Origin: Ophelia neglecta
Lineage: Eukaryota
Reading direction: 5' to 3'
Assembly (NCBI GenBank): GCA_965285935.1
Contig: OZ260661.1
Location: forward strand, 124,000,001-124,064,000
DNA: 64,000 nt
Below, piece after piece: positions 1 through 64,000 of this stretch. Within the stretch, counting starts at the first letter, position 1; each line of letters opens with the position of its first letter. The notes beneath the pieces are model-generated. The model was given only the letters and a program-made list of their open reading frames with translations. It was not told the DNA's origin and ran no database searches. Made by a program: the position numbers and the translations under genes.

Positions 1-200
1 TACTCATTCAGATGTTTACTTCAGATGCTGAAGATGAAATGTACAAGGCAGTCATCCCTTTTGTCTCCCCCCCCCCCCCCCCCCTTACCTACTCTCCCAT
101 CCCATCCCTACCCCATGTGAGCAGTGGTAAGTAGCCAACCAGAAGTACCAAAATCTCAAAGCCTCCTGTCAAGTCCATTAAGTGATGGTTTCTGACCTAC

Positions 201-296
201 CTGACAAGTGTCCAGATCACAGCAGGTCCCTGTGGCACATGTAGCATTGACAGTCAGCTTACACTCAGTCGGATCACAGCATGTTGTGTCGCAGTC
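201..296 (-). CDS. ADAM12: ADAM exon, disintegrin domain (DCDTTCCDPTECKLTVNATCATGTCCDLDTCQ)
   Basis: 96 nt, phase 0/0; acceptor ttttctccttcag, donor gtaggt; Cys spacing typical of a disintegrin domain. Confidence 0.93.
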
Positions 297-3200
297 CTGA
301 AGGAGAAAACAATACTACTGTACGGTGAAAAGAAACAACCATTCTGATAGGTCAGAATTCCGCTGTCCTCCATCATCTTGTACAATCTTCCATAGCACTG
401 AAATTTCACCTACCCTGACTGATTACTGAACTACACAAGGTGAAAAAGAATGTGAAAAGGGCATACAAATATACTAAGTAGTATCCTACTCAAAGTACTA
501 CTCATCCTTCTAGGACAATAAATCATTTTTTTGGAAAGGTTATTTGACTACCAATTCCATTTATCATCACGAGCCTGTTACTTCTTCCGTGGTGTGTCCT
601 ACCTCGACGAGACCACAGTCACACTCCTCGCCCTCCTCCACAAAGCCGTTCCCACACACGGTGTTCCCGTACAGGTCCTCGGGTAGGTTGTGAAGACAGT
701 GGTCCATCCCCTGGTAAAATGCGTCATCAAACTGCTCCTTGGAGCAGCTCGACCACTTGGTCGGGTTCTTAATACCCCTGAAAATCAACAACTGGAAATC
801 AGTGGGCTTTTTTTCGATTTTTTCCTTCAAGTTCAGTAAAGCTACATGTTTCCTAACAATGTTTTAATTATTCATACCACAGTTACTTTTAGAAGATTGC
901 ACTAAAAACACTTTACATACAATTTACCAATTAGAATTTCTGGACCCTGGTTTGAGGGTTTTTATGACCTTTTCTTGGGTTAGATGTCGATAAAGATTAC
1001 TCTGAGGTACAAGCTGTACATGCCTGGCAGCTGAGAACTCTATATAGAATCTTCAGAAAGAAGACACAAGAGAGAGAGAGTAATTAAGGGAGACTTTCAA
1101 AGAACATCATTACTGGTTTCTGACCAAACTCTACAGAGTGTAAGTTGCTTACAGCCTTTTAACTGGTCTATCATAATTACATTTACCAAGGGACATGAAC
1201 ACAGGTGAGAATTAATTTTGATGGTCACCTGATCATTCAGGATGAATCACCAGTACTAGCCAAACGGGGAATAACAACTTTACAGGCGAATAAAATATAC
1301 CATGAATGGGGAAAAACTGCCCCCAGGGTTTGGTTGTGCTTGAATAATTTTAACTATAAAATTATAATTGCTGATACAGTGTGGCGCTTGTGCTTTGCCT
1401 GGTACTGGCTGGGACATGTTCATTAAGTTCTTTTGTCTTTATTCTAATTGTACCAATTTACACCCCACTTCACACAAATCAGCAGAATTAACTACGAAAA
1501 ACACACTAGTGACTGAACAAAAAAACCAGTATTAATAGAGCCTACTGAGACATGTTTAAATGAACATGTATATGCATGATTCTATCTTTTTTAATTTATT
1601 TATAAATGAGATGTTTATGCAATTGTAACCAGCAAGAATAAAAATTTGTACAAATATGTACAAATATGGTCAATTATATAAAATGGGAAAATAAGTCATT
1701 TCATCTAATATTATAGTTAAACATAAACTAATCATTACAACAGTAATGACGAATATGGTTATGGCCACAGTAATAAACATTTTAACATTGACAGGCAATT
1801 GTCTACTTCCCCTTGGGGAAACAACCTTTCCCTCAGGGTTTACAAGCCCCCTAGGGCTGCTTTGTCATGGAGCAAAAGCTGTGCCACCCACCAAATACAT
1901 TTTAATAACCAGCCGTAAACTAACTGGTAAACATAACTGATGAGAGTACAGCTTGGGCCAGTTCTTTGGACAGTGAAGGGGTGTGATACATGTTACCTAA
2001 ATCATTATACACCATCTCAACATTGTCTAAACAGTTCAGCAGAAAAGGCGTTTATATCTGCAGGAGCCTGACTGACAACTGATGCCTATCACTTTTCCAA
2101 CTGGTAGGAATAAGTCCCAAGTATTATGAACATTGCCAATTTACAGTACCTTAAATTGTGTCAAAATCCGCCCAACAGGACCAATTTGAAAACTCTTGTG
2201 TGTGAGTAACTAGGCTGCTATCTGGCTTAGCAGGCAGATTGAACATCACATATCACTTTGAGTGAGCAATTCATATCAAGCTGAGAGAACTTTTCGTTAA
2301 GGAACGCCGAGTTGATTGAACATTGCTTTTCAGCATGGAAAGTTGATTGAACATAGCCTACGAGAGCTAACTGAGTGCTTTCATTAGATGTTAGCTCGAA
2401 CTGATAAAATCTGAAAAAAATGAGATTCCATCCGACAGAATTCAAGATCTTTTCCATGATGCAACTAATATTTCTGAGAATGCAGACGCCTTACATGATT
2501 TTGATCTTGCCGATGTTCATGACACTGCCGTTTGTGGAAGCCAGTCTGATGACTTATGGGATAGCCCCCCAGTCGACAGAACACCCCGGGAGTGGGGGCG
2601 AGGAGCCTTTCCCAGAACCTCCCTACATCCTGGTACATAAGGAGACGGAGACAGGTGTGCCAACGGGGGTCAAAGCACACAGTTGTCATGACAACCGTCT
2701 GGCAGAGAAACAATTCTACCAGTCTCTAAAAGCCATGCGAGCACAGTTGGATATCTTACAACACATGTTCACACAATGCTGTCTAGGTCAGTATAATTAC
2801 AGTGCTCAGCTACTGGTATCAATTCATATAAACAGGTCTTTTCATTTTTTATTTAGCAAAAAAGCTTAAAAGCTCAAAATAGCCAGCCCTAAATCAGCTT
2901 GTTATTTTGTGTTTCTTCAATCAGTGCTTTCTTTTCTATGCTTATTGGGATAAAAACATTCCACCATAGGGGAGTTTTTAAGAACAAGAGACATAATTAG
3001 TAGACAAAACCCTGCTACTAGCCAGCTGTCGGGCCTGACGTGGGTATTAATGGCCAGTCTTAATGCGCCCAGCTAGCGGTGTCTCCTCTGGAGAGAGGGC
3101 CTAGCTCACACAGAAGACAGCTCGGACATACTGCCAGGCCACAATCAACTTCTGTCCTACCACCAATGCTTCTCCCCAAGTCAAGTCAGATAATTAAAGA

Positions 3201-6200
3201 ATTGTTGTTAATATTAAGATAAAACAGATTCCATACACCACAATATATTATCTGGCATGACAGTTTGACACTGGGTTTAGTTATTTGAGGCATGGCTGGC
3301 TTTATTTTGTAATAAAATGTGTTTCATCTGATCCAGGGCCTATTACTGTATAATTTTTATGATATAGGGTAACATAGTATTTAATACAGAGAAGGGTTGT
3401 TGATTAGGACATCAGACAGATGAAATGGTGGCCAAAGTTTGCTTGCGAGACCTCATCTCCCTAAACCAAGTCAGGTGGAAAGTTAAATGACATTTAAAGC
3501 TCATGAATGTCCCAGTTTTAAAAATTTACGACTATCTAAATCAAAATATAAATTGATACTAGATGTAGTAAGAATTATTTAATTTTAAAACACTTGAAGA
3601 AAACTTCCTTTTTGCTTTGAAGAAATATGAGTGAAAAAAACACTTCCTGCTTGCTTTGAAGAAATATGAGAAAAAAATTTGAAGTAGGGTATGCATAATT
3701 TTAATTTTACGATTAATTTAGGACATTTGGTCTCATTACAGGCTGTCCAACAGGATATTTTTTCCCACCAGGAGGCAGTCAGTGTTACCGGGTTTCTACG
3801 GAGGAGAGGAGCTGGTGGCAAGCACAACAGATCTGCCAATCAGAGGGCAGCAATTTACTGAGTCTCCAAACCGCCTTCGAAGAGTTTACAATCACCAACT
3901 ACCTCAGTCAGAATAAAGGTAACAATGAAAGTACCCCCGATAGAATAAATGTATTTACCAGTAACTGCTTAAGTCAGAATGCAGGTCATAGTAACAAACT
4001 AACATCATAATAAAAGTTATTATAAAATCAACATAAAATAGTCCCTCCCCCTCCCGAAATGGTAAAGTGGTAAAATTGAAATCTGTTAAATTTTCCTGTC
4101 TCCAAAAAATTGTGATTTAAAGGAAATTACTATTGAAACTTGGCTGAAAGACCACCGCTCTATTCAGACCACCTGTCAATTCAGAACACTGATATCAAGA
4201 CCAAACTCTAACCTTCCAATGTGAAATAGTCTGTCTAAACAGACCACCTCTGTGATCAGACCAGTATATGCCAGTCTCATTGGGTGGTCTGAATTCCCAG
4301 GTTTCACTGTATGCCCCCATGATGAAAATTAACAGACCTCACATAATGGAGATTGGGGTAATAATAATTCACAATATACATCATCCTCTAATATCCAAAT
4401 TTAATGCTTCAGCATTATTTTAATCTTTTGTAACACAAACATGACCAATTCAATTCACGTCAATAACATCCTTTGACAGGAATTAAGATCTCAAATTTAA
4501 CACTGCATGTATCTTAACTTAAATACAGGGTCTGATGTCTAAGTTTAACAAAATAAAACAGATTTCCTGCTAACAATAGGTCCTTACCTAGAGAGCCACA
4601 AATACAAATTTTACCAAGTTCTCATGGGAATTCACGTTATTTCTACTAACTCCTTTGCACCAGTCAATGGAGCAGATAAACAAAGTCCCTGCCCTTTATT
4701 TCCTGTCAATCCGGCCCCTTTCCGAGGACAAGTAGGTTAATTGACATATCAACTCGGCGGAGCAGTCCCACCCAGGTTTATCTCACACTAGTCCCCAGAA
4801 AAGCTACTTTGGATTGAACAAGGATACAATTCCAATGGATACCAATCTCATTACAGACAGCATCAGATTTCCCCTGAGATTCTACACTAATGGCAATGAA
4901 CTGACAACCAAAGGTGTCTGGCAGTGGGGACTCGGTACGTACAATGTCTCTTACCCATAAGGCAACAGAGATTTTTTCTTTAAAATCTGTGATTTTTCAT
5001 ATATTCACTATAGTTTGTGAGGGCTACAAACTATTCTCAGGATCGTTGCAATTAAAAAATCATTTAAAACCCATTCTCTGCACAATAATAAATGGTCCAT
5101 CCATGGCAATCCTGTATTAACATATGTTCAGTACAGTATATGGGGAATTGGTTTATAGTTATGGCTTTCATGGCTCCTGTTTTACTACTGATGAATGCCT
5201 CATGTAGTGATGTACAACATAAAATTATGACATTTGGTATCATTGGGGCATCGACTTGCAGAAAATATCAATGTATCAATCACTTTTTTTATCTCTTTGC
5301 TTCAATCACATTAATCACTGTGTAGTGATACAAACAAGTAAATACACGTAGGATTCCAAAAGGCTACTTTTGGTAATTGCATCGGCGTTTCATGTGTTCC
5401 AATTACTTTTTTTAGAATCATTTTTCAGTCACCATAAAAGTAAATTGTGGAAATAAATGTTCCTTGGTCTTAGCGCAAACCTCTCTGAAATTAGCTAATA
5501 TGTCAAATTGACAAAATCTCCATCCTAAAAGCCACAAAACCTTCAGGCAAGCCCATTTTGTATTTATCAGCATGTCCCCAAGTCTCAGCAGCCAATATAT
5601 CAACTAAGCACAACATGCTAGAAATGACAAAATACATCAGTATCTCATATTTCTGGCCTCTATTCCCACAAGGACTATATATCGTTTGTAGGAGATGCTG
5701 GCGAGGTGTTCACCCATACCAACTGGGGAGTTAACGAGCCAAACGACAGCGAACTGGAGAGAGAGGAATGTGTGGAGTATAACTACAGCTATGGCTGGAA
5801 CGATGTGCCCTGCTACCTCCCCCTACGATACATCTGTGAGAGGGACATGGTGATCACTGGGGGACATGAGGGACATACTGAGTGGTGATCACACTACCAT
5901 ACATCTGTGAGAGGGACATGGTGATCACTGGGGGACATGAGGGACATACTGAGTGGTAATCTCACTGCCATACATCTGTGAGAGGGACATGGTGATCACT
6001 GGGGGACATGAGGGACATACTGAGTGGTGATCACTGGGGGACATGAGGGACATACTGAGTGGTGATCACACTACCATACATCTGTGAGAGGGACATGGTG
6101 ATCACTGGGGGACATGAGGGACATACTGAGTGGTGATCACACTGCCATACATCTGTGAGAGGGACATGGTGATCACTGGGGGACATGAGGGACATACTGA

Positions 6201-9200
6201 GTGGTGATCACACTGCCATACATCTGTGAGAGGGACATGGTGATCACTGGGGGACATGAGGGACATACTGAGTGGTGATCACACTACCATACATCTGTGA
6301 GAGGGACATGGTGATCACTGGGGGACATGAGGGACATACTGAGTGGTGATCACTGGGGGACATGAGGGACATACTGAGTGGTGATCACACTACCATACAT
6401 CTGTGAGAGGGACATGGTGATCACTGGGGGACATGAGGGACATACTGAGTGGTGATCACACTACCATACATCTGTGAGAGGGACATGGTGATCACTGGGG
6501 GACATGAGGGACATACTGAGTGGTGATCACACTGCCATACATCTGTGAGAGGGACATGGTGATCACTGGGGGACATGAGGGACATACTGAGTGGTGATCA
6601 CACTACCATACATCTGTGAGAGGGACATGGTGATCACTGGGGGACATGAGGGACATACTGAGTGGTGATCACTGGGGGACATGAGGGACATACTGAGTGG
6701 TGATCACACTGCCATACATCAGTGAGAGGGTACATCTGTGAGAGGGACATGGTGATCACTGGGGGACATGAGGGACATACTGAGTGGTGATCACACTACC
6801 ATACATCTGTGAGAGGGACATGGTGATCACTGGGGGACATGAGGGACATACTGAGTGGTGATCACACTACCATACATCTGTGAGAGGGACATGGTGATCA
6901 CTGGGGGACATGAGGGACATACTGAGTGGTGATCACACTACCATACATCTGTGAGAGGGACATGGTGATCACTGGGGGACATGAGGGACATACTGAGTGG
7001 TGATCACCCTACCATCCATCTGTGAGAGGGACATGGTGATCACTGGGGGACATGAGGGACATACTGAGTGGTGATCACACTACCATACATCTGTGAGAGG
7101 GACATGGTGATCACTGGGGGACATGAGGGACATACTGAGTGGTGATCACCCTACCATCCATCTGTGAGAGGGACATGGTGATCACTGGGGGACATGAGAG
7201 ACATACTGAGTGGTGATCACACTGCCATACATCTGTGAGAGGGACATGGTGATCACTGGGGGACATGAGGGACATACTGAGTGGTGATCACCCTACCATC
7301 CATCTGTGAGAGGGACATGGTGATCACTGGGGGACATGAGAGACATACTGAGTGGTGATCACACTGCCATACATCTGTGAGAGGGACATGGTGATCACTG
7401 GGGGACATGAGGGACATACTGAGTGGTGATCACACTAACATACATCTGTGAGAAGGACATTGTGATCACTGGGGGACATGAGGGACATACTGAGTGGTGA
7501 TCACACTACCATACATCTGTGAGAGGGACATGGTGATCACTGGGGGACATGAGGGACATACTGAGTGGTGACTACACTACCATCCATCTGTGAGAGGGAC
7601 ATGGTGATCACTGGGGGACATGAGGGACATACTGAGTGGTGATCACCCTACCATCCATCTGTGAGAGGGACATGGTGATCACTGGGGGACATGAGAGACA
7701 TACTGAGTGGTGATCACCCTACCATCCATCTGTGAGAGGGACATGGTGATCACTGGGGGACATGAGGGACATACTGAGTGGTGATCACCCTACCATCCAT
7801 CTGTGAGAGGGACATGGTGATCACTGGGGGACATGAGAGACATACTGAGTGGTGATCACACTGCCATACATCTGTGAGAGGGACATGGTGATCACTGGGG
7901 GACATGAGGGACATACTGAGTGGTGATCACTGGGGGACATGAGGGACATACTGAGTGGTGATCACACTACCATACATCTGTGAGAGGGACATGGTGATCA
8001 CTGGGGGACATGAGGGACATACTGAGTGGTGATCACACTACCATACATCTGTGAGAGGGACATGGTGATCACTGGGGGACATGAGGGACATACTGAGTGG
8101 TGATCACACTGCCATACATCTGTGAGAGGGACATGGTGATCACTGGGGGACATGAGGGACATACTGAGTGGTGATCACTGGGGGACATGAGGGACATACT
8201 GAGTGGTGATCACACTACCATACATCTGTGAGAGGGACATGGTATGTCCCTCATGTCCCCCAGTGATCACCATGTCCCTCTCACAGATGTATGGTAGGAC
8301 ACATACAGAGGGTGGTGTGGTGGTTTCATGAAAACGTTGGGGAGCTGTGACAAGTATAATACCCCATACATGTAGGCACATTGGGGGAGGGGGTTCTGTA
8401 TGGTGATTTTTCAAATGTTCATCGACCTATATTTTATAATCTGTACTGACTAAGAAGTCAATAGAGGGTATTATTATAGTTTGTGACATTTTTTATTTGT
8501 TTCTTTAGTGCCATATATAAATATTTTAGTAAATTTGTCTTTCACTTTGTAAATTGTATGATACTATCTCAGATGTGATGTTATCTCATGAACACCAAAA
8601 GGACTAACTACAAAGCCATGTTATAACAGTCATACAATTGCATATTTGTCTCCTTCTCCTAAGTTTTTAATGTCAGAGGAAGAACCTGTGGGTGAATTAG
8701 TTTAAGCCACAGTACTGAGTCCCCCCTATCTGATTGTACAGTGATCAAGTGACAAAATAAAAAGTTTTGACTGATGGTTACAAAATATGTTGTACATAAC
8801 ATATACAACAGTGGATTAAAATAAGAGTACAGAGGTGTGCTGTCTAAATATAGTTAGGGGAAATGATCCAGAACATTCTTCATCCAGGTGTGCAGGCATT
8901 TCTGTACTTATGTAATACATTTTGAGTTTATTTTCAATTTACATCATCTGTTCATGGTTGCTTCATCCTTATATTACAGGATTGGGTGATGGTAAAAGCG
9001 ACATATTCGGCATGTGTAAGGTTTTGAGACACTCGTTTGTTTTTTTCTTGGTTTATTTTCTGTTTTGACTTACCCACTGCTGGGAGCCATGATGCACCGC
9101 TCATCTGGACACTGGCAGGCCTCTGTGTCATGTGCCAGGCCAAAGTTATGACCCATCTCGTGGGCCACAGTGGTCGCCACCGGACCCACGAGAGAACTGT

Positions 9201-12200
9201 GGTCCTGAAGATCAACAAAATACATACCATGTGTACCACACTGAGATTAACTAGATTTAACGGCTTTGTATTAACGGCAAATGTGAAAGCTTCGGCGAAA
9301 GCAGCATTGGTGACAAAATAATCTAAAATATCAGTTATTTTATAACCCAACCCTAACCCAGACATCTCAATTTTGTTTTTGATATAAATGGGTAAGGGTA
9401 TGATTATTATTGTGTTCATATTAGCTCAATTTAAGAGGCCATGTGGCTTTCGCCCAAGCTTTCGCTTTCGCCGTTTTCACAAAGCCGATTTAACACATAG
9501 TGTGTCCTTGTTTTGTACATAAGTTCTTTGAAATGTCGATAGTTAATAAATAATTACTTTTATTCAAAACATACATAGTCATATACTTTTTTTTTGATTT
9601 TGTATAAACAAAAAGAACAACAGACCATAAACTTTAACACATGGTAATGAATCCAAGTCTTATAATATATTACAATTAAAGTTAAGAGTTTTGATATCTT
9701 GTTCCGTTGCCTACCATGTTGACACCTCCTGAGTATCTCCAGCTACAGATAGTCATGATGGGGGCTTTCCCGACCACCCCATCTCCTAACTTCTGGCCCC
9801 TACAAAGACATCAATTTACTTCTATAAGAACATAATATCAACACTGTCAAAGACCAGCTTTTGTTACCTGTTAAGAAAAAAGCACCAAATTAACTTTTAA
9901 GAAGAGTCTACATGAGAAGACCAAAAGAAGATTAAACCTAGTTTACAGAAAATTGTATCAGATGAGATTTCTGATTGAGAATCTCATTGGGACATCACTT
10001 TACAGACAAGACTTTTAGATGTTTGTCCATGTCCTATCCATTTAACTGTTAGCAGCTGGATCTCCATTGACATTTCTTGATAGATTCACAGTGTTTTTAT
10101 ACTCACTGAAATTAGGGAAATGCCTGACAGACCACAACTTATTAACCAATAAACACTTGACTGATATCCCTCGAGGAGATAATCCATTGCCATTAAAGTC
10201 TTGACTAATTTCCGAGTGATTGGCTAAGTTTCATGTGTAGATTGAACCAAGCCATTTGTCAACATCTGCTGGCAGGTGTTCTACAGTTAATGTTTCCTTC
10301 TGCCTTGTTGCTCTGTTCTTATGATTTTCTATCGTAAGAGAAGGATGAATAGTCTGCAGATGGAAGTTTTATACTTCTTTGATAACTCTCGGGACATGGG
10401 TGCAATGGCGTATGTTGCCACGTATTTGGGTAGCTCTCATTGAAATACTTAAAGCTGCATGTATATGAGTAGGGTACCGCTACCTAATGTGCTATGACTC
10501 GAGTGTTATAAGGTTGGAACTGACCAGAAATGTTCCCAAATGAGCATGCACCTCAACCAGGATGGACAATTGAGGGCTTTTCATATACCCCAGTCCAGCT
10601 TACAGCAGACGTCACCACAGCACCCCTCTACACAGTACTAGTGTGAGACCAAAGCTGTGATTTTGCAGTGGTAAAAGGGCCATTGTTCAATATCCCATTG
10701 TCTGAGCTACTAATCCTGAAAGCACTCTCCAATAGAAGTATTGTCTGAATTTTTTGTTTTTAAATATAGAAGGTGAGGAACAATCGAGCTGGTGAAGCCA
10801 AGGGCAATGTTAAATTCCCATGCCCCACAGAAAGTGGTCCCATACTCTGTCTGTGTATTGGTTATTGTGTATTTTACATTTCCGATATAAATTCTAGTTT
10901 TGTATTGGTGGTGGTAGTGGTAGTTGTAGACTAACGTGATGAGCTGTGCGTTGTCGTTGGGGTGTTTGGGAGAGATGTCCTGACGTCTGTAGCTCAGGAA
11001 GTTGTTCATGGTCTTGTCAGCGTTATCCTCGACCTGTATCTTATCTGACTCGATCCATGTCTCCACTCCCACCAGCGCTACGTAGATACCCAGGGGCCTG
11101 TATAACTGAGAAAATATCAAATTGTTAATTATCGCACTGATTTCATTAAAAAAAATATAAATATATTTTCTAATTAATCGTTGATCATTTTTACTTCAAT
11201 CGAATAACACTGCTGGCTTGAAGACTGGTGACAATTCTTAAAGGGATTTTATTTGAAGTGAATGTATGGGAAGTGGCAGGAACTTAAAGAGTCTGGATGG
11301 AAGTGAATGGATCTGGTAGGATTTACAGGAAGCGGAAGTCAGTGAATGGGCATTGTGTAATATAGCAGCAGCCTGAGTGGAAGAAATTGGCAGGATTTGA
11401 CAGACTTTTTACCGAGCATGGCAAAATAAGATTTTAACTTTGGCAAGAATTGTAGAGGGTATGCTTTCTGGTATATCATAACCCACAAGATATTGTTTAG
11501 CAACATCAGATACACATATAGCCTAATTGTTATTTGTTATTAAGGTATAATTATAGGCATATTTCTAAAAGCAAATGCTGGCAGTTTCCTTCGGAGTATA
11601 TGGTAGTACTCATCTATATGAAGTACCTCAACTGTACTATATATTACAATATATTATAATAATTTTGAAATGTACTCGGTCAAGCCAAAATGCTGTAAAA
11701 ACTTGCTAGGATGTATGTGTGTTTATCATTGTCCAGCATTGTGCAACACAAGACTTCTCCAGTAAACCTGATCAAAAAAATAAATCACCATAAATCACAC
11801 AACAAACAATAGATAAATAATTCATTATATAAGAAGTATCCAAGAAGTAGTATCCAGATACTTACCGAGCTGACTACATTGATTATGTCTTTAGTTCTCC
11901 GCACAACTTTCATGATGTTATATTCATAAAATTTATACTGAAAAAAAAAGATCATCCAACATATAATTTACACCAGCTTATCAAACAGCAGAAATCATAA
12001 CATTGAGAGTAGATAATGGTTATATCTTTTATGTATGAAAAGAAATATTAAAAGAAGGAGTTAAATGTATGGGTTATTGTGATATTTAATGTGCTTTAAT
12101 CAGTAATTGAGTGGTTTCCAATTTTCATACTGCTTTCTTACCTGTGCATAGTCATTGACTACATATAACTCAACTATCTTGGTGCTGCCCTCTGTGGCGT

Positions 12201-15200
12201 CATAAGGCCATAAGACTTCTCTTTTTAACTAAACAAAGCAAACAGCGTCGTAATTATTAACCACGTGTACATGTACGTCTGCTTTTGATAATAACAGAAT
12301 TCATGTTAATCAAATATGCTACATAATACAAGTACAGGTATCACAATCAGACCCCGCAAGAAGCTTACTCGTACACAAGTACAGCAGTGATTACTAATTA
12401 AATATTTAAATGCTATTTTAAAGCATTTTTAAAACAGGGTAAAGAACCATCATCATAAATTGTACATATTTTTTTAATGATACATGTAAAGCCTCTAAAG
12501 TTTTTTTTATGTTTCAGAAATAGAACGCTTATTACTAGTACACATGTACACTAGCACCTTCGTAGCTGTGTATACTACTGACACAGGAGGCTCAATCATT
12601 ACATTATTAGTACATTAGATAAGGATTTTCCTACCCTGGATTTCCTAATTTTATCATCGTTTTTTGGCATGTTTGGCACATCGCCATCTTGACCTGAAAA
12701 GGAATGTCTAGTCTTTCAACAAATATTCACGAAGCCATTACTCAAATTATATACAGCTATGGTAGAATCTTCCTAACGAGAAAATAACACATGATGAAAT
12801 TAATGAAAAGTTATATATATAAATAAATGAACATGTGCATTGGGTGGCAAATTCTTAAGGAAAGCCAGAGGTTTACAGTCGGCCAGGAACCATTAAACTT
12901 TGTTAAACACCTTGTTTTTATCTGTAGGTTAAAATAAGCTAGTTTGTATTTTGTCACCTCATCTATTTTCCTTATGTTTTCCAGAGCACATTTGTTTAAA
13001 AATGAAGAACAGATGTATTTACTGCATAAAATGATTCAAATAAAAAATATATATAAAACAAACATTAAGACAGGTATATATTGGTGGTGGCAGCGACTCA
13101 AGGACAAGATCATACATAAGGTATCAGGTCTCCTTTTTCATAAGAATATTAATTAACTTGCGTCAGAAACTTTTGGGCCCTAATATCTGATTATGAGGGT
13201 AATTAGAAGTGTACTATAAGTTTGCCTACCACATTTTAAGTTATCTGGAATTCTATCTGAATCCCTGAACAGGTAGTGCCTGTCTGATATCACAGAGGTG
13301 ATGGGTTCTATGTGGTACGCCTCACTCCCCACTGATATATAGCCACTGAAAAAACACAAGACAACCTTAAAAACACTCTTACCGCAAAATACAATGTATT
13401 AGATGACATACTGGATTGGAAAGAAAAAATACATAAAAATCTATAAATCTATGAATGCCATTAATGGGATTGCAGAGAAAAATAAAGTCATTCTTCCACT
13501 CATTTTGAAACTTTTGTGAGCAACATATAATGACTTTTTTAAGGTACATTTTGAGCTGTTGTGTGGTAGAAAACTTGTCTAATTATTCAAATATCAATGG
13601 AGCACAGAAAATACAATTAATTCTTTAATTGTAATGAATCAATATAGAGATGAAACCTTGGGTAAACTGGTTAAGTCAATGGTATGTGTTTAATTTAATC
13701 ATTTCACTCTCACACCAGAGCCTTACACCACTGAATTGAGAGGTCTCTTGGACTATTATATAAAGCTTCAGTTTAGTTGCCAAGAACACCTGGTCCATAT
13801 ATCTATAGCGCCAGGAGGCTATATTTAAAGTGTAATAAGACTTTACTTAAAGTTCAAGTGGGCTGTATTTAAAGTGAAAAAAATACAGTGTGTTAGGTGC
13901 AAGCAGGCCATTGGTACTGCTAGCTATACTGAGCATGGATGTACATGTACAGTATCATAGAGATATCATAGAGATATCACAAAGAAGTAGTAAGTATACA
14001 CATGTACTGTACAACCACAGAGAAGTTGTACATATAAACATTTACCATAGTACACAACCACAGAGAAGTTGTATGTACAGTATATCATCACAGGGAAGCT
14101 TTGTTTGACTTAGGATTTTCACCTCTCATATACCCAGCCAATGTCTTAATGTGTACCCAGAACCTACCTCCCACCCAATACTCTTCCCTTCTCCCACCCA
14201 ACTTCTCACCCCACATTCTTCCTTCCTCCCACCCCACCATCTTCTCTCTTTCTACCCAACCCCCCACACTCTGTCCTCCTCCCACCCCACACCACAGTCC
14301 TCCAACCCCACTCTATACCCTCCTCCTACCCCAAATCCTACAATCTTCCCTCCTCCCACCTCTGAGCCCACACCCCACTCTTCTTTCCTCCCAACCCACA
14401 CCCACACTCTTCCCCACGCCACACCCACGCTCTTCCCTCCTGCCACCCCACAACCCACTCTTCCCTCCTCCTACCAACCACCCCCATGCCACTCATCTCT
14501 CCTGCCACCCCACACCCCACTATTCCCTCCGTCTATCCTACACTCCTCCCACACCACATCCCTCCCATCCCTTACATCTCAGGGCCTGTTATTAGCCCCA
14601 TGCCCTCCCACCTCACCTGATGCCTTGACATGTACTGAGAGCCACTATGGACCGGGAGTGACCTCGGACATGTCCATGGTAGTAACAGTGGCTCCCATCC
14701 TGCAACAAACATCATCATTTATTCATTTATTAATCATTTTACATAAATAAATAATATATTCTTCAAACACATTGACAATAATTTCAAATTTTTCATAACG
14801 TAACATAGTTTTTTTTTAATATGCACAGACCCAGCATACAGGTACGTAATATATAGTGACGTGGTGGTGTCCTTGCAGGATTATACAGTTTAACCTTTAC
14901 ATAAAAACGGTTTTGATGAACATAAAACTGGTTTATAATATCACATACAATTATTGAAAAACTCACTTCTTTAATATTTTTATTGATAACTTCTTCACCT
15001 TCTTTTGTAAAATGTTTTTCTATATATTTGGGACTAAATAGCTGCCTGTAAAAGAAATGAGAAAAATACCAATCAACAAAGCCATCAAATGTTGTTATTT
15101 GAGTGGCCACAAATTAGTGGCAAAACTAATCAATATCTATGCTAAAAAATATTTCCTTTATAGCAGACAAAGTGTAATCAAATTCTTTAAAGAAAAAAGT

Positions 15201-18200
15201 GTGTCCCAATAAAGACAATGTTTTAAAGAATGCGGGAGAATGACCTGATAAAAACGACCAACTCACCTATTCAGCAGCAAGTCAAGTGTAAATTTAGTAG
15301 TGTTGCTGCGGACAATGACAGTGATATTCTCAGCATGGTGGGCCTGGAAAGAAAAACAAGGTGAATTAAAGAGGTTTAGTAGAGCTAGAGGGCCTATAAG
15401 GTTATACAGGCTAATTTCATCTAAATCCTAACAGGCCTATTTTAATGTTAAAATGGGCCAGTAGAGGGCTGGTGGCGGTGGGGTGATGAATCTGGCTAAA
15501 AATCATGTTTTGTGAGTAAACTGATCTCGATTACCGGCTGTCTCCTTTAATGTTAACCAATCAGCATTATAGAGACAGATTGCTGAGTAGTCTGGGAAAC
15601 TCATATCACCCAAAGTGGAAAAATAATTTAGATTTTAAGGAAGGCTTTTATTTTACAAATCTCATTAGTAAATAACTGTATCCCTTAGAACTGCAAAGGT
15701 ATCGCTGATTTTTCAAGGTAACATTACTCTGCTTGGTAATGACCCTAAAAACCCTTTACTCTAGGTATCATTTTACGAAAACACCAATCATTCATTGGTA
15801 ATGGAGAAAGATTCCCAAAAGAGAAATACAATTTTCCTAGAAATGTGAAAACAAATCCACTGGAAATAAAAGGAGAGACATTTCAGCTTCAAAACACCAA
15901 ATAAATAGAAGTTTAATCCTAAAATTGAACTTGATTCATGGGAATTATCTTTAAACAAGATAATCTGGCTGATAGAAGGATCAGAAACGAAGGTTGTCTA
16001 CTTCATTGATCACCTTCAGCGCTTGAATGACGACAAATTCGATCGCGGGGAGCGTAATCAAACACCGGTTGGAGCTTGAATGCCAATGAAAGCAGGGAGC
16101 CCACAACGATTTTCAGGACAAATAAACCTGAAATTGTCAGGGGTGAAAGACAATTCTATTTGCAACTGAACCCCAAACAATTATAAGAGAGCTTGGGTCA
16201 GCTACTGCCAGTCTGATCCCAGATATATATAGTCTACTAGAACTTGGCTGGTATTTGTAGATGAAATTGTGATAAATGATTGTTACTCTCCGGCTATGGT
16301 AGACATGTTGACATGAATAGTTATTACCGAGCAGAATGGTTTATATAGGAACTGATCTCAGAAGATAACTTGCCAGGTACTTTAACATTAATGGCCTTTG
16401 TGTACAAACATTCAATCAGCTGGGGTCAACCAGAGCTGAACTCAAGCGGAAAGAATAGAAGCTCCAATCAAATATCAATCAATAAAATCAATATTAATCA
16501 GCAATAACTCAACTGAGTTGTATGCACTCAGGGGAACCTACCCAGAGGGTATGAGAGGGCCACCTCCGGAGAGGGTATAGGAGGCCACCTTCCAGGAGGG
16601 TAGGAGGGGGCCACCTTCATAGAGGGGATGAGAGGGCCAACTCTCAAGAGGGTATGACAAGGCCACTTCCCCAGGTGAGGTGGTGTGAAGGAGCCAACTC
16701 CCAAGTATGAGAGTAATGTACTAGCTGTAGCCCTGTGTATAATGTACAGGGGGGTGTATGTGTAAGAGAGAAATTTCAGCAGATAGGGGAGGGCAGATGG
16801 GGGGAGGGGTTAGGTACCTGATCAAACACAGGCAGGGAGCTGGAGTGCAAGTACATGTCATGTATGTGTGCATGTACATGTGTATGTACGTGTACACATC
16901 TGTAAATTTACATGTTGATAGGGTGCAGCACCTTATCATTGCTCATTTTGTGCCATTTGGACTGATTCAAAATACCACTGAAATGTATCTGAACTAGCCC
17001 AGTGTGAATCTGGCACATGGCACCCCTATTACCAGGCAATCACTACATGTGAAGGATTTGAAGAAATTGAAGACTCCAATTTTACTAACTAACCTTAATG
17101 TAGTGTACTGCAAGAGAGACCAGAAAATGCTTTTTTGTTGCAAATAAACAACTTTACATACTACAGTATACAGGCTAAAAGGTCTGCTGAATTGTACAAA
17201 TTGGACCTGACTCCATTTAAATTGAGAAATACATCAATTTCATTGAGTTTCTGCTGTGAGAGGTTTGTTTAGCATGTGGGATGGGGCATCTAGGCCTACC
17301 TTAGACAGTGGAGTAAATTGGAGGTTAAAGCCCTGTATTGATAACCACATACAGGAGGAGTTTTATTAACATTAGAAACTCTACCTTATGTTTGTTATCA
17401 CCACATTAAGCACATACATGTGCATACAGCTACATGTACATTTATTTGCACATTACATTAACAGACTACACGGATAAGTATGGTTTATCCCACTGGCATA
17501 TCCTTTTTATGTTTTAAGTGGCATATCTGTTCTGAGAAATATGAATTGATTTTCTCTATGTGGTGTACCAGTAATATTTCATCTCTAGTAATTGTCCACA
17601 ATATTTTTATTTTATAGGAGCCACAAGGAGAAAGACAACCTTGGTTTATTTTTTAGGTAAAATAAGCCGTCTGCTTTTGTAACCCATATGGCATAAAGCT
17701 GTTTTCTAGGACACCATGGAGAAACTTTATGGTTACAACTGTCAAGGGAGCCACACTTCCAATATCTCTTATTGTAGTTGTTTTTGTAAGCTACCTTAAT
17801 ATTCTGCCTTAAACTGCATAAAAGTCATGTCGATAGGTAAAAAAACAGACCAATGTAGGCTCCAACGCTTGTATGGCTCTCAGCTTTTATCCAATTTATT
17901 AAGGAAGGCTGATGAATTTTCCACAAATATCATAAAATTCATCCATCCGATTCTCCTAATGGTTTAAATGCTATGCCTCATTTCCATCTAGAATGTTTAT
18001 GAGACAAAACTCCCTTACAAAAAAGCCACCACAAGCCGTGCTCACATCTCTGCACAGTATGATGACGGAGGAAAAGTGTGACCAGCGCACGCCCAGATGA
18101 TAAGCAGTGTAAACTAACAGGTAGAGGTTTATCTAATACGCCTCTGTAACACTACTGGGTGGCTGGTGTGGTGGTGAGACATAGGCATCCTTCTGAGAAT

Positions 18201-21200
18201 CAAATCACATCAAAACACCCTAATCAAGTGGTAGACAGGGGAACACAGGTAGGACTTCTGCAAATACAATTGACCTGCCATTTATAGCAGCTAGCTACAT
18301 GCCGGGCTTCTGTGAAGGTGGATACATGCAGTCGCCTATAGGTTAGGTTATAGGTTCTGCATCATCTTGTCTTGGCTCCAATGAGATGTATTATTGAATA
18401 ATAAATTCAGGGGCACATGGGCCCTTAAAATAACATCAATGTTTGAACATGTATTATCAATCAAGTCCTCCTCTGCTTCTACTCCCATATATAGACTCTT
18501 TCTGGAAGAGAAGCCTAAGCAAACTGCTCCCACAGCAAAAATTTCACCTGCTTTTTCTGACCGTGAAGCCCTCTTTCCGGACATATATTCATTAGAGAAA
18601 AGTCAATTTTCCCGCTGCCCACTCACACATGCCTCCTTGAGCACTCAAGTCCTGATGAAATCAACAATCACCAGGGAAAACTACCAACATCAGAATGAAA
18701 TGGCCTGTGAAAACAACGGATAGCAGCAGGTAAATATTTATTATAAACTAGTTCTTTGATGAAAAACTGATGACCCCAACAGTCAAAAAAGCCTTGGGCA
18801 ACTTCCAGGAAGAGTAGTATACCCAAGGCTGACGTCGCCGGCAAATCAAAACATATAACAACTTTCAAGGTATTTGTATACAATTCAGATGTATGTTTTG
18901 TCAGCACGCTTCCAGAATTACTTCTCACCAAGGGGAAAAAATAATATTAATGTTAATTGATTAATGTTTCCTTGAGTTTTTTATATGTTTCGTATCAACA
19001 AATGCCAGGCACGACGCTACCCAAAGTGATAAAAATAGGATTTAAAAAGAAATATTATTAACATACATGTGCCATTAGCCCTAATGGGTTAATTTGGCAG
19101 CAGACATATATACAGCTGAATAAAAAACAGACTTTTCATATTTCATGCAAAAACATGCTAAATGCAATGTGCTGGTGTAATGGGAATAGGAATCTCCATG
19201 ATTAAATCACAACTAGAAAAAACATCAAAGCAATTTATAGCCCTGCATTAGGCAGTATGCATGCACACAAACTGAGCATACCATTACTGATTGAGCATAC
19301 AGTTACTGCATATAGAATTACAGCCATCTCATAAAAAAACTGTCATCAGTTTAGTAAGCTAAAAATATCTACTAAATGTTACAACAACGTAGGTTCTTCT
19401 CCAAATGATGATGCCATGACCAGGCAGACAATCAAATGTCCTTCAGTATCTTTTCTAAGCAAGGCACTGACTATTTCCTGGGGGCTGTTCTGAGACACAT
19501 GGACACAGAGCCCCTGACATTACAGGAGACATGTACCAGCCCTGAGGGGTAAGGAGAGAGACACATGGACACAGAGTCCCTGACATTACAGGAGACATGT
19601 ACCAGCCCTGAGGGTTAAGGAGAGAGACACATGGACACAAAGTCCCTGACATTACAGGAGACATGTACCAGCCCTGAGGGTTAAGGAGAGAGACACATGG
19701 ACACAGAGTCCCTGACATTACAGGAGACATGTACCAGCCCTGAGGGTTAAGGAGAGAGACACATGGACACAGAGTCCCTGACATTACAGGAGACATGTAC
19801 CAGCCCTGAGGGTTAAGGAGAGAGACACATGGACACAGAGCCCCTGACATTACAGGAGACATGTACCAGCCCTGAGGGTTAAGGAGAGAGACACATGGAC
19901 ACAGAGCCCCTGACATTACAGGAGACATGTACCAGCCCTGAGTGTTAAGGAGAGAGACACATGGACACAGAACCCCTGACATTACAGGAGACGTGTACCA
20001 GCTCTGAGGGTTAAGGAGAGAGACACATGGACACATAGCCCCTGACATTACAGGAGACATGTACCAGCCCTGAGGGTTAAGGAGAGAGACACATGGACAC
20101 AGAGCCCCTGACATTACAGGAGACATGTACCAGCCCTGAGGGTTAAGGACAGAGACACATGGACACGGAGCCCCTGACATTACAGGAGACATGTACCAGC
20201 CCTGAGGGTTAAGGAGAGAGACACATGGACACAGAACCCCTGACATTACAGGAGACATGTACCAGCCCTGAGGGTTAAGGACAGAGACACATGGACACGG
20301 AGCCCCTGACATTACAGGAGACATGTACCAGCCCTGAGGGTTAAGGAGAGAGACACATGGACACAGAGTCCCTGACATTACAGGAGACATGTACCAGCCC
20401 TGAGGGTTAAGGAGAGAGACACATGGACACAGAGCCCCTGACATTACAGGAGACATGTACCAGCCCTGAGGGTTAAGGAGAGAGACACATGGCCACAGAG
20501 CCCCTGACATTACAGGAGACATGTACCAGCCCTGAGGGTTAAGGAGAGAGACACATGGACACAGAGCCCCTGACATTACAGGAGACATGTACCAGCCCTG
20601 AGGGTTAAGGAGAGAGACACATGGACACAGAGGCCCTGACATTACAGGAGACATGTACCAGACCTGAGGGTTAAGGAGAGAGACACATGGACACAGAGTC
20701 CTGACATTACAGAAGACATGTACCAGCCCTGAGGGTTAAGGAGAGAGACACATGGACACAGAGTCCTGACATTACAGGAGACATGTACCAGCCCTGAGGG
20801 TTAAGGAGAGAGACACATGGACACACCTGACATTACAGGAGACATGTACCAGCCCTGAGGGTTAAGGAGAGAGACACATGGACACAGAACCCCTGACATT
20901 ACAGGAGACATGTACCAGCCCTGAGGGTTAAGGACAGAGACACATGGACACGGAGCCCCTGACATTACAGGAGACATGTACCAGCCCTGAGGGTTAAGGA
21001 GAGAGACACATGGACACGGAGCCCCTGACATTACAGGAGACATGTACCAGCCCTGAGGGTTAAGGAGAGAGACACATGGACACAGAACCCCTGACATTAC
21101 AGGAGACATGTACCAGCCCTGAGGGTTAAGGAGAGAGACACATGGACACAGAGCCCTGACATTACAGGAGACATGTACCAGCCCTGAGGGTTAAGGAGAG

Positions 21201-24200
21201 AGACACATGGACACAGAACCCTTGACATCACAGGAGACATGTACCAGCCCTGAGGGTTAAGGAGAGAGACACATGGACACATAGCCCCTGACATTACAGG
21301 AGACATGTACCAGCCCTGAGGGTTAAGGAGAGAGACACATGGACACATAGCCCCTGACATTACAGGAGACATGTACCAGCCCTGAGGGTTAAGGAGAGAG
21401 ACACATGGACACAGAGCCCCTGACATTACAGGAGACATGTACCAGCCCTGAGGGTTAAGGAGAGAGACACATGGACACAGAGCCCCTGACATTACAGGAG
21501 ACATGTACCAGCCCTGATTTAAGAAGAGACACATGGATGTCTTTCATAACTCTGACAGCAGCAAGTGTTACCAATCACCATTATCATGAAGATGAGATGC
21601 TGGTAACATTTTTATAGGCTCACAAATGACCATTGATTAACAGTAGCTAATCTGGCTGACATGCATTGCCTTGTAAATAGAGAATGCTGCTCCAGAAATA
21701 CTCAGTAGACTGGGACAAACTTGGAAAGAGATGAACAAGTTCCCAGTACTAAAGCTAAAACTATACACATGTACCATATTCTCTGCTGGGGCGATTAAAT
21801 AGTCATGTGACCTATGAAGAATTGAATCAAGTACTTATATTAGTTCTATAATGAAGAAAAAATTCTTCAAAACATATAGAAATGGTTGAATTGGTATTTT
21901 TAGACAATATAACCATCTGCCCTTGAAATAAACTTTTTCTGGACCCCCCCCCCCCCCCCTGCACTCCGAATATTAAGTTTAGCTTCCTCTGCAGGAGGTG
22001 ATGGGTTATCATCAACAGGGCAATGCATACATATATCTATAGGTAGGTACCACCACTGTGGGTAGTCTCAGCCCAACACCAGTTTATTAAATCCAACTGG
22101 CCGGTAATGCATGGCACATTCCTACCCCTAGCTAGCCACAACGGTGTGAAAGCATTGGCTCACCTCACAACATTGGTACACCTAAAAAAGTAGGCTCACC
22201 TAAAAGCTGTGAGGAATAATGCAGTAACTGATGAATTCTGAGCAGGCTTTTTCCAAACATAAAGCTGGTATCGTACCTCCGTAATACTGCTCAGGGCCCA
22301 GGAGGTTCACAGCTATCAGACTTCTAAATGTACAGGCATCACTATATGTAAACTTCAGACATACAGATACTAGTTGGGTTTAAGCCAAAACACCTATTTT
22401 CCGCGAGAGGCACATGTATGTTGGATCCTTCGACCCTGCTATGGAGCGACACACACATGTAGCCGAGGCTTTCTGCTCCGGATAATACTTCTGATGATCC
22501 ATCATCAAACTCTGACTACTTGACAATATACAGTACAGCCAGGCAGCATGCTCTGCCTGCCATTTTTGTTGGAAAATGGCTATATTTAACCTTGAAAAAC
22601 ACCTTCCACAAACACTATTTTAATGTGGCTGGAATAGGGCCACATAAAACTGTGATCTAATGCAAACTCGGTGAAATCCTTTGGAACAATTTGCCATCAC
22701 ATTAAAAAACATCTCCAGATAAAACACCCATCAATTTAGTGCAAAAATACATTTATTTGATTTAATTAAACCTAGAAATGTATGAGCCATGCCATGAAGC
22801 TATTTTTGTCCCTTAAGATCAACTCCTTGTTATTCCAAGAGAGCACCTTCTCCAGAGTCAGGGAGAAGCACTCTTGGCAGCTGTGAAAAGCGTTTTAGCT
22901 GCACACAGTATTTTACAAAGTGTTTTTCCATAGCAGTAGTAAGGGTCCTTGCTTGGTTTAATAATCCTGACTCTATCCTGACTTTATATGATTACTATAC
23001 AGGCTGTGCAGTCAACAAACTCCCAAGTTGATGAAAGAGAAATTGGGTAACCCTATCTGATTTCAATTGTACTGGGCTGTGGAATTAACTTCTATGTAAA
23101 TAGATGCAGAAATGGGGTGGGTTTGAAACATGTTTAAAACACATGATATTCATGGCCACCTGTTCAAATCATGAGCATTCTGTAATGGTTACCATTATTT
23201 AGCATAAAAAATTGACACAGGCCAACCCATGCAATAAATCCTATAGAGCCTGCAGCCTGAACACGACTTGTGCCAAGGTGCCACTTCTGTGTCTCAGATG
23301 AAAGCTGCATTATGGTAAAGACTGATCAATACATATAAAATTGGTACAGTAACTTGTGCGTGCTTCCCTCGGTAAAGGCTGGAGCCTCGTTCCCACATAT
23401 TGGATTGGTATTTCTGTTTAGTTTGCACTTCTCCTAATGTAGGGATTTGTTGTCACAGGGGCAGCACACTCGCTGTGCTAATACTCAAAACAGACATGCA
23501 TACTGCAGCTTTTATTTTTATGGATTTCGAGTCCACGACTTACAATTCTTTCATTTCTCTCTTAGATATAATCTAATTCTGATATGTAGCAGAGGCAGAC
23601 ACTTAGTTCTGTTTGAGTAGCTTGGTGGTAAAAACAAAAATAAAATGTAGAAATAATAACAATATTGTAGTAGAATGGGGGTGGCTTGAGTTGTTTATTG
23701 TGACGTTTCCTGCTCTGATTCACGCCTATCCGTCCTCCGGGATTTCTCCTAAAGTTTTTTGCTGCTCCAATCACAATGGTAATGTTTACAGTGCAATTTC
23801 AGACTTGTTTGAAAAGTCTCTCTCCAACACAACAAACCCCAATCCACTTACCATGTACACCTGATAAAAAAGTATGGCTTAGATATCTAAAGGCAGTCTA
23901 CCCCCCACCCCCTCCCACCCTCACCCCCCACTAACTAGAGCCTACTCCCACCCCACCCCTAACAACCTATCTACCCCCTCTTACAACCTACCGACAGCCT
24001 ACCGCAGACCATCCTCCCACCACCCCTTTAGGTACCCCTGTCCATTGTTCATTGTTTACAGGCCCATTTGGTTTCTATTTTCAGTTCATCCATCAATTAT
24101 AATATAAGGTAGATTCATGTATTTAAATTTAATTCCATTCCCATTGCCATTGGTCCTTTCCTAGTTAAATTTCCTTGTATTGCATTTCATTTCATGCTCA

Positions 24201-27200
24201 ACAGTTGATCATATTTCACTGGGAGCTCTCATGTTTTCACCAGACCCCCTAGCTATAAATGAGCCTGTGCTAGGTAACCACAACTAAAGGGGGTCTGGGA
24301 AATTACCAAGGCTATCATATACTGTATCATATACATGTGGAAGAAAGTGTTTCTATGGTAACACCCAAAGCTACTCTCAAGCCTGCTAGCCAGACTACCA
24401 ATAGTACAAGTCAGATAACTATGTGTACAAGGTTGAGAGCTATTTGTAAAAGGTGTTTGTAATGTTTAAGTCTGTAGCCTGGCTAGGGGCAGTCAGAGTT
24501 CAGTCCCCACCTGAGTCTGTAGCCTGGCTAGGGGCAGTCAGAGTTCAGTCTCCACCTGAGTCTGTGGCCTGGCTAGGGGCAGTCAGAGTTCAGTCCCCAC
24601 CTGAGTCTGTAGCCTGGCTAGGGGCAGTCAGAGTTCAGTCTCCACCTGAGTCTGTAGCCTGGCTGGGGGCAGTCAGAGTTCAGTCCCCACCTGAGTCTGT
24701 AGCCTGGCTGGGGGCAGTCAGAGTTCAGTCCCACCTGAGTCTGTAGCCTGGCTAGGGGCAGTCAGAGTTCAGTCCCCACCTGAGTCTGTAGCCTGGCTAG
24801 GGGCAGTCAGAGTTCAGTCCCCACCTGAGTCTGTAGCCTGGCTAGGGGCAGTCAGAGTTCAGTCTCCACCTGAGTCTGTAGCCTGGCTAGGGGCAGTCAG
24901 AGTTCAGTCTCCACCTGAGTCTGTGGCCTGGCTAGGGGCAGTCAGAGTTCAGTCTCCACCTGAGTCTGTAGCCTGGCTAGGGGCAGTCAGAGTTCAGTCC
25001 CCACCTGAGTCTGTAGCCTGGCTAGGGGCAGTCAGAGTTCAGTCCCCACCTGAGTCTGTAGCCTGGCTAGGGGCAGTCAGAGTTCAGTCCCACCTGAGTC
25101 TGTAGCCTGGCTAGGGGCAGTCAGAGTTCAGTCTCCACCTGAGTCTGTAGCCTGGCTAGGGGCAGTCAGAGTTCAGTCTCCACCTGAGTCTGTAGCCTGG
25201 CTAGGGGCAGCCAGAGTTCAGTTCCCACCTGAGTCCGTAGCCTGGCTAGGGGCAGTCAGAGTTCAGTCCCCACCTGAGTCTGTAGCCTGGCTAGGGGCAG
25301 TCAGAGTTCAGTTCCCACCTGAGTCCGTAGCCTGGCTAGGGGCAGTCAGAGTTCAGTCCCCACCTGAGTCTGTAGCCTGGCTAGGGGCAGCCAGAGTTCA
25401 GTTCCCACCTGAGTCCGTAGCCTGGCTAGGGGCAGTCAGAGTTCAGTCCCCACCTGAGTCTGTGGCCTGGCTAGGGGCAGTCAGAGTTCAGTCCCCACCT
25501 GAGTCTGTAGCCTGGCTAGGGGCAGTCAGAGTTCAGTCCCCACCTGAGTCTGTAGCCTGGCTAGGGGCAGTCAGAGTTCAGTCCCACCTGAGTCTGTGGC
25601 CTGGCTAGGGGCAGTCAGAGTTCAGTTCCCACCTGAGTCTGTAGCCTGGCTAGGGGCAGTCAGAGTTCAGTCTCCACCTGAGTCTGTAGCCTGGCTAGGG
25701 GCAGTCAGAGTTCAGTCCCCACCTGAGTCTGTAGCCTGGCTGGGGGCAGTCAAAGTTCAGTCTCCACCTGAGTCTGTGGCCTGGCTAGGGGCAGTCAGAG
25801 TTCAGTTCCCACCTGAGTCTGTAGCCTGGCTAGCGGCAGTCAGAGTTCAGTTCCCACCTGAGTCTGTGGCCTGGCTAGGGGCATTCAGAGTTCAGTTCCC
25901 ACCTGAGTCTGTAGCCTGGCTAGGGGCAGTCAGAGTTCAGTCCCCACCTGAGTCTGTAGCCTGGCTAGGGGCAGTCAGAGTTCAGTCTCCACCTGAGTCT
26001 GTAGCCTGGCTAGGGGCAGTCAGAGTTCAGTCTCCACCTGAGTCTGTGGCCTGGCTAGGGGCAGTCAGAGTTCAGTCTCCACCTGAGTCTGTAGCCTGGC
26101 TAGGGGCAGTCAGAGTTCAGTCCCCACCTGAGTCTGTAGTCTGGCTAGGGGCAGTCAGAGTTCAGTTCCCACCTGAGTCCGTAGCCTGGCTAGGGGCAGT
26201 CAGAGTTCAGTCCCACCTGAGTCTGTAGCCTGGCTAGGGGCAGTCAGAGTTCAGTCCCCACCTGAGTCTGTAGCCTGGCTAGGGGCAGTCAGAGTTCAGT
26301 CCCCACCTGAGTCTGTAGCCTGGCTAGGGGAAGTCAGAGTTCAGTCTCCACCTGAGTCTGTAGCCTGGCTAGGGGCAGTCAGAGTTCAGTCCCCACATGA
26401 GTTTGTAGCCTGGCTAGGGGCAGTCAGAGTTCAGTTCCCACCTGAGTCTGTAGCCTGGCTAGGGGCAGTCAGAGTTCAGTCCCCACCTGAGTCTGTAGCC
26501 TGGCTAGGGGCAGTCAGAGTTCAGTCTCCACCTGAGTCTGTAGCCTGGCTAGGGGCAGTCAGAGTTCAGTCCCCACCTGAGTCTGTAGCCTGGCTAGGGG
26601 CAGTCAGAGTTCAGTCTCCACCTGAGTCTGTGGCCTGGCTAGGGGCAGTCAGAGTTCAGTCTCCACCTGAGTCTGTGGCCTGGCTAGGGGCAGTCAGAGT
26701 TCAGTCTCCACCTGAGTCTGTAGCCTGGCTAGGGGCAGTCAGAGTTCAGTCCCCACCTGAGTCTGTAGCCTGGCTAGGGGCAGTCAGAGTTCAGTCCCCA
26801 CATGAGTTTGTAGCCTGGCTAGGGGCAGTCAGAGTTCAGTCTCCACCTGAGTCTGTAGCCTGGCTAGGGGCAGTCAGAGTTCAGTCTCCACCTGAGTCTG
26901 TAGCCTGGCTAGGGGCTAGGAGTTCAGTTCTCAGCAGACCAGCTCTCCCCACATTCAGATCAGGTTAACTAGATCTGTTCCTCATTTCCACCTGGCCCGG
27001 CTTGGCTATAGTCATTAACAGACTATCTTCTAAGAGAATACATGATACACAAGACACCGGCAATGGCTACTATTCTAGTGATCTGCCCAGCGGGATATTT
27101 GTATTCATGTCAAGGGGGGCCATCAGTGATGATGGAAGTATGAGCAAACCTTGGCCCTGGGACACAGAACCTTGGTCCCCAGGACACTGGTGAAAACAGC

Positions 27201-30200
27201 TCCTACTGTTAAGAGGCACCATATGTGCTGAATTTATATACTACCAGGATGATGAACGGACTTCTGAAGACATATATTTGCTATTTGTTTAGTATATACT
27301 GGTACACACATGTTTATCTGACAGAAACACTTGTACACATGTAAAATAACCATTAAACAGATGAAAAGAGATGACCCGTAGGATATAAATTGAAGCTAAC
27401 TGTGGAATGTGAGGAAAAAAAGTCATATATCCATCAAATCAATGGGGTTTCCCATCATGATAGTGACAAACTGACCAAAGGGTAACTGGTGGCCTGAGGG
27501 AAGGTCGCAGGAGTAGGTCAAAACGGGTGACACTCTAATGAAAACAATTCTTAATAACATGTGCATATTCTGATCAATTGGCCCACATCTTGGAGTCAGT
27601 CCATCATAAAATTAGCATTTAAATTGAAAGGCCAAATTAGTGTATCCATATTAGTCATTAAATATTAAGAAAATATGGACTTTATACAGTACTGAATACA
27701 ACCATCCGTACGGCTTTGAGAGCTCAATTGGAGCTCCTAAGAAGCATTTTTGCTTAGGCCGATATTTCATGGTTTAGACTTCAGAGAGGGTGTTTAAACA
27801 AATTATTAATATTTTAGCATAGCTTGAATTCAGCAGTATACATCTAAACGTAAATAAATTGGCATATATATATATATGGATACACAGCCGGGACATCCAC
27901 AGAACAACCGAGGGACAGAAACCATGGGACAACAAGCATGGAACATGAGCGGGACAACAAACAAGGGACAAACACGTGTCTGTGAGAGTTTAGTAGGGCA
28001 AGTAAGCCAAGGAATTCAAATTTATGGGAGAGGGGGTGGGGGGAGGGAGTAAATATATTCCAATTTGCCAAAAATGAAATTCAAGGCCATACATTAAACA
28101 TATACAGCTCTATAATATAATTTGCCTATGAACTCACTGTGTTTTCTACTTCTGTCTGATTGGACGTAAGAGAGATCTAAAGCAGATGTTACACACTTAG
28201 CACATACGACGACAGACACTGTACTTACGTGTGTGTAGGTGACAATAGAATGAGACTGCCATGTCTAAACAGATAATAAATGGCTTTTTTATCACCTTGT
28301 AAAATAATGATATATATAAAAATAAGATAATGTTATATAAAACAGATAATGTTTATCTACAGAAAAAAAAACTTCTTTTATTTCTATCACCACAAGCTTT
28401 GACACAGCAAGATGAACAATAAGCAGTTACACCCCAAGCCAGGAGAAATGGACGCCCAAACCACAGCTACCGTGGTGCCGCCCCCTTCTGCTAGCAGGCT
28501 ATGGACATGGCCAGGACTGCAGCACATCTCCTCTCCTCTGGGACCTGGCCATTGTCCACAGCTCACACCCAGCAAGAGGCAGTCGCACCCCTTTATTTCA
28601 TACTTTCACCCTATTCTTATAAATCATACAGACTGCCGAGGATTCTGACACATACAAAATGAAAAAGGAATAAATAATACAAAAAGTCTGTCAAGATTGA
28701 CGTGCCACCATTCTACACACATGTATGAGCACTAAATTTAAATGGCAACAGAAAACTGCAATGCTCCGAGTGCATATAGACATCAATTTACAATTATATA
28801 TGCTCAGTATATTGTGTTTGCTGCAAGGCCTCACCGTGTTAAATTGGATCACTGTAAATGTCAATTATTCCTAGAGCTATTTAAAGTTTTACATAGCACA
28901 TGATGAATGTGGATTTACCATGTGTCTGTGGGCAGGCTGAACTAGGGCTGGGCAAGGGGGGGGGGGGGGGGGGAAGATCCACCATTACCCACCAGTTTCT
29001 ACAGATAGCTATCTCCCATTGTTTAGCCCACAGACCCCACCCTCTCTCCTACTATTATCTGAAAAGCCATTCCCTTCCCAACTTCTCCAGGTTTAGGTGC
29101 TGGGTTTTATTTAAATGAGTATATTTAAGACCAAGAATTGAGCATCAAAAGTTTATTAACTTGAAAGGGGCAACAGGAGATTTTGAGAATTGAGAATGTA
29201 TTTAAAAAGCAGAAATACAATAGAGAAGTATGATTGAAGTGGTTCTAGAACCTTCCCTTTATTAAAGCCGCCTCCTCTGTACTCTGGTTATTTAAACCTT
29301 AGACTCTGGGCCGTATTGAGACATATACCAGATGGCATGATCCTCTCAACAGACTAACACATCACACAGACTCAGAGTTACTCCCTCTACCAGCCCCCCT
29401 TAGCCACTATCTAACAGCCTCTGTCGGTTTTATAACTCTGTGTCTGTTTTATAACTCTACTCCTCAACAACTTGGTGTTCTCTCCAAGTTTGAAATAAGT
29501 AGAATCTATAAAAGAGCTGGCTCCCATGTAAGTAAAAGAACAAGTATGTAATGTACATGTATGTCGGGCATGTACATGTATGTTAAAGGGCATTGGCATA
29601 AAGCGCACACAGAGGTCAACATATTTATAAAGACAAAGGTGCTCTGATGTAAAGCAATTTAAGGTAAAAGCGTATGGAAATAAAAAAAGGTAGTGTAGTA
29701 GTTAGTAATAACACATAGAGTTGGACCCTTTCTGTAATGAAAGGTGAAATGATAAGTACAGACAAACCTTTTCTGCATTACCGGGGTATAAGGTATAATT
29801 TAATACATGTAACATCTCCTCTTTTGTATCAAATGCAAAATGACATATCATCTTGTATCTTTTCCTGTTTTGATAGAACACAGAGGGTCGACGACTTCTT
29901 CAGGCAAACAGTTTGCTACTCAAGTACTCAGAAAACTCAACATGTTAACTGTTTTAACTCAGTACTGTAATAAGCAATAGGCAAGCAAGAGATAGTACAT
30001 ATTGCTAACTATTACACAGGCATATTTCCCATCTTGAAGCCTGATTGCAATTTAAGAAACTGGTAAAAATAAAAGAATACGGCCACTTTCAGCCAGAATG
30101 GGGATATTATATAGATATTTTTTTCTCCCACCTGTTAAATTAATGAAAACAAATACTCAGGGATGTATATTGTATAAAAGGGCTTGAGAATGTTTTGTTT

Positions 30201-33200
30201 TGGTCTGATACCTACATGGATTCGTTTGGCATACTTTTGCTGCCATTTCACTGCTGTAGCCCTCTTTATGCTACATACTATTGTCATATGCAGTGCTGCC
30301 ACACTGGAAGCTGACCCAGTCCTTGTGATGTCATCTCCGACAAGCCCTATTACTTATGACGGCAACTCATGGGAATAATGTTATCTACCAGAGCACCAGA
30401 TGACCAGACTGGTGAGCTGCAGTTGTACAAATTATTAAAGTTAGTAAATGAGCCAGACACCTCCCTCCCTCCTGTAATTATCATGTGGAATGTTCTTTTA
30501 GTTCATGGGGTACACAACACTTCCTTTTTTTGACAGACTAATCATCCTTGTAATTTCGGAAACAAATTCAATATCTCAGACAGATTTGTAATAAATATGT
30601 TTATTTCCTGATGGATTAAAAACCTTTGATGATAGTTGATTTTATGCTTGTCCTTGTTGATTTATCCTGGTGAGTTTACACTGTACTCCTGGTTCTTGTT
30701 GACCTAGATATCTGCTGTTGACCCAGAACTGAGTTGGCTGTTAAAATTAGTCCACATCTATTTACATACATAAGTTGTGTAGCAGCCTTCCCTTGACTGG
30801 CGTTAGGGGGCTCTATTGTTTAAATGACTATATGACCTATACCAGTACTGACAACATTATCACGCAGCATATTACCTAGACCTGACAAACATTCTGCTCT
30901 GATGAGTGGTTTACAACTCAATGAGCTGAAGATGGAGGCACAGTGAGGGGGATACATGTATGAGTGGTATACTACTCAATGAGCTGAAGATGGAGGCACA
31001 GTGAGGGGTGATACATGTACCAATGGTATACTACTCCATCAGCTGAAGATTGAGGCACAGTGAGGGGTGATACATGTAAGAGTGGTATACAACTCAATGA
31101 GCTGAAGATGGAGGCACAGTGAGGGGTGATATATGTATGAGTGGTATACAACTCAATGAGCTGAAGATGGAGGCACAGTGAGGGGTGATACATGTACCAA
31201 TGGTATACTACTCCATCAGCTGAAGATTGAGGCACAGTGAGGGGTGATACATGTAAGAGTGGTATACTACTCAATGAGCTGAAGATGGAGGCACAGTGAG
31301 GGGTGATATATGTATGAGTGGTATACTACTACTCAATCACCTGAAGATGGAGACACAGTGAGGGGTGATACATGTACGAGTGGTATACTACTCCATCAGC
31401 TAAAGATGGAGGCACAGTGAGGGGTGATACATGTACGAGTGGTATACTACTCAATGAGCTGAAGATGGAGGCACAGTGAGGGGTGATATATGTATGAGTG
31501 GTATACAACTCAATGAGCTGAAGATGGAGGCACAGTGAGGGGTGATACATGTACAGTGAGGGGTGATACATGTATGAGTGGTATACTACTCAATGAGCTG
31601 AAGATGGAGGCACAGTGGGGGTGATACATGTACAGTGAGGGGTGATACATGTACGAGTGGTATACTACTCAATGAGCTGAAGATGGAGGAACAGTGATGG
31701 GTGATACATGTACAAGTGGTATACTACTCCATCAGCTAAAGATGGAGGCACAGTGAGGGGTGATACATGTACAGTGAGGGGTGATACATGTACGAGTGGT
31801 ATACTACTCAATGAGCTGAAGATGGAGGAACAGTGATGGGTGATACATGTACAAGTGGTATACTACTCCATCAGCTAAAGATGGAGGCACAGTGAGGGGT
31901 GATACATGTACGAGTGGTATACTACTCAATGAGCTGAAGATGGAGGCACAGTGAGGGGTGATACATGTACGCTGTCTTGTGAAGGGTGTAAACAGAACAC
32001 CTGCCAGTGGTCTTAAAACAGCAGCTGGCAGACCTAGGACACCTCAGGATTAATAAACAAGACAATACTAGTGTTAAACTCACCAAACCTCCTGTTACAG
32101 GTCAATCAAAGAGCACAAAGACACCTCTCAGAGGACACAAAAGCTTAATACTTGCACATTTCACCCTGTTTACTGTACAAAGGCAGTAAGTTATTCTGAC
32201 ACTTAACATCCTAGGTTTACTAGCGTTGTCCCCAGGGAACCTCACAGAGTGAGACAGCTGTCAGAGCCATTTTAATAAAGAAAATGGTTTCTTGGGGATG
32301 CAAGACATCCTTGAGAAAAACATATACATGTATAAAGAATAAGAAATGTGCCTAGAAAGAATACATTGCTTGATATCTCAAGATGCGATTCTACAGCAGG
32401 AACAGTTCTTTCATCCTCTAGTTTTGTCTTTTATCACCAAAGGCCAGGAAATGTTTCATATAACTATATTCTCAATGCAATCAATAACGAATTCCGAGGA
32501 CACTGACACCTACATTGTATTGACCTTTGTTTTAAAGTCAGATTCTGAAGTTTTACACCCTGAAGGCGACAGAGGCATGGCATACAATATACCATGTTAC
32601 AAAACTTGTATAACAAAGATTTCCTGGCTAACAAAACATTCAGGGAAGAGAGAGTCTAGACCAAATAGATTGATTGCTCTTGAACAAACTTTATCTATCG
32701 ATATCACATATGAACTTTTTTGAAACTGAGCTAAAAACAATAGCAAGATTTATATTGGTGTTATGGAACATTGGGAAGGTGAAGGTGAGTTGGACCCTTT
32801 CTGTAATGAAAGCTGAAATGATATGTATTGACAAACCTTTTCTGCATTATAAGGTTTAATTTAATACATGTAACATCACCTCTTTGTATTTAATGCAAAA
32901 TGGCATATCACATTGTATCTTTTGAACCACAGCTGGCTTGAAGCAAAGTGTTTTTGCCAACTGGGAGTTCCAGGCCTTGATATTCAGTGTAAATAAACCA
33001 GCAGTCACTGAAGGTCATTAACATGACGAGCAGAGTGAGTATACCACCATCATAACATTTAGAAGGCAGGATAAAGACCAGCCATGACACTGTTCCAGGA
33101 GGCTGGGTCCATCCACACTCCTCTGTGAAACATTGAGTCATCTGATACAGGACAAAACTCCTGCAGGAGTTCTATACTCCAGATCATGAGATGAAGATTC

Positions 33201-36200
33201 ATACACAGACAGCTAAATCACACAGTGTCTTCCTGTATTGGGCTTTCTATGTCCTGCAGTCAAAGCCTTTCTAAGTCCTGTAGTCACAGCCTTTCTAAGT
33301 CCTGCAGTCACTGACTTTCCTTGTCCTGCAGTCAGAGCCGTTCTATGTCATTAATTAAAACCCTATTACCTGGCTAGAAACATTTGTAACCTAAATTTTG
33401 ACCAAATAGATTTTAATGTCATTTCCAAAGGAAAATGCAAAACATCATCCTAGTTACAGGATTCTATGTCATTAGACCTGATGAAGGACAAACTGCAAGA
33501 TCTACTCTGTCCAATTGTCTGGCCGCATGCTCATTGACCTTTTGAAAAGTTATAGCAAATGCATTCAGAAGTGCTATCCTTCTCAAATCTGGATATATAA
33601 CAAATCTGTCCATTAAAGTCAATTAATCCAAACTATGCTGTCAGTTTCTTGATGGTCAGTAAGTCTCTTGTTGGGCTTACCAAACTTTGTCAAAAGGCCA
33701 TTGGTTTGTTTAAATCAATAAAATCCAAATAAGGAGTGATGGTATTTTGACAAAACTACTACTACATGCTTCCAATTTAGATGGTTGACAAAGCAAACTT
33801 ATCTTTAAGACATGTGTCACTTCTTGCTGGACAGCAATTACAAAGACAATGATCTCCAATTCTGGTTGGGTTGCAAGCCAAATACAAAGACAAAACGCCA
33901 CCTAGTGGCATCAATTCAGAATGCAAAGCAAATGTTTAAACCAAGTCATTGCCGGCAACAGATGCCGATTGAGGATTTAGTACAAAAAAGCTTATCGCCA
34001 CCAGAGACGGGTTGTCTGCAGCTCAACTGTCATGTAGGCCAGGAGTGTGAAGACAGACACATTAATCTGTCTGTCTATCACCCTCTCTCCCATCAGGCAC
34101 TGCATCCTCGCTTAACATTCAAGGCAGCAATACAGTCTTTAACTAAATGTGTTGTCTCTGGCCATGCTCACTTCCTGTCACCAATCAATAAGGCTGTTGC
34201 ACATACTGCAATATTTTTCATCTACAACAAGTGAATGGTAGAAAGCAATTTGGGCAAAACCCTCTGAAAACCTAATATCCCAATCGCAAGTTTGCAGCCA
34301 GTCAAAGAATTACCAAAGAATACATTCCTACTGCCAAGTACAATTAGAGCTCCCAGCTTGCAAGGAGAAGAAGACATATGAAAAGCATATCAAATTCATT
34401 CCACATATGGGCTGACAATGACAAAATCCATTAATACCTAGGAAGCTCCGTCTGTCAGACATGTGCACCATGTTTACTGGCATCTGCACAAAGCCTGTCT
34501 GCCGCCATCGTCATGTCAAACCAGCAGGGACAGGCAAATCACTTCCGGAGCTCTCATCAAGAATAATCAAAATATACCTACAGAAAGTTCTACCTGGCAT
34601 GTTGTCTTAACAGTTATAAAAGACCTGGCATTACTGTGTGTACATATCAATAGATTTCTAAGTGATGTTTCTGGATTGTCCCCTCCCCCCTCTCCCCCCT
34701 CTTCCCCCTGATCAGCCTGTGTGTCTGAGCAAGAAACTAGGTCATAGATTTAAGTACCTAGAGAGCAATTGATCATACCAAACTCTGACATTAATATAGC
34801 ATTTGTAGAAGGATGTGTGATCTGGAACACTTATCCTGGGAATTATAATCATCTTACTCAATGGATAATTCATGGATTGAGCATCGCTATAGTGCTCAAA
34901 CAGCCTCAGGCAGTAATAGTGACCTCAATGTGAGAAACTCATGAAATATATGGCTGGTTTCCTATCGAATCCTGCAATAAAAGATCCCATCTACTGATGA
35001 AACAACTAGTTTACCATTCCAACCCTGCAGGCTATTGTCAGCTAGGACTATCTATATGTTTTGGCATAGAGTGTGATGCCAGTGGGTGTGATGCCACCTC
35101 CTAAGTCCTGCAGCAGGAACATATTACATCTGGACAAGTGCACACTCTTTTACGGCAGCTTCAAAGGAAGATAAGGGCTGGCAAGTCTGTGGAGGGGAAA
35201 TCAATGTTTCCGTACTTGTTAACAACCTCACATGTACTGATTTACCCAATGTTCTACTACTACAGGGCATTTACCTAATATAACCATCTTGAAACAGACA
35301 GTGATGGATTAATGAAGGGGGCAGGAAGGGGGAGAGAGAGTGGGAGGTAGAGGAGGGGTGAGAGGGTAATGTTTAGGGGTGTAGTAGAGAACAGGGGATA
35401 GAAGGAGAGATCAGAAGCTGGTGAGAGGGGGTAAGGGGGTTGGGGCTGAGAAGGCAAGATGGGGTGTGACATGTGTGAGAGGAGTTCAAGTGTATATAAT
35501 TAATTTAAGATTTAATTGTTTATATGTGTCCCCATTCTTTAAGAGCTGCATTACAATCTTCAGAATGTGCAAAAATACCCCTTGTGGTTGGGGAGCCCTT
35601 TCAGACCCCGGCACATTATTCACAGATCTGGCTCTGCCCCTACAAACACTACAGGCCCAATTGGTGAACAAAATCTCACGCACACATTGATTTTTTGTCA
35701 AGGAGTAGAACTGCTTGGTCAGTTCTGTCGAGTTGGTTTGATATGGGTGAAGAGATACGGAAACCTTGTCAGACATCAAGGTATCACGCCTGTCTGATGT
35801 CCTAATGGGGCAAAGAATTCACCAGAATAAATAATCAATACCCAACCAATAGAATCATGTAACAAAATTTCAGTTGAACTGACTTCCATATGTGATAAAA
35901 AAGTGGAGGAAATAACAAAAAAGTTTATTTGCAGTATCAACAAGGCTTCCATGTGAGGATCCCAAACCAGCTGAGGTGGTCTGAGGCTTTAATGGGTTGT
36001 CACATAATTTCACATTTAATTAAAGAAAGTGGAACTCCTACTGAATTAGAAATGTAGGCATGACTTTGCAGAGGTCATCAAAGCAGTTGATAGGGCTGGA
36101 GATCTGTGTGATCAATTTCACTCCAAAAACATGCCACAGTTTTTGAATATGCACATGTAAAAAATGGTACATGGTATCTACTTCTCTGAAACATCGCCTG

Positions 36201-39200
36201 CCACATCACTAGTAAGATAATTCCAGTTGGTTTTTCTAATTCTATCTTTTCCACTAAGCATTTCCTTAAATAATGTTCTGTGCTTAAAATACTTTCAAAT
36301 GTTCTTTCTGCACTGAAAGTCATTTGTTTAGTGTTTTGTTTTAAGAGGCAAACAATGACAGTTCCATTCTAACTCATTGAGAAATGGCAGCCTGAATTAG
36401 CCGAGTTACGACTGTAACGAGAAGAAAGGGGGGCTGCCTACATTGTATACGAGATCTACAGCCTCATGTGGTGTAGCTATCTGTAGACAATCTCCCTAAT
36501 GAACCAGTTTCTATATCTCATATTCTCCATTAACTGATGGATGGAAGACTATAGATAAATAGGTCAATAACAAGAAATAAGAGGGCATGGTTATCAATGG
36601 GATAGCATGCAGGAAGAGGATCTTAAAGGGGCTTATCAGCATGTAGATTATTGGCAGAAAGGAAACATCCTGAGCAAATAACAAGAGAAAAGCTCATAAC
36701 TTGGCATTGCAATTCTGGCTCCCAACAGTAAGGTCAATAGTGGATGAAGAGCTATGACGAGAATGTTGATGATGAATGCCTAAAGATTACAAAGGATTTG
36801 TGAGCACCCGCCTGTAAAGAAGCTGAAGCACATTGAACATGAAGGATAAAGGCAGGCATCTAAGCATGAAATTGTGAATACCCACAGTATGCCGTCCCAT
36901 GATGGATCATTTCTGGGAGAAAACATTCTGACATGGGATTACACTTTCCAGTAAAAAATCTGAATTATTTTAGCAATAAAATACCAAGCTGAAACTTTAA
37001 AGACATTTTATTACCTTCAATTCCTTTTATAGCGGGATTATTTGCACAAATAAACTAAGACTGTACTTTTATTAGAGTTCTTTTAGTTTTTATCAAATAT
37101 TTTATATAATGTCATTTATTGATAGATCAGCAACAGACCTGCCTAAGGACTATGTTTGGTTGCTCAGAGGAGCAGGGCCAGGGGAATTGAGCCTGTAGAG
37201 AGGTATCAAATGGATGGAGGAAGTGGCGTCCACAGCTTGATCTGTCTTGATTAGACACTTTCTAGACATCAGAGTGCCAGCTAACCAGATCACACTACTC
37301 CATATAATACCATCATACACTACATTGATTTAGTAAACCCATTTTCAGGCTGAATGACTGGGGCTGGGGCTTCATTTCATCACTGTTTGCCCACTTAGAT
37401 TGCTCAGATGGCTGTGATATGTTACAAACATTAAAATGGCAGATTCCACATCAAGCACTTTTCAAAGTCTTGTGGGTGGAATTGATGAGGAAATCCTTGT
37501 AATCTTCAGTTAGGACAGTTCTTGTCAAAGTAAATGAACTTTGATGTTTTGTTAATGCTCTTTCTGCACACTTTTATTTATTTTCCTGCATTTATTACAT
37601 TTTCACATTGACTCCAATCACATTGATGGAGTCAGTTTTTTTGCTCTACTGGGTTAGCCTAAACTTTTTCTGAGAATCAACATGATCAACTGTTTGAATC
37701 CTTTCACTGATATAAAAAGTATTTTGTCTAGTTGCTCAACTGTAAATATATAAATTCTTGTGACAGAACAGATACATGTAATGGATAAAGGGAGTGGCAT
37801 TACTATCATAAAGCTATTTTTAAAATTCTACTTATAATCTTACACAAATTACATGCCCATACACATTTTTCTTCTATTCGAACTTGATCTGTGTCAATAA
37901 ATAACATATCATCACCTGTCATGGCACTCCCTTCTACTACTACTACCACTGTGTTTGTTTAATGCGTCAGGAGATGAGGAGAGTGCTGTGGTGAATAAAT
38001 CTGTAAATAACCAGCTCTGTTGAGAGTCTGGTGGTATGAATGACCAAGGCTGTACAGTTTTCAGCCATCTCCCATGCTCCCCTTTCCTGTTCAGGCAACC
38101 TACAGTTGCTACTGTTACTACTTGAGGAGTGTTCCGCCTGCTAAGGACACATGCTATTGGTGGTCTGCTGTGGTTGGTGTAGTGAGCTCAGATTTCCTAG
38201 AACTCTGAGATGACACTTGTGAGGACTGAGAGGTCAGGAGGTTATCTGGACTGGTACATTATACCAGTACAATACACCCAGGCTGAGAGCCATAAAGCAT
38301 GCCAGAGCTGGTAGCCTGACCAGTACTGTAGGATGGCTGCCTCTCATGGCTGGCCAATCCTGGCAGTCTATACATGATTGTTGATTGTTATCTTTCATCT
38401 TCAGCCATCAGCTGTGAGGATGTTGGACTGGTAACCTGGTACAGGGCACTGATACACCCCCCCCCCCCCTCCCAGGCTTGGAGGTATGGGCTAACTCCAT
38501 GGTGAGAGAGGTTAGGGAGGAAGTGGGATTGATACTGGCAGGGGCTGGACTTGGTGAAATGAGAAATCATTAGAAGACGGGGATTGGATGGAGATGGTTG
38601 AGAACCAATTCATGATGTACTAGGTTAAACAATCACATGCTCAGGGGAAGGGCACCAAAACACAAGCAGTGCGGACCACCCCTTCTCTCCCCCCCCCCCC
38701 TCCCCCCCTGAGGACCCCACAACCCATTTTCCCACAGGACACATGTCTGGTAGAAACTCTTATCACTTTAACTTACAATATTTCCACAGGCGTCTGAGAA
38801 TTTTATGAGCCGATTAAGTCAGATAGCCGGCAACATATGTATACAATGATGTATGGCATCCAAATATTAATCATCTTCAGAGAGGCTGGCCAATACATCA
38901 TCTCTGTCGTGTGGATGCTTTCAGATCTAGATCTGGCCATGTTCACAGTGGCTTAGCTTGGCATCTCCAGTCAAAACCTACATTAATCTCACCTTCGCTG
39001 ATTACAAACCCCAGTATTTCTCTATTTGTCTTGTTGCAAGAAATTTATGAATCTAATAAATTCAGTAATCAACCTGAAAAAAGCCTGCGGGACAAGCTTA
39101 GAGACTATAATTCCTCGGATTTTAGAATAGAATACCTCCCACGCGCCTCAAGGAGCTACAGATTCTCAATAACAGCAGGATAGGCGTAGATTTAGACCAC

Positions 39201-42200
39201 TCTTCAGGTAGGCGATCAATAACTCAATACCTTGGGTAATGGACAAGCTACCACCTGTTAGTACTCTGTCTAAAACAGGTTTTATCCGGCATTAACGTAC
39301 AGTTTAACAAACAGGACCATGTGATATTTGGGTGGTATTTCTCCTACTGGAAGGGCGGGTACTTCTTAGGCACTTTCCTAAATGGTACACGCCACTTAAA
39401 TCTCGATGGACTTGAACTTTTTTAAGGAAATGGCTATTTCATTGGGGTGTAAACTGAAGTACCTGTGTAAAACCAATAATCCTTGTGCAAACTATTTTGT
39501 TTCCTATTTAAAGCCCAGCCAAGCATCTGAGCCTCAGTACCTCATTATAAAACTTCAAACAGAACCATAGAATCAAGAATGATAGTAACAACATGCTGTC
39601 ATGTCATATAACAGTATATACTGGATAAATGGGCATTTTTTTAATATGCTATGGAAATAGAACACAGGCGTGCCCTGCTTGGTATGCAGACCAAAAAATA
39701 CCTGTCAATCTGGCTTGTATTTCATCCCAGCCTCAGGTACACAGTGTATCTATAGGCAAAGTGTTGATAAGAAAAACTGGCTCAATAAAAAAAAAATTGA
39801 TTAGCAGATGATTAAATTTTAATCAGAAACTGTGAGTAATATACAGGCACTCTAACAATGGCATCAGAATGACTGAACTAGCCGTTTTTCCATACTTTAT
39901 TACTGGCAACTTTATATATAATATAGCAGCATAATGGAAAACTTAATCAGGCAAAAAAGGGAAACCAAAATGTCAAGCAAAATGTCAAGTTTTCAGAGCA
40001 GACAGCAAACTTCATTGCCGCCAAAATGTCCTCGAAAAAATAAAAACTAGAATTGCCATCATGATATGTGTGCCTATAGCTTCCCCCAGTCCAAACATTA
40101 CAGACTCTTATCATTCTCCAATCAGATTAGTCTTATTAATGCATCTGAACTTTTAAAAAAAGATCACTTAAGATGCAGATGCTTCAATAGTATGCAAGTA
40201 TGTACTTGTTTCATTCTTCTGCAACTTACAACAATTGTCAGTGTTCCCTGTGATGTAGGGCCCCTCTGATGAAGGGCCACCTGCGATGGCAGGACAGTTT
40301 TTGAACTGCCATGTCCTATCTGCCTCAAAGGGACCACTGTACTAGTGTCTAACCAAACACATAGTGTCCCATCATCCATCGCAGGCATTTAATAGTGGCA
40401 TATCCTTCGATTTTAAACCAGATTGAATATACAGTTATTCCTTGTAATCAAAGGAAAATTGGAAATAGAAATAAAAGACTTCTAAGGATTATGAATAAAC
40501 TGGTACAGTACATTAATTCAGTAAGGAATACAGTGGAACCCCTGATGAAAGACCATTCAAAAACGACCACAATAGCCATTTTTTGCATAACGGTTTGCTA
40601 TGTCTTTGGTGGTCCCTCATGAGGGGTTTCACTGTATCAAATAAGCAAGCGCCTACACAGGAAATAACTCTGACATAATATAAACAGAAGTGAAATGGCT
40701 CTGAGAGCAATGAAGAGCATTATTCCTGTTATTATAAAAAGCCCTTTCTTAAAAAGAGTTTAAGGATTGCCAGATTCCTGAAAACACTCTCCCAGGAATA
40801 GGCTATTTATATTTCCAGTTCCGGTCATGAAAAAGCAAAAGTGCGTTCCTCACAAAAACTAGTAGTGCCTGCCATGAGTGATTCATTTATGAATAAAGAT
40901 GCAAAAAAGCGCCTGCAATACGAATAAAAAATCCTATATCAAATTTTGTTGAGAAAATGCATTTCCCAAATACCATGTTCATTGGCACAATACACAGGGC
41001 AATGCTCAACACATAGAGTACATATATATATGTACTTTAAGCATGAAATTACACAGCATAAAAAATTCACAGAAATGGCTGCATGAAATTTTGAGGCCTG
41101 TAATTTTCCTGATTCTTGCAGCTGAAAAGTTGCCATTGGAAAATAATGGTGCATGAATGTTTCATGGCACTCTCTTTTCTTGCAAACCCTGGTCCTCACT
41201 TAAATATAGTGCATGTTTTTTACTGTATATCAGAAAGAGGTACGCCTGCCATGAACGCACAGAAATTTAAACAGGAAACTATTGTTGAACACAAAAAATT
41301 GGTCCCTGGGTAATACTAGAGTGATTTCCTCTAAAAAGGAGGGCTGTGTAGGATAATAGGAAAGGTAAGTTATGTGCTGAACCAAGGAACCTATCACTAA
41401 ATGGATGATTGTAAGTTTAGCTTTAGGTGATGTGAGTTACAGGTGTCTGTGAATCACTATTTAATACATACCAGTACTTGACTTCTTATTCTTTACAGCA
41501 ACTTTTAAGCATATTTCCATGAAACAAGCCAAAACTTGAATTGAAAACATATGTTTTCAACCAACTTATGTATGGCTTGTCGCTGTCAGCCGGCATGAAC
41601 ATCGTACTGCACCGTTATAGGCAAATTGTGACATGTGACCAGCCCTATTTAGCAGTATAGTGTTCCCTACAATGAAGGGACCCTCTGATGAAGGGACTCC
41701 CTCTGACCACAGGACATTTTTCAGTGCCCATGTCCTATCTTTCCTATGTTATTGACCCTCTGATGAAGGGACACCTACTATGTAGGGACACTTTTGCTTG
41801 GATGTAGAGGTGTCCCTACATCACAGGGACTACTGTACCGGTTTCCGTTTCTGAATTAAGAAGCAAATCTAACTCCCCTATTAACATACAAGGACCTTCC
41901 TTTTGAGAGCAGGAAATTATTCGCCAATAGACAAAGACCTCATCAGTTGGTGGTTGCTATGACAAATTCACTACAGCATGATAATTGGTTATTAGTTATT
42001 ACTGTCCATGGCTCAGATAGATTGATTTTACATGTATAGGTATGTCTTGCTGGAAGAACCGCTCAGCCATGGAACCTGGTTGCTTATTCAAGCATAGCAA
42101 TAGGGCACTGAATAATTTAGTCACTCATGCATACCAATAGGGCACCCCTTGGGGGTAGGGGGGGGGTGTGTGTGATTAAAGCACCATATTTGAGGCGGCT

Positions 42201-45200
42201 CAGAGGTAGAAAAGTGAATTGAGTGACCAATACCATGTATTAACCTCCATTTTTAACCACCAGTACCATACAGTCACTCAAGCGTGCAGGCCTTCCCAAG
42301 ATACAAGATAATGAGTAATTATAAGTGGACATTTATTGTTTTTCCTGCACTGCGAGGTCACCTGATCCCTGAACCACATATTACATATTACTAGATTCAC
42401 TCTCTGTTAAACTCTTAACTTCTCAGCACATAAACACTTCAGAACACCAACTGTCTGCAGTGGACAATAAGACACATATCATAATCTTTTGGCCACCAGA
42501 TTCATAAAATCCATGATCAGTCTCGGTTTTTCATACATGAATATCTGAATAGCCAAACTGAACATGAGCTATCCCTAATATAGACTCACTATTAGTGATT
42601 TCTTTGTTTATGCTCAATTTGCTAACAAAAAATAATACAAGGTTAACTCCATCAACCCAGGTCTCAATTTGCTTAAAACAAATAATGCAAGTTTAACTCG
42701 TTCACCCCAGACTTCCAGTGACTTAATGGCACTTCATCCTCAAAAGCCGGCTGTAGCGGTAAAAGAGTTCATAGCCAAAAATATCACTCATTCCAAAACT
42801 CAAATTTAGCCTTTGAAAGGTGAACTTTAATGACTGAAAAAACACAAAAATGGTAGCCATAAAATCCAATAAGTTTGCATAATAAATGTACTCAGTAGAG
42901 AGACGATAAAACAAACTAACTGAACCTCATTGAGCAGTACAGAAAAATCACTAGGACATTCCAAAGCCTCTACAGTTTTATTTACTTCATTTTTAATATT
43001 TAAAAAAACAAGGGCGTCGACGGCCTACTTGTACTTAATAATTCAAGGTGAATCCAAGGCCGGAAATACTGAATACCTCTCTGGCATCTGAATTGATTAT
43101 CTAATTCAAGTGGCAGCCTGATCTTTGTGTTCTCTGACACAAAACGTCAGTTGCATTTCATTTAAATAGAAAAAGTAAATAAATAACAAAAGATTTTCAT
43201 GTGTAACACCAACAACACAAACCTTAAAAATTGAAATCCTATATTAAAAGGAATTCTACAGTTAACTAAAGGGATCTTTTAATTCCGGTACATGTACATG
43301 TACTTATACTTAAATGTTTAAAACAGTCTGAGATCTTTAAGCACTATAGTGAAAGGCCAGAGTATAATGTCAACTCATTCGGAGCCTTTCACCTTAGCCT
43401 ATCAGCAGCACTTTGTAACACAGCTTTTCTTCAAATACCATTGCGTAATTTAAGTTGGTTTAAAAACATTTTGAATCGCTGTGGTATGAAATAAGACATA
43501 TACATGGGAGTTACAAGGAAACCTCAAGGTTCAAGTTGAGGTTTCAAATGCAATGAAACCTATATTTGTTTGCTCAAAAGTTAAATTTACACCGTTTTGA
43601 TAAATCATCATGGTGTCAGTATATTGTAGATTTATTATAGCACTAAACAATGTTTATTGGTGTCTGTGACAAATCCTAATTTTGTCATTCAACTATAATT
43701 CATAATTTTCTCAACATAATAACAGAAGAATTTCAGGTTTCAACCGAGTAGTTGGTATTTCTTCTTTTCTCCCCTCCTTCTGAAGAGTTAACAGATTACC
43801 ATAAAAACTCCTTGGTTTGATCTTATTACAGAAAATCAGCCTTTCTCTTCATCAGTTCTGTCTGTTCACTTGACTAGAAGTGCTGAGAGGTCTCTAAACA
43901 GACAGAACATCAGTCTACATGGGATTACTGTTAATCTGAGGCTGACATATCAACAAAAAGAGATTACAATCCAGTGGCCTTGACTCTGCCAAGGCAATTA
44001 TATTGGGATATGTTGAAAAAAAAGGTTAATCCCATTTGTGGCATGCTTGAAAACGATATGAATTCAGCATTAGAATTTTCAGGGGTTTAGTACAAAGGAT
44101 AGATATGATGTGGCTAATAAACATTTATGAGCAAAACTTGATAACCCGGATAAAACATTAGTTATTAAGTTGATAAAAAAAACCTGAATTCCATATTTGC
44201 CTTTTTCATGAGGGTTGGTACTACTTATAATGGTGGGACTTAGGTATTGACAGATTAGTCAAGTCACTTACGCGTACAGGTAAGCTGAGTGTCAAATAGG
44301 TATGAATACTTGACATACATGTACATGTACAGTATACAGGTGTTTTCCTATGGTGTATATACATATCTATACATATACACTTGTATATATATACAAACAT
44401 ACATATATATACATATACCTTAGGATTAAGTTCAGCCTTGTGGCTGCTTTAGATCCAGAATGACTATCTTAAGCCTTTTCCCGATTTCGTCGACAATGCT
44501 CACAATTAACAGAAGAAGTCTCCAATTAGTAGTAATCCTCTCTAGTTTGACAGGCTCATTAGACCTTTAACACACCCAGGTTAATACCAGTTTAATGCAT
44601 GCCAATCACATATTGCACAAGGTGTTTATTTTATGAAGGATCTAATCATGGTCTTTTTGTTTTACAGTTTTTCTGTAATGTCTTCCCATAGCACAGTATA
44701 CTTATGATTTTTTAACATTAATGGAAAATATTCATCTATTGATTTTAATGATCAAAGTACTTGATAATAATTATCCCTTTCATCAAAAAAGTCTGTCAGA
44801 GGGAAAAAATGGACTACTGCCACTACCAATTACAGAGATTACTTAAATCCTGCAGCACTAGTGACTAGTGCCAAGAACAATATCCACACAGCCATCATCC
44901 ACCGACTCAGACCAACTCAGACTGTGGTACACTGAGGAATGATGCTTGACTGGGCCTTAGGATTCTAAACACACTTTTCAAATTTGTTCTAATGCAAGGA
45001 AAACTCATTTAAAAGTTTTGTAAATACTCAATCTTTGATTTGTTTACCACCCAATGGCTGCATTATCCAAAGTCTTTTTATCCCTATGTTTTTCTGTTAA
45101 AAGCAGCACTCACAGCACCACCTAGCTGGAAAGTGCCAAGATACTTATCTTAAAAGGGTAAAAATTTCAATGTGTGGGCAGATGCCAATGGTCTGGGAGC

Positions 45201-48200
45201 ATTTTTTATCACAGACCAAATTAATGTCAAGCTAAGAGAAATCTTAACCTAGCAGACGGCTTGCACTCACTCCAACTCAGCAGTGTGGTCTTGATATGTC
45301 TGATGTACTTATTAGGGAATAGGCAGAGATAACCCTGAGCAAGCCAATTAGACTTAAGTTGACATTGCACTAATTACCTCTGGGTTTTAGCTGATAGTCT
45401 AATTGTCCATAAGGATGAGAACCCAAGGGCTTGTCGGCTTCTGATCCTTGTGAGTAGCATTAAACAATGTATAACTCAGTTTGACCATGGTAAGTGCCAG
45501 TGCCCTGCCACTCATACCCTGAGGAGTAACTGTTTCCTTGAAGTTTATTGACAAGGCCGAAACACAAAGTGTCAAGGACGATACCAAACCCAACAAGGCT
45601 GTCACTTATATAAGGCATCTTTGATGGCAAACTTACACAGCACCCTTTTAAGGGACAAAGAAAAACAACTAAACCAAATATATAGATGTCTACAAGTCAT
45701 AACATATCATTGTTAATCATCTAATGTATGTTTACAAGTCATGACGTGTCATTGTTAATCAGACATGAGTCAATTAGCCCCAAAACTGGCTGACACTGCC
45801 TGCTGTGGTGTTCGTTCTCCACTCAACTCGCCGTCACAGGAACGACAGGGGCACACAAAAAATCAACAAGGACATTTAGCTATATGTGACTAGGTGTATA
45901 AATTAGTTGTGCGGATATGAACAAATAATATCCAGACATAAAGGCAGTTCTTACCTCCCCTGACAGCTTTTATATGTGTGCATGTTGGTATATAGACGTT
46001 TATATGTACATGTACCAGTAAATGTACCTGAACATGCACATTGGAATCTTTTGCCATTATAAAAACAAAATCTATAAATGAGAAATTTGCTCCAATACCA
46101 ATTTTATTTCATCCCTAAGGTTTTCTTTAGCAAAACAAGTGAAACCTGGAGGGCTGATGAGCCCAAATACCAGGATTTATAGCCACATTACTGATCCAAT
46201 TAATATAATAGAAGCAATTTGCACCTGTCACCAACACCCAGTAAATTCTTACCATCTGCAAGCCTTTAGCCCCACAGCTGCAGGCAACAAACAATTGTAG
46301 TTACACTTTGACCATGAGGAGCATATTCCATTTGTTGCTACACAAGTTTTTATTACAAATCAATATTATTAAAAAGACTTAGCGCATGAAAAACAGTCAT
46401 CTTGATTCCGGCCATACTGCATGTGTAGAGGACATAGGCCAGGAAACAGGATAAAGCCATCAGACAGATGCACGGCATTAATCTCCAGGCTAAACAGACA
46501 TTGAGCATTCTGGGCCGCAAACTGCCAGCACCTCTGTGAATACAAATTAAGACAATCACCTGCTACAAAACACCATGTTCAGCTGCTGCTTCCAGGTTCC
46601 TTAATCTTCCCAGTGACCCTTGGGAGTCAACTCCTAACTAAACTGTCACAGCACAGTCAAAGCCTATACTCAAACAAACTACTAACAAGTACATGTAGTA
46701 TGTATAAAGTTCAAAAAATAGAATTTATCACATCTGTTCGATTAACTAATAATTCATTGAAGTTAACATTAAATGATGAAGCTTACAACTCATAGCAGCT
46801 GAGGCCACACCTGCCCCTCAGGTAGGCACAAGTCCAGCCTGACAACAGGCAGACTTGGTTATAAGGCTGATTCATCCTATAAAGATGGGTGGTCCATCAA
46901 TATTTTCATATTAAGACAGCTGGTTAGCCAATTCCCCCCAGGAAACTAGCATTAGGTATGGTTGACCATCTTTAATGTGGGCACCCGAAGGGCATCCATT
47001 ATATCCATTTGTTGTGACTAACCAAGCAGCAATTTTGATGCAAGTACATGTACCATACCTTATTAGAAGAGAGGACCCACCCAGGGCATGCTGCTGGTGT
47101 GCCTGTATGCCTACTTCATCAACTAAACTGAGGGTGATCACAGTTCTGAATACTGCAGGCCATAATAAAAGATTAAAAACCTGTAATCAGTTTCTTAAAC
47201 GAAAATGACTGCACACATTGTACTTTGGTGAAAAAGTTCCTATACTGTTATCAAGTGGCATATTGCATGCCTACTATTGTCTCAAGTTGGTATATTGCAT
47301 GGGCTGGGTGGACATCAAGGCCAAAGAAAGAGGTCAGTAAGCAGTATGACTAGGGGGGAGGATAAGCCAAACACTGCTGGAGGCCTACGGTGGTTGTTGT
47401 TTGGGGTTTTTACATGGCTATCAACACTTATTGGTCATATCGCCACAGAGCCTACTTGTGACAGTGGGCTCAATGCCCTCTTTAGAGTGCTGCTACACTG
47501 GAGTACCCGCCATAGACACCAGACAGAGAACCCCACCTAGTCACATTATACTGACACCGGGTTGACCAGTCCTGATACTACCCCCGAAATACCTGGCGCT
47601 TGGCAGGAAAGCTATCAGTACCTATTTTTACGTCTTAGGTTTGACGCGATCGAGGTTCGAACCCCGATGATCTCCCACATGCTAGGCGGACGCCCTAACC
47701 ACTCGGCCACGCTTTGATGGTGGAGGCCTAAGGCAAAAATGTACAAGGTGCAGAGCTTCTATAGTTCTACGGTGGGCATTGGCACAGAAAATTAACATGC
47801 ACTTAACTAATCAACCAATTGTGGGCTCAGGAAAAAAGGTAATGAATACCCTCACACAAATCTGTCGTCTATTGCCTTTTAATTATTGAAATGAAAAATT
47901 CCACTCTTTAGGGGTGTTTTTTCCCTTGGAATAGACATTTAAATTGGTTAATACACTTGGCAAGGCTTTTAAGATGAACTGTACCAGAGCATACATTAAT
48001 TAGTAATGTTTACCATGCTTAATTTGTAGGTGGTCTTTTCCCAGGAGCCACTGCCTTAAACAACCCCTTCCCCAAGATGTCTGCCATTGCAGTAATATAA
48101 TAAGAGCTCTGGCAAGCACAATCCTTCTGGCAAATAAAAAATATTGTATCCTGGAATGTCAATTTTGCAGGAGGAGTCATAGGCACTAAATGAAAGCAGC

Positions 48201-51200
48201 TCTTTGTTTCAGTAATTTAATTATGATCTCCTTGGGTTACCAGTCAAAAACGAAATAAAAATGACATCAGCAGTCTATAGTTTTGGATTTTTTCTGCACA
48301 GCACATGAAGCCATCCATAACAGCAGCATCATGACCGCTAAAGCCCACTCCGTCAGCCGGATAATCCATCAAGGGACTCTAATAATGTTAGGAAGGTCCA
48401 TCTTGGGGCAAATATTGCTTTTGCAATGCGACTTTGTCAATCAAGGCAACCACATCTCACTCATAAAGGAGCGATCACCTTCATGGGTATGCCGACCCCT
48501 CACATTTTTGGTGACAGAAATGCAATAGCCGGCCCTTTTTACAGAGTCAAGAATCAATATTTGTCATTCCAGGAGGTGCACTTGATCAATTTAAATCACA
48601 CATGACACATTAATGATTGAGAATGGCTATAAGAATTTGTAGTAGAACATGAGCACATATGACACAGATGGAATGTTTCAAAGCCATATAGAACACAGGA
48701 CAAGGTAAAAAAAAAACACAGTGTAATATGGAAAGGATAACAAACTGCCCCTAAATACCAGGTTCACAATATGGGACCCTTAAAGAAATTTATGGCATGG
48801 TGTACAGCATATTTAAACCAAAATGAAAAATGACTGTTCACAAGCACATGTACCTTAGATATATTGAAATATAAGGTACATTCAAATATATATACTCCAC
48901 AAAATTTACAGTAATACATATGCCTAGTACTGCCCTAAAGGCATTACAGGGTAAAGATGAAATTCTACCCCAGGGTGTAACATAGAAATGATAATATATT
49001 ATCCCAAAGTGTAACAGGGAAATGCTTGCATCCTATGATAACATACCTCCCCAGAGTATGACATGGAAATGATAACACATGTACTTGCCTAGAGTGTAAC
49101 ACTGAAATGATAACATACTGTCCAAAGGGTGTAACACTGAAATGATAACATACTGTCCCAGGGTGTAACACTGAAATTATTATATACTGTCCCAGTGTAT
49201 AACATGGAAATGGGATCATTTGCCCTGAGTGTAATCCATTACATGAAGATGCATTATACTGTACATGCAAAGGAACACACACATTGGCCATTTCTAGGTA
49301 GTGCGCTGGCTTATAATTATGACAGATTGCTTGATTTGAAGTGCAGCTATCAGGATTGTTGAGCAACTACTCAACCAGTTCCTGCTCAGAATAATACATG
49401 TCATACCAGTCTCATATTTTACCATTACTCTGGTGTATTTCTTAAGTGGAAGGATGGATTTCCTAGGCTGACTTAGTGCAGGTGGTTGGTGCATGGAAGT
49501 GCTATATATAACTAGGGTAGTTGCAGGAATTTAAATTTGCATCAAATTACATTTGCAGCATTTTAGAAAAGAATTTATTTTTCAATTCTTGACAAGATAA
49601 TGTTAAGTTCTGAACAATTCATTTTGTGAGGATCTATTTTTGGTCACAAAATAGTTTGCCCTACAAATAAATCTACTCCAACATTGCCCTGTCTTCTACT
49701 GGTCAAACATCTGAGGCATACCCATCATCAGTCAATTGTCTACATTAAAATATGTGTACAAGGTTATAAAAGATCTTTCAGAGAGTTAGAATTGTTCTTA
49801 CCTTAAGTTTGTGAATTTTGCCAAATTGAGGGGATGAGAGGGGCTTTTTTTTTACTGTTAAGCAATTATAAAATGTATCATGGATTTGTATATGCAGCCA
49901 CCCCTGTTGCTAAACTGATATTTTCTATTCCACAAAGCAAATGAAACTAGTAAAATTGGAACATTTCATGATGCATTTCACAGGTGGAAAGTTGGCTATT
50001 TAAGCTTGCTATCAGAACGTGAAAAAAGTGAATTGTGAATTCAGTTCAGCGTGTTCTGCGCTGTGTCATAACTAAAAACATGCATTCTGACCCAAGCCTC
50101 AGCAGAAATCAATACAGCAGCAAACATCAATGAAATTTATGGATTGTCCCTGAAATTCATGCTTCATGGCAATTCTGCATGGCCTCACATGGGCCTTACA
50201 AGCAGGAGGCCAAAAAATCCATGACAATCTCTGCAAAAACTTGGGAGATTCTGGTCCATAGTTAACATAGCTGCTCCACTTAAAGCACAGGGATTTAACA
50301 AGGCCTCATCACTGCACAAACTATATGGGTGGTACATATTGATCACCGCAAACTTCTCGGGTGGCATTCTCCCTTTCAGAGGCCTTCATTTAGCTACTTA
50401 ACATGCAGACAGTCCCATGTTTACTAGACAGACATATGGCAGACGATAATCGCACAAAACAATGGCTCTCATCACATCAAATCCCTACTCACAGCCTTAC
50501 CAGACAAGAGCTTCAAAAACAAAGAACCTGTTTGGAGTTGCCAACACTCCCACTTATGCCATGAGTTCCCAGCCCTTGTTTTCTAAAAGCAACAAGTACA
50601 CATTTCTGCTGACTCCCTCATTAAGAATTCTCAGAGTTACACTATCTGGCGCAGCAATATGAAATGCTGGGAACCCAGATGGAAAATGGTCATCATGATA
50701 CAGCTGTCTGGTTAGTACTCTCCATCAGGCAAGACATACATGGCCTTTATACAGCAAAAAGAATGGGATGGATCTTAGTATCCAATTGACCTAGTTATTT
50801 TAAGTGCAGATCCATGTACATGTATGTACACTAACTGTACCTTCTTAAAGCTAGGCATAAATAACCCACAGTATCTGTCCAAATATCAAACTGCTTCTCC
50901 ATCAGATGACAGTGCAAATAAAAAGTTCCTAGACAGGAGACAATGGCTGTTGTACCAGTTGCCATGTTTAATACAGCTCAAGCAGGACATTGGGACTTGG
51001 TGACAGAAACAGGAATATGTATTAGAAATAATAAATTGGATGTTGGGACAGAAATTCTGATAGAACTTGGACTATGTAATAGAAATGGGACTGAAATAGA
51101 AATTGAGTCTATGTGATAGAAATGGACAATGGGCTAGGCATGGACTCTGTGACAGAAATGGTGCTCATGCAGTAACAACTTATTCCCAGCAGAAATGTGC

Positions 51201-54200
51201 ATCTGTATACAGTATGTAGGATTCAGCTAGCTAGACAATGGCCATGGGATAGAAGGAGGGCCATGGGATAGAATAATGGCCGTGGGATAGAATGATGGCC
51301 ATGGGATAGAATGATGGCCATGGGGCAGAATGATGGCCATGTGTTACAATGATGGCCATGGGATAGAATGATGGTAATGGGGTAGTGTAGAATGATGACA
51401 ATGGGGCAGCAGGATGGCCATGGGATAGAATGATGGCCATGGGATAGAACGATGGCCATGGGATAGAATGATGGCCATGGGATAGAATGATGGCCATGGG
51501 GCAGAATGATGGCCATGGGGCAGAATGATGGCCATGGGATTGAATGATGGCAATGGGGTGTACTGATGGCCATATGATACAATGATGGCCATGGGATAGA
51601 ATGATGGCCATGGGATAGAATGATGGCCATGGGATAGAACGATGGCCATGGGGCAGAATGATGGCAATGGGGTGTACTGATGGCCATGTGATACAATGAT
51701 GGCCATGTGTTACAATGATGGTAATGGGGTAGAATGATTGCATTGGGATAGAATGATGGCCATGGGATAGAAGGATGGCCATGGGATAGAATGATGGCCA
51801 TGGGATAGAATGATGGTCATGGGATAGAATGATGGCCATGGGGCAGAATGATGGCCATGGGGCAGAATGATGGCCATGGGATAGAATGATGGTACAATGA
51901 TGGCCACCATTCCATGGGGTAGAACGATGGCCACCATTCCATGGGGTAGAGTGATGGCCTCATTAGCTTCCTGGTCTCATGGCCTTATGCTTTCATGGCC
52001 TCAGGCCTTCATAGCGTCATGAATAGCTTCCAGCCTCAGTGTATTGATGCCCCTTATCCCACAAATCCTATCAAGGTGTCTACAAACAGTGATCTGAGCT
52101 CTCCAAGTTCCTGAGGGGACAGGAATATGATAGTTTATGATGACTTGGCCATGAACACTTGGGGAAAACAACCCCACAGTGGCTGATCCCCCAAACACCA
52201 TGTCTGGAAGTAATGCTATGGTGATCTATGGTTGGTAAGAATAGAGAAAGTGAACTGAGGATCATCTGGTTATCTTCCCGGGGAGAATGATGGCTCAGTA
52301 GAAGGGACAACCAAGTGAGCCATAACAGAGCAGTGATTTATTAGCCTGGCAAACAAGGGATTGAGTATGGTGGCTGAGTGGCACGCCTGCCAGCTCTGAC
52401 AACACAGCACTCTGATTGGGGTATTTATATTGCAGAAGGGCAGACACAGACATGATGTTTGAACTGTCCTCCACCCACAAGGTGCTAATATGCATACAAT
52501 TACTTGACAAGTCCCCTAAATATCCCAGGTCATCAATACATGTACTGACAAGAATATAACTCTGCCAGAGTTCTCAGCCATTTCTCTGTCTTCAGTCCAC
52601 TAAATAATTCATAACCTCAAACTTCGTGAAAAAAGACAAATTTAAACTTTAAGCCTTTACAATGCCTATCGAAAGATACCTGTCAGCAAGTGAAAAGATA
52701 GCCACAAATTGTAACCTGGTGAAAAGAGTGTGTTTTGTAAGGTTCAACTGCTGTAGAAGCCTCTTGCAGGTGTCTTGCCAACTAACGTTAAATCTGGCCA
52801 AAGTCCTGCACTCGGGACAAATTATAAGTAAGGCAATCTGATTCCCAAGCATTGGATGGTTTTTATGTAATTACCATGAATAATTAAACAAATGGTAAGC
52901 CAGCTAGGCCATGCTCTTAGCCACAGTAACCTATAAAAAGCTTTCAGGGGACCATTTTAGCAGTATATTTTTGTTGTACCCGTACTTGTACAGAAGAAGG
53001 CTAGCTTACTGCTTCCTTTGTTCTACCGGTACTCAGCATTATTTCTTATGATGATGAAGTACGTAGTAAAAATAACAGAACTCAAAACACATCTTTTAGG
53101 GACCTGGGTAAATATTTGTTTCTTACGTCTCTGCTGAGTCTGTCATGAAAAAACCGATTTAAGAGTCATTGTATGCAGTTTGTCTCAGGAAGAAAGTCTT
53201 ATTGCCTGATGATGATGTTTACTGTAATTAATAAGAACATCCGAAAAGTGATTTGGGGAGCTATTAAGCCATAAACTTTGGTAAATAGTTAAAATGTCTT
53301 GTAATGAGAATGATGACCTTCCAGACATGTGAAATAAACATACTTCTTTATACTGTTTGTTGAAAAAGCACTTAATATATCACAGTCAAGCATTGGATTT
53401 TTGAGAAATGTGTATTTACTTTGCAAATTGGAAAAGAAACATTTTGTCCAAATAACAGAATTGCTAGGCGTTAGGCCAAATGAATCCCTTTTGTACATCA
53501 AGCATCAGCAACTCATCCAGAGACTGACAGGCCAAGCAGACATGATGATGGGGACAGTGCTATGCGGCAACCTGGAAAAACAATCTACGAGTGCTAAATT
53601 GACGACAAAAAGGCTTGGCATGGAAAAACAAATAAAGCCAGCTGCTTGTTGTCAAGTATAAATGGCACTGTAAAGCAGCCTAAAGCCAGCCAAGAAACTC
53701 TTAAAAACAAAAATCTATTTGAGAAGCTGCTTTGACTTAACAAGTGCCAATAATCAGTTAGAAAGTAAGGCAGCGAGCCAAGTACCCTGCTCACAGTGCC
53801 AATAACTTAGTGAGGAACGTAACTATTACCACAGTGAGCAGGGTACGAGCCAAGAAGGAAACCAATAAACACTCTCAGGTATATATTATGGATGTATGTT
53901 GTCAAGGATTTTATCAGTGCGGTTACATATATGTAAATTAACTTAAGCTGGCAGCAGACTGTCATGGCTACATATTGGATTTGGTACCTGGGGTTTGCTG
54001 AAACTTGTTTATTGAAATCGGGGAAATGCATGCCATCCAGCACATATAATTTCACCAATATCAATTTCTTACACAATTTTGTCTTAGCTCCATGCACTGA
54101 TTGTACTCACCGTATCCTCATATCTTACTTGCTGGGCTCTGTACAGAGTTGTATTATATCTCCACCTGATGCTGGCCTTCTACACTCATCCCTAACAGCA

Positions 54201-57200
54201 GAGAACTCACAGGGACACAAACAAATTACAGAGAACAATAGAAAGACTTACAAAACTAGCAAGAAAGAGATCCCTAGTTTCCAGCAAAAACAAAAGCCTA
54301 TCTCCAGTTTCCAGCAAAAAACAATCAGTAGACAGAGTTCGGGACTGGTGAGTATAGAGATCAGGTGAAGGGAGATGCTGAGCAACATGCTTCATTCAGA
54401 AGCAACACAGAAACAATACCAACACCTCAACACCTACAGTACCTCACCAAGTTATATATGTAACCTTGCCAAAAAGCACACTGATCAGTTGTTTATAAAC
54501 TATTCATAGGGATTGCAGTCAGCTGCACTATAATCTTAGAGAGCCAAATATGTAACAAAATATACTGTAAAATGTCATAGAGTGTTTAACTATAGGCAAT
54601 ATATACTTGAACATGTAAATTTATGCCAAAAATATTGCTCCATAGAGTCTTCATCATGAATTTTCTTTGTTTATACAGTTAACACATTGCTTTGGAAAAA
54701 TTACAGTATGATTGAAAAGAACTAAACAAAAAGGTTTAAAATATGCCATATTTCCCTAATAAGCACTTACTGAATTAAATTAACCATCCACACAAGATTT
54801 ATATTCATTCAGACACAATTTTACAGAAAATAAAGCCAATACGGCAATAATTTTTATAAGGCAATGTTACATGAAATTTGTGTGCATCCTTTCAGGTTTG
54901 CAAGGCCAGAAATGCAAGGGAAAACAAAAACCAGTTGAATTATTACTGTAAAAGGGGTGTGGTTATTATAGGGTGTAAATACCAATTTAGTCTGAATATT
55001 ACAAGGCGAAAAAACTAATTTTGTCTGAATATATCTAGGGCAAGTATCTCTTTTTTCCAACTCATAAATAATGTGGATGCCAACACAGCTGCCTTGTTTC
55101 ACAGTAGCACTGCTGCAGGAAGATTCATTGTCAGTCACACAGAAATAAACACCAAGCTAGGCCATAAATTAATCATACTCTGTGACAATTTGTGTTATAC
55201 AATTTACTCCTTCAGAGAAGCAAATGGCAATGACAATTCTCCTAACCAATTGTCAGAGATTTACTTTGAAAATACCAGCAAATGTAATTTATTTGTTGCC
55301 AATTTATTGGCAAGCAATTGAACATTATGACTGCTATGAATACGACAAGGTCATTGTGAATTCAATAACTGAGTGTTTATCTTGTGTTCCAGAATTTTTG
55401 GAAAGCATTATTATTTGTTGATACTACTTAATTTATTTGTTTTCATGCCATAATAACTATATTTTGTTTGAACACATATGTACAATACAATCATACAGCT
55501 TAACCAAGTGTTCAGCATGTGATGGGGGATGAGGTTCTGGCCAAGTTGGCCCCACTCACCATTGTCAAACTGGTTATGGCCAAGGGTGGGGCCATACAAT
55601 AAACCATGACGATGGCCTGTGCCCTTCATCATGCTAAGAGTGATAGGGGCCAGCCAGCATGGCGCTCCTAGGCCATTTTATCTGATTTGCTGGCATCTTT
55701 CTGATACCAATTTAGTTTAAGCTTTTGCCTTACAGGAGATATAGTAAATCTCTCTGTTCAGTACATTTTCATCAGCATGCCTTGTCTGGGGTTAATGAGC
55801 TTCAATCAGACCATTGCTCAAATTGGACTGGCATACTTGAGTAGTTGAGCAGTTTAAAAGTTAACCAAGGTAAATAAAACACAGTTTCCATAGTGCCTAA
55901 GATCTTTGCTATGACTGATTAAAGTCAGTAAAGACCCTCATGGGCCTAGGGAATATTTGTTTATTAAGGGAGAAGTGTCCCATGTTTTCAAGCTTTTCAG
56001 GGGCACAAATTTAAAACAGTTTATATGTGCTGTATATTGAGTATATTTATATTTAAGCACCTACAAGGACATCCATATACATGTACATATTTAATATTTG
56101 TTTGTGTTTCATTGTTTTTTTCAATCCTCCAGTACAGAAGCTCACTGTAACTTTGAAAAGTTTTCAGCTAACGGGTAGCAGCTTTCTTCTTTCAAGCAGC
56201 CTAATTAACTCAAGCATACTTACATGTATTTGTACAAGTAACTCTAAGATGGATTACTAACAAAAACAGCATACATTTATAGAATTACCTCTGTGGCAGC
56301 CACTGGCATTATACAAGGGCTCTGTGCAGCTGGGCCACAGCCACCGTTACTTACAACACTTACTTACAATGTTTATCAGTTTAAAACCCAGTGTTCAAAA
56401 TGTCAACCCTTTCCCTGATGGATAATTACCAGTCAAATCATGCACATGGAACTAAAAAATGTAGAAAATGGTCAAAATAAATAAAACACTTAAAACATTT
56501 CATGGATGCACAAGGCATAAACTGAAAGTTCTCGTCTGCCTTAAGAAAGTTGCTTTGTCTAAAGGCCTGAGCCAAATCATTTGATTAATGATGTTCTATC
56601 ATGCAACTCAGCACTAGCAAGGGGATTATCCAGAGCATCAATAAGGATTTACTGAGTCTTTCCCTGGATAATCTGCCTGTCACAATGCAGGTAGAGGAGC
56701 TACCTAAATCCATTGATATCCCACTTCCGCTCTAATGAGGCTGACTTAAATCCATATTGCTTGTACACCCGTGACCCTTGTGTTGGGGCACTGCTAAATC
56801 AACTACAGACTCTCTAAGTGGACTTGTTTTAGATCTGGAAAGCAACTGCACCCAATTTCTGTAAACATGGTGTTGTCATTAGTCTGGTTGAAAATGTAGT
56901 AAAAGGCATGTTGCTTTATCCACTGGTTCAGCTGAATCAAATTATCATGCCAGCACCCATGCTCCTTCCCTGATACTAGTACTCTGAATGAGTAGCCAAT
57001 TTGTAAGAAAACTAGACAACCTCAACACTCCAAGCCTTCTCCAATATCACAACAACTGTATCAAAAGGCTTGGCAAAAGGGTGAGAGTCTGTTGAATGGC
57101 TAAAGTCTTGGCGAACGGCCTGGTGAAAAGCTGAAGACTTGGACAAAGGCTAAAGGCTTGGCATAAGGTTGGCTAAAGGCTTTGCGAAAGGCTAAAGGCT

Positions 57201-59320
57201 TGGCACTAGGTTGGCTAAGGCTTAAGGCTTGGCGAAAGGCTTGGTGAAAGGCTTGGCATAAGGCTGGCTAAAGCTAAAGGCTTGGCGAAAGGCTAAAGGC
57301 TTGGCAAAAGTTTTAAGGCTTGGCATAAGGTTGGCTATGGCTGAAGGCTTGGCGAAAGGCTAAAGGCTTGGTGAGAGGCTAAAGATGTCAAAAGCCTAAA
57401 AAGGCTTGGCAAAAGGCCTGGTGAAAGGCTTGGAGAAAGATGAAAGGTTGGGGGAAAGACTAAGGGCTTGGTGAAAGGTGAGGCCAAAGGCAAAAGGCTT
57501 CATGAAATGCAAAAGGCTTGGCAAAACACTAAAGGCTTGGAGATAGGTCAAGGGCTTGGCAAAAGGCCAAAGGCATTGCAAAAGTCCTAGCAGGCAGTGC
57601 AATACATATACAGATATGTGAACCTCGGTACCCAAAGGCTTAGTAGACTGTCCTAATCAGTTGGCAGTTCATGCAAACCATTCACAGAGATCATACAACC
57701 ACATGTTAATCTTAAACCAGCACTTCAGGAATGGAATGATTAAATTATATCAAAGAAGCTGTACATTCAGTGTTTTACACCTGTGATTTTAATAAACATT
57801 GTTTAGTCAGGCCATCAGTTTCATTTCTTGGTATCATTTTATCCTCCTTTTTATCTGACAGAAGAGAGCTCTTATGATAATACAAGTAGCAGCATTAATC
57901 TTGATATTTTTCTAATGAACAGAGAATATAATCTCCTTCAGAAAATAGAAAACTTTATGCCTGTCAACATCTGAAAGTGATTCATGAGATGATACTGAAA
58001 GATAGAATATTCATTGTGATAGGAAAGTCCTTGTGAGACAGAGAACACTTTTTTCATCATTAGGAGAGAAGTACAGGTTAGAAAAAGATTGGTCATCACT
58101 TGGGAATAATTGCCAGCTCAATAAACAGCCAGTAATGACCGCCAGGGGATGGCTTCTTGGCATGGCATTTATTTGGGGCCTTCCGCAAATGTCAGGAGAG
58201 ATTTGCAAAAAAGGTCTGTAAAAAAACAGCTTTATTTGATACACAGAGCGGAGACTACAAATGTTGCATTGACATTCTCCAAGAAACATCTGCAGTTTTC
58301 TACTAAAGCCTAGGGAGAAAGTTTGGACGATTTTGTTGATTTACGAGGCCAGCTGAAAGGATCTAGTCAAACCATTCAATAGAATGGTCCTAAAAAAGTG
58401 CCTTTGAAACAAGGCCAGTTAAAGTTAATGGATGAAATTTGTTCTCAAAGCCTCCACTGACAGATGGCATAAACCTGCCCATGAAAGCCTTGTTCCTGCA
58501 CTTTCAGGAGCTTGACGGATACATGTGCACTAATATTAATTACAGTCCTTCTCGGCCAATCAAAATAATGGTGGCTGACCATGATCGGCCACCCACAGTC
58601 CATAATAGATTTGTGATGGGGCCCGTATGCCACCCTAATGCCTGCCGGAGACATGTGCCCCGAGTCCTTCATTAAATGCCACTAGACCTTCATTAGAAAC
58701 TCATGAAATCAAGGATATCGGCATTCTGCACATTATAAGGATCAAATAACCCAAACAAGGCACCGCTTAGTCCAAAACAAGCACTTGACATGCACCCAAC
58801 TGAACTCCGGTGGGTCTTAGATCAAATTGTCCCACTTATATCCCACCGGTATGTTTTTTCGTGTACTGTATGTTAATATCTCTAATATCTACAGCTATCA
58901 AAAAGGGAAGGGGAGTGTTCAAATATTTCTGGTGATCAGATAACAAATTAAGGCTTAGATGGGGCAGTACATGATCAAATAGGATATAGCAATTTAGTAA
59001 TTGAATTAGGACAATTATATGCACATAAAAATTACTTTATCAAATATAATTCATTAGATCACTTAAGAGTCAAAAAATTCTCCATTCAGGTACACTTCAA
59101 TAGAGAGCCCTTTCGAAATGGATTAATCCACCTTCAGGATGTGACTATTAAATATAAATCATAAATTACCATTTACAGATATATGCACATGTATTAAATG
59201 GTTTGAAGCCTACCTTTATGAGAGTAGTATCTATCTTTTGGCCTCTGTGGTATACTTGGGGTGTGATCACCTCATGATAGCTGAACTCTCCTACAGCGTC
59301 CTTACTCCTGGCAAGTGTCA
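201..59320 (-). CDS. ADAM12: ADAM12/19/33 (meltrin)-like disintegrin and metalloproteinase, partial multi-exon gene: join of 59214-59320, 15267-15343, 14967-15045, 14617-14699, 13230-13345, 12635-12693, 12142-12228, 11866-11937, 10936-11105, 9715-9799, 9074-9204, 603-777, 201-296
   Basis: Manual splicing gives one open frame with canonical AG/GT ends and matching phases at every junction. It contains the prodomain motifs HCYYHGHV and [43 protein letters not shown]...CIM and CGNGFVEEGEECDCG. Family assignment is strong; one-to-one orthology to ADAM12 (versus 19/33) is not established. Confidence 0.9.
603..777 (-). CDS. ADAM12: ADAM exon, end of metalloprotease and start of disintegrin (GIKNPTKWSSCS...CGNGFVEEGEECDCGLVE)
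   Basis: 175 nt, phase 2/0; acceptor gattttcag, donor gtagga; hallmark CGNGFVEEGEECDCG. Confidence 0.96.
2495..2786 (+). CDS. Nested C-type lectin, first coding exon: signal peptide, low-complexity spacer and coiled-coil-like neck (MILILPMFMTLPFVEAS...LKAMRAQLDILQHMFTQCCL)
   Basis: Hydrophobic N-terminus ending VEA-S; donor CTAG|gtcagt is phase 1 and joins in frame to the CTLD exon at 3742. The start could instead be the in-frame ATG at 2480. Confidence 0.75.
3742..3918 (+). CDS. Nested C-type lectin exon, CTLD N-terminal part (GCPTGYFFPPGGSQCYRVSTEERSWWQAQQICQSEGSNLLSLQTAFEEFTITNYLSQNK)
   Basis: 177 nt, phase 1/1; acceptor tctcattacag, donor gtaaca; CP.G...CY.....SW..A...C....L.S long-form CTLD pattern. 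Not represented in the ORF track. Confidence 0.9.
4128..4311. mobile_element. Degenerate Tc1/mariner-type MITE
   Basis: Right end ccaggtttcactg|ta; decayed left end tactattgaaactt; internal repeated agaccacc motifs resemble the MITE at 40529. Confidence 0.5.
4857..4934 (+). CDS. Nested C-type lectin exon, CTLD middle (DSIRFPLRFYTNGNELTTKGVWQWGL)
   Basis: 78 nt, phase 1/1; acceptor atctcattacag, donor gtacgt; aligns to the WIGx-D...G-W-W segment of CTLDs. Confidence 0.82.
5692..5849 (+). CDS. Nested C-type lectin exon, CTLD C-terminal part (GDAGEVFTHTNWGVNEPNDSELEREECVEYNYSYGWNDVPCYLPLRYICERDM)
   Basis: Acceptor atcgtttgtag, phase 1; NW..NEPN, E.C, WND.PC and YICE motifs. If unspliced it reads through to a stop at 5886-5888. 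Confidence 0.92.
5829..8241 (+). repeat. 71-bp minisatellite, about 34 unit-lengths, with occasional extra 35-bp sub-units
   Basis: Unit tacatctgtgagagggacatggtgatcactgggggacatgagggacatactgagtggtgatcacactacca; near-identical copies. Confidence 0.98.
8242..8297 (-). repeat. Inverted partial copy of the 71-bp unit terminating the array
   Basis: gtatgtccctcatgtcccccagtgatcaccatgtccctctcacagatgtatggtag is the exact reverse complement of 56 nt of the unit. Confidence 0.95.
8509..8520 (+). CDS. Probable terminal coding exon of the nested lectin (C-H-I-stop), followed by 3' UTR
   Basis: Strong acceptor ttttttatttgtttctttag then TGC CAT ATA TAA, in phase 0 with ...GAC ATG|gt; AATAAA about 235 nt downstream. 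Confidence 0.55.
   Translation, partial: CHI
8756..8761 (+). promoter_or_regulatory. Candidate polyadenylation signal of the nested lectin
   Basis: AATAAA downstream of the predicted stop and upstream of the antisense ADAM exon at 9074. Confidence 0.4.
9074..9204 (-). CDS. ADAM12: ADAM catalytic exon ([43 protein letters not shown])
   Basis: 131 nt, phase 0/2; intact HExxHxxGxxHD and CIM Met-turn; acceptor ttgatcttcag, donor gtaagt. Confidence 0.97.
9261..9487. mobile_element. Small non-autonomous element with ~42-bp imperfect terminal inverted repeats
   Basis: cggctttgtattaacggcaaatgtgaaagcttcggcgaaagc (9261-9302) versus gctttcgcccaagctttcgctttcgccgttttcacaaagccg (9446-9487); internal aaccctaaccc. 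Confidence 0.6.
9715..9799 (-). CDS. ADAM12: ADAM exon (GQKLGDGVVGKAPIMTICSWRYSGGVNM)
   Basis: 85 nt, phase 2/0; G.A....C....SGGV..DH reprolysin motif. Confidence 0.93.
10936..11105 (-). CDS. ADAM12: ADAM exon (LYRPLGIYVALVGVETW...HPNDNAQLIT)
   Basis: 170 nt, phase 0/2; Y.PL.I.V.LVG.E.W and DNAQLI motifs. Confidence 0.96.
11866..11937 (-). CDS. ADAM12: ADAM exon (YKFYEYNIMKVVRRTKDIINVVSS)
   Basis: 72 nt, phase 0/0; acceptor ctttttttttcag, donor gtaagt. Confidence 0.9.
12142..12228 (-). CDS. ADAM12: ADAM exon, start of mature metalloprotease ([29 protein letters not shown])
   Basis: 87 nt, phase 0/0; K.VELYVVND motif; completes the RLKR furin site. Confidence 0.92.
12635..12693 (-). CDS. 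ADAM12: ADAM exon, prodomain linker (GQDGDVPNMPKNDDKIRKSR)
   Basis: 59 nt, phase 1/0, needed to bridge the phases of its neighbours; acceptor ttccttttcag, donor gtagga. Confidence 0.82.
13230..13345 (-). CDS. ADAM12: ADAM prodomain exon (GYISVGSEAYHIEPITSVISDRHYLFRDSDRIPDNLKC-G)
   Basis: 116 nt, phase 2/1; Y.IEP...H..F motif and the cysteine-switch CG. Confidence 0.92.
14160..14612. repeat. C-rich low-complexity tract (G-rich on the ADAM sense strand)
   Basis: Degenerate ccc/acc/ctc runs; produces spurious Pro-rich and Gly-rich ORFs. Confidence 0.85.
14617..14699 (-). CDS. ADAM12: ADAM prodomain exon ([28 protein letters not shown])
   Basis: 83 nt, phase 0/2; HCYY.G.V.G...S..ALSTC.G propeptide motif. 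Confidence 0.95.
14967..15045 (-). CDS. ADAM12: ADAM prodomain exon (QLFSPKYIEKHFTKEGEEVINKNIKE)
   Basis: 79 nt, phase 2/0; acceptor tttcttttacag, donor gtgagt. Confidence 0.9.
15267..15343 (-). CDS. ADAM12: ADAM prodomain exon (AHHAENITVIVRSNTTKFTLDLLLNR)
   Basis: 77 nt, phase 0/2; F.L.L..N motif; acceptor ttttctttccag, donor gtgagt. Confidence 0.9.
16540..16712. repeat. Short degenerate ~26-bp tandem repeat
   Basis: About 6 diverged copies of gagggtatgagagggccacctcc. Confidence 0.65.
19492..21537. repeat. 63-bp minisatellite, about 32 copies
   Basis: Unit gagagacacatggacacagagcccctgacattacaggagacatgtaccagccctgagggttaagga-like; near-identical copies with occasional small deletions. Confidence 0.98.
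24469..26916. repeat. 45-bp minisatellite, about 54 copies
   Basis: Unit gagtctgtagcctggctaggggcagtcagagttcagtccccacct; contains the palindrome tagcc-t-ggcta. Confidence 0.98.
29718..29863 (+). repeat. Dispersed direct repeat, copy 1
   Basis: Closely matches 32787-32923 (gagttggaccctttctgtaatgaaag...ttgtatctttt). Confidence 0.85.
30902..31970. repeat. 59-bp minisatellite, about 18 unit-lengths
   Basis: Unit gagtggtatactactcaatgagctgaagatggaggcacagtgaggggtgatacatgtac, with internal partial duplications. Confidence 0.97.
32787..32923 (+). repeat. Dispersed direct repeat, copy 2
   Basis: See 29718-29863. Confidence 0.85.
33240..33350. repeat. Short degenerate ~23-bp tandem repeat
   Basis: About 5 copies of gcctttctaagtcctgcagtcac. 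Confidence 0.65.
40239..40341. mobile_element. Internally deleted MITE of the CAGTGGTCCC family
   Basis: cagtgttccctgtgatgtaggg...gggaccactg|ta; shares motifs with the 41656 and 63313 copies. Confidence 0.6.
40529..40636. mobile_element. Tc1/mariner-type MITE
   Basis: ta|cagtggaacccct...aggggtttcactg|ta: TIRs with a TA target duplication. Confidence 0.7.
41656..41837. mobile_element. Tc1/mariner-type MITE of the CAGTGGTCCC family
   Basis: ta|tagtgttccctacaatgaaggga...tccctacatcacagggactactg|ta; homologous along its length to 63313-63472. Confidence 0.72.
47388..47720 (-). mobile_element. Full-length tRNA-derived SINE with a MetaSINE-like core
   Basis: Minus-strand Pol III A box TGGCCGAGTGG (47699-47709) and B box GGTTCGAACC (47654-47663); central aggactggt...gtcagtataatgtgact core; caa-type tail; perfect 10-bp TSD tggaggccta at 47378-47387 and 47721-47730. 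Confidence 0.88.
48966..49235. repeat. Degenerate ~36-40-bp tandem repeat
   Basis: Copies of cccagggtgtaacactgaaatgataacatactgt. Confidence 0.7.
51237..51959. repeat. ~19-20-bp minisatellite
   Basis: Unit atgatggccatgggatagaa-like, about 36 copies with variants. Confidence 0.95.
53783..53845. mobile_element. 63-bp hairpin element flanked by a 9-bp direct repeat
   Basis: cgagccaag|taccctgctcac...gtgagcagggta|cgagccaag. Confidence 0.55.
57064..57590. repeat. Degenerate aaaggcttggc(g) tandem repeat
   Basis: Many interleaved aaggcttggc and aaggcta motifs. Confidence 0.85.
59214..59320 (-). CDS. ADAM12: ADAM probable exon 2, start of prodomain (TLARSKDAVGEFSYHEVITPQVYHRGQKIDTTLIK)
   Basis: 107 nt, phase 1/0; acceptor tttcgttttttcag, donor AAG|gtaggc; (Y/H)EV..P motif typical of the ADAM prodomain start; phase 0 fits the exon at 15343. 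Confidence 0.75.
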
Positions 59321-62300
59321 CTGAAAAAACGAAATACAGGTTAAAACTGACAAAATATATAATATTTGTAATAATAATAGTTTATTGAAATTTGTGGCCT
59401 TCAGCCCATGGTTCACATACATCAAATAAAAGTTCAACATTCAAAACAGATGTGTATGATATTTATATTCTAACTAATCTCACGACTCAAAGCGACCTCC
59501 CTGATTTAAGACGCTTCTACAATGTACTGAGCCAATTTAAACAGTTTATCATTATTCTGGGTTGACATAATATCAATGAATTTTTTTATAAACACTGCTC
59601 TCGAGGAGACACAGCAGGATCACAGGACCAGCACGTCTGTGTCTGTGACATGGTACATGCTGGGAGAAAAGGGCATCGGGCACTGCTACCTGGCCATAAC
59701 CTACCTGTAATTTACGAAGGCAGCCATTCAGGTGCAAATGTAAAAGAATCAATTTTAAGTACTCGGGGGTCGTTTTGTACCGGGTTTTGAAGGACATTGG
59801 CTAAACATCATATGCAGCATGTGTTTTGAAGCTTAAAGGTAAACTAATCCAAGGAAATTTGATCTGAGGAATTGGTTGCCTCATATGTAAGCTGGAACAA
59901 ATAATGGAACAAGAACATTTATCGAAAAAATAATCAGAATAATCAAAATAATCTAACAACTTGCAAAATGGGCATGAACATTGCGCTTTTACGAAAAAAT
60001 CGGCCCTTGCCATTTTTGGTTACTTTTCAACCAAATTTTTTTTGCCCTATCCAAATTAGCCAAAAAAGCTTGATTTCATAAACTGTAAGCTTCAAACAAG
60101 ATATGTTACTTCCATTAAACAGTGTAAACCAAAAGGTGTCCAGTGACCTTTTTTTATGACATTTGCTTCCAGCTTTTCTATAAATGCTATATACCTGCCT
60201 TGATTCCCTGAGCTGTCCTTCATTACTTACTCCTAAATGTACATGTACATTATACAATACAGTATGCTTTAATAGGCAGGAACTCAGAGAACCATCTAGT
60301 GCTCAACAGGTGTCAGCACTGAATTATTACCCACAACACACTGCTGTGATTATAGAAGGTTGGGTCAGAGGTCAAAGAAATATGTCAGGGGTTGATATGC
60401 ACAGCCGTGCTGTGGGCTAAGGCCTCCAGGAATCTCACTAGGGCCAATAAACAGCACAAACTACTGGCCTGGCCACTGGCTAGACAGATCCACTAGTCTA
60501 CGGGTATGGTTGTTAAAAAAAAAACTCAAGTAAAGCAATTAAAGGATTATCTTGAAATTGAAAAAAAAACAATGGGGAAATACAGGTTTTCAACAATGCC
60601 TGGCAGTCTATAATGAAAGACAAGGAACATGTCAATAAAGACGAAAATGTGTTCTTATTGCTGCGAACTACGCATCCTAGAGAGGATTGTATTGTGTGGT
60701 GTATGGAGGCTCAAGAAACCGCATCTTCTATTAATTATATAACAGTAAAGTGAGAAGTACGTGACTGTAGAGGCCCTCCCCTAATGGCTTGACTAGTAAG
60801 TTTACCAGCAATTTGATACCCATAAAGAGCAGTACATACTGCTAACAGAAGACTGTCGATAAGATAAAAATACATTGCTGAAGAACATTAAAATATAAAC
60901 AAACTTTTTGTTAGTATTTCATATAGCTATTTTTTCCCATATAAATCACTCAACACTATCATGGTATGTTTTAAACTTTACCCTATGCCTCCAAAACTAT
61001 CTTAAAATACTCGATTCTCAAGACAGACACACTTCAAACAAAACTTGTATGTTCTAACAAGACAAGGACCCTTCATGAGTTGTTCAATGATCATTAGTAC
61101 ACTGAACGGGAAAAAGGCCCAGGTCGAAGAATCCACAAGTGCAAAATCTCAAATAATTAACACAACTTTTTCAAACATTCTATGCATTCACAAAAGCTTC
61201 CCAAATACAAAATTGAGTATTGTTTTCTAGTATTCTTTCTTTAACAACCCAACCCCTATCATGAAGAAATATAGTTCAAAGCCCTATCATGAAAATCTAG
61301 CTCTTTAAACTAATGCCCTGGGCAAAAAAATACCATGAAAAGACACCATTAGTCATGAGACATATTAAATTACTACCTTAATTATTTGATAACTATTTAC
61401 CTACATTAATTATTAGTTGCCTTCATTGATATATATTTCACTCCCCAGAACATGCTTAAAGGCACAAACTTTTCTGGAATTTGTTTTTACATACTGCTTT
61501 TTTGCAGTTCTACATATAAGTGTAGCTAACCTGTTGTTTAACATGTTCCCGTCATATTTAGACTCTTTCAGCTTAATTTTATTTAATAGACTGCTAAAAA
61601 GGCATACTCCTACGAGTCCCCACTTTTGGCCATTGGTTGACGGTGCTGTGCAATCCATTGTTTGTAGAAAGTGAATGCGGTCAGGCATGTCCAAATTTTT
61701 AAAGGACAATCAGGATTTGCAAATTTCCAAATTAGTGTTCCCTGGTGAGACCAGCTTTTAGTATAACAGGGTGTATATGGGAAATCGGTATTTGGCTAGT
61801 TCCAAGATAGAACTGACAAGTAGTGCTTGCAGCATGGCAACATTAATAAATGACCGCATTCGAAATAAGACATATAGTTATTTTATTAAGAACTTTGGGC
61901 ATGCCATTCTTTGATTACTAAGTGAATATTACTATTACATGACATAGATTATGATTACATGTTTAGAATTAGGTCCATATTTTAGCAAACTGAAGATTGG
62001 GTCCCTTCAGAAACATTATTTTTGGTACAATGGGAAAAGTAGGAATTAGATATTCCAAAAAATTCTCAGCTGAATTATTACCACCAATATTTGGTAGGGG
62101 TCAACACACTCTAGGCTGGAGTAAGGGTCCTTGATTGGTTGAGCAATAGTCATCATTTTTATCTACATCAGCCTGCTGCACTTGAAGTACAAGAAAGTAG
62201 TAGTGTCAACTGTAATGAAAGAATCGGCTTTGATGTCTCAAATATGCTGTATGCCCAGAACACACCCACCAGTTCAATGTATAACATACTATGCCAATGT

Positions 62301-63224
62301 GCTCAACCACAGCATCCTAAGTCCCACAGAGCAATATTTCATCTATTAATGCCACTTCCTTCACTTACGGAGCGGATCTTTCATGACATTGTATGCAGAG
62401 AAATAGTCACTAATACCATGCCAGCCAGAGCTAAATTCAAGCTGAACTGAAAGCATTTGGACGATACTTTTGGTGGGCAAATAAAAATAAATGAAGCCAA
62501 AAGGGAAGCAGTCAGGAGACACAGGCCCAATCAATTTTATTATTGGATCTATCTCATTTCCAGCAAGTCTCTTTTCAAGCAGACGGGGTCAGCAGAGGTC
62601 ATGCCGTTCTCAGACTGGCTAAACACAATACAGGATCAATTTTATTTACACACATCATAAAGCTAATGAAGTTCGCTTATAGCAGATACAAACCAGGCGA
62701 GGAATTGTATACAGAGTCTGTGAGAACAAGCCCCTTTCTTCTGACTTGGAAATAATCTCTTTGTTTCTTCATGTCTTGCATTAGTTATGACATTTGTTAG
62801 GTGCAGCACAAGCCGGTGGTAATATCATGTCACTTCTTGTAAGGGCACTTAGAAGTTGATTTAATATCAAGACGTTTGCTAACAGAAAAAATATTTATCA
62901 TTTTTCATTCTTGAATTGAAATTTGCCTAATGAAGGGCTAGCCACATGCTTTTTGGGACTTGCAGTTAAGGACATCAGTACTTAGTCATTAAAATAGAGA
63001 ACCATAACAATTAATCGTAATCTTGTTATCTGTGAAGACGTGCCTGGTTGATTCACACAATTATAAGGACTCACATATCACATTGTTACAATTAGAAAGC
63101 ATATCCTGATAATTGCAAACAATAAATCAGTACTTAATGTTTGTCAAAGATAAAGAAGTGTTCTCAAATTGCATCATGTTAGAACAAACAATCATGTAAA
63201 CAATAGAAAAAAAGGCTATTGCAA

Positions 63225-64000
63225 TGGATTGTAAATGACTTTTAGATGGTTAAAGAATGATTGAAGGGTTACAGATTGGATGTATATGCACTGTATGTTT
63301 AAAGATGGGTTGTACAGTGGTCCCTGGGATGAAGGGACCCTCCAGTAAAGGGACTCCCTCCAACCAAAGGTAATTTTGCATCGCCCATGTCCTAACTTTC
63401 CTATGTTACACCTGCCATGTAGGGACACTTTACTTGGATTTACAGGTGACCCTACATCACGGGGACCACTGTTTATATTTATACATGTAGATGGGTTAAA
63501 TAGGTTTATAGATGGGTTGTATATGCTCATAGATTGGTTAAATACATTTATTGATGAGCTGTATATGTTTATAGATGGGTTAAATATGTTTATAGTTGGG
63601 TTGAATACATTTATAGATGTTTTGATCTACATATGAGCATTGTATATAGGTTTTATATTTTGATAGATGGGTTGTATATGTTTATAGAAGGGTTGTATTT
63701 GTTTATAGATGAGATGTATTTGTTTATAGATGCATTGTATAAGTTTATAGATGAGTTGTATTTATGTATAGATGCGTTGTATATATTTAAAGATGAATTG
63801 TTTGTCTTTACAGATGGGTTGTATTTGTGTATAGCAGGGTTGTTTATATTTATAGATGAGTTGTATATGTTTACAGATGGGTTGTATTTGTTTATAGAAG
63901 GGTTGTATTTGTTTATAGGTGAGTTGTATATGTTTATAGAAGAGTTGTATATGTTTGTAGATGGGTTGTATTTGTTATTAGACGCATGGTATATATTTAC
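63225..64000. repeat. Degenerate ~22-bp minisatellite running off the window end
   Basis: Unit tttatagatgggttgtatatg(t). Confidence 0.9.
63313..63472. mobile_element. MITE of the CAGTGGTCCC family inserted into the 22-bp minisatellite
   Basis: ta|cagtggtccctgggatgaaggg...ccctacatcacggggaccactg; flanked on both sides by minisatellite units. Confidence 0.75.

Follow-up and report, generated by a model that had tools for sequence, protein, structure and literature searches.

A predicted secreted C-type lectin is encoded by an intact four-exon gene, present in single copy, that lies antisense within one intron of an ADAM metalloprotease gene in the window, a 64,000-nucleotide stretch of Ophelia neglecta contig OZ260661.1. 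The lectin is probably independent of its host, with its own promoter and only incidental nesting. The product would be a protein of ~250 residues comprising a signal peptide, a short acidic and proline-rich spacer, a neck and a long-form C-type lectin domain (CTLD). Its likeliest role would be soluble glycan recognition, as a pattern-recognition or agglutinin-type protein. The gene is an unremarkable addition to known kinds.

The four + strand exons predicted by the initial annotation were confirmed, with canonical AG/GT borders and three introns that are all in phase 1 (split codons G, D and G). Exon 1 (2495..2786) carries the start codon, a signal-like hydrophobic N-terminus, a Pro/Glu/Gly-rich spacer and a helical-looking neck flanked by cysteines, and ends in phase 1 at the donor G/GTCAGT (2786/2787). 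Exon 2 (3742..3918; acceptor ttacag/G at 3742, donor G/GTAACA at 3918/3919) encodes the N-terminal third of the CTLD, with the two extra cysteines of the long form and Cys1. The middle of the domain falls in exon 3 (4857..4934; acceptor ttacag/A at 4857, donor G/GTACGT at 4934/4935), which reads RFYTNGNE at the usual position of the WIGL motif. Exon 4 (5692..5888; acceptor ttgtag/G at 5692) supplies the third of the domain that holds EPN, WND and Cys2-Cys4, followed by a short tail and a TGA at 5886-5888.

The predicted start codon is ATG 2495, with a further in-frame ATG at 2480 and an in-frame stop, TAA, at 2405. Ending at the in-exon TGA, the protein measures 247 aa from ATG 2495 and 252 aa from ATG 2480, rather than the ~238 aa proposed initially. 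The signal-like N-terminus, neck and CTLD are consistent with the earlier view that this is a complete gene of the secreted type. Secretion is suggested by the hydropathy of exon 1, whose first 20 residues contain a hydrophobic core (~2 on the Kyte-Doolittle scale over residues 4-17, counted from ATG 2480) and which is hydrophilic afterwards; the likely cleavage site, preceded by V-E-A, has small residues at -3/-1. Exon 1 occurs once in the genome. The lectin gene as a whole also has no second copy, and exon 2 is just 41% identical to its best paralogue, indicating an old gene that did not arise by recent duplication.

The host gene, on the opposite strand, is identified as an ADAM by matches to Reprolysin profile positions 27-99, 122-167 and 171-200 with an HExxHxxGxxHD motif, and to Disintegrin positions 14-44. 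Its catalytic exon (9074..9204, - strand) contains the zinc site HEMGHNFGLAHD, reaches into the Met-turn region, and matches Reprolysin 122-167 with an E-value of 3e-10. The exon at 603..777 (- strand) completes the metalloprotease domain and opens the disintegrin domain (Reprolysin 171-200), and a disintegrin exon follows at 201..296 (- strand; Pfam Disintegrin 14-44). A cysteine-switch-like PDNLKCG is found in the frame at 13183-13398, and the sequence directly below the window (L033) holds further disintegrin, ECD-loop, Cys-rich and EGF-like open frames of the ADAM. A simple motif search of 9205-10935, where a small exon for Reprolysin 100-121 is expected, did not find it.

Because Reprolysin positions 122-167 and 171-200 are adjacent, no ADAM exon is missing between 9204-9074 and 777-603. 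These two exons bound a single GT..AG intron of 8296 bp (778..9073, - strand) that holds the entire lectin gene. The lectin spans at most 2480-8761, and all of its exons lie inside this intron on the opposite strand, as had been claimed. The intron is also as unusually large as first described: the next intron downstream measures 306 bp, and the intron at the same position in the closest ADAM paralogue (on C8) measures 564 bp, which is too short to hold a four-exon gene.

Such nesting has ample precedent. In Drosophila, ~10% of genes are nested and ~71% of those are antisense, and antisense nesting, which is common, is usually interpreted as neutral or mildly deleterious (PMC5174743). The window lectin appears to resemble TIMP in synapsin and 2mit in Drosophila timeless2, small genes with their own promoters in one opposite-strand intron (PMC3786989, PMC5174743), from which it differs in having three introns and spanning 3.4-6.3 kb. 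A lectin gene antisense in one ADAM intron is an ordinary arrangement in animal genomes; a literature search found no other lectin nested in an ADAM gene, a weak negative. The nesting is most likely incidental: the lectin would use its own promoter within the intron of the opposite-strand ADAM gene, the intron would simply house it, and the lectin gene would be the cause of the 8.3 kb intron. We infer this independence from base rates and one paralogue.

It is unlikely, by comparison, that the antisense lectin and the ADAM affect each other's transcription and that selection keeps the arrangement. Such coupling could work through interference, leading to mutually exclusive expression, or through shared enhancers, leading to co-expression. 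Geometrically, the two transcripts could converge or overlap across 6.3 kb of host intron, and use of the AATAAA at 8756 would place the lectin's 3' end ~300 bp from the catalytic exon. Transcriptional interference between nested genes is also documented, in Drosophila (PMC5174743) and in mammals (PMC11694760, PMC3192792). However, the literature mostly reads such interference as a cost and not as a designed switch (PMC5174743), and the 564-bp intron of the nearest ADAM paralogue offers no room for a nested gene. It is very unlikely that the lectin already occupied this ADAM intron when its lineage parted from the deeply diverged planktonic species seen in the Tara Oceans metagenomes, with antisense transcription gating the production of full-length, catalytically competent ADAM, or the reverse; if true, this would be an old protease/lectin switch. 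Old nesting with linked expression of both genes would make a neat case of transcriptional interference, and nothing here points to it.

Beyond the domain, the lectin gene runs into a 71-bp minisatellite of ~33 copies (5823..8243, + strand), which starts inside exon 4 and continues in what is either 3' UTR or a 3' intron. Its first copy encodes the last lectin residues and the stop codon, and an inverted copy follows at 8244-8292. The interval from the in-exon stop to the ADAM exon holds a single AATAAA/ATTAAA, the AATAAA poly(A) signal at 8756-8761 (+ strand). The initial annotation had added a conjectural terminal micro-exon at 8509..8520 (+ strand; C-H-I-stop), for which there is a strong acceptor, tttctttag/T, at 8508/8509. 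Its donor would be ACATG/GTGATC at 5849/5850, a sequence that recurs in every 71-bp copy. The Tara orthologue has AT instead of GT at this position, so the micro-exon is not supported; the in-exon stop at 5886-5888 is the simpler 3' end. An apparent resemblance between the 71-bp unit and the sequence flanking the Tara orthologue on its 3' side was dismissed as chance, as 44 of 500 shuffles reach its score, and an Rfam search of positions 1-12000 gave no match.

The Tara Oceans orthologue was recovered on five contigs (L020-L024) of at most 652 bp, which carry exons 3 and 4 and the last 5 codons of exon 2, so that the comparison covers the end of exon 2, exon 3 and exon 4. Three splice positions are identical in the two genes, and contig L022 shares the exon 2 donor position and those last 5 codons. 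The orthologous introns are 192 and 106 bp long, compared with 938 and 757 bp in the window, and cannot be aligned. Amino-acid identity is 72% over exon 3 and 77% over exon 4, as far as the M after ICERD. In the 205 bp 3' of the orthologue's stop, no ADAM-like frame was found.

Over the 77 codons compared, pN is 0.16 and pS is 0.97, which is saturated (Fisher p 1.5e-26). The lectin therefore evolves under purifying selection, which rules out a pseudogene; the dN/dS near 1 named initially as the sign of one was not seen. Together with the lack of any other copy in the genome, this selection argues that the window lectin is the functional locus.

The only public runs that a search matched to the stretch are three from one sample; their contigs are continuous through the introns, marking them as DNA rather than RNA and usable only for alleles. 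Exon 1 carries SNPs in 6 non-synonymous and 3 synonymous codons and no indel, and exons 2 and 3 are invariant among the alleles in those runs. Across the alleles of this one sample, no lectin exon shows a frameshift, an indel or a stop.

These data also bear on whether the gene is a silent or decaying copy, with frames that survive at a locus that this species has ceased to express, for instance because the 3' minisatellite disabled it. The repeat does begin inside the last coding exon, and its 2.4 kb lie between the stop and the one canonical poly(A) signal; exon 1 also has many non-synonymous allelic differences. Against this, the frames, splice sites, cysteines and Ca2+-site residues are all intact, no allele has an exon indel or stop, purifying selection holds across a distance great enough to saturate silent sites, and no other copy exists in the genome. 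Decay is accordingly quite improbable, and an intact gene remains the preferred reading.

The identity of the domain was established with the Pfam Lectin_C profile (PF00059, cut-off 22.6 bits), run exon by exon on unjoined exons. Exon 4 scores 26.3 bits (E 1.3e-5, profile 68-107), above the cut-off, and exon 2 scores 20.5 bits (E 8e-4, profile 2-35), slightly below it; the two matches are colinear with the profile. Six CTLD cysteines can be read from the translations: the C..C at the start of exon 2 and that of QQIC in the same exon, and those of EEC, VPC and YIC in exon 4. All domain cysteines are retained in the Tara orthologue wherever it is covered. The residues of Ca2+ site 2 lie in exon 4 (NEPND...EREEC...GWNDVPC) and are identical in the orthologue; the EPN, Glu and WND align with their counterparts in codakine and conglutinin. 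An EPN/WND site is typical of mannose/GlcNAc/fucose-type binding, and these motifs suggest a similar specificity here. The neck contains spare cysteines, one at its start and an adjacent pair (CC) ahead of the domain, and this helical-looking, Cys-flanked segment may hold chains together as an oligomer.

The hydrophobic-core motif WIGL is absent, its position reading RFYTNGNE. Two distant homologues (L027 and L028) have the same RFYT motif, as RFYTSGNE, and the same exon 3 end. As the replacement is kept in the orthologue and in both of these homologues, it is a subfamily trait rather than damage.

Among known proteins, exon 4 has 47 PDB matches at E up to 0.01, of which the nearest are codakine (E 1.7e-8), conglutinin (4e-8), collectin-11, MBP and SP-D. 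Like bivalve codakine and these collectins, the window lectin would combine a signal peptide with a neck and a C-terminal CTLD, and it shares their EPN and WND motifs as well as the run WNDVPC. It differs from both in its RFYTNGNE and extra neck cysteines, with identities of about 40% or less. Unlike the collectins, it has no collagen region, and its CTLD is divided among three exons; collectin domains are usually encoded in one exon.

The matches also speak to the idea that the lectin serves the surrounding ADAM as a non-catalytic subunit, either joined to it by disulfides or recruited by it. The model for this is the snaclec light chains of P-IIId snake-venom metalloproteinases such as RVV-X; in both cases a C-type lectin fold is considered alongside an ADAM-family protease. 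The spare neck cysteines could form inter-chain bonds, and exon 2, encoding the N-terminal third of the domain, does match RVV-X light chain 1 (E 3e-4) among its many CTLD hits in the PDB, but no better than it matches dozens of generic CTLDs. Snaclecs no longer have the Ca2+/sugar site, and they form pairs through loop swapping. By contrast, EPN and WND are retained in the binding half of the window lectin, which at E up to 0.01 matches sugar-binding domains of the collectin type, with no snaclec among the 47; gene neighbourhood alone is weak evidence of binding. Such a partnership is extremely improbable. The coupled protease/lectin locus of the initial annotation is not supported, given a lectin closer to collectins and codakine than to snaclecs and a paralogous ADAM intron of 564 bp, and nothing was found to indicate that the two genes work together.

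The main importance of this lectin gene is for annotation. Conserved and divided into four exons, it is hidden antisense in an ADAM intron, where automatic gene callers could overlook it or break it up, and the entry of its last exon into a minisatellite may confuse 3'-end gene models.

The gene also defines a recognisable small CTLD subfamily present in marine metagenomes, marked by RFYT(S/N)GNE in place of WIGL and by GWNDVPCYLPL.YICE. A word-index protein search gave no match with exon 1 (natural ORF 2420-2866, residues 26-122) or exon 2, and a single match, P0021, with exon 4; a JGI metagenome scan with exon 4 returned distant CTLDs only (39-43% identity). The invertebrate and metagenome members P0021, P0056, P0104, P0110 and P0120 have RFYTSGNE and GWNDVPCYLPL(R/K)YICE, hallmarks shared by the window lectin, which reads RFYTNGNE for the first. 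The intron position before their last exon is the same, as is the end of the preceding exon where it is visible (the Tara contigs, L027 and L028). The subfamily has two forms, one short and secreted, the other mucin-tailed. P0021 is 74% identical to the window lectin over the last exon and, like it, terminates soon after the domain, whereas in P0104, P0110 and P0120 the same exon runs on into long Ser/Thr-rich, mucin-like tails that are absent from the window gene and P0021.

The lectin gene comprises four open segments on the + strand, all with canonical borders. E1 (2495-2786) begins at the ATG at 2495, with a second in-frame ATG at 2480 and an in-frame TAA at 2405, and ends at the donor G/GTCAGT. 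E2 (3742-3918) lies between the acceptor ttacag/G and the donor G/GTAACA, and E3 (4857-4934) between ttacag/A and G/GTACGT, while E4 (5692-5888) follows the acceptor ttgtag/G and closes with a TGA at 5886-5888. The three introns are uniformly phase 1, their split codons reading G, D and G. Together with the Lectin_C matches and a conserved orthologue, these features confirm the gene proposed in the initial annotation as real and conserved.

The exons were translated and searched one at a time, including against Pfam. E1 encodes a hydrophobic N-terminus (hydropathy of about 2 across the first 17 residues, negative beyond), a Pro/Glu/Gly-rich spacer and a Cys-bounded neck of roughly 30 residues. 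E2-E4 translate into a long-form C-type lectin domain, with E2 matching Lectin_C profile positions 2-35 and E4 positions 68-107 in the exon-by-exon scan. All six cysteines and the Ca2+ site 2 residues EPN and WND are in place, and RFYTNGNE occupies the WIGL position. The nearest relatives of the binding half are codakine, conglutinin, collectin-11, mannose-binding protein and SP-D, all of them Ca2+-dependent, EPN-type sugar binders. The product would be a soluble glycan-recognition protein, its secretion and sugar specificity being predicted, and the Cys-flanked neck may oligomerise its chains, as in many invertebrate immune lectins.

A profile-free search with E4 against 1.84 billion representatives returned many generic multi-CTLD proteins and one short close match, P0021 (58 aa, 74% identity). 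Five contigs from Tara Oceans metagenomes, 513-652 bp long, encode P0021. Aligned to the window, these contigs carry orthologues of E3 and E4, and one of them (L022) also reaches the final 18 nt of E2; the comparison covers the end of E2 together with E3 and E4. Acceptor and donor positions are exactly identical, and the introns (192 and 106 bp, vs 938 and 757 bp in the window) are unalignable. Amino-acid identity over 77 codons is 72-77%, and the Nei-Gojobori estimates for these codons are pN 0.16 and pS 0.97, the latter saturated (silent vs replacement changes, Fisher p 1.5e-26). This indicates strong purifying selection across a deep divergence, and a pseudogene, for which a dN/dS near 1 had been the proposed sign, is thereby contradicted. 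On sequence grounds, the comparison has the pattern that would be expected of a spliced, selected gene.

In more distant homologues (loci L026, L027 and L028), whose sources are one NCBI assembly, one Logan run and one metagenome, the last exon follows the same acceptor position. Those at L027 and L028 also have RFYTSGNE, and their preceding exon ends at the same place as in the window lectin. The subfamily hallmark GWNDVPC..P..(Y/W)ICE is found at all three loci and in the database proteins P0104, P0110 and P0120. In these homologues the last lectin exon continues directly into a Ser/Thr/Gln-rich, mucin-like tail of 150-200 residues. The 762-Mb genome has a single copy of E1, and E2's best paralogue reaches only 41% identity, so the gene is old rather than a recent duplicate.

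About 33 copies of a 71-bp minisatellite unit run from 5823, within E4, to near 8243, and the first of them supplies the C-terminal residues and stop of the lectin. The array closes with an inverted copy (about 49 bp, exact) at 8244-8292, and the Tara orthologue has no significant trace of the repeat. The initial annotation had instead placed a terminal micro-exon at 8509-8520, spliced from a donor at 5849 to an acceptor at 8508/8509 and adding three codons. Such a splice is possible and its acceptor is strong, but the donor ACATG/GTGATC is weak and recurs in each minisatellite copy, and at the corresponding site the orthologue carries AT and reads on for 10 more codons to a TGA. The micro-exon is therefore unsupported and the in-exon stop at 5886-5888 is the more economical model. 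The lectin domain is complete under either model. The only AATAAA/ATTAAA downstream of the lectin stop is an AATAAA at 8756.

The - strand exons of the host ADAM are colinear with the ADAM domain profiles. A frame at 10713-11195 matches Reprolysin profile positions 27-99, the exon at 9204-9074 with the zinc site HEMGHNFGLAHD positions 122-167, and the exon at 777-603 positions 171-200 followed by the start of the disintegrin domain, which continues at 296-201 (Disintegrin profile 14-44). A cysteine-switch-like frame lies upstream, and just below the window come ECD-loop, Cys-rich and EGF-like frames. The exons on either side of intron 778-9073 are thus neighbours in the coding sequence of one canonical ADAM, and this intron encloses the entire lectin gene in antisense, as had been suggested. 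The intron that follows downstream measures 306 bp, and a paralogous ADAM on C8 (L034, C8:2721800-2723400; 63-64% identity over the two flanking exons) has an intron of the same position and phase of 564 bp; the host intron is therefore large because it contains a gene, of which 2.4 kb is minisatellite and whose intron 2 harbours an interspersed repeat of very high copy number. L034 also has a local tandem duplication upstream of its catalytic exon, where the acceptor occurs in two copies about 190 bp apart, each with roughly the first twelve codons (as far as DHNWSAAPVATT).

No result supports the functional protease/lectin link that had been drawn by analogy with snake-venom enzymes. Snaclecs have lost the sugar site, whereas the lectin keeps EPN and WND; they are absent among the matches of its binding half and turn up solely with dozens of other generic hits to the N-terminal third of the domain. 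Nested genes are common: in Drosophila nearly 10% of genes are nested, about 71% of those antisense, and nesting is usually explained by genes landing neutrally in long introns, or is regarded as causing interference (PMC5174743; see also PMC8467205, PMC11694760, PMC3786989). A full-text literature search found no described ADAM-nested lectin, which makes the pair unreported, not remarkable. The nesting is real but ordinary.

Alleles were read from DNA contigs of three runs of one sample, the sole public runs that contain the stretch. In this sample the coding differences are substitutions only: six non-synonymous and three synonymous codons in E1, none in E2 or E3, and two changes in E4, one a conservative replacement and the other silent. 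SNPs are unusually dense at 2543-2709 in E1 (11 per 167 bp, vs 4 in the 955-bp intron 1), a possible sign, in this one sample, that selection on the N-terminal spacer is relaxed or diversifying.

The interspersed repeat in lectin intron 2 (about 4150-4390) is probably SINE/MITE-like. Its summed contig depth is 10^4-10^5x that of its flanks in all three DNA runs, and many contigs break within it at 4185-4312. Tandem repeats are abundant across the window, with further long minisatellite-like arrays, carrying repetitive open frames on one strand, at 14101-14750, 19455-21534, 25596-26968, 30975-32043 and 51223-51839.
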